This document shows positions 1 to 55,124 of a stretch of DNA of 55,124 nucleotides, in pieces. The first letter of the stretch is position 1, and every line of letters starts with the position of its first letter. The stretch comes from a virus. Lineage: Duplodnaviria; Caudoviricetes. The notes beneath the pieces were generated by a model, which ran no database searches, was not told where the DNA came from, and worked only from the letters and a program-made list of their open reading frames with translations. The position numbers were made by a program, and so were the translations under genes. The stretch lies in IMG/VR virus record IMGVR_UViG_3300031470_000001, positions 1-55,124 of that record. One strand, written 5' to 3'.

Positions 1-205
1 CCCTCCAATGCGGTGGGAGCCTCATTTTCAAGTGCTCCCCTATCAGGGATTAATTCGGCTTTTCCGCGGACAGTCTTGAATTTACCGCTTGCCGTCTTGT
101 GGATGCGCCCTCTTCTTGCAAACTGGTTTGTCTGGAGCGTTAGCTCACATGAGGAACGGTTCGTTTAGGGTCTGCTCTCATAAAGGTTCTGACCGGAGTT
201 TAGCC

Positions 206-406
206 ATGTCGCACACCGAGCACGCCGCAGCCGACCAGGCGCCCGTCAAGGTAGCCGCTGTGCGCACTTCCGACAAGAGGTCCTCGTCGTGCGTCCGATA
301 CGTGCCTCCGAACGACGACACTGACATGGTGGTGCAACACCCTGCTCCTGATGCGTCGCCATCTTTGGGAGCGGGTGGCTCTCGCACCTTTACCATCAGC
401 TGCTGA
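206..406 (+). CDS. Hypothetical protein (66 aa)
   Basis: GGAG upstream of ATG at 206; no recognisable motif. Confidence 0.25.
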   Translation: MSHTEHAAADQAPVKVAAVRTSDKRSSSCVRYVPPNDDTDMVVQHPAPDASPSLGAGGSRTFTISC

Positions 407-409
407 CGA

Positions 410-703
410 TTATTCTTCTGGGACGGCACACGGATCGAACAGCACGACAAGGGCATTGCTCCGGAACAGCCGGATCAGGATCGTCGAGGCGCGGAACTCG
501 GTCGGCGGGTCCGTCGCGTTGATCGCAGCCAGCATGCGCGCGGCATCGTCTCCGTCGAGCCGCACCGCGGTCGCTTCGGCCGGGATCTGCCGCATCACGG
601 CGGACGGGAGATCGCAGGCAGGGCCGAAGGGCTCGGCGCTGCGGGCCAGGACCGGCGTGGCGATGCAGGCAGCCGCAAGGGCCGCGAGGATGCGGGGGTT
701 CAT
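410..703 (-). CDS. Small exported hypothetical protein
   Basis: N-terminal signal peptide MNPRILAALAAACIATPVLA; last gene of the lysis-side run. Confidence 0.65.
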   Translation of the reverse strand: MNPRILAALAAACIATPVLARSAEPFGPACDLPSAVMRQIPAEATAVRLDGDDAARMLAAINATDPPTEFRASTILIRLFRSNALVVLFDPCAVPEE

Positions 704-740
704 GGGCGGGGATTCCGTGGTGGAATTGAAGGGGAAGCCC

Positions 741-1217
741 TCAGGATATGCCGAGCGCCATCAGAATCAGGGCCGCGCCCACACCGACCGCGATGACGAT
801 TCCCGTCTTGCGATAGGTCCGCAAAGGAATACGTCCGTCCTGCGATCCGGAGGCTATAAGCTGCAAGGTCAGCCCGCTGGCTATGATCCATCGAAAAAAT
901 GCGTTGACGAGGTCGCCCGTCGGGTAGACACCCAAGGCATGGTTGATGAGGTAATCCAGGAAGATCCCGGATATGCCGAAAGCCACGGTCACAACGCCGA
1001 TGACCAGGACGTCTCCCGCCCCCCACGATGATGGGCGGCGATTGAGGATGCTCCACTCGCCTTGCCAGAACATGATGCCGACGCCGAACCCGCTGGCGAT
1101 GCAGACCGAATTCAAAATCTGGAACAGCAACAGTCGCGGTAGCAAGAACCCAAGGGGAAGAAACGCTATCCAAGTGCCGATAATGATACGGGCACCGGGT
1201 CCAGTCAGTCTTCGCAT
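741..1217 (-). CDS. Multi-pass membrane protein, lysis region
   Basis: 4-5 hydrophobic segments; overlaps the end of the upstream gene. Confidence 0.75.
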   Translation of the reverse strand: MRRLTGPGARIIIGTWIAFLPLGFLLPRLLLFQILNSVCIASGFGVGIMFWQGEWSILNRRPSSWGAGDVLVIGVVTVAFGISGIFLDYLINHALGVYPTGDLVNAFFRWIIASGLTLQLIASGSQDGRIPLRTYRKTGIVIAVGVGAALILMALGIS

Positions 1218-1528
1218 TTCAGGCCTTTTCTAACCACTTCCAGCGTGGCTACGGCGTTTTCCGCAGTGGCTCGTATATTATCGGAGATCCGCTCGACCCG
1301 CACGACTTCCACCAAAACGTTGAGCATGTCGTCTACGTCCCTGGCGATATTTTGCCTGTTTTCCTGTTCGTTGAAGATGGCTTCGGCGACCTGGATGCTC
1401 CTCTTCGTCAATAGACTGTGCGCGGCATAGACAGCCGTTTCCTTATTCGACAGCTCATGAACGAGAGCATTCCGCCGATGGTCCATCGCGCCGATGCCGA
1501 TGAGGGTCAGAAGCGATTTCAAGATCAT
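1205..1528 (-). CDS. Hypothetical helical protein, lysis region
   Basis: ATGA overlap with 1525..1983. Confidence 0.7.
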   Translation of the reverse strand: MILKSLLTLIGIGAMDHRRNALVHELSNKETAVYAAHSLLTKRSIQVAEAIFNEQENRQNIARDVDDMLNVLVEVVRVERISDNIRATAENAVATLEVVRKGLKCED

Positions 1529-1983
1529 GGCTTACCGCCGGCGCGCGAGAGCACTTCACCGGTTCGCTCGTAATTGCGGTCCACCTGAGCCAGTATTCGG
1601 GCATGCTCCCCAGGCACGTTTTGCACGACGTCGAGGATCCTTTGCAGCCGATTTGCCATATCGACCGTGACGCCGGTATTGGCCGCGATCGCAGCCGAAC
1701 TCGCCGCCGCCACGGTGGCGGCCAGTTCCGTGCTCTTCGCCGCCGCGGTGGCTCTGGCATCCTGCAGGATGCGGGTAAAAGCCCGTTCCTCGATCAACTC
1801 GTCCCGCTGCACTTTGACGACATAGACCAGGAACGCCACGACGCCCGGCATCCCCACCGTCGAGATGATGTCGGCCGCAACCTTGACCCAGGACACTTCG
1901 GCCGGCAGTGCCACCACGCCATCGGCAAGGGCGGACGGCCCGAGGACAAGGATGAGGAGGAGTGTGGCGAGGCGGAGGAGCAT
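1525..1983 (-). CDS. Membrane-anchored protein with coiled-coil C-terminus, lysis region
   Basis: Signal-like N-terminus, one TM segment, helical tail; directly follows the holin. Confidence 0.7.
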   Translation of the reverse strand: MLLRLATLLLILVLGPSALADGVVALPAEVSWVKVAADIISTVGMPGVVAFLVYVVKVQRDELIEERAFTRILQDARATAAAKSTELAATVAAASSAAIAANTGVTVDMANRLQRILDVVQNVPGEHARILAQVDRNYERTGEVLSRAGGKP

Positions 1984-1987
1984 GCCG

Positions 1988-2629
1988 CTACCGCGCGCGC
2001 TTCAGTGGCGCGACGCCGCCGCTAACATGGCTGCCCGGCCCCTGGACGACCTGCGGCTGACTGGCGAGCGCCGTGAGGGCATCGGTCTTGTCGGCCGACC
2101 CCTTGCTTGATCCGAGCCAGAACTGAATCACCGTGGTCCAGGCGCCGATCATGGCACCGAGAATGAGTTGCCCGGCCGCGGTATCGCCGCCATGCCCCGT
2201 CATCACGAGAACGGCGATACCGACGAAGCCGAGCACAGCCACGACGGAGACCACGGGCGCGCCCCATTGGATCTTCGAGCCCGTCTTGACGTACTGGATT
2301 TCCGAAGCGCGGGCGTCCTGCATGTCCCGGAGCCGAGCTTCCACCTCATCTTCTGCCGTAGCGGCCAGGGCGGCATGTTGATCCTCGACAGGCTGCAGGG
2401 CGACCTTGGCGGCCGCGGGATCGGCATCGATCTTGGCGGCGGCCTGCGCCGGTGCATCGGGCGCCGAAGGGTCGACGCCGAGCGCCGCCAGGATCGCCGC
2501 CACGGCAGGGCCGGTGAACAGCGACAGCGGAAACGGCACGACGTCGGCCAGCATGGACGGCAGGAACCGCAGCCCGATGCGGGCGATGGCCTTGCCGAGC
2601 GGAATGAGGGCGGCGGGATCGAATGTCAT
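1988..2629 (-). CDS. Holin-like protein (3TM holin style)
   Basis: Next to endolysin; C-terminal TM pair followed by QFWLGSSKGSADK. Confidence 0.75.
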   Translation of the reverse strand: MTFDPAALIPLGKAIARIGLRFLPSMLADVVPFPLSLFTGPAVAAILAALGVDPSAPDAPAQAAAKIDADPAAAKVALQPVEDQHAALAATAEDEVEARLRDMQDARASEIQYVKTGSKIQWGAPVVSVVAVLGFVGIAVLVMTGHGGDTAAGQLILGAMIGAWTTVIQFWLGSSKGSADKTDALTALASQPQVVQGPGSHVSGGVAPLKRAR

Positions 2630-2630
2630 G

Positions 2631-3596
2631 TCATGCAGCCTTTCCTTGCCACACCGCCTTGAGCCGAGCCCAGAACCCCGGACGCGACACGGCCGGCACG
2701 AGATGCGGTCCCGGCACGGCGGGCGGCGTGTAGGGTGCCGGCGGGGCTTTCGGGGCGATGAAACCGGGCGGGAGAAGGCTCGGGGGCTCCGGTATCCTCC
2801 CGAGGCCGGGAGATGGTGCTGGAGACGCTGCAGCCATCACGATTTTCGCCGCATTGATCGCCGCCCTGGTCGCGTCTCCCACGATGCCGTCCACGACAAG
2901 CCCGTGAGCCAGCTGGAAGCCTTTCACGGCCGTCTCGGTGTACGGGCCGAAGTTGGCATCCACCGGGCCGCGGTAGTAGCCGAGGTCGCTCAGGGTTTCC
3001 TGCAGCCAGCGCACGTCGGTGGCGTTGGCGGGCTTGTCGATCACGGAAGGCGGAGAGACGACGGCTACGGCGCCGGTTCCCGCCGCATGCGCCATCGCGG
3101 TCGCATTCTTGCGGACATCATCGACCCGCGAGCCCCAGCCGTGGCCGAAGGTTGCCCAGGTGGAAAGCCTCTGTAGAAACGCCAGTCGTGCGTCGCACAC
3201 GGTATTGATGGTCGCGAAGGCACCCTGCTTCTGGGCGGCCGCTACAGTGGCGGGTCCCACAATGCCGTCCACGGGGACGTTGACGGCCCTCTGCAGCCAT
3301 TCGGCGGCCTTATGAGGCCCGGAGTTCACGGCCGCGTCGAAGACGCAGAAGCCCACGCCTTCGGGAAGTTCGTCGAAGTGTATCGCCGAAGCGTAGCGAT
3401 TGTGATAGACGGCTTCGACCTCAGCCGGGGCGATGTCGAACACGTCGCGCTTGCCTGCATTATTGGACGAGCACCAAGCGTCGAAGGTGGCTTGCGTCAC
3501 GCCCTGGCAAGTTCGGCCGCCGGGATCATCTTTTCTATCGACCTTTCCGCCCTCGTACTTGAGGACAAGCGCAAGGGCCTTGGCGAAATCTGGCAT
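2631..3596 (-). CDS. Endolysin: GH108 muramidase plus peptidoglycan-binding domains
   Basis: EGG...DPGGRT catalytic motif, FDAAVNSG, DGIVGPAT; PG_binding_1-like WLQETL..LGY..GPVDANFGPYTETAVKGFQ...VDGIVG. Confidence 0.93.
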   Translation of the reverse strand: MPDFAKALALVLKYEGGKVDRKDDPGGRTCQGVTQATFDAWCSSNNAGKRDVFDIAPAEVEAVYHNRYASAIHFDELPEGVGFCVFDAAVNSGPHKAAEWLQRAVNVPVDGIVGPATVAAAQKQGAFATINTVCDARLAFLQRLSTWATFGHGWGSRVDDVRKNATAMAHAAGTGAVAVVSPPSVIDKPANATDVRWLQETLSDLGYYRGPVDANFGPYTETAVKGFQLAHGLVVDGIVGDATRAAINAAKIVMAAASPAPSPGLGRIPEPPSLLPPGFIAPKAPPAPYTPPAVPGPHLVPAVSRPGFWARLKAVWQGKAA

Positions 3597-3599
3597 GGT

Positions 3600-3827
3600 T
3601 CAGAACTCCACCGTGACATCGCGAGGCCGGAAAGCGTCCAGCACTTCTTCGGGCGTCAGATCGCCTTCGGCGTGGACGTGGTGGATCGCGAGGTGAAGGT
3701 CGCCGCAGTAGGCATCGATGGCGACACGCAGCCGCTCGGGCTCCACGTCAGGCACAGCCGCGCACGCGGTCGCGAAGGCCTCGGTGTCGAGGCTGTCTTT
3801 GAGGTCGGGTGTCATGGGGGTTTCCAT
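3600..3827 (-). CDS. Hypothetical protein
   Basis: Tightly packed upstream of endolysin. Confidence 0.6.
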   Translation of the reverse strand: METPMTPDLKDSLDTEAFATACAAVPDVEPERLRVAIDAYCGDLHLAIHHVHAEGDLTPEEVLDAFRPRDVTVEF

Positions 3828-3833
3828 GTGGAA

Positions 3834-3855
3834 AGGGCGCCCCGAAAGGCGCCCT
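3834..3855 (-). terminator. Probable intrinsic terminator or hairpin
   Basis: Perfect 8-bp stem AGGGCGCC/GGCGCCCT with TTTCGG loop on minus strand; short U tract. Confidence 0.5.
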
Positions 3856-3878
3856 CACTCTTTGACGATGCGCTGGGG

Positions 3879-4118
3879 TCAGGCCGCGACGCCGATCTCA
3901 TGGCGCCACTGGGCACGATGACCCGCGGTACCGCCGTCGCCGAAGCGTGCCACGATGCCGAGCAGGGCGAGGATCCCGACGCCCGCAGCGCCGATGCTGG
4001 CCGAGATCAGGTTGGAGAAAATGCCGCCGACCATGAGCGTGATGGCGAATGCGAGGACGATGTATCTGGCGATCCCGATCTTTGGACCCGCGTCGGCCGT
4101 GCGGGATTCAAGTTGCAT
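3879..4118 (-). CDS. Small membrane protein (2 TM)
   Basis: Hydrophobic IVLAFAITLMVGG and AGVGILALLGIV; divergent from the RHH gene. Confidence 0.5.
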   Translation of the reverse strand: MQLESRTADAGPKIGIARYIVLAFAITLMVGGIFSNLISASIGAAGVGILALLGIVARFGDGGTAGHRAQWRHEIGVAA

Positions 4119-4213
4119 CAAAATGCTGAACGTGTCTAACTTACACACATTGCGGCACAGTGCAAGGCGATGGTATGGGCGCGGTTCGTTCACTCTTGGG
4201 GCAAGGCCAGAAC

Positions 4214-4399
4214 GTGACGCGCCGCGTCGAACCGGACGGCGAACTCGCTACCGAGCGAAAGCAGATCGTCGCCACAGTTCGGTGGGTGAGGTCCATTGAG
4301 GAATGGGCCAAGCGTCAGCCTGGCCGGGCTCCTACCTTCTCTGAAGCTGTCCGCGTCTTGGTCGAACAAGCACTCGCCGCTGAGAAGGACACCCCATGA
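4214..4399 (+). CDS. Ribbon-helix-helix transcriptional regulator
   Basis: IEEWAKRQPGRAPTFSEAVRVLVEQAL matches the alphaproteobacterial RHH pattern; ATGA-coupled to next gene; GTG start inferred. Confidence 0.75.
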   Translation: MTRRVEPDGELATERKQIVATVRWVRSIEEWAKRQPGRAPTFSEAVRVLVEQALAAEKDTP

Positions 4400-5226
4400 T
4401 CCGCGCCGAACCCGCCGACACCAAGCCCAAGACCCGCGGCATCCAGGACATGGCGGTGAAGCGCGCCGACCTGTTCATGATGGATCCGCGCAAGCTCGGG
4501 ATCGAGCCAGGCTGGAATTCACGCACCAACGCGTTCGACCCCGCCGACCCGGAGGATATCGAACTCGCCAGGTCCATCGCGGAAGTCGGCGTGAAGAGCG
4601 CCATCACCGTCTACATGCGGGCCGGCGTGCCGGTCATCACGGACGGTCACAGGCGACTCGCCGCGACGCTCTACGCGATGGACGTCCTCGGTGCGAAGAT
4701 CCAGTCCGTGCCCGTCCAGACCGAGGGGAAGCACGCCAACGAGGCCGACCGGGTCTTGAGCCAGATCGTCCGGAACTCGGGCAAGCCGCTCGAGCCTTTC
4801 GAGAAAGGCAACGTCTTCGCCAAGCTCATGGACCTCGGATGGAAGGAAGGCGAGATCGCCGCGAAAGTCGGTTTGACCCGCCAGCGCGTCGCCGACCTCC
4901 TCAAACTTCGGGCTGCCCCGAAACCCGTGGCCGACATGGTCAAAGCCGGCACCATCTCGGCCGGGCTCGCCATCGACACCATGCGGGCCGCCAAAGGCGA
5001 TGATGCCAAGGCCACGGAAGTGCTCGCCGAAGCCGTCACCAAGGCTCGCGCGGCCGGGAAGGACCGCGCCACGGCCAAGCACGTCGACCGTGCGCCTGTG
5101 GACCCTGCGGCGAAACTGAAAGCCCATCCCGCCTATGCGGCGGGGATGAAGCGAGCGGCGGAGATCGTGCGGAATAGTGGATGGAATGCGGCTGCGGACG
5201 CGATAGAAGCGGAGATCGTGAGATGA
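4396..5226 (+). CDS. ParB/Srx-fold protein with HTH (orphan, no ParA)
   Basis: LARSIAEVGV..AITV, VITDGHRRLAA arginine patch, HTH EIAAKVGLTRQRVADLL. Confidence 0.85.
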   Translation: MIRAEPADTKPKTRGIQDMAVKRADLFMMDPRKLGIEPGWNSRTNAFDPADPEDIELARSIAEVGVKSAITVYMRAGVPVITDGHRRLAATLYAMDVLGAKIQSVPVQTEGKHANEADRVLSQIVRNSGKPLEPFEKGNVFAKLMDLGWKEGEIAAKVGLTRQRVADLLKLRAAPKPVADMVKAGTISAGLAIDTMRAAKGDDAKATEVLAEAVTKARAAGKDRATAKHVDRAPVDPAAKLKAHPAYAAGMKRAAEIVRNSGWNAAADAIEAEIVR

Positions 5227-5762
5227 ACGAGGGAATGAACGCCTATTTCGATGATGGAGTGGATTATCCTCTCACTTCGACAAGCGGAACGCTTCTTGAT
5301 GAAATCCTTCCATTCGGCACCATGTGGTCGTATGTCAGCAGTACGTTCGCTAACGGGCTCTTGAACTGTGGAAAACTTCGCCATGCTGTGCTGCTCAATC
5401 GGTACAATGGCATGGATAACGAAGAAGAAGGATTCAGTTATGGTGGAGAAAAGTACCACACGAAGCGAGCAACCATAAATGCATGGAAATCCGATACGAA
5501 CCCATTTCACTTGGACCTAAGCAGGTTTGGAGATGACGTACTAATTGTCAATCACCTAGGGGACAATGCGTATCTCTACATTTGGCTTGATTGCGATGTG
5601 AGCGATTGCATTGTTGGCCGTTTCCGTACTGATGATAGCGCTGATAAAATCGAAGCGGCTCTTATTGCATCAGCCATAGCTGGTGCTCAGGGTTACGGGC
5701 ATTCGGAGAACACTCCCGTTATCCTAGACGTGAACCATATCCGTGGCTGGATCAGCTTTTAG
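5223..5762 (+). CDS. Hypothetical low-GC moron protein
   Basis: ATGA overlap with ParB-like gene; visibly more AT-rich than flanks. Confidence 0.7.
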   Translation: MNEGMNAYFDDGVDYPLTSTSGTLLDEILPFGTMWSYVSSTFANGLLNCGKLRHAVLLNRYNGMDNEEEGFSYGGEKYHTKRATINAWKSDTNPFHLDLSRFGDDVLIVNHLGDNAYLYIWLDCDVSDCIVGRFRTDDSADKIEAALIASAIAGAQGYGHSENTPVILDVNHIRGWISF

Positions 5763-5798
5763 CATGCCCTGCCGGGCACCAACCGGCTCCATGGACAC

Positions 5799-5999
5799 CT
5801 AATGCAGCACTGCGCCCGGCGGCTTGGTACCGAACACGTCGAGCCAAATCTCGTTGAAACAGGCGTCGCACACGACGGAGCAATCCTCGGGTGCAACGCC
5901 AGCACAGGTCCGCACCGCTTCGGTTGCGGCACGGTCCAGATCGCCCAGCCGAAGTAAACGCCGGCAGCTTGCGCAGGTGTAGGTTTCGGCTTGGAGCAT
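5799..5999 (-). CDS. Small Cys-rich (zinc-finger-like) protein
   Basis: CASC...CDAC pairs. Confidence 0.55.
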   Translation of the reverse strand: MLQAETYTCASCRRLLRLGDLDRAATEAVRTCAGVAPEDCSVVCDACFNEIWLDVFGTKPPGAVLH

Positions 6000-6009
6000 G
6001 CGGATTGCT

Positions 6010-6579
6010 TTACAGCGCAGCCGCCGCGCTCGGCGGATTGATCGTCACGCTATCGGCGATCCTCGCTGCCATGTCGGGCTCGGCGCCTGCCTGGGCGGCT
6101 GCGGCAACCGCATCGGCGTGGGCCACGTCCGAGGTCGATCCGCTCGCCACCGCATTGTCATGCGCCGTCACGGCAGCCGTGATATGGGCCGGAGCGGCCT
6201 CGGGCACATCGGCGGCCACGAGGTCGTGGACGGAGGTGGTGCCGCCGCTCGCCTGATCCGCTCCAAGCGTCACGGTGACGACTTGACCGGGGAGGATACC
6301 CGATGTCGGAGATGCGCCACTGGCGCCCGCGCCCCCGGTGATGCTGGCGACTTCGGTTCCCAGGGCAGCGACAGCCTTCGATGCCTGGGCCTCGACGCCG
6401 CCCATGATTTCCGATTTGAGATCCGACAGCATCTTGTCGACACGGCTCATGACTTCGGCCTTGAAGGCTTCCATTTCGGAAACCACTTTGGCCTCGATTT
6501 GAGCCGTGAACTTGCCGAGGTCGAGCGTGTGGCCAGCGAGCTTGTCCAAATCGTCACGGATGGTCTGGAGGAAAGACAT
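6010..6579 (-). CDS. Hypothetical protein, coiled-coil N-terminus and Ala-rich C-terminus
   Basis: Co-oriented ORF with AAGGA RBS. Confidence 0.7.
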   Translation of the reverse strand: MSFLQTIRDDLDKLAGHTLDLGKFTAQIEAKVVSEMEAFKAEVMSRVDKMLSDLKSEIMGGVEAQASKAVAALGTEVASITGGAGASGASPTSGILPGQVVTVTLGADQASGGTTSVHDLVAADVPEAAPAHITAAVTAHDNAVASGSTSDVAHADAVAAAAQAGAEPDMAARIADSVTINPPSAAAAL

Positions 6580-6681
6580 GGGGATTGATCCTTGGTGGTG
6601 ATCCGGCGTGCGAAAGCCCCGTCAGGGCCGGGTACCGGACGGGGTGAAGGGGAGATCGCGGCAGAGCTTCGAAAGCCTGGA

Positions 6682-8409
6682 TCAGCGAGTGGTCCAGCTG
6701 ACTCCGTCGCAATAAACGGGGGTGCGCACCGTACCGCCGCCCGTCAGGGCGCCGCGATAGGTCGGCGCTGTCGCGTCGGTAGCGACTGCCATCGTATCCT
6801 GATAAGTCGCGCTGCAGGCCGGAAGTGTCGCCGTCGTAAAGGCCGGAAGCTGCAAAGGTTTAAGTGCCTTGGCCAACACACTCGTGCCGGAAAAGAAATA
6901 ATTCCCTCCCGAAATGAAGCTCATTGTTCCGGCGGCGGAAAAGTCAAACCCCACATTGCCGCCTAGGGAAACCTGCGCGTTCGTCGCGCCTGATTTACCA
7001 CCGGTCAATGTAATGGGGGTGTCGGCTCCGGCGAGTGTACCCGCCTGGAACTGCGTGCCGCCATTTGCGGTTGCCGCAGGAGCCAGTGTCGCACCAGTCC
7101 CCGTCGACGTGAAACCTGCCACCGACGCACCGCTACCCCACTGGATACTCTGACCGGCCGCGAGTGCGAGACAAGCATTGGTGATCGTGGCTGGGGTACA
7201 TTGGATGCCGTTCTGCCAGTAACCACTCATCGTGAGTGGTGACACAGGCGCATTCGCCAAGGTCGATCCGCCGGCGAGATAGGCGAAATACCCGAGAGGC
7301 GTGATGCTGTTCGGTTCCGCCAGGATGCCGTTGTGGAATTTCGGAAAGACACCCGCGGCATTCGCCACGCCCTCGTTGGCGAATAGAAGGCCGAAGAGTG
7401 CGTTGGTGCCGGTGTTGCCCGCAAACCCGCCGCCGCTCGGTACCATCTGGAAAATGCCGGCCCACGTCTGGAGCGCCCCGCGCGTCGCGGCCCAGCCGCG
7501 ATCCGGGCCACGATTGACGATGTTGAGTTCGCTGTTGAAGATGCCCCATTTCGTCGTCGTGTCGGAGCTGGCGGTCGGAGGGGTGACGGCCACGTTCCAG
7601 TTGCCGAAGCCCTGCTGTCCACCAGTCAGGGCCTCCCACTGCGCGATGCTCTGGTCGCCGATGTCGCCGCCGCCCCCCGTCCCGGCACCGGTAGAATGGT
7701 AATAGAGACGTCGCCCCGTGGCGGAGTTCGCCCCTGTGTTGGCGATTACGGTGTACGGCCCGATTTGCCCGCCAGCGGTACTCTGTATCTCCGACGCGTA
7801 GGGGCCGTTAGCCGTGGAATTATGGTCGAAGCGGCTGACGTAGACGACGCCGGGGCCGCTGAACGTCGCGCCGGGGTCGGCCACCACCGTGACGGCACGG
7901 CCTGCGCTTTCGGTGAAGCTGGCGCTCAGAAAATAGTTCCGGCCGCCGCCCGGTGTATAGATCCGCACCGGAGTGTTGATCGGCACTGACGCGGCGGCGC
8001 GTTGAAATGCAGCGAGATCGTCGGTCGAGCCGTCGCCTTTTGCCCCAAAGTCGAGGACATCGACGGTATCGGCGGCGCGGTCCGCCGCCGTCCGCAGTGC
8101 GGTGCCTCCCGTAGCCGTGACCGGCGCCGCCGCGGCCTGAGCCAGCGTGACGCCGCCGATGTTGGCGAGGGTAGCCGATGGACTGGCGAAGTCCGACCCG
8201 TTGTTGGCCTTCTGCGCTGCGCCGATGATGCGGGAATCGTTACCGGCCGCAAGAGTCGTCGCCGTTGTTCCCGAGCCCGTGAACGTGGCCCCGCCAAGCG
8301 TAAGCGTGCTATTCAGCGTCAAGTTCTGGAACGTCGGCGAGGGCGCCGTTTGAGCCGACGCAGTGGCGACCGACAGCAGGCTCGCAAAGAGGGCTATAAT
8401 CAAGCGCAT
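6682..8409 (-). CDS. Tailspike/fibre-like protein with pectate-lyase-3-type beta-helix start and an N-terminal signal peptide
   Basis: VDVLDFGAKGDGSTDDLAAFQRA motif; start at MRLIIALF; located in the fibre region. Confidence 0.8.
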   Translation of the reverse strand: MRLIIALFASLLSVATASAQTAPSPTFQNLTLNSTLTLGGATFTGSGTTATTLAAGNDSRIIGAAQKANNGSDFASPSATLANIGGVTLAQAAAAPVTATGGTALRTAADRAADTVDVLDFGAKGDGSTDDLAAFQRAAASVPINTPVRIYTPGGGRNYFLSASFTESAGRAVTVVADPGATFSGPGVVYVSRFDHNSTANGPYASEIQSTAGGQIGPYTVIANTGANSATGRRLYYHSTGAGTGGGGDIGDQSIAQWEALTGGQQGFGNWNVAVTPPTASSDTTTKWGIFNSELNIVNRGPDRGWAATRGALQTWAGIFQMVPSGGGFAGNTGTNALFGLLFANEGVANAAGVFPKFHNGILAEPNSITPLGYFAYLAGGSTLANAPVSPLTMSGYWQNGIQCTPATITNACLALAAGQSIQWGSGASVAGFTSTGTGATLAPAATANGGTQFQAGTLAGADTPITLTGGKSGATNAQVSLGGNVGFDFSAAGTMSFISGGNYFFSGTSVLAKALKPLQLPAFTTATLPACSATYQDTMAVATDATAPTYRGALTGGGTVRTPVYCDGVSWTTR

Positions 8410-8422
8410 AAAGAACAACCGA

Positions 8423-8722
8423 TCAAGAGATGGAGATGACGCCGCCGTTGTTCCACAGCAGGCCAGACGTTGCGGGTACTGACGTCGGCAGCGTTCCGGG
8501 CGCCAAGTCGGACAGCGCAAGGGTTATGGTCGCACCCATCTTGCCGTTTACCGTCGTGGGGGTTCCCTGCGGTCCGACAATACCCGGCAGTCCCGGAGGC
8601 CCCGGAGGCCCCGGCGTCGTCGAGGCCGCGCCTGTCGCGCCCTGGGGGCCAGCAGGCAACGCCGTCCCGGGAGCGACACCGGGTGCTGATGGGCGCGTGA
8701 CCGTGAGGGGGCCGGTGATCAT
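8423..8722 (-). CDS. Short collagen-like (Gly-X-Y) virion protein
   Basis: GPQGATGAA..PGPPGPPGLPGIVGPQG; C-terminal LWNNGGVISIS. Confidence 0.75.
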   Translation of the reverse strand: MITGPLTVTRPSAPGVAPGTALPAGPQGATGAASTTPGPPGPPGLPGIVGPQGTPTTVNGKMGATITLALSDLAPGTLPTSVPATSGLLWNNGGVISIS

Positions 8723-9114
8723 CGGACAATGCCTTGCACGACAATGACGGCACCGGTCGCGATCGTGCGCGTTTGACCATCGCCTTGGGCCTGGACCTCG
8801 AAGACGTAGGGGCCCGGCACGACGCTTCCCATCGTGGCGCGCGCGATCCGGAGCGACAGGACATTGCCGCCGACGCCCCCGGTCACGATGGCACCATTAA
8901 CCGAAAGGCCCGCCACGGTCGCGGCCGTGGATGCGATCACGGGCGGGGTGACGCTGCCAAGCGTGGACCGGATCATCATGTTGAGCGTGAGCCCTGCGAA
9001 TGTGAGCGGACTGCCGCTCGGGTCGAGGTAGGACCACGAGTCGAGCCAGTCCTCGTTGGTGGCGACCGTCATCGTAAACGACAGTAGCGGCAGGTTGAGG
9101 ATCTGGGTCGCCAA
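8719..9114 (-). CDS. Tail fibre-associated/adaptor protein
   Basis: Beta-rich, GPYVFEVQ motif; ATGA-coupled within the fibre cluster. Confidence 0.65.
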   Translation of the reverse strand: MATQILNLPLLSFTMTVATNEDWLDSWSYLDPSGSPLTFAGLTLNMMIRSTLGSVTPPVIASTAATVAGLSVNGAIVTGGVGGNVLSLRIARATMGSVVPGPYVFEVQAQGDGQTRTIATGAVIVVQGIVR

Positions 9115-9118
9115 CGGC

Positions 9119-9556
9119 TTACCTCGCCGACGTCAGCGCGAGGTCAAACCACGCGTCGGGCGTGATGCCCATGTCGGCGGCAGCGCGAGCGACCTTGGGG
9201 TCGGTGATGATGACGTGCCCCATGGCCCCGCGGGCCACTAACCGGTTCATGTGGTCTGGCGCGATGGTGGCGCGCTGCGAGGTCGACAGTGCGTCGAGCA
9301 AACTGCTGACCGTGGCGGCGCGGGCCGGCGGCGGTTGCGGCGGGGTCGCTGGAGGCGAAACGGTCTTCCCATCCCATCCGTAGCCGATGACGCCGCCCGA
9401 AATGGCCGCGAAGACCGCTCCGTCCGGAGCCGCGAAGGTCGTGTTTCCACACACCGCAGACTTGCCGTCCGACGCGACCGTGGTCCCATCCGGAACCACC
9501 ATCGCGTCGGCGATCGTGTTGGCTCTGACGACGTGGAGGATCATGGTGCTGGACAT
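9119..9556 (-). CDS. Probable tail fibre assembly/accessory protein
   Basis: Directly follows the fibre gene; IGYGWDGKT motif; start at MSSTMILH. Confidence 0.6.
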   Translation of the reverse strand: MSSTMILHVVRANTIADAMVVPDGTTVASDGKSAVCGNTTFAAPDGAVFAAISGGVIGYGWDGKTVSPPATPPQPPPARAATVSSLLDALSTSQRATIAPDHMNRLVARGAMGHVIITDPKVARAAADMGITPDAWFDLALTSAR

Positions 9557-9560
9557 ATCT

Positions 9561-11168
9561 TCAGTACCCGAATTCGGTGATGATGAGTTTGCCGCCTGAT
9601 CCAGCGCCACCGAACAGCGTGCCGCCGCTGGCGTTGACGATGACGGTTCCACCGCCGGCACCGAACCCGGTCGCGGGCGCCGCCGTCGAATTGATGAACA
9701 CGACGTAGCCGCCGGTCCCGAGCAGGCTGGTGCCGCCAGCCCCGGACGCTCCGACGTTGCTCGTATAGGCGGTCGAGACCGAGGAAACGCCGCCGGGCGT
9801 CTGCGTGATGTTGGCACCCGTCCCCGCCGCCGAGGTCGCGCCGTTGCCGTTGACGGTCGGCGCGGTCTGGTTGGTCAGCGTGTTGCCGCCGATGCCGCCG
9901 GGGAGGCCCAACAGCGAGCCGAAATAGGTCTGGCCGCCGTTCCCGCCGATACCGCCCGACACCGGGGCACCGCCCGCACCGATGATGACGGACTGAGACG
10001 TCCCGATCTGCGCCGCCGTGTAGAAGGCTCGGCCGTAGCAGCCCGCCGTGCCGGGTGCGCCGAGACTTACATAGGTCGACGTGGCGCCGCCCGCACCACC
10101 GCCCGCAGCACCGCCGCCGACACCCTCGACCACGATGTATGTCATGCCGGGCGACGGGGTGTAGGGGCCGGAAACGATGAAGGTCTGAACAGCGATCAGC
10201 CGGCCGGCGTGTGGGGCAATGTCGCTCGCCACCAGCCCGTTGATGACCCAGGCGGTCTTCGATCCGTTGAGGATCAGCGGCATGAAACCGGCGAGATCGC
10301 CGATCGCCGGAGCGCCGCCGCCCTGTTTCAAGATCGGCAGGACGCCGAAGCTGCCGACATTGAGCGTCGGTGCTGCGGCAGTGTTGCCTGTACCGAAGAA
10401 GCCCAGCACCTCCATATTGGCGGTGAGGGTGGCCGGCGCCGGGGAGAGCGTGCCCGTGTAGGCGTTGAGGCCGGAGACGGAGAGGTATTCCCACTGCCCG
10501 GACTGGACGCCGTTCGGCACGCCGGGCAGCGTGACCGGGATAAAGGGTGCGCCCGCGTAGAGGGTGATATTGCCGGCCGTGATTGAGGTCGCGCCCTGCG
10601 CCAGGGTCACGACGTAAATGCCAGCCCATCCGGCATCGGGTGCCGGGCTCGTTTGGGTCCCGGCCGTCGCGGCGACGCCCGCCTTGATCTGGTACGCGAC
10701 CGCGCCGCGCCGCACGGTGTTCTGTGCCGTTCCCGCGCCACCCGGCCCGGAGAACCCCACCTGCGGGTTCGCGGCGTTGTAATAGGGCAGTACCGTCGCG
10801 CCCGCGTCGGCGTCCTGGTACTGCACTTCCACGAGGAAGTTCTGAGCGTAGCCAGCGGCAGCGGGTGGGGTAAAGGTAAGGGTTTGCGCGTCGAGCAGGA
10901 TGCCCTGCTTGACGACCGTGTGGCCGTCCGCCGGTAGGGTCGAGAATGGCGTCGCTTCAAGTTGCGCCTGCTGAAACACGACGCCCGGCCCCAGCACGGC
11001 CGAGAGCGACGCCGGAGCCGTGGGGGCCAGCGTGAAGCCCGCCACCGCCTGAACCGTGCCGAGCACCGCTTCGGACAGCTTGGCCAAGCCCACCATCGCG
11101 TATTGCGAGAGCCGGAGGTTGTCGGTCTCCAGCGGGTTTTGGCCGGCGTATACCAGGGGACGATCCAT
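9561..11168 (-). CDS. Tail fibre protein with Gly-rich C-terminal domain
   Basis: Start MDRPLVY; follows baseplate genes; YTPSPG...VEGVGGGAAGGG Gly-rich domain. Confidence 0.82.
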   Translation of the reverse strand: MDRPLVYAGQNPLETDNLRLSQYAMVGLAKLSEAVLGTVQAVAGFTLAPTAPASLSAVLGPGVVFQQAQLEATPFSTLPADGHTVVKQGILLDAQTLTFTPPAAAGYAQNFLVEVQYQDADAGATVLPYYNAANPQVGFSGPGGAGTAQNTVRRGAVAYQIKAGVAATAGTQTSPAPDAGWAGIYVVTLAQGATSITAGNITLYAGAPFIPVTLPGVPNGVQSGQWEYLSVSGLNAYTGTLSPAPATLTANMEVLGFFGTGNTAAAPTLNVGSFGVLPILKQGGGAPAIGDLAGFMPLILNGSKTAWVINGLVASDIAPHAGRLIAVQTFIVSGPYTPSPGMTYIVVEGVGGGAAGGGAGGATSTYVSLGAPGTAGCYGRAFYTAAQIGTSQSVIIGAGGAPVSGGIGGNGGQTYFGSLLGLPGGIGGNTLTNQTAPTVNGNGATSAAGTGANITQTPGGVSSVSTAYTSNVGASGAGGTSLLGTGGYVVFINSTAAPATGFGAGGGTVIVNASGGTLFGGAGSGGKLIITEFGY

Positions 11169-11235
11169 GGAGCCTCGTGCATGGGTTTGCGTCCCGGCGG
11201 TGAGCCAGGGCGGGCGTTTCAGGAAAAGGGGATCG

Positions 11236-12015
11236 TCAGTTCTGGATCGCGGCCCAGGCCGTGATGCCGGCCCCGACCGTGCGCTTGACGCAGGCGTAGA
11301 TATCGGCATCGGCCACGGCCGAACCGACCTGGCTCATGTCGGCGTATTCGATGGCGCCCACGCCATAGCCGGCGTTCATCGTGCCGTAACCGCCGATCAG
11401 CGGAATGCCGGCCGTCATCGGACGGAACGCCGTGATGAAGACCTGATAGGGATAGGCGAGCGATCCGTAGCGCCCCGCGCCGGGAAAGACGGTGATACCG
11501 GTCGGCGCGATGCTGTAGCCTTCGTAGCCTTGGCCCGAGCCGTAACCACCTTGTCCCGACCCGTAGCCACCCGACCATGCCGCATTTGGCACACCGCCGC
11601 CATAAGCCGTTGAGGTGACACCGTAGCCGCCGACGTCGCCCGTGTTCCACATCTCCAAGATGACGGGATGCCTCCCGGTAAGGTCGAACAGCGCCTTGTC
11701 GATAGCCGGACGGGTAACGCGAGGCCGGAAGATCTCATCGGTGTAGCGCTTGCGCCAAGCATCGTCGGACTCGTTCGGATAGCGCAGGAAAGCCGTGCCG
11801 AAGAACCCGTAGGGGTCGATGTCGAGCAGCCATCCGGTTGTGCCGGCGCGGCGCGTACCGGCCCGTACGACCTGGCCTTGCGCCCGAACCCACACCATCG
11901 CGTCCGCAACGCCACCGAGGACGATGTCCCGGATCGGCGCGACGTCGCCGAACCATCCATGGGGGACGAGGCTGCGGAGACGCCGGAGCATCTCGGTGCT
12001 GTCGATGACGGCCAC
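11236..12015 (-). CDS. Baseplate wedge subunit (P2 gpI/Mu gp48-like)
   Basis: Follows baseplate J; GWLLDI..GFFG...R.PNESDDAWR motif. Confidence 0.72.
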   Translation of the reverse strand: MAVIDSTEMLRRLRSLVPHGWFGDVAPIRDIVLGGVADAMVWVRAQGQVVRAGTRRAGTTGWLLDIDPYGFFGTAFLRYPNESDDAWRKRYTDEIFRPRVTRPAIDKALFDLTGRHPVILEMWNTGDVGGYGVTSTAYGGGVPNAAWSGGYGSGQGGYGSGQGYEGYSIAPTGITVFPGAGRYGSLAYPYQVFITAFRPMTAGIPLIGGYGTMNAGYGVGAIEYADMSQVGSAVADADIYACVKRTVGAGITAWAAIQN

Positions 12016-12016
12016 G

Positions 12017-13219
12017 TCAGGAAATCACAAGGTTCACGGATTTTGGGGTGTTCTGCGGTGTCCCGACGATATCGGCCGTGCCGCCGTTCAGCGTGTAGGA
12101 AGATGGGATGACTTCACCGAGACCGGTGACGCGCTGCGCTACGGCCGCAAGAGTGAAATAGCCGACCGTCGCACCTTGCCCGAGCCCGTTGATGTAGAGC
12201 CCGAGCGCCGCCGCCGCTGCGGCAACCACGTTCTGATGGATGTAGCCGGGGAGGCTGGTAACCTGCATGACGACGTTGATGGGCAGGGTTACGGACGCAT
12301 AGACGCCCGTCCTGATGCCGGCTGCCCGAACGCCACTAGTATCGCTCGAAATGACCGACTGTGCCGCAACCAGCAATGCGGAGGAGATCGCCCCCGATCC
12401 ATCGTCCACGATGACGGAGACCATCCCGAGGTTCGTGGTGCCGTCGAGGTTCTGGCCCTGCAGCACCGTGGCCGTCATGCCGACCTTGAGATTGGCGATG
12501 GCGGACAGGTAAGCCGGGACCGTGCCGCCGCCGCGTCCCTGAACCGCGAGGCCGAACCGATATTTCACGCTGGCGTCGGACTCGACGTCGATCCCGTTGG
12601 CGAAGGCGGCCGGGTTGACGACCGTGTCGACACCGAAGGTCTGGGACGCGATATTGGTGATCGCGCCAGCCGCGACATTGCCGTTCGCCCCTGGTGCTCC
12701 CGTCGTGCCGTTAGTGATGCTGCGGACTGGCGCAATGACGCTGGCGACCTGTGCCGGCATGGCATAGCCGCCGGTCGCCACAAGCGATCCCGGCGCCGTG
12801 TAGGACGCCACATAGGCGCCGTTCGCCGGATCGGCATAAACCTGGAACCGCTGCGATCCATCGGCCGTCTGCACAGTCGCCCCCACCGGGACATAGACGG
12901 TTGCGCCCGAAGCCGTGTAGCGAGAGAAGGTGCAAAGCCCCGTCGCGGGTTGCGCGGCGAGGCGGGTGACGCCGGACAGCGGAAAATCCGCCACGAAGCT
13001 GTCGACGTCGCCCCCGTAGGACGTCGCCAACCGGGTCAGTTTGGCGGTATCAAGGTTTTCCTTCTGCAGCCATAGCGCGACGCCGGCAACGGCTTCCGCC
13101 AAGCCGCGCAGCATCGAGCCGATCGCGAAATTCAGGAACCGGGACGTGATCCGTCCCTGCATCCCGGCCGCGATGGAACCGACGATCTGCGAAAAGCCGC
13201 GTGTTTGGAGCGTGCTCAT
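12017..13219 (-). CDS. Baseplate J/gp47 family protein
   Basis: GSMLRGLAEAVA, GANGNVAAGAIT, NGIDVESDAS.KYR motifs. Confidence 0.9.
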   Translation of the reverse strand: MSTLQTRGFSQIVGSIAAGMQGRITSRFLNFAIGSMLRGLAEAVAGVALWLQKENLDTAKLTRLATSYGGDVDSFVADFPLSGVTRLAAQPATGLCTFSRYTASGATVYVPVGATVQTADGSQRFQVYADPANGAYVASYTAPGSLVATGGYAMPAQVASVIAPVRSITNGTTGAPGANGNVAAGAITNIASQTFGVDTVVNPAAFANGIDVESDASVKYRFGLAVQGRGGGTVPAYLSAIANLKVGMTATVLQGQNLDGTTNLGMVSVIVDDGSGAISSALLVAAQSVISSDTSGVRAAGIRTGVYASVTLPINVVMQVTSLPGYIHQNVVAAAAAALGLYINGLGQGATVGYFTLAAVAQRVTGLGEVIPSSYTLNGGTADIVGTPQNTPKSVNLVIS

Positions 13220-13602
13220 CGGCTGGTCGGGACTTCGAGGGCGATTGAGGCCGTCGTGTTCGACACGGCATTGATATAGTCGATGCGAATCGAACAGAGG
13301 CCGGCGGCATCGGCTTTGAACTGGACCGTGATGACCGGTGCCGGGATGCGGGCCACCGTGGCTTCAAGATAGATTTGCTGGCGCACGATGGCCTTGATGC
13401 CGCGTTCGAGGGCAGTGAGGCCGATGCGTTGCGGCAGACCGGCCCCATAGTCCTGGTGAAAAGTATATCCAGACACAGCCGTGAGTAGACGCCGCTCAAT
13501 ATGATCGTTATCGAGAGTGATGCCATCGACGGTGAGCAAATCACCATCTGGTGTAAGGTCAAAATCTCCTTGCCACTGACACGATAAATCTGGCATGTTC
13601 AT
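13216..13602 (-). CDS. Baseplate wedge/sheath initiator (gpW/gp25-like)
   Basis: GDL...RRLLT...FHQDYGAGL motif; upstream of J. Confidence 0.8.
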   Translation of the reverse strand: MNMPDLSCQWQGDFDLTPDGDLLTVDGITLDNDHIERRLLTAVSGYTFHQDYGAGLPQRIGLTALERGIKAIVRQQIYLEATVARIPAPVITVQFKADAAGLCSIRIDYINAVSNTTASIALEVPTSR

Positions 13603-13648
13603 CCTGATTACGGTATGATCAGTCTGAAAGACTGTAGGGAGAGACTTT

Positions 13649-14278
13649 ATGAAGAACCCACGTATTCGTGACTTAACGAATCAGAGCTTTGGTCGTTGGA
13701 CCGTTGAAGGTCCGGCGGAAAACAGCCGTCCCTTTAAGTGGACCGTCAGATGCCAGTGTGGCTCAAAAAGTGAGATAACGGGCGACAACCTTACCTTGGG
13801 TAAGTCAAAGTCATGCGGATGTTTGTCTGTTGAAATGCTGAAAGCAAGAGCAACACATGGTCACTCTAGACGGGGGGTAAGATCAAGGACTTTCAATGTA
13901 TGGAGAGCGATGCTTCAACGATGCAAAAATCAGAATTGCGCAGCTTATAAAGATTATGGTGGAAGGGGTATTAAGGTTTGCGAAGAGTGGTTAGACTTCT
14001 CCAACTTTTTACATGATATGGGTGAAGCGCCTGGAAATTTACAAATAGACCGGCAGGATAACGATTTAGGATATTTCAAGGGAAACTGCCGCTGGGTTAC
14101 GCCACAACAAAACTCCATGAACAGAAGATCAAACCGTAAATACGAGTTTCAAGGATCCCTACTGACCATTACGGAGGTCAGCGTTCTGACAGGTATTCTG
14201 GTAGGAACTTTGGAGTCGAGAATCAGATACGGATGGACCTTAGAGGCGGCGTTTTCGACCTCGGTCAGATCACGTTGA
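13649..14278 (+). CDS. Free-standing HNH homing endonuclease, antisense insertion
   Basis: FGRWTV, CQCG, KSCGC, YGGRGIKVCEEW, IDRQDNDLGY.KGNCRW; low GC. Confidence 0.9.
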   Translation: MKNPRIRDLTNQSFGRWTVEGPAENSRPFKWTVRCQCGSKSEITGDNLTLGKSKSCGCLSVEMLKARATHGHSRRGVRSRTFNVWRAMLQRCKNQNCAAYKDYGGRGIKVCEEWLDFSNFLHDMGEAPGNLQIDRQDNDLGYFKGNCRWVTPQQNSMNRRSNRKYEFQGSLLTITEVSVLTGILVGTLESRIRYGWTLEAAFSTSVRSR

Positions 14279-14281
14279 CGA

Positions 14282-14512
14282 TCATGAAAGAGGTAACCCG
14301 TCGTTTACAGCTTGTCCCTTGGCGGGGATCAACAACTTCACACCCGCGCTCACTCGGAAATCGGATAGCCCATTCAGATCGGCAATCTGCCACCAGGCAA
14401 GTGCATCCCCGAGTTCGCGAGCGGCGTAGCGGAACAGCGTAGTGATGCCGTCCGTCTCGACGATCTTGGCCGGCAGGCCGGAGCCGATGTAGGGGGTGGA
14501 AGGATCGGCCAT
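14282..14512 (-). CDS. Tail X/LysM-like baseplate protein
   Basis: TLFRYAARELGDALAWWQIADLNGLSD...LLIP. Confidence 0.8.
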   Translation of the reverse strand: MADPSTPYIGSGLPAKIVETDGITTLFRYAARELGDALAWWQIADLNGLSDFRVSAGVKLLIPAKGQAVNDGLPLS

Positions 14513-14515
14513 CGA

Positions 14516-15529
14516 TCAGCCCATAAAGTTTTGCAGCACCGCAAGTTGCGGTTTCTCGGCAGTGCTTGGCTCAACGCCGAAGGCGTAGTCGCCCCACCAT
14601 TGCCCTGCAGCCCAGACACCATAGGCAGCCCACACGTCGCTGTTGTCCGTCATGAACTGCAGCATCGCGGTCGCCTCGACCTGTCCGGCCGGCATAGCGA
14701 AGCCGAACTCTCCGAGGAACAGCCGGAAGCCTTTGGTTCGCGCCCATGCGGTGACGTCGGCCAGCACCGTCGCGCCCTTGCCGGCAGCATATTCCTGCAG
14801 GTGCGATCCCGAGTTGTCGCCGTCGAGGTATTGGTGGACCTCGATCATAAAGTTGGGATCGGTGAAGCCGGCGAACGCCGCGGCGTTGCCTCCCGTGACG
14901 AAGTCGTGCGCACCGTTCCAGCCAGCACCCGGCGCCATGATGGTCTGTTTTGCCCCGGTGACCCGGATTCCGTGGACGCACTTGCGCAGCGTCACCTGCC
15001 AGTCGACCGGCGACCAGGCCGAGGGCTCGTTCATGATGCCGAACATGACGTTGGGGGCGTTGCAGTAGCGTGTCGCCATGCGCCACCAGAAGTTCGGGGC
15101 GTCCTCGACGTCCATCTTAGCCCCGGCGCGCTGCCCGTAGTTATGAGCGTCGAGCACCACCGTCAGCCCCACACCTGCCGCGGTGGCGACAATGCGATCC
15201 AGCGCCGCGATATCGGGGGCGGAGAACTCGCCATGGTTGTGAGGCTGAACCCGCTCGATCAGGAACGGGATGCGGATGAGCTTGATGCCCTTCGCGGCCC
15301 AGGGCGTGATCACCCAATCGTCGGGATAGAGGTAAGTCTGTCCCATCGTGCCGGGCAGTTTGTCCGACGCGAATTCGGCACTGGCGATGTTGACGCCCGG
15401 CAGGGCAATAGGAGTGCGCTTCTTCGGTGCCACAGGCGGGGCCGGCGCTGGAGCCATGATGGCAGCGAGTCGCTGATGCAGCCTAGCGATCTCGGTAGTG
15501 AGAAATTCAGTTTCGGTTTGGATAGGCAT
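14516..15529 (-). CDS. Glycoside hydrolase family 5 (cellulase/endoglucanase-like)
   Basis: GVNIASAEF, IRIPF..ER, LDAHNY, catalytic NEP, EVHQYLD, FLGEFG nucleophile, WAAG; no signal peptide. Confidence 0.92.
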   Translation of the reverse strand: MPIQTETEFLTTEIARLHQRLAAIMAPAPAPPVAPKKRTPIALPGVNIASAEFASDKLPGTMGQTYLYPDDWVITPWAAKGIKLIRIPFLIERVQPHNHGEFSAPDIAALDRIVATAAGVGLTVVLDAHNYGQRAGAKMDVEDAPNFWWRMATRYCNAPNVMFGIMNEPSAWSPVDWQVTLRKCVHGIRVTGAKQTIMAPGAGWNGAHDFVTGGNAAAFAGFTDPNFMIEVHQYLDGDNSGSHLQEYAAGKGATVLADVTAWARTKGFRLFLGEFGFAMPAGQVEATAMLQFMTDNSDVWAAYGVWAAGQWWGDYAFGVEPSTAEKPQLAVLQNFMG

Positions 15530-15538
15530 GATAATCCT

Positions 15539-17644
15539 TTACGGTGCCACGGTCTTGTAGGGATGACCGGTCGGCAGCAGCGATCCGTCGCCTGTCGCGG
15601 ACCACGCCATTTTGCCCTCGACGTACTGGCGGTTAGCCACGGTGGGAGAACCGTTCAGCACGGTTAACCCAGCGTAGTCGCCGAAGATCTCGCTGACATC
15701 GGGGGAGACCGCTCGGCTGATGCCGAGCACGGGGGCTGAGCCGACAGTACTCATGGCAATTGACGAGCCGACCACGACGCCGTTTACCCAGAGCTGTATC
15801 TGGCCCGCCGTGCAGATGGCGGCGATCAGCATGGGGGTGTCGTGCGTCAGGGGGGCAGTCCCTCCTAGCACGGTTGTAGAGATAGTAAACGTGGCTCGAT
15901 TGGTAGTGGGTACCTCAATAAAGAACCCTCCCGCCTGGTAATCGAGATTACCGCCGCTGGCGAAGGATATGATGCGGCCGTTGTCGTTGCGGTCGTTGTT
16001 GACGCTGGCGGTGAGGAACACCGCGAAATCCTGCTTGCCGGCCAGCTCCGGGATGTTGCCGAACAGCCGAGCATAAGCACCCGCGGTGGCGTTGCCCCCA
16101 GGCACCGTGTCCCCGTTGACCGACCGGATCGCCGGGCGGGCCGCGCCGAAGGTGGACGCCGTAACGAAGATGGGACCCTGTGTGCCGTCCGGCGCGAGCG
16201 CATTCGTGGAACCTGCGGTGTCGGCAACGGACGTGATGCGACCAGTTCCCACCGGGTTCGGCAGCATCCGGGCAGAGGTGGTGAAGTCGAAGTCGCGGAG
16301 GATGCCGGGAACCGTCTCTAGGCTGGTAGGAGCTGTTACCACCTTGGTGGTAATGGCGACCGGCGTCGAGGCCGGGCTTGTGAGGCCGTAGCGTGAGGCC
16401 TTAAAGGTGAGCGAATAGGCGGTTCCTGGGGTGAGCGTCGTGATACCGCCGGCCGGCAACGGATTATAGGTCGTCCCGTCCGTCGCATAGGTGAGCGTCA
16501 CGAAGAATTGTGGATCAATCGCAACTTTGACGAGCCCCTGCTGCGCCTCCGTCACCTGGACCGGGCCACCATGATAGGTGGGCGCGGCCGGTGCGGTCGG
16601 ACCCTGATCGTAAGCGTCGAGCAGGGTGTTGTGGTAGTCGGCTAGGGGTTGAGTAGCAACCAAGGGCTTCAGGCATTGCCAGTTGCCGCCCGCCGCCTTG
16701 GTGAACGTAAATGTCGAGTTCGTGGTGCTGAACGCCATGTTGCCGGGGATCAGGCTGAAGTTGCCGTTCAATCCGGCCGCGAGCGCCACTGCCATAGGGT
16801 CCCAGCCGGCGCGCGTGCGGCGCGTCGCGGTATCGACAATCGAAGGGCTGTTGTTCGTCTGAAAAAAGTCATGAGCCTTCTTCAGTGGGTTCGATGCCGA
16901 AGCCGATGAAAGCAGTGGCCCGAAGAAGGTATTCTGCCCGAGGTTAGTGTCCACGACCCAAACCGGCATGTTCATGGCGTTCCATGAATTGACGACGGAA
17001 AGAGAGTCGGCGTTCACGAAGCCGTAGTTGAAGTCGTTGGCGCCAGTAAACACCGTAGCTGTGGAATTCGGGTCGAAACCGCCGAGCGCAACCGTCGTGA
17101 CGCGCAGCACTTTGGCCTGAAACAGCGCCGTTCCGGTGCGTGGATCGATGCTGTCGGCGGGGGATTGCAACAGGTCGTAGATATCCGGCACCGGGCCGAT
17201 GCAGGCCACGATGACAGATTGGTCCGGGGCTGCGGCGAGCGCCGTCCGCATCGTCGGCACAGGATCAGGATAGCTCGCCCTTCCCGTCGTGTAGCCGTAG
17301 AACGACGCCAGCCCCGCGTCCATGTAGTCCGACTGAGCGACATCGCTTGCCTTGCGGGATGCCACCGGGATCGATGTCAGGCCGGCATAGTCGAGCAGGA
17401 TGCGATCGGCGGACGGGGCGGTATCGGTCGAGGGCGACGTGATGATCGCGACGAGGATGATCTTGCCCTGCTTGTGCAGCACGGTGCCGATAGCTGCAGC
17501 CGTGGCATCGTCGACGTCCTGGCCAGGATCGGTCGAGATGATGACGCGGGGAACAACGGACGGTGCAACGGCAAGAAGCCCATGCCGCAGTCCAGGCATG
17601 CTGAACTTACCCGTCCCGTTGGGGTCGAACCACATCGGCGACAT
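15539..17644 (-). CDS. Nucleoside-hydrolase-fold domain fused to a linker and a C-terminal LamG/ConA-like domain
   Basis: RVIISTDPGQDVDD, CIGP, WDPMAV; C-terminal beta-sandwich (IQLWVNG...RQYVEGKMAW...LPTGHPYK). Confidence 0.75.
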   Translation of the reverse strand: MSPMWFDPNGTGKFSMPGLRHGLLAVAPSVVPRVIISTDPGQDVDDATAAAIGTVLHKQGKIILVAIITSPSTDTAPSADRILLDYAGLTSIPVASRKASDVAQSDYMDAGLASFYGYTTGRASYPDPVPTMRTALAAAPDQSVIVACIGPVPDIYDLLQSPADSIDPRTGTALFQAKVLRVTTVALGGFDPNSTATVFTGANDFNYGFVNADSLSVVNSWNAMNMPVWVVDTNLGQNTFFGPLLSSASASNPLKKAHDFFQTNNSPSIVDTATRRTRAGWDPMAVALAAGLNGNFSLIPGNMAFSTTNSTFTFTKAAGGNWQCLKPLVATQPLADYHNTLLDAYDQGPTAPAAPTYHGGPVQVTEAQQGLVKVAIDPQFFVTLTYATDGTTYNPLPAGGITTLTPGTAYSLTFKASRYGLTSPASTPVAITTKVVTAPTSLETVPGILRDFDFTTSARMLPNPVGTGRITSVADTAGSTNALAPDGTQGPIFVTASTFGAARPAIRSVNGDTVPGGNATAGAYARLFGNIPELAGKQDFAVFLTASVNNDRNDNGRIISFASGGNLDYQAGGFFIEVPTTNRATFTISTTVLGGTAPLTHDTPMLIAAICTAGQIQLWVNGVVVGSSIAMSTVGSAPVLGISRAVSPDVSEIFGDYAGLTVLNGSPTVANRQYVEGKMAWSATGDGSLLPTGHPYKTVAP

Positions 17645-17646
17645 GG

Positions 17647-18648
17647 TCAGAATTCTCGGGCGTAATAGGCTTGTCCAGTCGTCGCTCCGATGATGCTGAC
17701 GGCGCCGGGTCCGACATGGGTGGACGTCGTCTCATAGAGGGAACCGGCCGGGATCTTGAGGCTGTGATAATCGATCGTCGCCGTCGTCATCGCGTTGATG
17801 TAGATGTCGCCCGTCGATTGGTTCTGCACCGAATAGCCGCGCCGCGCCGCATTGGCGGCCATGAGCTGTTGCGCAGTGCCGCCTGCCGTGATGGTGCCGC
17901 CACGGTCGGTCGCCGTGGCTTTGATGACAGTGTCGGTCGGGCCGCTGTTGGGGCTGATCGCCACCACGAGCGCAGTGTCGATTGCAACTGGCGCCGTTGA
18001 CGCCGACTTGATGGCAACCGCGTTCGTGCCGTCGCTTAGCTTGGTCAGCCAGGGCGTCGTATTCGCGGTGTTGCCGGGTTGGACGGTCCAGGTGCCCGAT
18101 TGGGTGACACCCCCGATGACATTCGAACCGGTCGCCAGCGCACCGGAAATTACCGTCCTCAGGTTCCCGGACAGATCGAGCGATAGAGGGTTAGAGCCGG
18201 CCGTGTAGGTCGGAGCAGCGTTTGAGGCAGTACCGCTCGTGGTCGCCGTGATCGACCCAGAGACGACTGTTCTCAGGTTGCCAGCCAGATCGACCGAAAG
18301 AGGCTGCGAGCCCGCCGAATATGTCGGCGGGGCCGCGGACGCCGTGGCACTTGTCGTTGCCGTAATCGAACCCGAGATGGGGACGGGCGTGCCGCCTGCG
18401 ACACCCTGCATGGACAACACGTCAGCTGAGGAAGCGCCCGCAGTGCCGAGCGCCGGCTGCTTGGCGGCGGTTGCCGCCGCGCCCAACGTGCCAAAGTTGG
18501 CCGTGACGGTCCCAGAAACCGGAACCGCGGATTGATCGCTAGCGATGACGACAGGTAGTGAAGACGCTCCTAAAGCCTGCCCTCCGGGCGGCAACGTGTT
18601 GACGGTTGTACCGATGCCGGACGTAACGGTAAGTGTCGGAAGGGCCAT
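17647..18648 (-). CDS. Ala/Thr/Gly-rich virion structural protein with an internal tandem repeat
   Basis: SLPVVIASDQ motif; two 38-aa repeats; C-terminal RRGYSVQN domain. Confidence 0.7.
   Translation of the reverse strand: MALPTLTVTSGIGTTVNTLPPGGQALGASSLPVVIASDQSAVPVSGTVTANFGTLGAAATAAKQPALGTAGASSADVLSMQGVAGGTPVPISGSITATTSATASAAPPTYSAGSQPLSVDLAGNLRTVVSGSITATTSGTASNAAPTYTAGSNPLSLDLSGNLRTVISGALATGSNVIGGVTQSGTWTVQPGNTANTTPWLTKLSDGTNAVAIKSASTAPVAIDTALVVAISPNSGPTDTVIKATATDRGGTITAGGTAQQLMAANAARRGYSVQNQSTGDIYINAMTTATIDYHSLKIPAGSLYETTSTHVGPGAVSIIGATTGQAYYAREF
18148..18375 (-). repeat. Two tandem 114-bp (38-aa) repeats
   Basis: SGSITATTSATASAAPPTYSAGSQPLSVDLAGNLRTVV / SGSITATTSGTASNAAPTYTAGSNPLSLDLSGNLRTVI. 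Confidence 0.85.
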
Positions 18649-18660
18649 GGTGGAGTGTCC

Positions 18661-19155
18661 CTATGCGGCTATGGCGGCGACCAAACCGCTGTTGGACGCA
18701 AGAGTGAAATCGGCTGCGGGAGCCGGGATAGTTGGCAGAACAACGACCGGTGCCGGTATGGGCGCCGGCTGAACAGGAATGGTCGGAATCGCCAGAGGGG
18801 CAGGAAGAGACCCATTCTGAGATGGAGGCCTCGTTAATGCCGTGCCGGACGCCACGGCGAGGTTGAACACTGCGCGTCCGACCGTGCCCCGCATATCGGC
18901 GAGCGTGGCCTGGTCATAGGCGGCCGTGGCGAGGCCAAGTAGCGCGTTGACAAGATCGCCAGCGTATCCGGCTGGGTCGAGAGCGTCGAGGCCACCCACG
19001 GCCCCCGCAAGACCAGTATCGATCTCCGACACGAGCGCGAGGCCCGCCGACACCAAGGCGGCCTTGCGCAGCGGCGTAGCGGTCTTGATCGGGGCTGCGG
19101 CCTGGACCGATGCCGATAGCAGCGCGAGGTCTGATGTGATTTGCGCCGGGATCAT
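18661..19155 (-). CDS. Tail/baseplate-associated hypothetical protein with Pro-rich C-terminus
   Basis: Start MIPAQITSD; co-oriented in the baseplate module. Confidence 0.65.
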   Translation of the reverse strand: MIPAQITSDLALLSASVQAAAPIKTATPLRKAALVSAGLALVSEIDTGLAGAVGGLDALDPAGYAGDLVNALLGLATAAYDQATLADMRGTVGRAVFNLAVASGTALTRPPSQNGSLPAPLAIPTIPVQPAPIPAPVVVLPTIPAPAADFTLASNSGLVAAIAA

Positions 19156-19172
19156 GCGTGGCCGATGCCGCC

Positions 19173-19640
19173 TTACCCGAGAGGAGTCGAATTCGCGACG
19201 TTGTCGACCGCGACAGCACTCGCGCCACCAAGATCGGAACCGATCAGGCTGTCGATCGACGACACGGCAGCGCCCAATCCGCCAGGATTGTCGACGGGCG
19301 TCAGGGTCAGCGACGAATGGATCACGTTGGGGAACTTCTCCACCTTCCAAGTGTGCGACGCGATGACGACGATGCGGGCTTCCATGCCGTTCGAATAGGG
19401 GTAAGGCAGTCCCGAAATCCGCATCTGGTCCAGCAGCAGGACATCGTCGGCCGAACCCGAGCCGACGTGCAGCACCTCGAATGAACGATCGTCGTCATCC
19501 GGCCCCATGGCATCGATGATGCGGTCCCCGCCCGGCAGTTTATGGATGCGAAGCTGTTGCTTGCCGCCACCGGGAAGCGTCTCGGGTACGGCGAAGTCGG
19601 TGAACAGGAAGGGTCCGAGCGCGAGGACGTCGTTGGGCAC
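19173..19640 (-). CDS. Phage tail protein (P2 gpU-like tube initiator)
   Basis: LGPF.F.DFAVPE.LP.GG.Q.L.IHKLPGG.R.IDAMG. Confidence 0.75.
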   Translation of the reverse strand: MPNDVLALGPFLFTDFAVPETLPGGGKQQLRIHKLPGGDRIIDAMGPDDDDRSFEVLHVGSGSADDVLLLDQMRISGLPYPYSNGMEARIVVIASHTWKVEKFPNVIHSSLTLTPVDNPGGLGAAVSSIDSLIGSDLGGASAVAVDNVANSTPLG

Positions 19641-19643
19641 GGG

Positions 19644-20225
19644 TCAGCCGATCTTCGCCATGACGTTCTGTGCCGTCCCGTTGACGGTTTTGACGAGATC
19701 GAAATTGCCGCCTTGTTCGGGATCGCCGCCGTAATAGGCATTCTTGCCCGTGGCCGGCTTCATGCTGATCCTGCCATCGGCGTGATGCTTGGTCTGGGAA
19801 CCGCTCTGGCCGATCACGGTCACGCTCTTGTCGGCCGCAAAGAAAACCTTGTTACCGCTTTCGTGCTGTAGCAGCATCTCGCCGGACTGTACGACAGGAG
19901 GCTTGTCCGTATTCGAGAACTGCCGGTGGTGCGCCACGAGAGTGTCGGGATCACCGCCGTCGAAATGAAGATCGAAGACCTGACCGTCGAGCTTCTGCGC
20001 ATCCCCGACGCGAGGACCGACCGCGATACCAAAGCCGTTGCCGACATGAAGAGCGGCGACGGGTATCCACCCGCTTTCGATCCCGTGGGGCTGGATGATG
20101 CCCTTCACGGCATGCGTCTGCGGATTGAAGGCCGTACAGACGAGCGTCCCCTTGAACTGCGAGCGGCCCATCACCTCTTGCGCGATGCGGCGGATATGGT
20201 TCGTCAGTTCGTCCATGTCGGTCAT
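19644..20225 (-). CDS. Baseplate spike (gpV/gp45-like)
   Basis: OB-fold with ESGWIP..ALHVGNGFG; beta-strand C-terminus. Confidence 0.82.
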   Translation of the reverse strand: MTDMDELTNHIRRIAQEVMGRSQFKGTLVCTAFNPQTHAVKGIIQPHGIESGWIPVAALHVGNGFGIAVGPRVGDAQKLDGQVFDLHFDGGDPDTLVAHHRQFSNTDKPPVVQSGEMLLQHESGNKVFFAADKSVTVIGQSGSQTKHHADGRISMKPATGKNAYYGGDPEQGGNFDLVKTVNGTAQNVMAKIG

Positions 20226-21364
20226 AAGTGTAAGTGGATGGTGCCACCCTGCCCGTTGGGAACAGTCGAGAACTGCGTCGCGCCGGTATCGTCGGAACCG
20301 TCCCGTCCGGACTTGGCGATCTTACCTGAAACGCTCATTTCGGAACCGGACTCCCGTGCAATCGTCAACTCGACGCTATCCACGTCGTAAAGCTGGTCGA
20401 AGATCGTGCTCGTGCCCGAGAGGCTCATCTTCTGCCTCGGCGTGACAGAAAGATCGGCCGGGGCCTTCACCACCACGCTGCAGTCGTGCCGGATCGCCTC
20501 CTTGAGGCGAGACTTCTTCAGCTTGTCGACCTGGGCCTGATTACGCCCGTTGTGGTGATGCTCGATTTCCACGGTAGGACCGACGCCACCCGACTGAGCG
20601 ACCCCGTCGTACTTTTTTGCGTCCTTGTGGTGCCATGACCGTACCGCGAGGCTATGCGGACGCGCCGCCGTCATGTTGCGATGCGTTTCAAGGTCGGTGC
20701 ATGTCGCGACTCCGACCTGGCCTTGTCCGTCGGGCGGAATCCACTGGACGTTGAAGGTCCCCGCATCGGTACCTTTCGGCTCGAAATAGAGCGTCGTTCC
20801 GTCGACATACCATCGGAACCCTTCGCGATCGGCGAGCCGCGACAGGATCTCATGATCGGAGAGGTTCAGCACGAGATGGTTCGTGTCGACGTCATAGAGT
20901 TTGCCGGCGAAATCCTCGGTCGCCTGAACCGCGGCCATGAGACCGTGATCCTGAGCGATCGTCGAGACGACATCACCGGATTTTTGGTTCTTGAACTGCT
21001 GAGAGCGGCGCTTTTCGGTGAGAGATCCCGATTTGTCCCGACCCGACACCGTGACGGTGCATTCGCCCCAATGGATATGCGGTTCGTCGATCTGTCCCGT
21101 GATGACGGAAACGGGATCGCTCCCGTCGAGAGACATCAGGATCTCGACGTCCGTTGGCTGATAGTCGGCCCATTCCGCATAGCCGAAGCCGGCCGAAGCC
21201 GTTTCGTCGACCGACAACTCGGCTTCGAACCTGTCGGCCTGCCGCTCCGATTTCCGCGTCACCGTGGCGGAGATGCACGGCAGTCTGGCACCGTTGAGCA
21301 AAAGCCAGACGCGGGGCGTCCGCACGGTGCTTCCCGCGCCGGCACTGGCGTCGATGTAGCTCAC
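20222..21364 (-). CDS. Baseplate hub (late control D/gp44-like)
   Basis: VSGRDKS..L, LADREGF.WYVDGT.LYF; follows the tape measure gene. Confidence 0.85.
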   Translation of the reverse strand: MSYIDASAGAGSTVRTPRVWLLLNGARLPCISATVTRKSERQADRFEAELSVDETASAGFGYAEWADYQPTDVEILMSLDGSDPVSVITGQIDEPHIHWGECTVTVSGRDKSGSLTEKRRSQQFKNQKSGDVVSTIAQDHGLMAAVQATEDFAGKLYDVDTNHLVLNLSDHEILSRLADREGFRWYVDGTTLYFEPKGTDAGTFNVQWIPPDGQGQVGVATCTDLETHRNMTAARPHSLAVRSWHHKDAKKYDGVAQSGGVGPTVEIEHHHNGRNQAQVDKLKKSRLKEAIRHDCSVVVKAPADLSVTPRQKMSLSGTSTIFDQLYDVDSVELTIARESGSEMSVSGKIAKSGRDGSDDTGATQFSTVPNGQGGTIHLHL

Positions 21365-24300
21365 GCGGCATCCGTCACTGGCGTCCCCGGCGAGACGTAG
21401 TGGCTGTGGGGGTCGGGACCGCCCATGTTGCCGGGGTGCCGCATGGCCATGGCCTGATGTTTGGTCACGGTCTTTGTCAGAACCTTACCGTCGAGCAGAT
21501 GCGTGAGATGGACCTCGACCGGTGGCATATTCATCGCCGTCGTCATAGCCCCGCCCGCCGGCACGCCGGGACTCACCTTACGGGGCGGAGGAGCCGAGAC
21601 GGTGGCGGCGGGTCGGCCAGCCGATACCGTGGCGCCGCGGTGCGAATAGGCATCGAGGGCGGCACGCTCATAGGCGTGGCGGCTACCATAAGCCTTGACA
21701 CCGGCCCCTTCGAATGACCGCTCGAAACCTTCGAGGCTCCCGCCTGCCTTCAGGCCCGCAACGCTACCTGCGTAGCGACCTGCCAGCTCGTGCTTGAGGA
21801 AGCCGTAGTTGGCTTCGTCGGAATGTGGATCCAGATGGTTCGCGGCAGACCAATCACGAAATCCGTGATTGCGTGAACCGGTCCATTGCGCCCAACCGAT
21901 CCCGCCACCGCCACCGACCTCGTTGAACGCCTTGAACCCCATCGACTCGTGACCGAGGTTGCCCATGATCTTCGCGGCCATCGGCGCGTCGAGGCTGAAA
22001 TCTCCCATCAGCCGCGACATGATCTCGGGGGACTTCTGCGCAAAGCTTCCCCCAGCGGAAAACCGGCTGACCGGACCATCGACAAGTGACCCGCTGGATC
22101 CGCTGTACGGCTTTCCGTAGCGAATGGACGGCATGGACCGGGCCGAATCTCCTCCCGTGCCGCCAACATAGGCATTTGATGCACCATGACCGGAGCCATG
22201 GATACCTGACGAGCCCGAACCGCCTCCGGTGCTGTCCCAGGTCGTATAGGCGGCTTGCGTGAAGCCCGAGCCGATGCCGACGTCACCGGCCCCGGCACCA
22301 GATCCGCCGCCGAACAGGCCATAGACCTTGGCGGTCGCCGCATCGAGCGCGGCCGAAAACGACGCCAACGCACCGGTTATGCCGGTCGCCCGCGTATTCA
22401 GCCCGTCGAACGACGTCTGGACGATGCCGGTGGACGTGGTGAGCTGGCCGAATTGCCAGACGTTCAGCTCTTCCTGCTTTTGCAGCAGCCCGAGGCCTGC
22501 GGTCGCGCGCTCGATCGCTCCTGACATGTCGATGCCAGCCGGGACTCCAAGCCTTCCGGCAATGGCCGCAGAAGCCTGTCCGGTGATGCCGGAAGGGTTG
22601 AGACCTGGGATCGTCGCTCCCTCTGCCGCATGGGCACCCATATCGAATGGATTATGGTCTTTCCAATAGTGGCGAATCGCATCGCCCATCGCGCCCTCTC
22701 GCTTGAGAGCCGGATCGACAGGGGCGTTGTCTGTCTCCGCCTTCTTCAAGACGTCCGGCATATCCTTCCCAAGCTCATAAAGCTGAAACATCGTCAGGGC
22801 GGCACGCGGGAGAAGATTGGTGTATCCCGGAGAAGTGCCGCCGGGTCCTGCCCCTCCACCACCCGGAAGAGCACGCCCACTCAAAGCCGCCGCAGCCTCT
22901 TTCAAAGCCAATGCGGATGCATCGAGCGCCGTAGCCGCGCCCGACAAAGCAGCACCTCCGCCACCAAAGCCGAGCATTCGTGCGGCGCCATAGCCGGTCA
23001 GCCCGAGTGCCGCGACGCCGGCTCCCATCGCCCCCACCTTCGTGAGGTCGGGATGAGCTTCCATGGCCTGAGCGAAAGCGTTGATGCCTGCGGTCAAGCC
23101 TGTCAGGCCCGCAATGGCAGGATCAACAAGCCCGGTGCCAAGTGCAGTAAGAAAATCCTCGGTCTTCTTATGCAGGGCGTCGAGTTTCAACACCGGATCT
23201 TTGTTCTGAAGGATGTCTACGGCATTGTCAGGCACGGCGTCGCGGAGAGCCATATCCTTGACAATCTGCATGCGGGTTGCTGGCTCTAAAAGACCTCGCA
23301 TCATCATAGTGGTCGACTTGTTCGAGCCGATGCCGTTAATGACCTGGTTGACCGCCTTTTGATTGTGTGTATCGACACCGTGAGCTTTGAGCTTATCGAG
23401 GACCCCTCCGGACCAATCCCAGATATTTTCTGACATACCCTCAGCGAATTGGCTGTTAGGATCAAGATGCCATTGGCTTTTTGAGTCTTGCCAGACCTTA
23501 CCGCTCGCTAAATCCTGATCAACAAGACCATACTTTACAAGATTTGCGACAGATTTAGAAGTAATGATGCCAGCCGCATAAGAGCGGTTAGCCATATAGT
23601 CAGCGTTACCTAGCTTTGAGTGCTTCATTACTGATCCGAGGATTGGCGCCACGACAGTCGCCATCCGCATATCCCAGTTCTGGGCCGCACCGCCGGAGTT
23701 GTTCGTCATGGCGTAGAATGAGGAACCATCCGTAACGCCACGCTCTGACAACATGGTTTTGAACAGCTCACTCATCATCGCCTTGGTGTTCTTCTCTCTC
23801 TCCTCGTTTGTGCCGCGCTGAGTGACGCCAGTCTCCTCCAAGCCCTTCGCAAGTTCGAATACCTGCTTGCCGCTGCTAAACTTGCTGTGAATACCTTCCG
23901 ACTTGACCGACTGCAGACCAGTCATGATGTTGTTGAAGGCCGGGAGAAAAGTGATAGCCTCGTCGAGCGTCGGCTTTTTTCCATTGAACTCTGGGAAGAC
24001 CTTGATCATCTCGTAGAGGCGGCCGATGTTCTCCGTCGCCGACGTGTTTTGGTTCTGAGCCGCGTTGGCCCACGCGGACTTGCTTGCCTTCTGAACCTCG
24101 GATTGACTGAATCCGGCGGCCTCGAATTGGGTTTCCCAATGACGGAAATCGAAAGCCTTACCGAGCGCATCTTTCAGGATTTCACCCGTCAAGATGCCGC
24201 TGACCAGTGGTACCATGCCGTCGCCGCCTTGGCTGGCGCCCAGACTCCCGCCTGGAATCGCCACGTGATGAGGGCGAAGGTGGAAACCGCCATGGGCCTT

Positions 24301-25065
24301 GTTATGAGGGGACGCAGGATTGCGGGGGACGATCGGGGTGAGACCGCTACCTGAAACAGGGACTACACCAGTCGCAGCTGCGGCAGCGCCTGACGAGCGC
24401 GCCGCTACGGCCGCAGCCTCGGTGCTCAGGCCCTGCATCTCGGCGACCGATGCCTTTATCGCTTCGTTGATGCGGCCGATGCTGCCTATAGCTTCCTCGG
24501 CTGCGGCCGTGGCCGCGCTAGCGATTGGCTGGAACAGTTCCGGTGCCTCCGCGCCGATGCCCCGCAAGGCTTCGATCGCGCCCGTCGCCGTCGCCCGCAT
24601 CTCGGCGAGAACGTCCGACTGCATCGCCACCGTCGCCGTCAGAACTCCACCGAGCGCCTCCGGTGCCGCTGCGCCGATGCCCTGCATCTCCGCGATGGCG
24701 CCTGTCTTTAACCCCTTCATGGCCTCGACGACTTCGCCGGAAAGACCGCTCGCGAAGGTGCCGATTTCACCGAACGAGGCCTTAGCGCCTTTCGTCATCT
24801 CGCCGAAGACGGCCCCGGTGTCCGGCCCGAGCCGAGCCATGGACTTGATGACCTTGTCAACCCCTGCGGACGAGATCTTGCTGATCTCCTCCCACTGACT
24901 TTCCATCTTCGTGACGACAGCGCCCAACCCGAGCTTGTCGAGCGTGCCTTGTAGGCCAACGGCTTTCTTCTCCGCGCTCTCAAGCCCGCCAATAAGGCGG
25001 CGCAAGGGACCGTCGAACTCATCAACGAGGCGGAAGACGGCGCCTGTACTGAAAGTCTCGTTCAA
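21361..25065 (-). CDS. Tape measure protein with C-terminal tail-lysozyme domain
   Basis: 1234-aa Ala/Gly helical protein; IMGNLGHES...GIGWAQWTGSR lysozyme motif. Confidence 0.9.
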   Translation of the reverse strand: MNETFSTGAVFRLVDEFDGPLRRLIGGLESAEKKAVGLQGTLDKLGLGAVVTKMESQWEEISKISSAGVDKVIKSMARLGPDTGAVFGEMTKGAKASFGEIGTFASGLSGEVVEAMKGLKTGAIAEMQGIGAAAPEALGGVLTATVAMQSDVLAEMRATATGAIEALRGIGAEAPELFQPIASAATAAAEEAIGSIGRINEAIKASVAEMQGLSTEAAAVAARSSGAAAAATGVVPVSGSGLTPIVPRNPASPHNKAHGGFHLRPHHVAIPGGSLGASQGGDGMVPLVSGILTGEILKDALGKAFDFRHWETQFEAAGFSQSEVQKASKSAWANAAQNQNTSATENIGRLYEMIKVFPEFNGKKPTLDEAITFLPAFNNIMTGLQSVKSEGIHSKFSSGKQVFELAKGLEETGVTQRGTNEEREKNTKAMMSELFKTMLSERGVTDGSSFYAMTNNSGGAAQNWDMRMATVVAPILGSVMKHSKLGNADYMANRSYAAGIITSKSVANLVKYGLVDQDLASGKVWQDSKSQWHLDPNSQFAEGMSENIWDWSGGVLDKLKAHGVDTHNQKAVNQVINGIGSNKSTTMMMRGLLEPATRMQIVKDMALRDAVPDNAVDILQNKDPVLKLDALHKKTEDFLTALGTGLVDPAIAGLTGLTAGINAFAQAMEAHPDLTKVGAMGAGVAALGLTGYGAARMLGFGGGGAALSGAATALDASALALKEAAAALSGRALPGGGGAGPGGTSPGYTNLLPRAALTMFQLYELGKDMPDVLKKAETDNAPVDPALKREGAMGDAIRHYWKDHNPFDMGAHAAEGATIPGLNPSGITGQASAAIAGRLGVPAGIDMSGAIERATAGLGLLQKQEELNVWQFGQLTTSTGIVQTSFDGLNTRATGITGALASFSAALDAATAKVYGLFGGGSGAGAGDVGIGSGFTQAAYTTWDSTGGGSGSSGIHGSGHGASNAYVGGTGGDSARSMPSIRYGKPYSGSSGSLVDGPVSRFSAGGSFAQKSPEIMSRLMGDFSLDAPMAAKIMGNLGHESMGFKAFNEVGGGGGIGWAQWTGSRNHGFRDWSAANHLDPHSDEANYGFLKHELAGRYAGSVAGLKAGGSLEGFERSFEGAGVKAYGSRHAYERAALDAYSHRGATVSAGRPAATVSAPPPRKVSPGVPAGGAMTTAMNMPPVEVHLTHLLDGKVLTKTVTKHQAMAMRHPGNMGGPDPHSHYVSPGTPVTDAA

Positions 25066-25505
25066 ACCCTGGCTCCTGGTGTCAAGGCGCGGACAGCGGT
25101 CTCGGCGAGCGCCGTCGCGAGTTCGGGCTCGACCAGCATCAAGGCGGGGCCGAGGAAGGGCCGCGGGGGCACCCTGCTTGTTCCGACCTCGTGATAGACC
25201 GAGATGGGGTCGGTGCTGCCGACAATGCCCACGACTTCACGAAAACCACTCTCGGCTTCGCCTGAAATGCTGTCCCGAAGATCGCCGTCCCGGAGGAGCG
25301 GCGCCGGGACGGGATAACCCAAAGCGGATTTCTCAGCGATTGTTGAAGCCGCCAATTCGGGCCACCCTTGCTGCTGCTCGCCAATGAAGCTCTTGGCCTT
25401 CTTCGCCGCCTCTTCCATGCCGAGCCGCACTTCCCGCTCAAGGGCGAACTTGAGAGCAAGTTGGTTTCGCTTCAGGCCGGCGATGACGTCGGAAAGAGGG
25501 ATCAA
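25062..25505 (-). CDS. HK97 gp10-like/virion morphogenesis protein
   Basis: PLLRDGDLRDSI, YHEVGTSRVPPRPFLGPA. Confidence 0.8.
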   Translation of the reverse strand: MIPLSDVIAGLKRNQLALKFALEREVRLGMEEAAKKAKSFIGEQQQGWPELAASTIAEKSALGYPVPAPLLRDGDLRDSISGEAESGFREVVGIVGSTDPISVYHEVGTSRVPPRPFLGPALMLVEPELATALAETAVRALTPGARV

Positions 25506-26104
25506 TCCGCATCCCTTCGCGAGGGATCAAGTGGCAACCGCACTTCTTCCATCGTCTGAAACTTTCCCGGACCAACCGACCAATCAAAGCCGGATAGCCT
25601 GACATCAAGCTCAGCGTCGATATTACCGAACAAGTAGAAATCGCATGTCCCTACCGGGAATTTCTCCCCACGGTCGACTTGCTTTTTCAGGTCGGACACA
25701 CTCACGTCAAGCATCTTGTTAGCAAAAGTGAAGCACTGAGGTTCGTCGGAAGATGAGAGCGCGCATGTCGTGAGGGATGCTAGCTTGGCGAAGCGCCCGT
25801 AGACAATGTCCTTCAATCCATTGTCCAACGGCATGGAAGCCGAGAAATCTCCGAACTCGTCCTTTGGGCCGCAAGAGAGTGACCCGTTCAGTCCCACGAT
25901 ATCGTCCCAAACATAGGACTTTCCGCCGCCCATATCTGGCCCGTCGAACCTGTAGTGCTCAATCTGAGCGATATGATTGCCGTCACGGTCGATGGCTTCA
26001 TGCAGGCGATGCTTAAACATTTCACAAGTAAGCGGCGACGCTGTAGCTGGGCCACAGCACCACGCGCTAACCGCTAACGCCCCCGCCAAAATCAAAGCAC
26101 GCAT
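25502..26104 (-). CDS. Exported hypothetical moron protein
   Basis: Signal peptide; several Cys; lower GC. Confidence 0.7.
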   Translation of the reverse strand: MRALILAGALAVSAWCCGPATASPLTCEMFKHRLHEAIDRDGNHIAQIEHYRFDGPDMGGGKSYVWDDIVGLNGSLSCGPKDEFGDFSASMPLDNGLKDIVYGRFAKLASLTTCALSSSDEPQCFTFANKMLDVSVSDLKKQVDRGEKFPVGTCDFYLFGNIDAELDVRLSGFDWSVGPGKFQTMEEVRLPLDPSRRDAD

Positions 26105-26228
26105 GATCTCTCTCCACGTTCATGGAGAGGCTATGTAGGATCATGCTTGGGCGCATTCCAGACAAGCTCGGTTGACTCATTCCGTCCGCAAATGCCATGT
26201 TTCCGCCCTTAATCCAGGGAGAGAAACC

Positions 26229-26471
26229 ATGCGTTTCGTCATCGTCATCGGCGCCGTGATCGCATCGACATACGCCGGTTTTGCAGCCCCCGCCTGTCGC
26301 GACGCTCACGGCACTTACACCAACAGCTCAGGGCATGAGATCCGTGACCCGGCATGCGTCACCGGCCATATTCCAGGCGAGACGGCGATCTGCCGAGATG
26401 GAAGCCATTCAATGTCGGAACACCGACGCGGGACGTGCTCGCGCCACGGTGGAGTAGCGCAGTGGGAATGA
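26229..26471 (+). CDS. DUF3761-like small exported protein
   Basis: Signal peptide; TAICRDGSHSMSEHRRGTCSRHGGVAQW; GGGAGA RBS. Confidence 0.85.
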   Translation: MRFVIVIGAVIASTYAGFAAPACRDAHGTYTNSSGHEIRDPACVTGHIPGETAICRDGSHSMSEHRRGTCSRHGGVAQWE

Positions 26472-26484
26472 CGAAGCGGGGGCT

Positions 26485-27432
26485 TTAGTCAGGTAGTCTT
26501 TCAACCAACTTTTCATGCAAGCGATGAAGATCAACATTGCAGAGGAGCAAGGCTATTTCCTCGAATCGGCTACCGAGCGCGTCCTCTAACGCTGCAATCA
26601 CCTCAGCGACTTCGACGTCGAGGATCTTGTGGCGCTGTTGCCGATCCGAAAGCGGCCTTCCTGGCTTGGTTTCGGACGCGCGAGGCTGAGAGCGTTCGGC
26701 CTTCATCGCCTCGACCTTGGCCACCTGTTCGTCGGCCGGAACCGCAGCGACCTTCAGCAGAGCGGACTGGTTCTTCTCAAGGCCCGCGACGCGGGCCGCC
26801 TGCTTGGCCTCGGGCGAGATGGCGTCGATTTTACGCGCCCGTCGAACCTCTCTGCGGTCCACCGCGAATTCCTTCGCAGCGGCACTGATGCCGGCATCGT
26901 TAGGCTGTGCGCCTCCTGGCTTCGAAGGGTGGGCAGATTTGCCCACCCTGGGAGTAGAAGCCCTACCGCCCTTCGAAGCCAAAGAAGATCCTATTGGCCC
27001 GATTTGAGATGCAGGAAGCCGCTCAACGTCTGCGACAGCGTCTTGAACCTGCTTAAGGTGCTCCTCCCCATGCTCTTGAAAAAGACGTATCCACTCAGCG
27101 AGGTGCTGAGACCGTTCCAGGACCGTCAATTCCGCGCGATGAAGATTTTCGGCGATCTCCCAAAGGCGATAGTCGATCTCGTCACCCTCAACGACATTAA
27201 TGAGGATCTTGTCCCATCCCAGCCGGCGGGCCGCCTCAAGGCGGTGTCGGCCGGCGACAAGGACGACATCATCACCGTCTCCAATGATGCGAACCTGGAT
27301 CGGGGTCATCTGCCCGATCTTTTTGAACGACTCCATCATGTCGAGCACACGCTGCTCGTCCATGTGGCGGAGCCGATCGGGGATCGTAACCAACTCCGCT
27401 TCGTGCTTCTCCGACCGCTGTACCGTGAGCAT
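26485..27432 (-). CDS. ParB N-terminal domain protein with HTH (orphan)
   Basis: SFKKIGQMTPIQV, LVAGRHRLEA, EIAENLHRAELT.LER; start could extend to 27525. Confidence 0.85.
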   Translation of the reverse strand: MLTVQRSEKHEAELVTIPDRLRHMDEQRVLDMMESFKKIGQMTPIQVRIIGDGDDVVLVAGRHRLEAARRLGWDKILINVVEGDEIDYRLWEIAENLHRAELTVLERSQHLAEWIRLFQEHGEEHLKQVQDAVADVERLPASQIGPIGSSLASKGGRASTPRVGKSAHPSKPGGAQPNDAGISAAAKEFAVDRREVRRARKIDAISPEAKQAARVAGLEKNQSALLKVAAVPADEQVAKVEAMKAERSQPRASETKPGRPLSDRQQRHKILDVEVAEVIAALEDALGSRFEEIALLLCNVDLHRLHEKLVERLPD

Positions 27433-27588
27433 CACTGCACCTTCGGGAAGGGCTCGGCGCCGGCCGCTTCGCTGGTCTGCCAACGCAGGTAGTTCGGGTG
27501 CTTCCCAGAGAAATGCGCGTTCCACGCCTTGATCGCGAGAGCCGCGATCTCGATGCCGGGTAGCTTCCGGCGATCGTGCGGGGCCATC

Positions 27589-27915
27589 TCAGGCGGCCAG
27601 CGCGAGGCGGTTGACGGCCCGGACGCGGACCACGGTGCTGATCACCGCGTTCTCGAACTCGCCGTAGCAGACGCCCAGGAATGCCTTGACTTTCGCGGTG
27701 TCGATCCGGCCGGCGATTTGCTCGGTCACGGTGACGGTGAACTCGTCTCCCTGCAGCTCTTCGACTTCGCGACGCTTGGCCTCGGTCTTGAGGGCGTCCA
27801 GCTCGGCCGTGGCGGCCTTGGCGATGGCATCGGCCCGGCCGAGCGCGTCGGCGAGAGCAGCATCGGACAGGTTGTGGAAACGAGACGGGGCTGTGGTATT
27901 CTTGGCGGTAGCCAT
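27589..27915 (-). CDS. Phage hypothetical protein
   Basis: AGGAG RBS; clear promoter upstream. Confidence 0.75.
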   Translation of the reverse strand: MATAKNTTAPSRFHNLSDAALADALGRADAIAKAATAELDALKTEAKRREVEELQGDEFTVTVTEQIAGRIDTAKVKAFLGVCYGEFENAVISTVVRVRAVNRLALAA

Positions 27916-27987
27916 TGCGGTCTCCTACGAACTGCGGTGGTTAGGGCTGCCTTGGTGTTTCCAGCACCTTGGCGGCCCGTCTTATTT

Positions 27988-28016
27988 GTGATATCGCGTT
28001 TGCATGAGCACGTCAA
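27988..28016 (-). promoter_or_regulatory. Sigma70 promoter TTGACG-17-TATCAC with GYGATATCGC boxes at 27988-27997 and 28020-28029
   Basis: Read directly from sequence; divergent RHH gene starts at 28004. Confidence 0.65.
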
Positions 28017-28255
28017 TAGGCGATATCGCGAAAAAGAAGCGCGGACGAAAAAAAACCACCGGCCTTGGCGCTGGCGTCATGGTGCGCCTTCACGCGCCTG
28101 TGTTGCCCGCCCTCGACGCCTACCTCTCCGCTCTTCCCGACGCTCCATCGCGTCCCGAAGCCATCCGCCGCATCCTCACCGAGGCGCTGTCCGCCAAGGG
28201 CTTCCTCGATGGGCCGCCATCCGGTGTCGAGACCGAACGGCACGATGAAGCCTGA
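28004..28255 (+). CDS. Ribbon-helix-helix regulator
   Basis: KKRGRKKTTG...VMVRL...LDAY...PSRPEAIRRILTEAL. Confidence 0.82.
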   Translation: MSTSIGDIAKKKRGRKKTTGLGAGVMVRLHAPVLPALDAYLSALPDAPSRPEAIRRILTEALSAKGFLDGPPSGVETERHDEA

Positions 28256-28724
28256 ACGGGCTATAGAGCCAGACGAAGCGCTGTTCGCTTTCCTGTCCGG
28301 CCTGCCTACGACGATCAAAACCGAGATCCTGCTCTTCGTTCTCATTTACGCATTCCAGGACGCTCATCAGCCGCCGTTTAGTGAGATGGATGCTGCCCTT
28401 CGCCGTCACCTCCTCGGCAAAGAGGGGCTACTGCGTGTCTCGGCCGTGCTCTGTGCGGGTGCTGCAACTGACCATGTACTTCGAGTTCGAACGCGAACCG
28501 CGTCACGTGCTCTTCAAACCGCCTTAAGGCGACAGCTAGGGCCGAAAATCCCGGAGCGGTTGGCGAAGCAATTTGCCACGCAAGAGCTGAGATCCGGCTT
28601 GATACGGAAGCATGTAGCCGCTGCCCTGCAAGCTTGGCGTGCTCTTCAAGCCGGCGTGCTATCTCATCCCAATCTGATGGACTTTGAAGATAGGTGTCTA
28701 GGTCCACAAGACCCTGCACCCTGA
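28245..28724 (+). CDS. Hypothetical protein
   Basis: Overlaps the RHH stop; start MKPERA. Confidence 0.55.
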   Translation: MKPERAIEPDEALFAFLSGLPTTIKTEILLFVLIYAFQDAHQPPFSEMDAALRRHLLGKEGLLRVSAVLCAGAATDHVLRVRTRTASRALQTALRRQLGPKIPERLAKQFATQELRSGLIRKHVAAALQAWRALQAGVLSHPNLMDFEDRCLGPQDPAP

Positions 28725-28778
28725 GAAAGCCGCCAAGGATGTTGGGATCCATCTTCAGTTCACCTTTCGAAGCGCGCG

Positions 28779-28994
28779 ATGAACGAGTACCGGATCACAG
28801 TCGAAAAGCTGACGCCCGAGGACGGTGGCGGCTATCTCGCTTGGGTTCCTGATCTCCCCGGCTGCATGTCGGACGGAGAAACGCCGGAAAAGGCTACACG
28901 GAATTGCCGGGAGGCGATTGGCGAATGGATCGATCACGCCATTCGCCATGGTAAGCAGATTCCAGCCCCTACGTCGGGCAAAGCCTACGCCTGA
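28779..28994 (+). CDS. hicB: HicB-family antitoxin (N-terminal domain only)
   Basis: EDGGGYLAWVPDLPGCMSDGETPEKA..N.REAI..WI...IPAP. Confidence 0.88.
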   Translation: MNEYRITVEKLTPEDGGGYLAWVPDLPGCMSDGETPEKATRNCREAIGEWIDHAIRHGKQIPAPTSGKAYA

Positions 28995-29001
28995 CCCCGA
29001 C

Positions 29002-29522
29002 CTAGTTCCGCCATTCCCCTTCGTCGAAGTCGTACTCAGCTTTCCCGCCGCTTTCGATCTCGGCGAACGCCACCGCGAAAGCCAGTGCCTCGTCATCGTC
29101 GAGGGCGAATGCGGTTTCCTCTGACATCCCGTTCTTGATCAGCCAGCAGGCTTGTCGGAAACCTGGCTGGCCGATGAGTTTTTTGCCGATTCCGCCACGC
29201 CTTTACTCGGCGTGTCGTCCTCGACACCATAGATCTGCTTCATACCTTCGATGACGGCCGTCAACCCTTCGTCCTCAAGCATGTCGAGGCGGGAGTTCAG
29301 CACCTGGCGGGTTTCGGGGAAGCCGAGATCCTTGTCGTCCACGGCCCGGACGTGGCAAACCACGCGAATGGTCGCGGCGGCGCTGTCGTTGGCGCCCATC
29401 TCGCCAGCCTTGAGCTGCTGGGATGGCTTCAGCCGGCCAACCTTGATGGCGCGCCCGAAGGCGTCGACCACCGTCACGGTTTCGGTGTAGCGGCGCTTGA
29501 CCGCGTCGAGGTCGATGCTCAC
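29002..29522 (-). CDS. Frameshifted tail chaperone (gpGT-like), -1 slip at A-AAA-AAC (29184-29178)
   Basis: -1 frame reads ...AKKLIGQPGFRQACWLIKNGMSEETAFALDDDEALAFAVAFAEIESGGKAEYDFDEGEWRN, stop at 29002. Confidence 0.8.
29139..29522 (-). CDS. Tail assembly chaperone (gpG-like)
   Basis: Follows the tail tube gene; slippery site near 3' end. Confidence 0.82.
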   Translation of the reverse strand: MSIDLDAVKRRYTETVTVVDAFGRAIKVGRLKPSQQLKAGEMGANDSAAATIRVVCHVRAVDDKDLGFPETRQVLNSRLDMLEDEGLTAVIEGMKQIYGVEDDTPSKGVAESAKNSSASQVSDKPAG

Positions 29523-29956
29523 GAGATAGGCCTCTTGTCGCCGGCCATACCCTTGCCGCGCGAAGTAATGTTCTTTTCGCGGCTGACGTCCGAGATGTCG
29601 TCGATGGCGAAGACGAAGCCGGTGTATCGAAACGCCCGCACCACACCGCCCGAGTAGCGCACCGTCTCGTTCAGAAACCCACCGGGGCAGTCGCCGCCTG
29701 CGTTGAACGTTGTGTCATAGGCGAGTTGGAAATCCTCGATGTCGGGATCCACCCGGATCAGGTCGAAGTCGATCTCGTAGCCGCCGGGAATGAAGCCGAA
29801 GCGCGGCACGTCGTTGTAGCGGCGAGACTCGATGCGATGGTTCGTCTTGCGGACCTTGACGCCGATGACGTCACCCATGTTGACGACCTGTTTGGTGCGG
29901 ACATCATAGAACGCGAACGTGTAATCCCGCCCCACGCTCATTCCATTTACGGACAT
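29519..29956 (-). CDS. Tail tube protein
   Basis: 145-aa beta-rich protein directly after the sheath gene. Confidence 0.8.
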   Translation of the reverse strand: MSVNGMSVGRDYTFAFYDVRTKQVVNMGDVIGVKVRKTNHRIESRRYNDVPRFGFIPGGYEIDFDLIRVDPDIEDFQLAYDTTFNAGGDCPGGFLNETVRYSGGVVRAFRYTGFVFAIDDISDVSREKNITSRGKGMAGDKRPIS

Positions 29957-29988
29957 GGTGGCTCCTTTTCAATCTGTGGGTTTAAGGA

Positions 29989-32076
29989 TTAGCCCGTTGC
30001 ACCGGCCAGCGAGGCGAGCGCTTGGCCCACCGATGTGGCCGATGTGGCGCTGTTCGTCACCGAGACATTGCCGCCGCCGTTAAGCTTGATGAGGAAGACG
30101 CGGACCGCATTGAGGTACAGGGCGGCGACATAAGCGTTCAGGAAGCCCCGCTGCACGCTCGCGGGGCTGTTGTTGTTGAGGTCGCACTGTGTCGCCGCAT
30201 CCTCGATCACGCCGTACCCATTGGAGCCGTAGGCCGGATCCTGAAGAATGCCGAAGAAGCTGTCCAGGATGGCCTTGGCCTTGGTGCGGGTCGGGTCGTC
30301 AGCACGCTGGGTGGACTGCAGAAGGCCGATGATCGACCGTGTCGCGGGACCGGCGAGCGACCGGGCGATGAAGTTCGTCAAGCGGCGGTATTCGACGCCA
30401 CGCCCGGCCGTGTTCGATGACGTTGTGCGACCGGTAACGAGGCTGAAATAGTCAGCTCCGAGCGACGCGGTGCGGCCGATGATGTCGACGCCCCCATCCT
30501 GGGCCAGCGCATTGTCGGCATTGGAGATCGGGATGCCGGTGGAAGACCCTTGCGTGGCCAGGACGCCCCTGAGCGGCTTGTTGATGGGCGATTGCTCCGG
30601 GCTGAGGTTGCCGTAGAGCCCGAGTGCGAACAGCGACGGATAGACGAGGCGGGATCCGTTGACGCCGTCGTTGAAAGTCGGCCAATCTCCCACGAGGAAG
30701 TCGCCGTCGAAGTCGTCGATGCCGGCGTTCTGACGAGCCGCAATGGCCCCGGCGATCGTGTCTCCTGCCGCCGTGGCAAACGAGAAGCCCGCCGTCTCGT
30801 CGATGGCTAGCGCCAGCATGGCGGGATAGATCGTCGTATCGACGCAATCGACCAGCGTGAATGTGTCCATGCCGGGGACCATCCCGCGGAGCGCATAGGC
30901 GCCGGTCCGGCTGAGGCCAGACCCGTCCTGTCCGGCCTGGATCAGCGAGGTGACGCCGGACGCCCCATCGGTGCCACCCGCGAGCGTATAGACGGGGCCG
31001 ATCGTGGGAGAGCCCGTTCCGGTGCCGGGCGTGAAAACCAGATAGCCGGATTTCGAACGCTGCTGTGTGCCGAGGTTGACGGCAGTGGCCAGCGCCGCCC
31101 CGAACGACATTGTCGGAATGATGGTGCCGGGCGTCGTTGCTCCGCCACCGACAAGCGTGAGCGACAGCGCGGGGCCCGCCGCGGTGTAATAGCCGCCGCC
31201 TGCCGAGATGATGGGCGCGCCGAGGCCCCAGGCGAGACCGAACGCAGCGCCTGAGCCCGCCCCAACAGCGCCACCGGCCGTCACGGTCGAGGTCTGCTGC
31301 CCAACGGTAGCGGGAACGGCACCTGAGGTGATGAGGCCGGGATTGGACACCGTCACGGTCGTGACGGCACCGCCCGTCACGGTCGCAACCGTCAGGACGA
31401 CGCCGGCACCGAGGGTGATCTTGTCCCCCACGACGTAGCCGGTGCCGCCGGTCGTCACCGTTGGGGCACCCACGGCCGTCAAGGTCGGTTGGATCGTGGC
31501 CTGGACGGCCGAGAGAGCCTTCTGCGGAGCCGTGACGACAGCCGAGGGAACGGAGGTGTAACCGGTGCCGGGCGTGGTGGTGACCGACGCGAGGCCGGTG
31601 AAGATGTTGTCGAACCGCTCGCCAAGGACGCCGGGGAATTGGATGATGGCGCTGTAGGAGCCAACGGCCGTCGAGCCCGCGAATGCGACCCCGATGCTGT
31701 TGCCGAGGGTGCCCGATGACCGCGCGGTAAAACGCCCGAGTGTGCTCGGCAGGACCACGCTGGCTGCGACGTCGGTGCCGTCGGTGACGCGCACGAAGCG
31801 ATATGAGCCCTGAGTGCCTTGGCTCAAATGAACTGCCAGTGCGGTGGCAAGATCGCCATAGCGGACCTGTGGACGGCCAAGCTTGGCATAACCGTCCGCA
31901 GCGCCCGAAGACGTGACAACGGTATTGGGCGTGCCCCAGGACGCCACGCCGACGTTGGCCTGGACGGATGTCGGCGCGCCGGTCAGAAACGGCGTCGGCG
32001 GAACGATGTCGATCGCCACGCCAGGCGTCGAGATCGCGGCAATGTTGACGGTGCCGTCGCGGAAGGTGATGGCCAA
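29989..32076 (-). CDS. Contractile tail sheath protein
   Basis: GVASWG.PN, FVRVTDGTD, LAGGTDG, LSPEQSP.NK, CDLNNN motifs. Confidence 0.9.
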   Translation of the reverse strand: MAITFRDGTVNIAAISTPGVAIDIVPPTPFLTGAPTSVQANVGVASWGTPNTVVTSSGAADGYAKLGRPQVRYGDLATALAVHLSQGTQGSYRFVRVTDGTDVAASVVLPSTLGRFTARSSGTLGNSIGVAFAGSTAVGSYSAIIQFPGVLGERFDNIFTGLASVTTTPGTGYTSVPSAVVTAPQKALSAVQATIQPTLTAVGAPTVTTGGTGYVVGDKITLGAGVVLTVATVTGGAVTTVTVSNPGLITSGAVPATVGQQTSTVTAGGAVGAGSGAAFGLAWGLGAPIISAGGGYYTAAGPALSLTLVGGGATTPGTIIPTMSFGAALATAVNLGTQQRSKSGYLVFTPGTGTGSPTIGPVYTLAGGTDGASGVTSLIQAGQDGSGLSRTGAYALRGMVPGMDTFTLVDCVDTTIYPAMLALAIDETAGFSFATAAGDTIAGAIAARQNAGIDDFDGDFLVGDWPTFNDGVNGSRLVYPSLFALGLYGNLSPEQSPINKPLRGVLATQGSSTGIPISNADNALAQDGGVDIIGRTASLGADYFSLVTGRTTSSNTAGRGVEYRRLTNFIARSLAGPATRSIIGLLQSTQRADDPTRTKAKAILDSFFGILQDPAYGSNGYGVIEDAATQCDLNNNSPASVQRGFLNAYVAALYLNAVRVFLIKLNGGGNVSVTNSATSATSVGQALASLAGATG

Positions 32077-32087
32077 GGGTCAGGTCC

Positions 32088-32378
32088 TCAGGCAGTGACG
32101 GGCTTGGGAGCCGGATCGGTGACGGGATCGGTGATGGGGACGAAGCTTCTGATGCCCACGGAGGGGAGCGGCTTCGGATCGGTCTTCGCGGCCGGTTCCG
32201 GTGCGGGTTCGGGAGCAGGCGGCGGGTCGTCTTCCCAGCGCTGGACGACGTGGGGATTGCCCCGAAGCCGGTCGACTACGATGGGATCGGAGATCTCTTC
32301 CCCGCGACTCCAGACGCGCATGGCACCGCCAGGGAGGCGTTCGGTGAACGCTTCCTGGACCGTCATTTCGAAGGGCAT
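32088..32378 (-). CDS. Small tail-associated hypothetical protein with Pro-rich tail
   Basis: Between terminator-like gene and sheath. Confidence 0.65.
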   Translation of the reverse strand: MPFEMTVQEAFTERLPGGAMRVWSRGEEISDPIVVDRLRGNPHVVQRWEDDPPPAPEPAPEPAAKTDPKPLPSVGIRSFVPITDPVTDPAPKPVTA

Positions 32379-32387
32379 GGGATGGTC

Positions 32388-33209
32388 CTAGTAGGCTCGG
32401 GTGAGCGAGGATGGGCCGGGCTTGATCGTCACATCCACCGATGTGACCTCGTAGGCCGGGTACGTCTCGACGGTGTCGAACGTGACTTGCACGGTGAGAT
32501 CGCGACGCCACGCAAGTTCGAGTTGGTTCTTGTCGGTCTGGGTCATGCCTTGCGTGATCAGCAGGGCCTCCGACGTGTCGGGCAGAATGATGGTGAGGTT
32601 CTGCGCCACCGCGACCTTGAGCGCCCGCGCCACCACGGTCCGGTCGGACGGGTTCGGTGCCCAAACCCCCAGGATGACGTTCTGACGTTCGCGATCGATG
32701 GTCCTGCCCATCGTGGCGGGCGCGCCGATGCGGACCGTGATTGATGGGCCGGATGTCAGGGAAACCGTCGATCCCGAAACCGCGGCACCTGGGATTTGCG
32801 CCGCGAGCGCGGCCGCCACGATCTGGACGGTGTCACCGGCAATGGCAGGGTAGGAATAAGCATGGGTGCCGACGACCACGGTGGCGTATTCACCGAGCGT
32901 CGGCGTGCCGGAAAGCGTGAACGACAGGTCCGACACCACAGCCGACATGCCGTGGACCGGCGCCACGATCACGCCGTCGCTGGACCCGCTGAGCGGCACC
33001 GGTAGCTTCGCGGTCGAGGATGGCACCGCATAGACCGTGACGAAGATCGTGCCCTGCGGCAGGCCGGCGTCGAGATCTTCCGAGACGACCCAGCCTTGGG
33101 CAATGTCGATGGGCTTGCCTGAGACGGAAAGGGAAGACGTACCCTTCGGATAGCAGGCCGCGATGGCGATTTGCTCAAGCGCGTCGGTGACGTCGGTGAT
33201 ATCTGCCAC
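32388..33209 (-). CDS. Tail terminator/completion protein
   Basis: MADITDV..AL, WAPNP..R, WRRDL motifs; position. Confidence 0.68.
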   Translation of the reverse strand: MADITDVTDALEQIAIAACYPKGTSSLSVSGKPIDIAQGWVVSEDLDAGLPQGTIFVTVYAVPSSTAKLPVPLSGSSDGVIVAPVHGMSAVVSDLSFTLSGTPTLGEYATVVVGTHAYSYPAIAGDTVQIVAAALAAQIPGAAVSGSTVSLTSGPSITVRIGAPATMGRTIDRERQNVILGVWAPNPSDRTVVARALKVAVAQNLTIILPDTSEALLITQGMTQTDKNQLELAWRRDLTVQVTFDTVETYPAYEVTSVDVTIKPGPSSLTRAY

Positions 33210-33211
33210 GT

Positions 33212-33601
33212 CTACTCGCCCGCGACGGCCTCGGCGACGAAATCCGCCAAAGACTTGCCTCGCGACACAGTCAAGTGCCCGTGCGGCATGACCAGCCAGT
33301 CTAGCGTGGCCATTGCGGCCCGAAATACGCGGCTGTCGGCACCAGTGTCGGCCTCACCAGCCCGCTTGGACAATTCCACCCGCTCATGGTCCAAGCCTAT
33401 GATGCGGATGATGACCTCCGCCACAGACTCCCTCAAGGCAAAGCCAGCATGCAGGTCGAGCGAGACGGTTGTTATTTTGTCACGTGTCGCGCGGACAGTA
33501 ACCTCGGTCACACCGCCCAAGCTGACGCCGTCGACCGTCAGTTTCCCGCCACGTCCCGGATTTAGGTCAAGACTGACTTTGGGCAATCCATTCACCGGCA
33601 T
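33212..33601 (-). CDS. Hypothetical protein
   Basis: Tightly packed in the neck region. Confidence 0.6.
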   Translation of the reverse strand: MPVNGLPKVSLDLNPGRGGKLTVDGVSLGGVTEVTVRATRDKITTVSLDLHAGFALRESVAEVIIRIIGLDHERVELSKRAGEADTGADSRVFRAAMATLDWLVMPHGHLTVSRGKSLADFVAEAVAGE

Positions 33602-33604
33602 TGA

Positions 33605-34639
33605 TCAGTTCTCCAACCGCACGGTTTCAAGCCGATACCCGACCGGCGTCCACCCAGCGGCGCTGACCTGATGCCGGATTCCCTCTTCGTCCGTCACAAT
33701 ATCGCGGTCGTGGATCGTGCCCTTCGGGGCTGCGGACTGTGGCAGGTAGATCCGCCACCGGCTCGGGCCTGGCGCGTCGGTCGGGGTCTCACCCGTACCT
33801 GTGGCGCGGCCCGTCGAGCCGATCATGGCACAGGGGATGCCGATGACGATGTCGGTCTCGCCGGCCCCGGACGGCACGACAGCGGTGCTGACGCCGCGGT
33901 AGCGCCCGGTGCTGCCTGGCTGACTCGGCAGGCCTTGGGCTTGCCCTCCCGCCACGTTACGTTCGCTGTTCGAGCGCGAGATGGTGGCGAGACGATTGCA
34001 TTGCACCGCCACCACGGGGCGGAGCGGCGGCATGTCGGCGATGAAGAATGTTCCGCTCGACCCCACGAGGTAGTCGCCGATCCTGATGTTGGAAAAATCG
34101 GCCTGCATGGCGAACAGGAGGTCCTCGAACGTGGATGACCGCTTGAAGTCGAAACCGGAGGACTTGGCGCTCGTCACCACGACGGGCGTGGTCTCGATCG
34201 GAGCCGTCGACAGTGGGTTGTTGCCGGTCGAGCGATAGACCCTGTATGGCGTGCCAAGCGCTGCCGCAGTCGTGGCATAAGCGGCGAGGACACCGGACCC
34301 GACCGGAGAGAACTTGCCGATCAGGGTCCAGACCGCCCTTGCGGGATCGGTGGAAACCGCCGGCTTCGTGTCGATGTTCGACACCACGACGAATGTGGAC
34401 CCTTGAAGGGCAACGACGTCACCTGAGGCCGGCTCGACCGCGAGCGAGTTGGCCAACACGAGGGCCTTGACATCCGGGTTCGTGAGAGCACCTCCGGAGC
34501 CAGAATCCTTGCCCCATTGGTCGAAGATCGCGCGGCAGGGGTAGGACGTCGCACCGCGGGTCATGGTCGCGGGCAGGAACAGGCCGCTCATGGCCTTGCC
34601 GATGGTGCGGGCAAGAGAACCCGCGAGCAGCGATGTCAC
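33605..34639 (-). CDS. Head-tail joining/closure protein, apparently two-domain
   Basis: About 110-aa N-domain ending TDPARAVW plus C-domain GDYLVG..GTFFIA...QCNR. Confidence 0.62.
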   Translation of the reverse strand: MTSLLAGSLARTIGKAMSGLFLPATMTRGATSYPCRAIFDQWGKDSGSGGALTNPDVKALVLANSLAVEPASGDVVALQGSTFVVVSNIDTKPAVSTDPARAVWTLIGKFSPVGSGVLAAYATTAAALGTPYRVYRSTGNNPLSTAPIETTPVVVTSAKSSGFDFKRSSTFEDLLFAMQADFSNIRIGDYLVGSSGTFFIADMPPLRPVVAVQCNRLATISRSNSERNVAGGQAQGLPSQPGSTGRYRGVSTAVVPSGAGETDIVIGIPCAMIGSTGRATGTGETPTDAPGPSRWRIYLPQSAAPKGTIHDRDIVTDEEGIRHQVSAAGWTPVGYRLETVRLEN

Positions 34640-34740
34640 TTCTTACGGGACGCCTTGGCGAGCGTCTTTGCAGCGGCGCTCTTAGCGGGCTTCGATGTCT
34701 TGGTGCTAGCCAAGGTCTTGGACGCTGTGGTTTTCTTCAT
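34636..34740 (-). CDS. 34-aa Lys/Ala/Thr/Ser-rich basic peptide (not in ORF track)
   Basis: MKKTTASKTLASTKTSKPAKSAAAKTLAKASRKK; GAGG RBS; GTGA-coupled to next gene. Confidence 0.72.
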   Translation of the reverse strand: MKKTTASKTLASTKTSKPAKSAAAKTLAKASRKK

Positions 34741-34741
34741 G

Positions 34742-35335
34742 TCACCCTCTTGTGGCTCGCGAGGTCAGGCCGCTTCGCACCCCGATGAGGCCGGACAAGG
34801 CAGCGTCGATGATCTGAAAGATGGTCTGAGCAGAAGCTGCCGATGCGTACTTCACCTCGACAGGCCCGGCCTTCAGCAGCGATACCGCGCCGCCACGTTC
34901 CAGATCCGGTTGAAGAACACCTGGCTCCGCATATTCGCGGATCGCCGCAAGACAAGTGGCATTGACGATCTCTGGCGGGATCGCATTGATGCCGATAGGA
35001 TCATAGGGCCATGCTGTGTAGCCGTAGCCGCTCCCACCCCTGCCGTACCCATAGAGGTAGGGCGATGGAGTCGCATTATCGGCATAGCTGTAGAAAGCGC
35101 CGGTACGCGGCCACTCCCTGCCTTGAGCGCGCCTGAACGTCCGATAGCCTGGAAATCGAAGCCGGTAGCCGTCGTCTATGTAGGCTGACGCTACCCTCAG
35201 TGCTGCCTCAGCTTGGGACAACGCAGTCACGTCGAACGTCAAGTTGTGGCTGATCGCGTAGCTGGAACATCCAGCAACGCTCACATAGCTTTCTGCCGTA
35301 GCCACGCCAGTTCCATCCTCGACGAGGAGTGTCAA
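34742..35335 (-). CDS. Head-tail adaptor (DnaT-like phage family)
   Basis: VEDGTG...AESYVSVA, AL..AS.YID, QGREWPR, IPPEI.NA. Confidence 0.8.
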   Translation of the reverse strand: MTLLVEDGTGVATAESYVSVAGCSSYAISHNLTFDVTALSQAEAALRVASAYIDDGYRLRFPGYRTFRRAQGREWPRTGAFYSYADNATPSPYLYGYGRGGSGYGYTAWPYDPIGINAIPPEIVNATCLAAIREYAEPGVLQPDLERGGAVSLLKAGPVEVKYASAASAQTIFQIIDAALSGLIGVRSGLTSRATRG

Positions 35336-35577
35336 GCGAGATCAGCCTTGGCGGATTCCGCCTCTGCCTCCGTCTTGAAACCCGACGTCAGAGCTTCGCC
35401 ACCGCGCTTCACGAACCAAAGTCCCCGCGCACCCTTTTGGACGCGGAAATCATCAGTATCGGTGGGCATGGGATCAACCCACATCTCATGTTCACCTTCG
35501 CGGTAGTCGGCCGCATTGACGTTCATGACGACGTCATGATCAAGGGGGTGGTGAATGGCGACAGTAGGAAGGATCAT
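35332..35577 (-). CDS. Small head-associated hypothetical protein
   Basis: In the head cluster; overlaps the adaptor start. Confidence 0.6.
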   Translation of the reverse strand: MILPTVAIHHPLDHDVVMNVNAADYREGEHEMWVDPMPTDTDDFRVQKGARGLWFVKRGGEALTSGFKTEAEAESAKADLA

Positions 35578-35600
35578 CGGCTACGCCCTCGCATACCGGA

Positions 35601-36065
35601 TCAGTCGCGGCTCCAGCCTGCCCGCAGGTAGTTACCGACCATATCCGGATGCACCCTGATCGTCACCCGATCCGGGCTGTCGGGCGTGATCCGATAGAGA
35701 TCAACGGTCTTGCCGTCGCCGTCCGTTGTGCCCGGAAGAGGCTGTGGATTGGCAGGATCGTTCCCGAACTTTTGAGCCATATGTTCGTCAGCCGGCATGT
35801 CACCGGGGATCGGCGCCATGATCTTGGCTTCCTCGGCGGTACTGACGCCTGCAGGCGCCGTCTCTTCTGCTGTGACCTGAGCCAGCTTGGCGTTTGCGTT
35901 ATCGGCGTCAGCCTTGGCCTTATCGGCCGACAACTGCTCCTTGGTCTTCGTAGAATCGTTGGCCTTGTTCTGCATTTCGACGGCCTTGGTCTGAGCCGCC
36001 ATAGCGTCAGCCTTGGCCTTGTCGGTATCGGAATACGGGGTGAGCGTTTGCGCGTCGGCCATCAA
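35601..36065 (-). CDS. Head-associated hypothetical protein
   Basis: AGGAGG RBS; immediately after the capsid gene. Confidence 0.7.
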   Translation of the reverse strand: MMADAQTLTPYSDTDKAKADAMAAQTKAVEMQNKANDSTKTKEQLSADKAKADADNANAKLAQVTAEETAPAGVSTAEEAKIMAPIPGDMPADEHMAQKFGNDPANPQPLPGTTDGDGKTVDLYRITPDSPDRVTIRVHPDMVGNYLRAGWSRD

Positions 36066-36119
36066 GGCCTCCTAAACCAAAAGATGGAGGAACACGGGGA
36101 CATTTAAGGCCCCGCTCAA

Positions 36120-37274
36120 TCAGCCAAGCAGAAGGGCGATATGAGCCGGGTTAACAGCGGCTTGGCCCCATGCTAAACCGACTTCGTAGCGCACCTGATG
36201 ATAACCGACGTAGCGGCCGACATCGAACACGAGGCCCGAGAAATCATCGAGCACAAGCTGATGCTCACCCATGTCTCCGCCGAGGGGAAGAGCCGGAGGG
36301 CGCGTTGCCAGGACCATCGCGTCCTGCGTAAAGCCGATGTTTGGGGTGAAGCTACCACCGATCGTAAGCGCATCGCCAGCCGCATGAACGATTTTCAGCC
36401 CAGGCGACTGGATCGAAATGGTACCGGGCGCCGAAGCGCCAGCCGCCACGACGTATTGATAGGTATCGCCAGCCAGGGTGATCACGTCTCCGGCGAGCAC
36501 GGTGCCGGTGCCAGTCGTCACGGGTAGCGCGGTGGTGCCGACCGGATAGGTTCCGGCCCCAAGTACATACCCAGCGCCGGTCCCCTTCGTGATCCCCCTG
36601 ATGCCGGGCGAATAACCAATCTTGAAGCCTTCGACTGCGCCAACTGTTCCGCGACGTAGAAGGTCATCGGTACCGGCCTCGTTCGCCTTGAACAGAACCG
36701 ACTGACTGCCGCGAAGGTTGGCCATCGCGCCCGAGTTGACGATGATGGAACGCGCAACGTTGGGCGCGCCATTCTCGTCAAGGATCTGAGCAGTACGAGC
36801 AAAGTCGCCAAGGTTATTGGCAATGCCAAACGGCGCCGTTCCTGCCGTGCCCGAGGCCCGCGAGGCCGCAGCGTATGCCGTGCTGGCGAGGCTTTGTTCG
36901 ACCTCAGTAACAGCAGCGTTGAAAGCCTGCTGAAACTGCTGGCGCAGCATGGGGGCGAACGTCGGTCCATTGTTGTTGACGGCAAGTTCCTCCTCGCCGT
37001 TCCACTTGATGGGGTAATAGCGCGACTTGCTGATCGTCAGGTTGGTCAGGCCGAAAATCTGATCACCGTCGTTCGGCGGCACCATGCTGGGCACGATATC
37101 GGAACCAGATATGGTCGGCACCGTGAACGAGGTCACGGTCTGACCGAGAGCAGCACGACTGAAGTTGCCATTATCCCGCGTAACACCGGGGATGAAGCCA
37201 ACAAAAGTTCGGCTGACCGAATTGAGCGCTTCATAGAGCGGGGCGATCAGACCGGCTGGAAAGGTATTCGCCAT
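36120..37274 (-). CDS. Major capsid protein, P22 coat-like family
   Basis: MANT start, VSR..VGFIPGV, YEVGLAWG...NPAHIALLLG; follows scaffold. Confidence 0.88.
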   Translation of the reverse strand: MANTFPAGLIAPLYEALNSVSRTFVGFIPGVTRDNGNFSRAALGQTVTSFTVPTISGSDIVPSMVPPNDGDQIFGLTNLTISKSRYYPIKWNGEEELAVNNNGPTFAPMLRQQFQQAFNAAVTEVEQSLASTAYAAASRASGTAGTAPFGIANNLGDFARTAQILDENGAPNVARSIIVNSGAMANLRGSQSVLFKANEAGTDDLLRRGTVGAVEGFKIGYSPGIRGITKGTGAGYVLGAGTYPVGTTALPVTTGTGTVLAGDVITLAGDTYQYVVAAGASAPGTISIQSPGLKIVHAAGDALTIGGSFTPNIGFTQDAMVLATRPPALPLGGDMGEHQLVLDDFSGLVFDVGRYVGYHQVRYEVGLAWGQAAVNPAHIALLLG

Positions 37275-37419
37275 GGTTTTAACCTGTCAAAGAAGAGGAT
37301 TGATGTTCAGGGTTGCCATCTGGCCTGAGCACCGATCCCCATCCAGGGCTTCGGTCAGCGATGCGCGTTTGTGTGAAGTATTCTTGATTGAACCTCATCC
37401 GAGGTCGGTGGAGGTGATG

Positions 37420-38226
37420 TTATTCGACCAGAGTAGGTCGATCCTTACCGGACATGATCTGCGCCTGTTGGCCAGGCTGCAGCGCGTTAAAGGCCGACAT
37501 GGTCATGGTCCGGCCTGAACCACCGCTGGCATTCCCACTTCCACGAGAACCACCACCCGTCGAGCCGGTGCCTTTGAGAATGCTGTCCCGGTAGGGGTAC
37601 TGCTCCACCAAGGTCTCGATAGCCTCATCAAAATTGGCAGGATCACCAGGACGCGCGACAGAAAAGATCTTTTCCCCATTAGGGTAATGGGCGATCATCT
37701 TGCCGTCCTCGAACTTGAAGTTCGAGCCGAATTGCGCCTTCATCATCGCGGCTGGAACGGCAGAGCGATCATTGATGAACTTAGACTGCGTAAAAGCGAG
37801 GCCAAGCAGTGTGCTATCCAGATCGCCCTTGAAGCGATCGCGATCCGCCTCAGCGAGGCGAAGCTTTTTGGCGTGCTCCTTAGCAGCGGCGCTGACCTGC
37901 TCATCAGCAGCGCGGCGAGCCGCATCCTTGATTTCTTGTACTTGACCCGCGGTCAGAAGCTCGCCCTCTTTGAGGTTTTTGACGGTCTCCAGCGCCTTAC
38001 GGGCGGAGTCGGCGTCATCGATGCCCTCATACGCCTTCAGCTTGGCTTCGGCAGCCTCGCGAGCTTCGCGCTGGGTCTTACTCTCGCCATTGAGACGGGA
38101 GATCGTATTTCGAGTATGCGCAAGATCAAAAGCGACATCCTTGCCATCGTCATCCACAATGATCGGCTTGTCGTCCTGGACTTCGGCGTAAGTCTTGCCT
38201 TCGATAACGACTGTTTTAAGCTTCAA
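37420..38226 (-). CDS. Capsid scaffolding protein (DUF6651-like)
   Basis: TTG start KLKTV; coiled coil; ANFDEAIETLVEQYPYRDSILKG.G..GGGS. Confidence 0.82.
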   Translation of the reverse strand: MKLKTVVIEGKTYAEVQDDKPIIVDDDGKDVAFDLAHTRNTISRLNGESKTQREAREAAEAKLKAYEGIDDADSARKALETVKNLKEGELLTAGQVQEIKDAARRAADEQVSAAAKEHAKKLRLAEADRDRFKGDLDSTLLGLAFTQSKFINDRSAVPAAMMKAQFGSNFKFEDGKMIAHYPNGEKIFSVARPGDPANFDEAIETLVEQYPYRDSILKGTGSTGGGSRGSGNASGGSGRTMTMSAFNALQPGQQAQIMSGKDRPTLVE

Positions 38227-38311
38227 TTGAACTTCTCCATGGCATCCGCCAGCCAAAGGCCATCCAGCCTAATCAGAGAAGACCCGATCCTGGATCAACT
38301 CAGAACTACAA

Positions 38312-39784
38312 TCAGTCTTGAACCTTGATCGTCTCTTGGATTGGCGGTGCGCCAGTAGCAACAAGGCGATCAGATTCAGCCGCAAGCTGAACTTCATTCG
38401 TAAGCATATCGAAATCGGCAGGCAGTACGTCAAAGCGCTTTAGGCTGCCGATCAACGTCTCGTGCGAAATGTCCTTTGTCGCCCGAGCCGTCAGTAACGC
38501 CTTAAGCGGCTCTGCCGCATACGGGAGGACGCTGAAGTCCGTTGACACTTCGGTTTGGATCGTCGTCTCGATGCCGAGATACTGTGCCGTGAACACCATG
38601 GCCTGCTCAATGGCGTCATTTTGCAAAAGCGCCCAACTTTTCACCGCACTGTGGGCCTTAGCGGCGTCGATGGCCTTACCAGTGGCGGTCGGATTGCCCG
38701 GTTGTTCGGTGAGTGGCTGAAGTCCGATCCGACGCATATCAGACTGGATCGCTTCGACACTGGCCTTGATGGCGGTGATGTTGGCCGGGTTTGGCTGAAC
38801 GAAATCCCAATAGGGCGTGGGGCCGTCCCCTATACGAGGGGCAAAGAGAATTGTCTTCGGACCAAGCGCGATAGCGCGCTCCTTCTCGGAAGGCGGAGCG
38901 ATCCCATTCCCCGACAGCATGGGAGACCCCGCGTAGACCAGGATTTCCTCATACCTCGACAGAGCCTGGAAAAGCTCGATCTGCATGTCGCTAACACTTT
39001 GTAGAGGAAGTCTGACCTCCTGCATCCCGAGCCTCTTGCCGAGGAAACACAGTGCGAGCGGCACGCTATGATGTTTGCCGCCCCGAACCATGGGCGTCAC
39101 ACCTTGGCTCACCCAGATACCCTTAGTGTCTTGCTCGAACACTTCCGACGTACCGGGTTCCAGTACGCGGATCTGGTTGACGATCTTCTCGCCATACCCA
39201 TCCCGCTCAGTCCGACATTCACGGATGCGGGCGTGGGTGATGACCTCGCGCCCTCCCTCAACATCAGTGTAGAGCGCGATGATGTTGTCGATCGGCACCT
39301 GGATCCAATATGGACGAGCACCTGCTGTTTTCTCATCGGCCCGCGATGCATTATCAGGCATCGGCGGATGGTCAACGAGGATAGCGTGAGCGCCCTTGGC
39401 CACCGCGTTAGAGAATGCATCGGATGCGAAAACCGTTAAACTATTTCCACGACCGTCAATGTCGTCTACGAGTCCGCCAGAGCGCATCTTCGTGGATGGA
39501 TCAACTGTCCCTTGAATATCGTCGGGAACGTTGCCTTTCAGCGTGACATCACGCCCGAACGGTTTGGACGCCAACGTCTGCAGGATATCGGCAAACTCGG
39601 GGCGCCATGGCGCCGAGGAAAGACGCCGATCATAGTCACCCTGCGTCTCGATCTCATACCTGGGCAGATAGGTCGATCGCCGTGCCCTGATTGCCTCGAC
39701 ACCATCGAGAATGTCCGACACGAGGCGCCACCTCGGCTCCATGCGCTTGTATTCTGTCGATGTCGTAGAAGGATCGTCGGGCAC
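38312..39784 (-). CDS. Portal protein (DUF4055-like)
   Basis: YLPR...E....Y..RL, DIDGRG.SL, ILVDHP...RPYW; follows TerL. Confidence 0.87.
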   Translation of the reverse strand: MPDDPSTTSTEYKRMEPRWRLVSDILDGVEAIRARRSTYLPRYEIETQGDYDRRLSSAPWRPEFADILQTLASKPFGRDVTLKGNVPDDIQGTVDPSTKMRSGGLVDDIDGRGNSLTVFASDAFSNAVAKGAHAILVDHPPMPDNASRADEKTAGARPYWIQVPIDNIIALYTDVEGGREVITHARIRECRTERDGYGEKIVNQIRVLEPGTSEVFEQDTKGIWVSQGVTPMVRGGKHHSVPLALCFLGKRLGMQEVRLPLQSVSDMQIELFQALSRYEEILVYAGSPMLSGNGIAPPSEKERAIALGPKTILFAPRIGDGPTPYWDFVQPNPANITAIKASVEAIQSDMRRIGLQPLTEQPGNPTATGKAIDAAKAHSAVKSWALLQNDAIEQAMVFTAQYLGIETTIQTEVSTDFSVLPYAAEPLKALLTARATKDISHETLIGSLKRFDVLPADFDMLTNEVQLAAESDRLVATGAPPIQETIKVQD

Positions 39785-41140
39785 TCAGCGTCTCGTGCGG
39801 TAGGTCTGGACGAGCGAGGAGGTGGAAAGCATAAAGCTGTCGATCATTAACTCGCTCATGGCCCACACCATCGCGTCGGCCCGGTCAGGACTTCGCTCGC
39901 CGGTGTAGCCGGCAGAAGAGAAGTTACATAACTGGTCTTCAAGATCTGGAAACCGCCCAAGATGAGCCACGTCGCCCGCCTCGTAGAGCGCTGCGACCGG
40001 CTCGGCTCTGACGTGCTTGCCACGGGACGCTGTGATCAACTTGACGGGCAAATTCTGTCGCGCTGTGCGGATGACCGCCTCGACCATCGCCCCGCCGAAG
40101 TTCCGTTCCGCCACGATGGTGTTGGCAGACCAGTCGTCGAAGGCTTTCACCGCGGTTTTGGCCCATTGCTCCGGACCAGCACGTAAGGTGCAATCCGCGA
40201 GAACATAAGCTTTCTTGCCGGCCCGGCCAACCACGCTGATGCCGATCTCGTCGGACCGCTTGTCTTCCTCGCCAGCGGCGCCGGAAGGGTCCACAGCGAC
40301 TACCACCCGGCCGATGCCAAGCCGAGCCAGCGTAACGGCCGGCTGCTCGTTCGGCACGGGATCGATCCGGCACTTTTCCAGCCCGTCATAGGTCCACAGC
40401 GCACCCTCGACCTCGGCAACGTACTGGCCATCGAAGAACCGGCGGCGCTGCTTGTCGGGCAGGTTGGCGAGCGAAGCCAGGAACTCGGGACTGAGGTTCG
40501 CGGCGTTGTCGTTCGGGTTGATGAAGGCGCGACGGTAGTTCTCGGGATCGGCGAGCGGCTTCCGGCTGACCGGGTCGCGGCCTTCCCCGAATTCGTGATA
40601 GGTCCAATGCCCCGTGCCGGACGGGTTCATGTCGTAATAGGCCCGCTGCCTCAGGCCATCGACCTGTTGCGCCAGCCTGGTCCGCGCCGTCAGCACCGAT
40701 GAGTAGGGAATCTGGCTGCATTCGTTGAACAGAATCGTCGCGAACTCGGTCCCGAGGATCTTGTCGACCCGTTCCTTGTCGTCGAGGCCGCCGAGCCAGA
40801 TTTCGGAGCCATTGGGCAGCGCGAAGAACTTGTCCTGCCGGTGCTCGGTGAGCTTCACGCCGGGAAAGCAGATCGACATCACCCTGGGCAGCGTGTCGAG
40901 GGCGATCGAAGCCCGGACGGCGTTGTCACGGAAGCGCAGGATGGCATGACGGGATCCGGCGCCACGAAGCGCCCGGATCACCACGGCGCGCGTCAGCAAC
41001 AGTGTCTTGCCGGAACGAACCCCACCCGCAAGCAGCGTGTGCCGCTGCGAACCTTCAAGAAGAGCCTGCCCCCGGATTTGACCGGGGTTCGGATTATAGG
41101 TTGGCGTCGCCGGAGCTGATTTGGACCGTGACGTTGGCAT
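39785..41140 (-). CDS. terL: Terminase large subunit
   Basis: Walker A GGVRSGKT, Walker B ILFNE, nuclease VAVDP, SPDRADA. Confidence 0.95.
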   Translation of the reverse strand: MPTSRSKSAPATPTYNPNPGQIRGQALLEGSQRHTLLAGGVRSGKTLLLTRAVVIRALRGAGSRHAILRFRDNAVRASIALDTLPRVMSICFPGVKLTEHRQDKFFALPNGSEIWLGGLDDKERVDKILGTEFATILFNECSQIPYSSVLTARTRLAQQVDGLRQRAYYDMNPSGTGHWTYHEFGEGRDPVSRKPLADPENYRRAFINPNDNAANLSPEFLASLANLPDKQRRRFFDGQYVAEVEGALWTYDGLEKCRIDPVPNEQPAVTLARLGIGRVVVAVDPSGAAGEEDKRSDEIGISVVGRAGKKAYVLADCTLRAGPEQWAKTAVKAFDDWSANTIVAERNFGGAMVEAVIRTARQNLPVKLITASRGKHVRAEPVAALYEAGDVAHLGRFPDLEDQLCNFSSAGYTGERSPDRADAMVWAMSELMIDSFMLSTSSLVQTYRTRR

Positions 41141-41633
41141 TCAACTCCGGATCCTTGAACATCCCAAGGTGCTTGCCGAGCTTCTCAAGCGCACCGAGTT
41201 TGTCGTGCAGCTTGATTTTCAGCGCGCCTTCCTTGGTTTGCGAAACCTCGGCAAGCGCACCGGCCGTAGCGTCGTCGATCTTGTCGCTGTCGATGAGCAC
41301 GACTTGATTGAAGGCCCGGATAGCAGGTTCACCCGTGTCAGGGTCCTCGCCAACCTCGGTCACATTGGAGTGCCACCTGACTGCCTTGCGGAGGTCGCTG
41401 AAGCCGATCTTGGCTAGCTCACGGACAACCGCCTCGACCGTTACGCCGGCCTGCCTAGCCCCTTCGGAGAGGATCTCCTGAACACGTGCGCGCACTTGCT
41501 CATTTTTGCTCAGCCGACCCGCATTAGAGCCGTGGGCCTCGTAGCCCGCCGCGACATAGGCCGCCGAAGCACTCATCCCTTGAGCCATCGCCTGGGCGAA
41601 AAGCTCATACTTCGCATTGGAGAGGATTGGCAC
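41094..41633 (-). CDS. terS: Terminase small subunit
   Basis: ELFAQ...AYVAAGY, ELAKIGFSD, IKLHDKLGALEKLGKHLGMF. Confidence 0.93.
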   Translation of the reverse strand: MPILSNAKYELFAQAMAQGMSASAAYVAAGYEAHGSNAGRLSKNEQVRARVQEILSEGARQAGVTVEAVVRELAKIGFSDLRKAVRWHSNVTEVGEDPDTGEPAIRAFNQVVLIDSDKIDDATAGALAEVSQTKEGALKIKLHDKLGALEKLGKHLGMFKDPELNANVTVQISSGDANL

Positions 41634-41716
41634 CGCTCAATTCCACTCTGAGTTTGAGCGGTTATCGTGCCGCCGCGTAGCCTGATTGCCCATCGGGCGA
41701 ATTTGGAAGCGGGAGT

Positions 41717-41791
41717 TGGAGCCCGAGGTCAGAATCGAACTGACGACCTGCGGTTACAAATCGGCCGCTCTGCCATTGGAGCTACAGGGGC
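41717..41791 (-). pseudogene. Degenerate tRNA-Thr(UGU)
   Basis: Intact D arm (GCTC/GAGC), T arm (GTCAG-TTCGATT-CTGAC) and CCA; two acceptor-stem mismatches and a broken anticodon stem. Confidence 0.8.
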
Positions 41792-41902
41792 GATTGTCGG
41801 TGCGAGGCCACAAGCCTCCGTACGAGGGTGATTTTTTCCCCTCTGGGTCTCGGTTAGCGCCGCAGCGCAGAATGGAACCCGAAATCGAACCGTCCCAAGC
41901 CC

Positions 41903-42805
41903 TTATCGCATCGGCGCGACTTGCGCAAGCTCCATTTCGGCAGGCGAGATCCGCCCGAAGATCGCCACCCCTACTTTCACCCGTGATTTCTCCTCGTCCA
42001 CCGCTTCAATCGTGCCTGGGAAAGACGCAAAGGGACCATCGACGATCCGGACCATTGCGCCGACCTCCACCCATTCGGGAAGCTTGGACACGCGCTTTGT
42101 ACGCTTGAAGACCGTTTCATCATAGATCCCTTCGTTTTCCTGCGAGAGGATATGTTGTACGAGGACATCTGGAACGGACATCGGGCCAGACCCGAACTCG
42201 ACGAAGCGTCCGACGCCATAGAATTGGCCTTCATCACCGGTCAGGGCCCCAAAAGGCGGTCCGCCGCCATCGGATGATCGCTGAGGCAGATGGACCAAGG
42301 CATAGCTGGCGAACGCCGGCTTCACCAAGACCACATTACGCTTTCGGACACCGTTGCCGCGGCTCACAACCCTAACGCTGCGAGGCCAATAGGCTTTGCA
42401 CCCCTGACGCTCAACGAAGCGCCGCATGCGCTCCGGTGCCGCCACATTGGGTTGGATCGTCAACACGAACCATGATTTATCCGGCGCTATAATCTCGTAG
42501 ACATCGTCGATTAGCTTGAAATCTGGATTGGAGCTCGACTCCCTGTCCTTGACGATATGCGTCCGGCCATTGATCCGATAGGCTCCCTCGACGGTGGGGA
42601 TGGGGGCCGCGAAAACCGCGACGGGTTCCATTAACCCGGCCTCACGCAGTGCGGCTTCGATCTCGGGCCGAGGAGCTTCCTTGCCCGGCACATGCCGCGC
42701 CCCATCCTGCCTGGCCCTATCCATGCGGGATTGTTGCTCCCCATCGGGAATGTCGTCGTGGGGACGGCGAGGGGTGTCGTCTTCGTCCGAAGTTGAAACG
42801 ATCAT
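41903..42805 (-). CDS. NusG-family transcription antiterminator (NGN + KOW)
   Basis: WFVL, PAFASYALV, VRIVDGPFASFPGTIEAVDEEKSRVKVGVAIFGR; upstream of late genes; alternative start 42631. Confidence 0.9.
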   Translation of the reverse strand: MIVSTSDEDDTPRRPHDDIPDGEQQSRMDRARQDGARHVPGKEAPRPEIEAALREAGLMEPVAVFAAPIPTVEGAYRINGRTHIVKDRESSSNPDFKLIDDVYEIIAPDKSWFVLTIQPNVAAPERMRRFVERQGCKAYWPRSVRVVSRGNGVRKRNVVLVKPAFASYALVHLPQRSSDGGGPPFGALTGDEGQFYGVGRFVEFGSGPMSVPDVLVQHILSQENEGIYDETVFKRTKRVSKLPEWVEVGAMVRIVDGPFASFPGTIEAVDEEKSRVKVGVAIFGRISPAEMELAQVAPMR

Positions 42806-42863
42806 CGTGATCCTCTATGTCTCGCGCTCGGAATGGCCCAGCCAGAACTTTCCATGCGTGCCG

Positions 42864-42892
42864 CCCGTCCGGTGAGAGCCGGGCGGGTTTTT
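42864..42892 (+). terminator. Intrinsic terminator (plus strand)
   Basis: CCCGTCCGG-TGAGAG-CCGGGCGGG-TTTTT. Confidence 0.7.
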
Positions 42893-42900
42893 CATAGGCC

Positions 42901-43119
42901 TTAGTCGAGCTGCGCGACTTCCTCGCGGGTGAGGAGCCTGTCCCACCATTGCGGCATGGCCTCCAAGGGAGACCCGGACGCATCCACGAACAGGATCTCG
43001 CCACCAGGGTTGATATTCATCTGGTGAGTCTTCAAGCAGGCAGCTATTTCGTTTTCGGCATGCGTGATGACAGCGCCACGGAAACTATCATCGTCCGCGA
43101 AGGACATGTAAAACAACAT
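42901..43119 (-). CDS. Hypothetical protein
   Basis: GGAGG/GAGG RBS; INPGGE and RLLTREE motifs. Confidence 0.7.
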   Translation of the reverse strand: MLFYMSFADDDSFRGAVITHAENEIAACLKTHQMNINPGGEILFVDASGSPLEAMPQWWDRLLTREEVAQLD

Positions 43120-43182
43120 CCTCAACCCTCCTTCCGCGCTATCCGCAGCCTGGCGATTATGCACTTGAGTTAGCGATTTTCG

Positions 43183-43401
43183 ATGGAAAACGACAGCGAA
43201 AGTATCAACAAAGAATATCGTGAGCTATCCGCGAGGCGCCGCCTCGCCAAGCGGCTATTCGAGGCCGAGGAGTTTCTAGACCCTGGCAATACCGGATCAT
43301 GGGAAGAGTTAAGCGAACGGGAGCGGAGCTACTACGAGGCGCTTATTGGAGAACTGCTCATTGAGAAACGCGATTTGTGCTTGGCCATGGAAATATCCTA
43401 G
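43183..43401 (+). CDS. Small acidic hypothetical protein
   Basis: 72-aa ORF overlapping the HNH 3' end convergently. Confidence 0.45.
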   Translation: MENDSESINKEYRELSARRRLAKRLFEAEEFLDPGNTGSWEELSERERSYYEALIGELLIEKRDLCLAMEIS

Positions 43402-44175
43402 CATGACTTCATAGATAGGCGTTCCCATTCCGGGGAGAAGGGAACAAAGAGCATTTAACGAGTGCCTATTGTTATGTGTTAAAACCCCCATCTCTATTTG
43501 CCAAATGGGAGAATCTCCTTTGATTGGTTTGTTTATGCCTACTTGGCCGAATACGTAAGACACGTTACTGGCCCTCTTTAGGAAATATGGAATACAAATC
43601 GGAGTAAAAGCACCGTATCCCATTTCAGCTACCGCGTAAGCGTAGCTTATCTTAGCTATTGTCCGCGCAAACTCAACAGGAAGATGCTGCATTGTCAATT
43701 TCCCATCCCAGTTATATTTCTTCTTGAAGTCGTTAAGATCATCTGTGGCATAGCCCATTGCGGTGTGCTGTAAAACATCGAGGTGTGGCGGCGAGTCCAG
43801 AAAGAAACCTGCGCGACCAAAATGAGGAAAAAAGGCCCCGACTGGATATTCAGTGACCGGCACCTTTCTTCGTCCGGTTAGTCCACGATCGTCGACAGTT
43901 CCAATTTCAACATGCGTTTCACGTTGCTTTGGACGGCGGGTCGGAAAGCCGTAACGCAAGCGTATGTTCCTCAGAGTGGTGCCAACCGTCTTTCCTTCGA
44001 AAGCATGCGTTTCGTTTGCACATGACTTACAGCTTGCCTTGGGCAATAAGAGATGCCCTCCAAGGGAGAACGGGATAACGTGCTCGTCGGACAGCGGAGG
44101 CTCGGTGGTGCCGCAGTAGATGCAGCGGCCGACCTCCGGGTAGCGGTGCGTTGGGCGAAGATTGAGGTCCGACAT
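43309..44175 (-). CDS. HNH nuclease (N-terminal) with an unknown C-terminal domain; low-GC moron
   Basis: RCIYCG...SDEHVIPFSLGG...SCKSC. Confidence 0.82.
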   Translation of the reverse strand: MSDLNLRPTHRYPEVGRCIYCGTTEPPLSDEHVIPFSLGGHLLLPKASCKSCANETHAFEGKTVGTTLRNIRLRYGFPTRRPKQRETHVEIGTVDDRGLTGRRKVPVTEYPVGAFFPHFGRAGFFLDSPPHLDVLQHTAMGYATDDLNDFKKKYNWDGKLTMQHLPVEFARTIAKISYAYAVAEMGYGAFTPICIPYFLKRASNVSYVFGQVGINKPIKGDSPIWQIEMGVLTHNNRHSLNALCSLLPGMGTPIYEVMLGYFHGQAQIAFLNEQFSNKRLVVAPLPFA

Positions 44176-44374
44176 GGGCGAGGAACCGAACGAAGCTTAC
44201 AGCAACGAGGAAACGGAACGGCGCCGGGAAGCGGCCTTGAAGCGCCTGCTCAGCACCCCTCCCGAGCCGCGGGGCAAGTCCGCCAGCCCAGAAGGTGGCA
44301 AGAAGCGGGGACGGCGCAGCACGCACGATCGCCAGCGCAGCATCCCAGATGAGCGCGTGCGTCTCGCGAGCTAG
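44174..44374 (+). CDS. Small basic hypothetical protein
   Basis: YSNEETERRREAALKRLLSTPPEP; start overlaps the HNH start (CATG). Confidence 0.45.
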   Translation: MGEEPNEAYSNEETERRREAALKRLLSTPPEPRGKSASPEGGKKRGRRSTHDRQRSIPDERVRLAS

Positions 44375-44580
44375 GCGAAGCACCGTCTCGAAGGCAACCC
44401 GTTTCCCGGGTTCGAACAAGGTCTCGGCTCGAATGGGCTCGGGCCGCTGTGGAGCCCGCACACACCCGGTTCCGTCTCCGGCCGGCACATCGGATGCCGA
44501 ACCGCCTGAATCGGCGTCCACGGGCTTCCCAGGCCCGGCATCCGGCCTTGTGAGGTCGGCCAGCATAGCGCGGAGGTCAC
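44371..44580 (-). CDS. Hypothetical protein
   Basis: GTGA-coupled to upstream gene; reading frame uncertain. Confidence 0.35.
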   Translation of the reverse strand: MTSALCWPTSQGRMPGLGSPWTPIQAVRHPMCRPETEPGVCGLHSGPSPFEPRPCSNPGNGLPSRRCFA

Positions 44581-45119
44581 GCATGGGGGTTCCTTTGATC
44601 GGGTAAGAGGCCACTATCACCCTTGGCCGGCTCGTCAGGGTGAAAGTCGATCACCTCCGCACCAGGAAATTGCCGCTTAATCACGTCGATGACCTTGAAA
44701 CCTTCGAGCCCGGCCAGGATCGCGGCGACTTCGTCGGGCGTCACGAAACAGACTTGTCGGCCATGAAGCTCGGCAACCCGGTCGGCCGCAGCCCTCTGAT
44801 TCGCTATGGCGACTCGGAAACCGGTTCGGGCGCACCAGCCCTCGAGATAGGCATCGTCTGGCGCACCCGCCGCTTCCATGACCCGCACCACGGCCGCGTA
44901 GCCTCGGCACGTCGCGGCGCCATGCTTCTCGACATCGGATTCCGAGCCCGACAGCGTCGCCTCGTTGAAATCGTCGAGCTGCAGCCGAAGTCGCTTCGCC
45001 AGACCGGCATCGACACGCTTCAGGGCACCCGCAGTCCAGCGTCGCTCGAACGCGGTAGCGGCTTTCGCTGTCTGGGCGATCCAGTCCCGGACCGACGCCG
45101 CGTCCCCCGCCGCGCTCAC
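44577..45119 (-). CDS. Hypothetical protein downstream of primase-helicase
   Basis: Co-oriented 180-aa ORF; KRQFPGAEV motif. Confidence 0.7.
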   Translation of the reverse strand: MSAAGDAASVRDWIAQTAKAATAFERRWTAGALKRVDAGLAKRLRLQLDDFNEATLSGSESDVEKHGAATCRGYAAVVRVMEAAGAPDDAYLEGWCARTGFRVAIANQRAAADRVAELHGRQVCFVTPDEVAAILAGLEGFKVIDVIKRQFPGAEVIDFHPDEPAKGDSGLLPDQRNPHA

Positions 45120-45164
45120 GACAGGGGCTCCGACTGCGGCCCGCAGCAGAACAGCAGAACGACC

Positions 45165-45406
45165 CCCTCTCCTATCTTTCTATATGTATGCGAGTGTATG
45201 TGTATATATGTGCCTTTTACCTTTTTAAGAAAAGAAGTGCTGTAGTGCTGTACAAGAGAAAAGTTCGTGCAAAACCAATACGTTAACCCACTGCACGTCG
45301 GCTGCACGTCGGCCACAGCACATGCGAAAACAGCATGACGCAAAAGGGCACAGCACTTCCAATGTGCTGTGCCCCCCCCATCACTGCAGGTCGGCGCAGC
45401 AGGTCG
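45165..45406. other. Putative phage replication origin
   Basis: AT-rich tract, CTGCASGTCGG repeats and an 11-bp inverted repeat right after the primase-helicase gene. Confidence 0.55.
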
Positions 45407-45410
45407 AACG

Positions 45411-47999
45411 CTAAAAGCGGGTGCCATCATCGGTTTTCTCCTCGGTGAACAAGCGATTGACGTCGTTGCGGGACAGAGACGCGCCCTTAGTTCCGCTGCG
45501 AAGTGGATTGTCATTGTGACGTTCCCAAAGGTGCAGACCCTCGTCCGTCAGGGCCAGACCGGTAACCCAGCGCTCGCCGCGCGCATCGGTGTTGTCAGGG
45601 TCGCTCCAGGTCGCCACCTTGCGGAACCGTGGCCAGAAAGCCCTGCCGCCCAAGGCGCGGGCCTCATCACCATCCTGTTCCTTCTGCCAGCCGTGATAGG
45701 CGCAGAGAACATCGTTACGGCGTACCTTGGCACCGGTCCGTTTGATGATCGATGTGCGGACCCACTCGCTGACAGGGTTTGAGTCGTCCTTGAACCTTTG
45801 GATCGACGCTCTCACACTCTCCGGCAGATCGTAGCAGCCGCGGTCCAGCAAACGGCGCAGGCCTGCCAGAGCCCAATTCAGGATGCCAGGTCCTTCGATT
45901 GAAAATATGTGAGGCCCGATTGAGACCCCGCGAGGCACTCCGACCTGAATTCTCATCGCATTGGCAACGGTCTCGGAGACCTCGTTGGTCATGTCGAGGA
46001 TCAAGGATCGGTTGAAGACCGCGTCAGACGTATCCCGATTGCGCGGCAGGGCGTTCGTGGTGAGGAGAACGGGAATCGCCAGTTCGCACCCGGATACGGC
46101 CGGCAGATGCTTGCGCTCGATGTCGATCGGCTCACCGGTTATGATCGTCTTGAAGCGCTGCGGATCAAGGCTGTCGCCCTCATTGATCGCGTCGTCGCGA
46201 ATCCAGGCCGACGCGCCATAAAAAGGCGCGAGGCCGAACCGCTCCGACATTTCCGCGACAGAGGGGGTCGCGATTGGATGGCCGATTAGCAGGCGGACCA
46301 CACGGGATAGTTCCGTTTTTCCTGTCCGCGATGGACCGACGAGAATCAAAGCCTTACGCTCTTCTCGCGATAGGAGATGGACTGCGAGCGCGCCTCCAAT
46401 GAACGCCTGTATGGTCGCGACGAACTGTTCCCGCTCCGCCAGAACACGATCGGCAAACAGGCTGTCGACAAACCGTTCGAACATCGGACATACGGCGTCC
46501 GGGCGATAATCTGTTCCAATCTTGCGACGGCAGAAGAATGAAGGGCTATGCGGCACAAAGTTGCCTGTCACCGGGTCCAGCATGCCGTTCGTCGCGGCGA
46601 TCATGTCATCGGCGTTCCATTTAACGCTGCGACACAGCAGCCCGGGATGCTCCGTCAACCGCTTCCACGTCGCGTTAAGGTTGTTGGTTTTCGCAGGCTT
46701 GCCCAGCGTCTCGAAACCTTCCTGGATCATGACCGTGAGCCATTGCTTGTCCGCTGGCGTCATCGGAGCCCAGACCCCGGCGCCATAGATGAAGACATCG
46801 CCCTCTGTGAGAAGGATGTCGTGTCCCGCGGAGCGGACGGCCGCGATGACGCCATCTGCAACGATCACGGGAAGATCGACGTTGTCGCTACCCTTGGCCG
46901 ACCCTTTTGGCTTCCTTCGATTCACGAGAGCAACGACAGTGCCGCCGTTTGAAGCGACCCGATCCTCTTCCTCTTGTTCCGACCTCATTCTCAGCTCGGG
47001 ATGCTTGCGGAGCCAGCTTTCACATTGTCCTTGGATCGTACGGCGCTCGCGAGCCCAATTCCATCGTGATCCGTAGTCTCCGGCAGCGGTACGGGTCGCT
47101 TCGATCACGATGTCGACGATCTCTTCGACTGGCTTGCCTTGGCCGAGCAATGCCGCCGTGACCACGACTTGCGTTTCATGGACCGACGTCTCGTCGCCGC
47201 CCTGGTAGGTCATGGCGGCGAGCCGCTGTTCGACCTCGATCGACGGCTTGAATCCGAGCTTCGCGGCCACGGCCAGGAAAGGGTTGTCGTGCCGTGTCGG
47301 CGTCGTTCGGCGCGGTGCATCCCGGCGTGCGATTCGGGGTGAGAGCACGTCGAGCATGTCCTCGATATCGTTGACCTCGTAGCGCCGCTCGTAACCGCCC
47401 AAGGCGACCTCGACGGTCACCCATTCGCCGTGTTTGGTGTTGTGGCTGCCCGGCAGTCTCATGAGTCGGCAGACGTCGGACACCGGGTCGCCACCGACGA
47501 CGTCGGCCAAGAGGGCGTTGATGCGCTCCGCCCGCTCGATGCTGAGATCGTCGGCTTGGATCGACTCTTTCAGCAGCCAGTAGCAATGCAAGCCGTGTCC
47601 AGACCGTACCACCACGGACGGCGGGCAAGGCAACTCGCGTAGCACCTTGAACACGTCCTCGAGCGGGATCGCGATCGACTTCTCATCGATGTCCGCGTGG
47701 AACAGCGCGATCTCCGCCACGCTGCGTTTGTGGCGCACAGAGCCTTTGGGCCTCTCCGGCTGGGCATTCTCGACCAGTGTCGCGACACAGAAGAAGAGCC
47801 CGCGGCCTGGCCTGTCCCACCGCGCCACGAAGGACGCGACGTCGGCTGGGTCGCGGGACATAATACGGCGTTCGCCTACCTGGTCGGAGGCGTCGCGCTC
47901 GTTCGGGAGCGAGCACAGGAAGATCGGTTGTCCGGTCGAGGGTCCGAAGACCCCCGACAGGAACTCAATCGCTGGCTTAAATTGCTCGCCTTGCGTCAA
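45411..47999 (-). CDS. Primase-helicase (AEP/RepB-type primase + D5_N + SF3 helicase, P4-like)
   Basis: ADID, SGHGLHCYW, RLMRLPGSHN; Walker A GPSRTGKT, LLTTNALP. Confidence 0.92.
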   Translation of the reverse strand: MTQGEQFKPAIEFLSGVFGPSTGQPIFLCSLPNERDASDQVGERRIMSRDPADVASFVARWDRPGRGLFFCVATLVENAQPERPKGSVRHKRSVAEIALFHADIDEKSIAIPLEDVFKVLRELPCPPSVVVRSGHGLHCYWLLKESIQADDLSIERAERINALLADVVGGDPVSDVCRLMRLPGSHNTKHGEWVTVEVALGGYERRYEVNDIEDMLDVLSPRIARRDAPRRTTPTRHDNPFLAVAAKLGFKPSIEVEQRLAAMTYQGGDETSVHETQVVVTAALLGQGKPVEEIVDIVIEATRTAAGDYGSRWNWARERRTIQGQCESWLRKHPELRMRSEQEEEDRVASNGGTVVALVNRRKPKGSAKGSDNVDLPVIVADGVIAAVRSAGHDILLTEGDVFIYGAGVWAPMTPADKQWLTVMIQEGFETLGKPAKTNNLNATWKRLTEHPGLLCRSVKWNADDMIAATNGMLDPVTGNFVPHSPSFFCRRKIGTDYRPDAVCPMFERFVDSLFADRVLAEREQFVATIQAFIGGALAVHLLSREERKALILVGPSRTGKTELSRVVRLLIGHPIATPSVAEMSERFGLAPFYGASAWIRDDAINEGDSLDPQRFKTIITGEPIDIERKHLPAVSGCELAIPVLLTTNALPRNRDTSDAVFNRSLILDMTNEVSETVANAMRIQVGVPRGVSIGPHIFSIEGPGILNWALAGLRRLLDRGCYDLPESVRASIQRFKDDSNPVSEWVRTSIIKRTGAKVRRNDVLCAYHGWQKEQDGDEARALGGRAFWPRFRKVATWSDPDNTDARGERWVTGLALTDEGLHLWERHNDNPLRSGTKGASLSRNDVNRLFTEEKTDDGTRF

Positions 48000-48002
48000 G
48001 GT

Positions 48003-48767
48003 TTAGAACCGCGTCTCGGCTGTGCCAGCGGTTTTGGTGCCTTTTCCGCTCTTCATCGGTGTGGCTGGCGCTTCCTCCCGCCCTGGCACTTCCTCCTGCT
48101 CCTTCTCCGCCTTGCGATCGGCTTCAGCGTCTGCTGCCTCACCCGCGACCGCCGTCATGGTGGCCGACTTGTTCACCCAACCGATGATCTGCAGCACCGG
48201 CACCTTGATGCGGCCGTAGCTCTTGACCTTGTGCATGTAGCTGTCGACCGCGAGCTCGACGATCGGGAACTCGTCGGGCTTCTGCCGGCTGTGCTTGCCA
48301 TACTCGCCGCAGAGTGCCGCGACGACGTTGCGGCCGCCCGCCGAGGAGGGGGCGTAGGTGTAGAGATCCTGCCCTTCCGCCGCCTTCAGGATGAGGTAGG
48401 ACGTCATTTGCCAGGGATCGCGCGGCTTGCCTTGATCGTCGGTGTCCCAAACCCCCTGATCGACGTCGCCGAGGTCGCGGCGCGCCGGCATGACGAACCC
48501 ATCCTTGACCCTGCCCATCCGCATGTCGACGACTTTGCTGTCCTCCCATTTCAGATAGCCGACTATCACCTCCTCGACGGCGGCGACGAGCTTGGTTCCG
48601 AGTTTCAGTTCGTCATTGTCCTGTCCGACGAGCCAGTCTCCCTTGTTGAACCGCAACAAATTGCCGACGATACGGTTTTTTTTCATCTCATCGGCGTATG
48701 TCTCGAAGAAGTTCTTGTTCGATGCCGCAGTGAGACTTTCGTTATGCGTTTCGATTAAAGCGTTCAT
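48003..48767 (-). CDS. Probable ssDNA-binding/recombination protein
   Basis: LLRFNKGDW, DPWQ, SY.HK..YGRI.VP; charged tail; lies between exonuclease and primase. Confidence 0.6.
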   Translation of the reverse strand: MNALIETHNESLTAASNKNFFETYADEMKKNRIVGNLLRFNKGDWLVGQDNDELKLGTKLVAAVEEVIVGYLKWEDSKVVDMRMGRVKDGFVMPARRDLGDVDQGVWDTDDQGKPRDPWQMTSYLILKAAEGQDLYTYAPSSAGGRNVVAALCGEYGKHSRQKPDEFPIVELAVDSYMHKVKSYGRIKVPVLQIIGWVNKSATMTAVAGEAADAEADRKAEKEQEEVPGREEAPATPMKSGKGTKTAGTAETRF

Positions 48768-48790
48768 GATTTTAGCTCCTGGTTAGCCAT

Positions 48791-49015
48791 TCAGGCTGGT
48801 CTGTGCAGACGATGCTGCATCACTGACTTTCGTCCGTGACTTTGAAGAGCGGCGATTGTGTTTCCGCTTCGCAGATTGCTTTTGTCAACACTGGTTATGT
48901 TACCGCAATCACATTGGCACTGCCACATGCTCTTATATCTCGGTCGAACCTCCGATAGTTGAATAGCAACCAACCTCCCAAATCGGTGATCTGTTATATC
49001 AAGGGACTTAGCCAT
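48791..49015 (-). pseudogene. Truncated HNH/AP2-type homing endonuclease remnant
   Basis: DITDHRFGRLVA...WQCQCDCGN...NLRSGNT, then ends without a catalytic domain; low GC. Confidence 0.75.
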
Positions 49016-50069
49016 GTGTGCTGCTCCCATGCAATGTCAGTCTGTCTGAGGGATCGCCAATCTTCTTGAAGGATGACAGGTCGATACCGGCGGCCTCGGC
49101 CACTGCTCTGATCGCCTTGTCGTCCCACGACTGCCGCCCTTTGACAGAACTCCAACTTACGACGCCCGGAAGCCCTTTTGATCCGGCCCCCTCCAAAGCG
49201 TCGCGAATTCTTTCCTTGTGCTGGGCGATTTCTGCTTCCAGCATCTCGACGTCGGCTGCCTTGCCCTTGGCGAGCGCGGCTTGCTGTGTCACCAGCGACG
49301 CCACGTCTGCTGGTATGTCGACGACGTCCTTCGGAACCCGCGCGGCGCGAACCGTCCCGCATTGCCGCGTGAAGGGGCACCACCCGCAGTCCGCGCCGCC
49401 CGCCATGATGCCTTCAGGTCGCAGATCCTTGCCGTGAGCCGCCGTCATGATCTGCCGTGCCCGATCCTTCGCGGTCTCGTAAACGGTGGGATCGAACCGC
49501 ACTGTGAATTCCGTGACGCGGTCCAGGAACGACGCGTCGATGTAGGAGATCACCGCATAGCCGGGCCGAAAGTTCGTGGTCTCCCGGATCAACCCCATCT
49601 GCACCTGGACTTGGAAGACGTTCTCGGGCTTTGGACCGGTGAGCCGCGTCCGTGGATCGATGCTCTTGCAGTCGAGGTCGATCGCGTCACCTTCGATATC
49701 GGCGACGCCGAGATGCGCCAGGGCGTCGCGCGGTTGCTCGATCAGCAACCCGTCTGGTGTTGCCGACAGAAAACCGGACGTGAAGGTGCGTTGCTCGTCT
49801 CCGGTGAATAATGCCGCCGCACCGAACCTCGCGCGGATCGCCGGCACGAACAGGTGATCCTCGATCAGGTTCCCGCGCCGCGCCGCCCCCCAACTGTCTT
49901 CGAAATCATCATCCTGATCGACGCGAGAAACGGGGTCGTCCATAGTCTTCGAGAATGCGACCCTCCGAGCGCACATCCCGATTTCCGATGCGCCAACCGT
50001 TTGGCTTCGGTCGGTCTGCCATTCCCGGCGTGAGGACGCCGCATAGGCGTCGAGGGCTGTCTTGATCAT
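49008..50069 (-). CDS. PD-(D/E)XK exonuclease, Cas4/AddB-like
   Basis: ASEIGMC.R, ATPDG, DCKS, QVQVQM, C-terminal CGWCPFTRQC. Confidence 0.85.
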   Translation of the reverse strand: MIKTALDAYAASSRREWQTDRSQTVGASEIGMCARRVAFSKTMDDPVSRVDQDDDFEDSWGAARRGNLIEDHLFVPAIRARFGAAALFTGDEQRTFTSGFLSATPDGLLIEQPRDALAHLGVADIEGDAIDLDCKSIDPRTRLTGPKPENVFQVQVQMGLIRETTNFRPGYAVISYIDASFLDRVTEFTVRFDPTVYETAKDRARQIMTAAHGKDLRPEGIMAGGADCGWCPFTRQCGTVRAARVPKDVVDIPADVASLVTQQAALAKGKAADVEMLEAEIAQHKERIRDALEGAGSKGLPGVVSWSSVKGRQSWDDKAIRAVAEAAGIDLSSFKKIGDPSDRLTLHGSSTHG

Positions 50070-50539
50070 CGGACGCCTACCAAATCTCTGATGATATGGA
50101 AGGCCTTGGGGGGCTCATCCCACAGTGCGTCGTCGAAGCGTTCGAAGCCTTCCTTGACCCTTAGATTTCCGATGCCTATGGCGACGATTTCCAAGACCGC
50201 GTGACGGACATCCTCGGGCGCGGCACGTATCCAGGCCGCGCGCTCAATGAAAGTGATGAGGGCCGGAGCGCTCGACAGCGTCATGGTCCGCAAGAAAGTC
50301 ATTAGTCCTTTGATCTCCTTGCCATGAGGTCCGGCCATCAGTTCGGTGCGCTGTTGCTTTTTCCCGGCCCGCCACATCCGTTCCAGCACTTCGTCCTCGT
50401 CGATCTGTTTTTCCGCCTTGGTCCTGGCACGGGTCTGTGTGGCCTTTGCCACGGAGTTCTCCTGACCGCGCTGCCATTGCGGCTTGACCGCTTCGGCGTA
50501 GGCGTCGAAAGGATTGAGGCCGCTCACGGCGTCATTCAT
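50066..50539 (-). CDS. Hypothetical protein
   Basis: ATGA-coupled on both sides. Confidence 0.7.
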   Translation of the reverse strand: MNDAVSGLNPFDAYAEAVKPQWQRGQENSVAKATQTRARTKAEKQIDEDEVLERMWRAGKKQQRTELMAGPHGKEIKGLMTFLRTMTLSSAPALITFIERAAWIRAAPEDVRHAVLEIVAIGIGNLRVKEGFERFDDALWDEPPKAFHIIRDLVGVR

Positions 50540-50910
50540 TGATTCACCGCCTTGGTCACGCCCCAGGCTTTGCACTGAGCGATGGCTTCGGTTTTCGAGA
50601 AGACTACGGCGCAAGGCGCGCCTAATTCTTGAGCTTCTCGTGCGAACTTCTTCTGTTCGATGTCGACGTGGCCGTCAGGTGCTTTGACCTCGATGTAATA
50701 CGTCATGCCTCGGGTCGGGCCATGTTGTGCGATAAACATGAGATCTGGCACACCGGCTTTGACACCTAAGGTCTTGAGCTTTCTGGCTTCGAGCTTGTGC
50801 CGCGAACCGCCGTTAGCGCAGTGCCAGACAAGTGGCGACACGTTCTCGCGAATCCAGACCAGCACCGAAACCTGGACAGAGTTCTCGGTTTTGCGAGGCG
50901 TTGCCGTCAT
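50536..50910 (-). CDS. VRR-NUC domain nuclease
   Basis: HCANGG.R, GVKAGVPDL, IEVKAPDG....EQ. Confidence 0.9.
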   Translation of the reverse strand: MTATPRKTENSVQVSVLVWIRENVSPLVWHCANGGSRHKLEARKLKTLGVKAGVPDLMFIAQHGPTRGMTYYIEVKAPDGHVDIEQKKFAREAQELGAPCAVVFSKTEAIAQCKAWGVTKAVNQ

Positions 50911-51443
50911 GCCCGCGCTCCGTCGAGGAACCGCACCCGCGCCAGCGACACCACGGCGTCACCGACCCGGCGCTCGACCACTGCGATGCCAAAGCTCTCC
51001 GCGAGCCCGGCCGGCCGCTCCGGCGGAGGCGCGACCGGCTCCTGTTCCTCGACCCTCGCCAGGGCGTAGCGGTCGCCCGGCACCGGCACGATCGACCCCT
51101 CTGGCAGCCGGACGCGCAGGCTCGACAGTCGCTGTCGTGTGGCCCTGGCGTAGCTCGCTGGAGGCCGGCCGGCGTAGGTTACTGCGGCAATCTCATCGAC
51201 GGTCAGGCCCCGGTCCCCTGCATCGGTCAAAGCCCGGTACAGAACAGTCATCAGGCCAGGTGGCACAGCGCCGTCGCCATCGACGGTCGGCGGTCGCGCG
51301 GGGATGAGCCCGCGGTGCGTATGCCAAAGGTGCCAGACCTGGTTCCGGGTGATGCCGTGCCGCGCCGCGATGGCGGCCGCCGTCATGGACCATCGAGCCG
51401 AGCATACGGCCGTGATGAGGGCCGGCGGGAACAGCGTGCTCAC
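50907..51443 (-). CDS. HTH protein (GcrA-like N-terminus plus winged helix)
   Basis: TAAAIAARHGITRNQV; LTVDEIAAVTY...LSSLRVRL. Confidence 0.6.
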   Translation of the reverse strand: MSTLFPPALITAVCSARWSMTAAAIAARHGITRNQVWHLWHTHRGLIPARPPTVDGDGAVPPGLMTVLYRALTDAGDRGLTVDEIAAVTYAGRPPASYARATRQRLSSLRVRLPEGSIVPVPGDRYALARVEEQEPVAPPPERPAGLAESFGIAVVERRVGDAVVSLARVRFLDGARA

Positions 51444-51745
51444 GGCCTCGTCTCCCCGTCCGCCACTTGCCTTGTCCAGGCGCCCCGGCGTTCCGTCCCA
51501 GGTGCCGGCTGCGGCCCCGCCGCCCGAACGGCCGCGGACCGCTGCGCCGCGCGGATGTCCCGGAACGCCTCGGGATGCGACCGCGCCAGGACGTCTCGCG
51601 CTTCGTCGATCTGGAACTTGCGCTCCCGTAAGGCTCGGAAGGCGTCGATCAATCCCAAGGTGATGGTCTCGGGTCGCGCCTCGACCTCGACGTCATGGCC
51701 GTTGGCACGGAGGGGAGCGCAGGAGGCGCCGCCGCTGGTGCTCAT
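51440..51745 (-). CDS. Hypothetical protein
   Basis: Start/stop-coupled in the operon. Confidence 0.55.
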   Translation of the reverse strand: MSTSGGASCAPLRANGHDVEVEARPETITLGLIDAFRALRERKFQIDEARDVLARSHPEAFRDIRAAQRSAAVRAAGPQPAPGTERRGAWTRQVADGETRP

Positions 51746-52338
51746 GGGCGTGGATCCCGAAGCCAGCCGCCTTGGTACGTGGAGACCTTCGGCGCCTTCA
51801 GGTCCCACACGAGCCAGCACCAGTCCGCCGTTCCTCCCTTGGCCTCGTGTCCGGCTGCAAGGTGAGCACCAGGTGGGCAGGACGGTCGCTTGGCGTGGAT
51901 CCAGACCCGATGGGGGCAGTGCTCTGCGAACAGGCCTTCTGCCCGTCTCTGGCTCGCCAAGAACTTGACGTCGGTGAAGACCGCCACCTTATCCGATGCG
52001 ATCGTAAGCGCTTTGCGGATGAAAGCCTCGGTGCCGACCGCGCGAAAGAACGGTGGATTGGTGATGATGCTTCGAACATGTTCCGGGCCGCGACCTGTCA
52101 GAAAGTCTAGCGGACCGCACCACCAAGCTTCATCATCGTCGGATCGTTCGACGATGTCCGATCCAACTGTGGTTAAACCTGTCGCCCTGACGGCGCGACA
52201 GATGTTCCCGCTGCCGCAAGCCGGATCCCAGACCGGTCCGGTGAATGTTTCATGCCTCAGTAGAAGTGCGGTGGCCCATTGCGGCTCAACGTAGAACTCG
52301 TCTTGGATGCGTGGGTGTAGCTTGACGGCAGCGCTCAT
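51742..52338 (-). CDS. Orphan DNA N6-adenine methyltransferase
   Basis: VWDPACGSG (motif I), IITNPPF (motif IV). Confidence 0.85.
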   Translation of the reverse strand: MSAAVKLHPRIQDEFYVEPQWATALLLRHETFTGPVWDPACGSGNICRAVRATGLTTVGSDIVERSDDDEAWWCGPLDFLTGRGPEHVRSIITNPPFFRAVGTEAFIRKALTIASDKVAVFTDVKFLASQRRAEGLFAEHCPHRVWIHAKRPSCPPGAHLAAGHEAKGGTADWCWLVWDLKAPKVSTYQGGWLRDPRP

Positions 52339-52469
52339 GAGCGTGCCTCGAATGCCACCGAGCGCCGCATCCAAGCCTCGTAAGCCCTCACATGCGCGTC
52401 GGCTCGCCTCAGCCGAACCCCGGCCAGCCAGACACAGAACAGCCCCATGATGCGGTTTGCGCTCTTCAT
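52335..52469 (-). CDS. 44-aa hypothetical protein (not in ORF track)
   Basis: MKSANRIMGLFCVWLAGV...; ATGA-coupled on both sides. Confidence 0.6.
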   Translation of the reverse strand: MKSANRIMGLFCVWLAGVRLRRADAHVRAYEAWMRRSVAFEARS

Positions 52470-52810
52470 GGGCGGTACTCCGCGATCCTGGCCTTGATGC
52501 GTTCAGCCTCGGCTTCAAGTTTTGCCTGTTGCTCGACGAGGGCCGCGCGTTCCAGCGATGGGCACGGAAATGCCGCCGCGAAGAAGTCGATGCCGTAGGC
52601 GAAATAGAGTCGCCCCATGTGCATGCAGCTCGGCGCGCTGTTGCGCTCCAGCCATTTGCTGATCGTCGCCGGGGCTATGCCGGTGTCGGACGCAACCTGC
52701 TTCGCCGTTATGAAAGGATGGCGCCTGCGCAAGAAGGCGTTGATGCGATCCGCGACAATTGTCGCATCCCTGGCCCCAACTAGGCGCTTCTGTAGCCCAG
52801 ACTGTCGCAT
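52466..52810 (-). CDS. HTH regulator, CII-like position
   Basis: TAKQVASDTGIAPATISKWL HTH; C-terminal coiled coil; start uncertain. Confidence 0.7.
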   Translation of the reverse strand: MRQSGLQKRLVGARDATIVADRINAFLRRRHPFITAKQVASDTGIAPATISKWLERNSAPSCMHMGRLYFAYGIDFFAAAFPCPSLERAALVEQQAKLEAEAERIKARIAEYRP

Positions 52811-53073
52811 GTCTTGCTCCGATGATGTGTGCATCGGAAACGGGCTTGCGGAGGCCGTATTGGAAGCTAAGCGGATCACCTATTGCCTCCCTGAGACGGA
52901 GGAACAGCTTGAGCTCTGGACAACAATCGGTGACGCAGCGCAAACCTTGGTCGGAGAAGCGCAGCGAAACCGGACACTGGAAAGATCGCCCCCACCGCAG
53001 GAAGCGGAACCATCCGCGGCAGGGGCTACACGGGACGGGGCCAGCCGCCGCGCGATTGGTGAACAGTGGCCCA

Positions 53074-53178
53074 TCACTCGCCGTCCTCAAAGCAGGCGAA
53101 GGCTATCGTGATAGCGATGGCCGCAATCACACCGACGAGCAGCACCACGACCAGACGTTCGACGACGTCGGGGTTCAT
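53074..53178 (-). CDS. 34-aa single-TM peptide (not in ORF track)
   Basis: MNPDVVERLVVVLLVGVIAAIAITIAFACFEDGE; ATGA-coupled. Confidence 0.6.
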   Translation of the reverse strand: MNPDVVERLVVVLLVGVIAAIAITIAFACFEDGE

Positions 53179-53327
53179 GGCCGATGCCTTTCCAGGCAGC
53201 CGTCCAGGAACAGGCCGAACTCCAGGACGCCGAAAAACGTGTTTCCGTAGTCAAGCCAGACGTTTCGCGACCCCGCGGCAAGACATGCCGCAAATATCGC
53301 CGCGGTAACGAGGTTGACCCACCTCAT
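53175..53327 (-). CDS. 50-aa hydrophobic peptide (not in ORF track)
   Basis: MRWVNLVTAAIFAACLAAGSRN...; ATGA-coupled. Confidence 0.55.
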   Translation of the reverse strand: MRWVNLVTAAIFAACLAAGSRNVWLDYGNTFFGVLEFGLFLDGCLERHRP

Positions 53328-53431
53328 GGCAGCCGCCTCGCGCGGCGCTCAAACACAAGGCCGATCCACACCACCTCGGCAAAGACCATGAGCAGCAAAG
53401 CGGCGATGCCGAGCGAGTCGAGGAGGTTCAT
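53324..53431 (-). CDS. 35-aa single-TM peptide
   Basis: MNLLDSLGIAALLLMVFAEVVWIGLVFERRARRLP; ATGA-coupled. Confidence 0.6.
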   Translation of the reverse strand: MNLLDSLGIAALLLMVFAEVVWIGLVFERRARRLP

Positions 53432-53667
53432 CGGGGCGCGCCCGGTCGCATTGTGGGGTCGACCACGATCCGGATGGCGTCGAGCCTGTTGAGGCCCTTC
53501 CGGCGCCATCCGTTGACGCGCCGCTCTTCATCGCCGTCGAGGCGGATGACCCTTGATGCGCGCGTCGCCTGCCTGGGAACGGCTGCCAGCTTCGCGGCGA
53601 GCACGCGGTCTCGGCACGTGATGCGGTGTTGGCGCATGAAGGCGGCTTGGGAGGGCGTAAGGCTCAT
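53428..53667 (-). CDS. Basic hypothetical protein
   Basis: Start MSLTPSQ; ATGA-coupled. Confidence 0.6.
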   Translation of the reverse strand: MSLTPSQAAFMRQHRITCRDRVLAAKLAAVPRQATRASRVIRLDGDEERRVNGWRRKGLNRLDAIRIVVDPTMRPGAPR

Positions 53668-53888
53668 CGGTGGTGCCTCGCATGCACCGTCATGGCCGGC
53701 CCGCTTTCGAGCCCGGCATGGCTCGCGATCGACGGCGTGGGGGGGACGATCCGGTGGCCATCCTCGGCGCGGCAATCGACGCAGCGCAGGAACGACATGC
53801 CGGGGCGGTCGTGGCACGGGGGCAGCACGTGCAGCACCATCGGGGAGCCGCAGGACGGGCAGGACTGGAGCGTGGTGAAGTCGGTCAT
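53664..53888 (-). CDS. Small zinc-ribbon-like protein
   Basis: CPSCG...CVDC; ATGA-coupled to cro. Confidence 0.6.
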   Translation of the reverse strand: MTDFTTLQSCPSCGSPMVLHVLPPCHDRPGMSFLRCVDCRAEDGHRIVPPTPSIASHAGLESGPAMTVHARHHR

Positions 53889-54169
53889 ACCGTCGCTCCC
53901 GCGGGCTCGGGGGCGGGCTGGGCGGGGTCGGCGGGGGCGGCGGGGGCTGGGCGGGCAATCTCAATCGGCCACTCGACATCTGCAGGCCAGTTTTCAGAGA
54001 ACCACAACATGGCGCGCTCGAAGCGGCTCAATTGGATGTCCTTGCCGTCCGCCAAGGCTTGCAGCTTTCGCGTGTCCTCAAACACGCGCCAGCTCACGAT
54101 TGATCGCGTCGTTTCCTCGGCTACCCGGTAGGCTTCGGCAACTGTGAGAAGGGCTTCTTTTCCGGTCAT
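53885..54169 (-). CDS. Cro-like regulator
   Basis: LL.VAEAY...VSWRVFED..KL..L..G.DI...RFERAMLWFSENWP; divergent from cI. Confidence 0.8.
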   Translation of the reverse strand: MTGKEALLTVAEAYRVAEETTRSIVSWRVFEDTRKLQALADGKDIQLSRFERAMLWFSENWPADVEWPIEIARPAPAAPADPAQPAPEPAGATV

Positions 54170-54175
54170 GCTCCT

Positions 54176-54252
54176 TTTATCGGTAGTTCTACCGGAGAAG
54201 TCAACGGCGATTTTACCGGATGCACCCTCGCTAGGAACCGGTCATCCTACCG
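54176..54252. promoter_or_regulatory. Lysis/lysogeny switch: three 14-bp operators and divergent promoters
   Basis: CGGTAGTTCTACCG (54181-54194), CGGCGATTTTACCG (54205-54218), CGGTCATCCTACCG (54239-54252); minus-strand TTGACT-17-GATAAA. Confidence 0.8.
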
Positions 54253-54254
54253 GG

Positions 54255-54965
54255 ATGGATATGCACGCTGTGCTTGCGCGGATCGAAACGCGGTTGAAGG
54301 ACTTAGCCCTGAGCGCGGACCGCGTTTCCAGAATGGCAGGGAAGCCCGACGCCATCCGAAACTTTCGGCGGGCCGTAAAGGCCGGAGATCGACAAGGCAT
54401 ATCGACTTCGACCTTGAGCGCGCTCGCGCCGGTCCTGGAGGTCTCACCATCTTGGTTGTTCACAGGAGACGGTGAACCCACGCCTTCCCGATCCACCATC
54501 CCCATCATGGGCCGCATTGGCGCCGGAGCTGAGATCGACGCGGGTGTGGAACAGGTGCCGCCCGAGGGGTATTACGACGCCGAGGCCGTGATCCCATTGC
54601 CGCCCTACGCCATCGGCTTCGAGGTGGTCGGCGATTCCATGGTGCCGCGCTACGGCCCTGGCGACGTGGTGGTCTGCCCTCGGGATGGCACGCCGTTCGA
54701 GCGCATTCCAGATGGCGAGGAGGCCGCGGTGCTCACCGCGGACGGCCGGCGCTTCCTCAAGTTCGCCCTGCGGACCGCAGTGCCGAACGTCTACAATCTG
54801 ATCAGCGTTAACGCCACGACATCGCCGATCCTCGGCGTCGAACTCACGTGGGCTGCGGACGTGCTCACCGTGGTGCGGGCGCGGCAGTGGAGTCGCGTGA
54901 CGCATGATGAGAGGCGCCGGCTCGGCGCCAAGGTCGCGGCGAAGCGGGGTGGCTCAACGTCATGA
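54255..54965 (+). CDS. cI: CI-like repressor (HTH + S24 peptidase)
   Basis: N-terminal HTH, GRIGAG cleavage site, VGDSM.PRY..GD, FLK catalytic Lys. Confidence 0.92.
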   Translation: MDMHAVLARIETRLKDLALSADRVSRMAGKPDAIRNFRRAVKAGDRQGISTSTLSALAPVLEVSPSWLFTGDGEPTPSRSTIPIMGRIGAGAEIDAGVEQVPPEGYYDAEAVIPLPPYAIGFEVVGDSMVPRYGPGDVVVCPRDGTPFERIPDGEEAAVLTADGRRFLKFALRTAVPNVYNLISVNATTSPILGVELTWAADVLTVVRARQWSRVTHDERRRLGAKVAAKRGGSTS

Positions 54966-54999
54966 CGACGGTGCGGCAGCGGTGAGGGGCAATCTCGCT

Positions 55000-55124
55000 T
55001 AGAGCCGTTGCCCTTCGGGCTGAGTCGGCCGGGGTAGCGCCTAGGCCCGTGCTGTGATTCCATGGTCGCCGGATCACGGAGGAGCAGCATGGCCCGAGCC
55101 CTGTCGCTGGACCTGCGCGAGCGG
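55000..55124 (+). mobile_element. IS630-family insertion sequence, left end (truncated by window)
   Basis: TA then GAGCCGTT IR-like end; GGAGGAG RBS; ATG at 55089 gives MARALSLDLRER. Confidence 0.8.

Follow-up and report, generated by a model that had tools for sequence, protein, structure and literature searches.

An optional cassette encoding a GH5 glucanase and a nucleoside-hydrolase-fold/lectin protein among the baseplate genes of a contractile-tailed phage

The cassette and its insertion site

The window, by which we mean the whole 55,124-nucleotide stretch of DNA analysed here, comes from a contractile-tailed and probably temperate phage of rock communities. Its baseplate-hub operon, which runs in the order tape measure, gpD-like hub, spike-like, gpU-like, 'mid', slot, LysM/X, gpW-like and gpJ, contains a cassette of 4,315 bp on the minus strand (14515-18829) between the backbone gene 'mid' and a LysM/tail-X-like gene. 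The cassette and its immediate flanks comprise the following features.

19173..19640, minus strand: gpU-like baseplate/tube-initiator-type protein, 155 aa (phrog_21362 positions 3-146 of 321, E 2e-19)
18830..19155, minus strand: 'mid', the backbone part (codons 1-109) of the 'Pro-tailed' gene, which stands alone as a 109-aa gene where the site is empty
18661..18829, minus strand: 55-residue Pro-rich extension fused in frame to 'mid', cassette-borne, with a conserved hydrophobic C-terminal peptide
14515..18829, minus strand: accessory cassette as a unit (blastn with empty-site L006 and L009)
17647..18648, minus strand: fibre-like protein (rep333), 333 aa, with ~54 conserved residues at the N-terminus, a shaft rich in A/G/S/T, and a jelly-roll knob at the C-terminus (~240-333)
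16595..17557, minus strand: nucleoside-hydrolase-fold domain of the 701-aa protein, residues ~30-350 (VIA Z, Foldseek)
16334..16582, minus strand: middle beta-rich domain of the same protein, residues ~355-437 (beta strands in the model, pLDDT 60-83)
15542..16333, minus strand: its C-terminal ConA/LamG-like lectin domain, residues ~438-701 (VIA Z ~16)
14516..15529, minus strand: GH5 glucanase, 337 aa, with an N-terminal amphipathic helix and Pro/Ala linker (1-~44), then a (beta/alpha)8 catalytic domain
14282..14512, minus strand: LysM/tail-X-like protein, 76 aa (phrog_28233, E 1.1e-10; phrog_21362 positions 270-316 of 321)

That the cassette has been inserted between 'mid' and X is seen when the window is compared by blastn with two empty-site phages (L006 and L009): homology ended at 18830 and restarted at 14514, and in those phages 16 nt, made up of a stop codon and spacer, stand in place of the cassette. 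Four minus-strand open-reading frames are present at 18661-19155 (164 aa), 17647-18648 (333 aa), 15539-17644 (701 aa), and 14516-15529 (337 aa), co-oriented and tightly packed between the gpU-like and LysM/tail-X-like genes as the first-pass annotation had described, with gaps of 12, 2, and 9 nt between them. The upstream gene is 17 nt away and the downstream gene 3 nt away. A scan of the minus strand from 14282 to 19640 found no promoter-like and no terminator-like site. With a GC content of 0.633, compared to 0.620 for the whole window, the block is simply phage-like, and purifying selection was detected on all parts of the cassette (dN/dS 0.07-0.30 against the close relative L001).

Across the lineage, slot states were scored for 10 different contigs, including the window, and the variable enzyme slot envisaged by the first-pass annotation was found at exactly this position, empty in four contigs (L006, L009, L010, and L011) and filled in six. 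The slot holds rep333 and the 701-aa gene in L001 and L002, these two genes and GH5 in the window, and a short rep333 form (134 aa), the 701-aa gene, GH5, and a 92-aa ORF in L008; in L007 and L182, it is filled but the contigs are cut. GH5 is therefore optional, being present in two of the four filled contigs with a complete slot. The accessory nature of the cassette is also seen in the CheckV 100% complete record containing L009, which has neither rep333 nor the nucleoside-hydrolase protein. In two other phages (L004 and L028), a LamG and GH5 pair lies behind tail-fibre genes, with the LamG-type gene directly before GH5, and GH5 copies at least 84% identical follow a LamG-type gene in all four contexts.

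The gene previously called 'Pro-tailed' had been counted as a member of the block, which is correct for codons 110-164 and not for codons 1-109, since the latter are backbone: these 109 aa, ending in ...GTALTR-stop, are the same in L006 and L009, and L010 and L011 encode versions that are 47-49% identical. This 'mid' protein (dN/dS 0.09) had no match in Pfam or among PHROGs. The Pro-rich tail (dN/dS 0.18-0.21), the linker length of which differs among phages, was present in 6/6 filled contigs (the window, L001, L002, L007, L008, and, by tblastn over residues 1-164, L182) and absent from 4/4 empty-slot contigs (L006, L009, L010, L011).

The flank labels 'gpU-like' and 'tail X' hold at a sub-threshold level only, because the matches of distant homologues fall under the cut-offs, at 24.5 versus 27.5 bits for PF06995 Phage_P2_GpU (best E 2.3e-5) with the 155-aa protein and at 20.8 versus 20.9 bits for PF01476 LysM with the 76-aa protein. 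One end of phrog_21362 matches the 155-aa upstream protein and the other end the 76-aa downstream protein, and the gpD-like hub gene of the window matches PF05954 (E 4.1e-8). Elsewhere in the same phage, positions 6682-8520 encode a candidate beta-helix tail protein (Pect-lyase-like, 26 bits versus a cut-off of 27).

Proteins encoded by the cassette

The identification of the 337-aa protein as a GH5 glucanase was confirmed by a match to PF00150 (E 7.6e-39, 134 bits versus a cut-off of 23.5). Among solved structures it is closest to 'Cellulase' 5hpc and 4w7u (E 7e-53), with endoglucanases next and the first mannanase at E 2.4e-7, and the catalytic Glu pair, E168 (NEP) and E274 (GEF), is invariant in 18 sequences. 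Against L008, L004, and L028, dN/dS was 0.10-0.12 in the catalytic part and 0.12-0.25 at the N-terminus. Methylobacterium homologues are 47-48% identical in the alignment. Cellular relatives have an export leader, in place of which the phage clade has the helix and Pro/Ala linker, and the earlier statement that none of the four proteins has a signal peptide agrees with ours, judged by inspection only.

The proposed nucleoside-hydrolase/LamG fusion is borne out by fold. The nucleoside-hydrolase-fold (NH) domain of the 701-aa protein gave VIA Z scores of 27.0 (4p5f, XopQ) to 23.6 for 12 nucleoside hydrolases, with an rmsd of ~3 A over 263-288 residues, and a Foldseek E of 2e-11; the highest-scoring structure is ADP-ribose-bound XopQ, tied with true nucleosidases. 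The window protein itself has no PF01156 match in Pfam, while the family is matched by two of nine close family members (best E 3.6e-9) and, at E<=1e-5, by 43 of 78 remoter representatives. Residues D39, G41, Q42, D43, D45, D46, and D282 are invariant, and the Asp motif of the window domain has a 2-residue insertion; an Asp cluster of this kind is typical of the ribose/Ca site. From its model, the middle domain is possibly Ig/FN3-like, and Ig_3 or fn3 occupies this place in some relatives. The LamG domain matched 5hon AbnA domain 4 (VIA Z 16.1), the cyanopodophage Pan3 tailspike 9vyh_q (15.7), and a sialidase lectin domain (15.4), reached only 18 bits with Pfam Laminin_G_3 versus a cut-off of 27.6, and ends in the motif RQ.VEG..AW...GDGSLLP.GHPYK.

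Relatives of the 701-aa protein vary in their domains. An NH-deleted form, P0250, keeps the leader (residues 1-24, 92% identical) and continues directly into LamG, an arrangement also present in L004 and L028, and in relatives the NH-fold domain is accompanied by Ig, fn3, Big, Malectin, CE2_N, and sialidase-lectin domains, all of which are characteristic of extracellular proteins that act on carbohydrates. NH and LamG are also combined in bacterial chromosomes, as in a 'nucleoside hydrolase' of a Kiritimatiellota bacterium, indicating that the architecture is not phage-specific, and such architectures are common across the protein universe.

The 333-aa protein had been described as a repeat scaffold. 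The repeat is real but consists of a single 38-aa unit in two copies (residues 92-167, best window 24/30 identical), with one copy in P0011. The C-terminal jelly-roll is the confident part, with an AF2 pLDDT >95 for residues 240-333 only and a match to phrog_22789 over residues 237-331 (E 1.2e-15). Its modelled fold resembles the PM2 spike P1 receptor-binding domain, Ena pili, and cupins weakly, the VIA Z of 8-9 being within the tool's common range. The protein has 1,098 homologues. Of 80 loci fetched, 17 were inspected, and in all 17 the knob-domain gene has head, neck, tail or packaging genes as neighbours. A Sec-type signal peptide is present in part of the knob family, and these members could be of bacterial origin. 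The LamG C-terminal motif occurred at 0/78 knob loci (positive control 52/61), and, by this motif search, knob genes and the LamG motif are not generally linked.

Possible roles of the cassette

We give roughly even chances to the reading that the cassette is a mobile accessory module that binds and cuts glycans, is made with the baseplate, and has products that ride on the virion. In broader terms, the cassette is most likely extra gear for passing the host sugar coat, and attachment of its proteins to the virion is plausible. The first-pass reading is supported in part: the Pro-rich tail tracks the cassette, knob-domain genes keep company with structural genes, relatives of the 701-aa protein adjoin tail or hub genes in other phages, and the LamG fold matches a tailspike. 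The products would be made late together with the baseplate and carried on the virion, tethered by the Pro-rich tail, by the short N-terminal leaders, which are conserved, or by both. The LamG lectin would then grip a host surface or matrix polysaccharide, GH5 would cut beta-1,4-glucan-type chains, and the NH-fold domain with its putative Ca site would cut a ribosyl-type or other glycosidic bond, together allowing the baseplate to reach the outer membrane. The module would thus add or change glycan specificity while leaving the essential baseplate genes as they are.

A possible but doubtful alternative is that these are soluble enzymes, made late and absent from the virion, that are released at lysis and targeted by LamG to a matrix glycan, loosening the biofilm for progeny spread. 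Having no signal peptides, the proteins would need lysis for release; no recognisable virion-anchor domain was found in any of the four, their leaders span only ~20-45 residues, and GH5 looks like a free-standing single-domain enzyme. LamG, GH5 or NH genes also adjoin endolysin or holin genes in L004, L028, and L003, and the L003 homologue of the 701-aa protein ends the late operon after the TMP, a D-like gene, and lysis genes, a position that fits cargo or lysis-time enzymes equally well. Lysis release leaves unexplained, however, why a hub-cluster protein has an in-frame Pro-rich tail that tracks the cassette and why a fibre-like knob protein with relatives in structural gene blocks is included, and in the window lineage the cassette lies within the baseplate operon, ~11 kb from the endolysin gene.

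It is unlikely that the products are hub-associated proteins packed in or at the tail tip that enter the periplasm with the tape measure and cut periplasmic or nascent glucans, much as a tape-measure lysozyme domain cuts murein. The cassette does have hub, spike, and tube-initiator genes around it, a tail-lysozyme domain is present in the phage's tape measure (PF18013, E 2.8e-13), and in L120 a 745-aa NH-LamG homologue comes after U-like, X-like, and D-like genes. A three-domain lectin protein and a knobbed fibre-like protein nevertheless look like external parts, the same LamG and GH5 pair works from a tail-fibre gene cluster in sister phages, and our searches turned up no precedent.

Action of the NH-fold domain on a nucleotide-derived molecule (nucleosides, NAD/ADP-ribose-type compounds or defence signals), which would make the cassette partly counter-defence or nucleotide salvage, is quite unlikely. 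The top fold match, ADP-ribose-bound XopQ (tied with true nucleosidases), and the conserved Asp cluster speak for it. Phage genomes are also reported to encode nucleoside hydrolases among their nucleotide-metabolism genes (PMC4591317 and PMC9228384). The domain, however, shares its chain with a beta-sandwich and a lectin module, has relatives with extracellular carbohydrate-active domains, and is encoded in a late tail operon rather than among early genes.

That the GH5 and NH proteins are auxiliary metabolic genes (AMGs) or lysogenic-conversion cargo for host carbon or nucleoside metabolism, as has been proposed for soil viral glycoside hydrolases (viral GH5 genes have been interpreted as carbon-cycling AMGs, and one was shown to encode an active endomannanase; PMC6786970), is very unlikely, for although relatives' records are classed as proviruses and two of seven unrelated viral GH5 loci are in metabolic or replication contexts (with a third in a mixed context), the cassette is enclosed by the genes of a late structural operon, without its own promoter, terminator or export signal, and the leader of cellular homologues has been lost from the phage GH5, such that a lysogen could not secrete it.

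Comparison with known systems

To call the cassette an undescribed system, as was first suggested, is too strong, given that GH5 genes recur in viral tail modules, NH and LamG are commonly combined, and single-chain GH5...LamG giants exist; what is newest is that a nucleoside-hydrolase fold occurs in a tail module. Phage tail-associated polysaccharide depolymerases and tailspikes are usually of the beta-helix type. Like the cassette, they are glycan-binding and glycan-cutting proteins of the tail module; related phages swap them as cassettes, and they determine which surface polysaccharide a phage can pass. In contrast, the cassette has no beta-helix, with a GH5 (beta/alpha)8 barrel, a nucleoside-hydrolase fold, and a ConA/LamG lectin instead; its enzymes are separate small proteins with short leaders only, and it lies between hub genes and not at the fibre locus.

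P2 gpU, gpX, and gpD and Mu gp43-type proteins are hub proteins, and the cassette site falls between the gpU-like and LysM/X-like genes, next to the gpD-like hub gene. Distant relatives have the order TMP-U(-mid)-X-D-spike, compared to TMP-D-spike-U-mid-slot-X in the window lineage, and outside this lineage none of the relatives examined had cargo between U and X.

The soil-virome GH5 AMGs (PMC6786970; bioRxiv 10.1101/2024.12.20.629349) share with the window a terrestrial viral contig and intact catalytic residues. The window GH5 differs in its baseplate operon, its helix and linker in place of a leader, and the LamG partner gene that always precedes it, which together favour a role in infection over host carbon metabolism. 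The PF01156 nucleoside hydrolases, including the type III effector XopQ, share the fold (Z 24-27), the N-terminal Asp cluster, and a later Asp-Pro with the NH domain, while the window protein lies under the PF01156 threshold, is fused to a beta-sandwich and lectin, and is encoded in a phage tail operon. A phage counterpart is gp338 of Tunturiibacter phage Tunturi_5 (PP885688.1), which is 29% identical over NH-domain residues 23-182 (E 1e-9), is annotated as a 'virion structural protein', and is encoded between annotated tail-fiber genes; Tunturi_5, however, is an Acidobacteriota jumbo phage, and the NH-like domain is in the second half of the 602-aa gp338. Finally, three metagenomic GH5...LamG giants (P0254, P0292, and P0309; 980-1198 aa) have the same LamG end and C-terminal motif, at 31-37% identity to residues 402-701 of the 701-aa protein, with a GH5 domain upstream, but that GH5 is from another clade (~25% identity), and enzyme and lectin are in one chain.

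An optional cassette in the baseplate-hub operon

The window belongs to a close lineage (gpU-like proteins 69-97% identical) of which 10 distinct contigs, the window included, cover the region. A survey of these located the variable enzyme slot that the first-pass annotation had suggested looking for, lying between 'mid', the short gene that follows the gpU-like gene, and the LysM/tail-X-like (X-like) gene; it is empty in four of the 10 contigs and filled in six. In the empty contigs (L006, L009, L010, and L011), 'mid' encodes ~100-109 aa (109 aa in L006 and L009) and the X-like gene comes directly next, with a stop codon plus a short spacer between the two in L006 and L009. When two empty sites were aligned with the window by blastn, homology broke at 18830 and resumed at 14514; the cassette is therefore 14515-18829 on the minus strand, a 4,315-bp stretch where the empty sites have 16 nt. 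Its start is the exact stop-codon position of 'mid', and the 'mid' protein is lengthened by 55 residues.

The four open-reading frames described earlier were found at their positions, co-oriented on the minus strand and as tightly packed as claimed: starting at the gpU-like gene and ending at the X-like gene, the gaps measure 17, 12, 2, 9, and 3 nt. The block has no promoter-like site on the minus strand and no minus-strand terminator-like site inside it. Its GC fraction is 0.633, compared to 0.620 for the window, so that composition gives no mark of foreign origin. The content of the filled slot varies: L001 and L002 hold a fibre-like gene and the 701-aa gene, and the window holds these two and a GH5 gene. 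In L008 the fibre-like gene is a short form of 134 aa, the 701-type gene is 62% identical, and GH5 is accompanied by one more open-reading frame, of 92 aa. The L007 and L182 contigs end within the cassette. The additional L008 frame (13508-13786, plus strand) lies between GH5 and the X-like gene, contains Cys, and belongs to no known family. Since the virus record holding L009 is estimated to be 100% complete and has neither the fibre-like nor the nucleoside-hydrolase (NH) protein, the cassette is dispensable. The dN/dS values indicated purifying selection across all of its parts. The cassette is a bounded, mobile unit with an empty-site counterpart, more structured than the first-pass annotation had seen.

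The 55-residue extension of 'mid' consists of a Pro-rich stretch of variable length followed by a conserved hydrophobic end, and it was present in all six filled contigs and in none of the four empty ones. Its dN/dS was 0.18-0.21, compared to 0.09 for the 'mid' backbone, and no family match was found for 'mid' with its tail. In a complex prediction for tail residues 100-164 and the first 95 residues of the fibre-like protein (333 aa), run without controls, the score was 0.00 (mark 0.32), which counts neither way. In metagenome run X2, a contig joins 15408 to 18839, so that 'mid' at codon ~106 meets GH5 at codon ~41 across 5 letters; by our count the joint is in frame and would give a direct mid-GH5 fusion without the fibre-like and 701-aa genes, and it may be spurious, its shorter side being only 24 letters at a likeness threshold of 88.

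The phage and its tail genes

The minus strand of the 55,124-base record bears a full phage gene set, listed below together with the plus-strand genes.

Features of the window outside the cassette
window, minus strand: primase, small and large terminase, portal, scaffold, major head protein, and adaptors
29989-32076, minus strand: putative tail sheath, 695 aa (distant homologues match phrog_23, E 2e-44 to 2e-48)
26485-27525, minus strand: ParB-like gene amid the tail genes, with the tube/sheath region on one side and the tape measure on the other
21361-25065, minus strand: tape measure, 1,234 aa; towards its C-terminus, residues 1015-1132 match 'phage tail lysozyme' (PF18013, E 2.8e-13)
window, minus strand: gpD-like hub (PF05954)
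window, minus strand: spike-position protein, 193 aa
window, minus strand: gpW-like protein, gpJ (PF04865), gpI-position protein, fibre genes, and endolysin
13649-14278, plus strand: free-standing HNH homing-endonuclease gene between the X-like and gpW-like genes (phrog_374, E 2.4e-63)
6682-8520, minus strand: candidate beta-helix tail protein, 612 aa (pectate-lyase-like N-terminal match to PF12708, 26 bits vs cut-off 27; phrog_18522)
4396-5226, plus strand: second ParB-like gene
54144-54965, plus strand: repressor-like gene (phrog_4)

Because of the sheath and baseplate gene set, the phrog_4 repressor-like gene, and the proviral relatives, whose virus records carry the class provirus, the phage is contractile-tailed and probably temperate. 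One such provirus, that of L008/L180, lies together with its flanks on a 73-kb metagenome contig. The putative sheath owes its identity to the distant homologues that match phrog_23, and had no match among solved-structure sequences. Against the ~500-aa sheaths of distant relatives it aligned in two pieces (residues 1-158 and ~324-680), and it therefore has an extra insertion domain of ~165 residues. The PF12708-type match of the 612-aa protein suggests that the phage may also encode a classical beta-helix depolymerase. A lysozyme-like stretch similar to the tape-measure domain was observed just upstream of the NH-LamG gene in L120, a compared viral locus.

The gpU-like protein did not match PF06995 (Phage P2 gpU), and its distant homologues scored 24.5, 18.6, 15.3, and 13.0 bits, all below the cut-off of 27.5. 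The X-like protein had no Pfam match and matched phrog_28233 (E 1.1e-10), and one of its distant homologues reached a LysM score of 20.8 bits against a cut-off of 20.9. Gene order in the window lineage is tape measure, gpD-like, spike-position, gpU-like, mid, X (19173-21364 region); in distant relatives (L012-L025; U 35-43% identical) it is tape measure, U (fused to mid), X, gpD-like, spike-position. The HNH gene has a GC fraction of 0.46, compared to 0.62 for the window, and a promoter-like site of its own (13590-13619), and it was absent from the X-like/gpW-like junction in all seven related contigs that span it (L001, L002, L006, L008, L009, L010, and L011). A contig of metagenome run X3 joins 13453 to 14360 without it; this bridging contig is the whole of the metagenome-run evidence for the HNH-less junction, the HNH stretch being without cover in X2 and X4. 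DNA 88-99% alike to the window occurred only in runs labelled rock metagenome (four runs compared), no DNA similarity to deposited phages was found, and species-representative genomes, scanned once with the family alignment of the 701-aa protein and once with gpJ, gave no relative.

Products of the cassette

The GH5 assignment made from the sequence was borne out by PF00150 (134.3 bits vs cut-off 23.5, E 7.6e-39, covering 7-271 of the 272 profile positions). Across an alignment of 18 sequences, N167-E168-P169 and E274 do not vary, and they align to the solved 'Cellulase' structures 5hpc and 4w7u, and we take the catalytic glutamates to be those in NEP (acid/base) and GEF (nucleophile). The closest solved relatives are labelled 'Cellulase' or endoglucanase (E 7e-53 downwards), and the predicted substrate is of the beta-1,4-glucan type. 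The closest named cellular homologues are from Methylobacterium (49-51% BLASTP identity). By inspection, the cassette products lack export signals, as the first-pass annotation had it. Cellular GH5 relatives open with a leader that is hydrophobic and in part twin-arginine-like. Its place is taken in the phage clade (five aligned sequences: the window, P0130, P0131, P0132, and P0134) by an amphipathic helix, which is conserved, and a Pro/Ala or Pro/Glu linker whose length varies.

Close GH5 copies (at least 84% identity) lie directly after a gene ending in the C-terminal motif of the LamG protein in four of four contexts. Two of these, the window and L008, are in the hub slot, and two, L004 and L028, are at the distal end of a tail-fibre cluster, before the lysis genes. 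L028 is on the same contig as the empty slot L009, and thus phages that are otherwise similar can hold the payload in one or the other of two positions. Three large metagenomic proteins unite a GH5 domain of another clade with the same LamG module in a single chain, a hint, from fusion, that the lectin and GH5 may work together. That the window LamG arrived together with GH5 is unsupported, since it is nearer to that of the GH5-less L001 (84-96% per segment) than to that of L004 (77-87%). In a small sample of seven unrelated viral GH5 loci, four were beside tail or virion genes, two among metabolic or replication genes, and one in a mixed setting. On the unrelated viral contig L031 (4091-7981, plus strand), a gene placed between neck/head genes and the tail sheath gene codes for a protein of 1,296 aa that has two GH5-like stretches.

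The 701-aa protein has five parts: a leader of ~30 residues, the NH domain, a beta-rich middle domain, a ConA/LamG lectin, and a conserved C-terminal motif. The proposed nucleoside-hydrolase/LamG fusion was upheld by structure, both folds being matched, and not by Pfam, as the window protein did not reach the thresholds of PF01156 or PF13385. The NH domain, modelled with pLDDT mostly 85-97, gave VIA Z 23.6-27.0 over 263-288 aligned residues and a Foldseek E of 2e-11 (probability 1.0). PF01156 (IU nucleoside hydrolase) had no match to the window protein at E<=1; it matched two of nine close relatives (best E 3.6e-9) and, at E<=1e-5, 43 of the 78 best remoter representatives, with top scorers well above the 34.2-bit cut-off. 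Nucleoside hydrolases carry an N-terminal Ca/ribose-binding Asp motif of the DxDxxxDD type and a later Asp. D39, D43, D45, D46, and D282 are invariant in nine close-family sequences, as is a later Asp-Pro; the nine-sequence alignment also shows an acidic residue and N206 within 'NDFN', and, when aligned by HMMER with the NH chain 4kpn, the Asp motif is longer by an insertion of 2 residues. By analogy with the family, the invariant residues may form an intact Ca/ribose-type site. The lectin (residues ~440-685) has a jelly-roll fold, with Z 16.1 to AbnA domain 4, 15.7 to the Pan3 cyanopodophage tailspike, and 15.4 to a sialidase lectin domain; PF13385 (Laminin_G_3) gave 18 bits for the window protein (cut-off 27.6) and a weak match in three of nine relatives.

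Searching solved-structure sequences with the 701-aa protein or its family profile returned nothing significant (best E 0.037-0.8), and a word-indexed search returned only nine relatives. In an exhaustive search, which hit mostly via the NH domain, E<=1e-3 was reached by 1,343 representatives, <=1e-10 by 237, and <=1e-30 by 6; one, from a Kiritimatiellota bacterium, is named 'nucleoside hydrolase'. Laminin_G_3 occurs in 14 of the 78 best, before or after the NH domain, and other partners among them are Ig, fn3, Big, Cadherin-like, Malectin, CE2_N, sialidase-lectin, and PG-binding domains, by domain content the company of extracellular carbohydrate-active proteins. L004, L028, and P0250 lack the NH and middle domains and keep a leader of ~20-24 residues and LamG; the architecture is therefore leader, optional enzyme, lectin. 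Of the full-length NH-LamG homologues, the one in L120 is preceded by U-like, X-like, and D-like genes, and the one in L003 is the last gene of the late operon, beyond the lysis genes. The only match among deposited phages was a 'virion structural protein' between tail-fiber genes of a jumbo phage (Tunturi_5 gp338).

In the 333-aa protein, Ala/Gly/Ser/Thr make up 54% of residues. It had been called a repeat scaffold; the repeat is real, one 38-aa unit occurring twice, and it forms no longer array, being present once in the relative P0011 and giving no DNA-level repeat in Tandem Repeats Finder. A confident fold was predicted only for residues 240-333, a jelly-roll knob whose fold matches are modest (Z 8-9): the receptor-binding domain of the spike of phage PM2, Ena pili of Bacillus, and cupins. 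The knob had 1,098 homologues, Methylobacterium being among the named ones, and 162 Foldseek matches at E<=0.001 in a viral structure library; among the best 50 of the 162, those named are uncharacterised phage proteins. A scan with a 10-sequence alignment, used because one of 120 proteins was too diverse, fetched 80 loci. Of these, 17 diverse viral ones were inspected, and in all 17 the knob gene had portal, head, neck, baseplate, or fibre genes around it, which makes it likely that the role is structural. Four knob relatives (P0012, P0014, P0015, and P0031) start with a Sec-type signal peptide, and from these the family may also include secreted bacterial proteins. In run X2, a contig joins 17913 to 18519, skipping 605 nt of the shaft (~residue 43 to ~residue 245). 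The outcome is similar to the short form of L008 (134 aa), and the shaft is therefore polymorphic in length. The idea that knob fibres and this LamG type generally travel together was rejected, the motif being found at 0 of 78 knob loci compared to 52 of 61 control loci. One further case of knob with LamG, L147, came from the LamG-side search: on this unrelated viral contig (3271-6363, plus strand), a 513-aa protein that resembles the fibre-like one, with 58% identity to its N-terminal 54 residues and a similar-looking C-terminus, is encoded ahead of two LamG-type genes, both ending in the LamG motif.

Possible function and comparison with known systems

The cassette is optional and co-oriented, it abuts baseplate genes, and the folds of its products are of the kinds that bind and cleave glycosidic bonds. 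The preferred reading, to which we give about even credence, is that its genes would be transcribed late together with the baseplate genes, that the Pro-rich tail, the short leaders, or both would hold the products on the virion, and that the lectin would guide cleavage of host surface or matrix polysaccharide at adsorption. The main rival, release at lysis as free enzymes, is in keeping with cassette-type genes that adjoin lysis genes in other phages, but it explains neither the Pro-rich tail nor the fibre-like protein, and we consider it somewhat unlikely. Virion display can also be put in a bolder form, in our view an improbable one as a whole: the NH domain would be a new class of virion-borne glycosidase (e.g., for ribofuranosyl or other furanosyl links), the hub protein would be lengthened by a polyproline-like tether carrying the knob fibre and lectin-guided enzymes at the baseplate centre, and the payload would be swappable between the hub site and the distal fibre cluster.

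Metabolic or conversion cargo is a less likely role. Supplementary Table 14 of Emerson et al. reportedly gives viral GH contexts and might hold comparable cases. Soil viral GH5 genes are described, in an excerpt of one study, as auxiliary metabolic genes, one of them shown active (PMC6786970), and part of a recent preprint makes the case that core viral functions are what many viral CAZymes are for, leaving cellulase-type families unclassified (10.1101/2024.12.20.629349). The context of the window GH5 points to infection machinery over auxiliary metabolism. That the NH domain is directed at a nucleotide-type molecule is likewise less likely; excerpts of two reports place phage nucleoside hydrolase among nucleotide-metabolism genes, not in a tail module (PMC4591317, PMC9228384). 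It is also less likely that the cassette products are ejected hub proteins. In the open-access library searched, we found no report of a nucleoside-hydrolase fold in a phage tail module, nothing on DUF1593, no relevant report of a GH5 cellulase in a phage virion, and nothing judged relevant on a nucleoside hydrolase with a ribofuranosyl polysaccharide or depolymerase role.

If virion display is correct, sister phages with an empty slot or with three or four cassette genes would form a clean natural experiment, showing how glycan-cutting and glycan-binding functions can be gained with essential baseplate genes undisturbed. It would bear on the debate, in soil and rock viromes, over viral CAZymes as auxiliary metabolic genes or infection machinery. 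The NH fold with its lectin modules, for which the exhaustive search gave the 1,343 representatives, would become a candidate class of carbohydrate-active enzymes. The short leaders and Pro-rich tether could be portable docking parts for phage host-range engineering in harmless environmental hosts.

The cassette had been put forward as the best candidate for an undescribed system, a claim that goes too far, as the closest kind, the tail-associated depolymerase or receptor-binding cassette, is already known. No beta-helix was present in the models of the 701-aa and 333-aa proteins, the shaft of the latter being modelled without confidence, nor among the fold-list chains. Compared to the known cassettes, that of the window shows no beta-helix in its models, is split into small proteins, and is inserted between hub genes with a putative in-frame tether. 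The most interesting points are the substrate of the NH domain and a possible role of the hub-protein tether as a payload mount.
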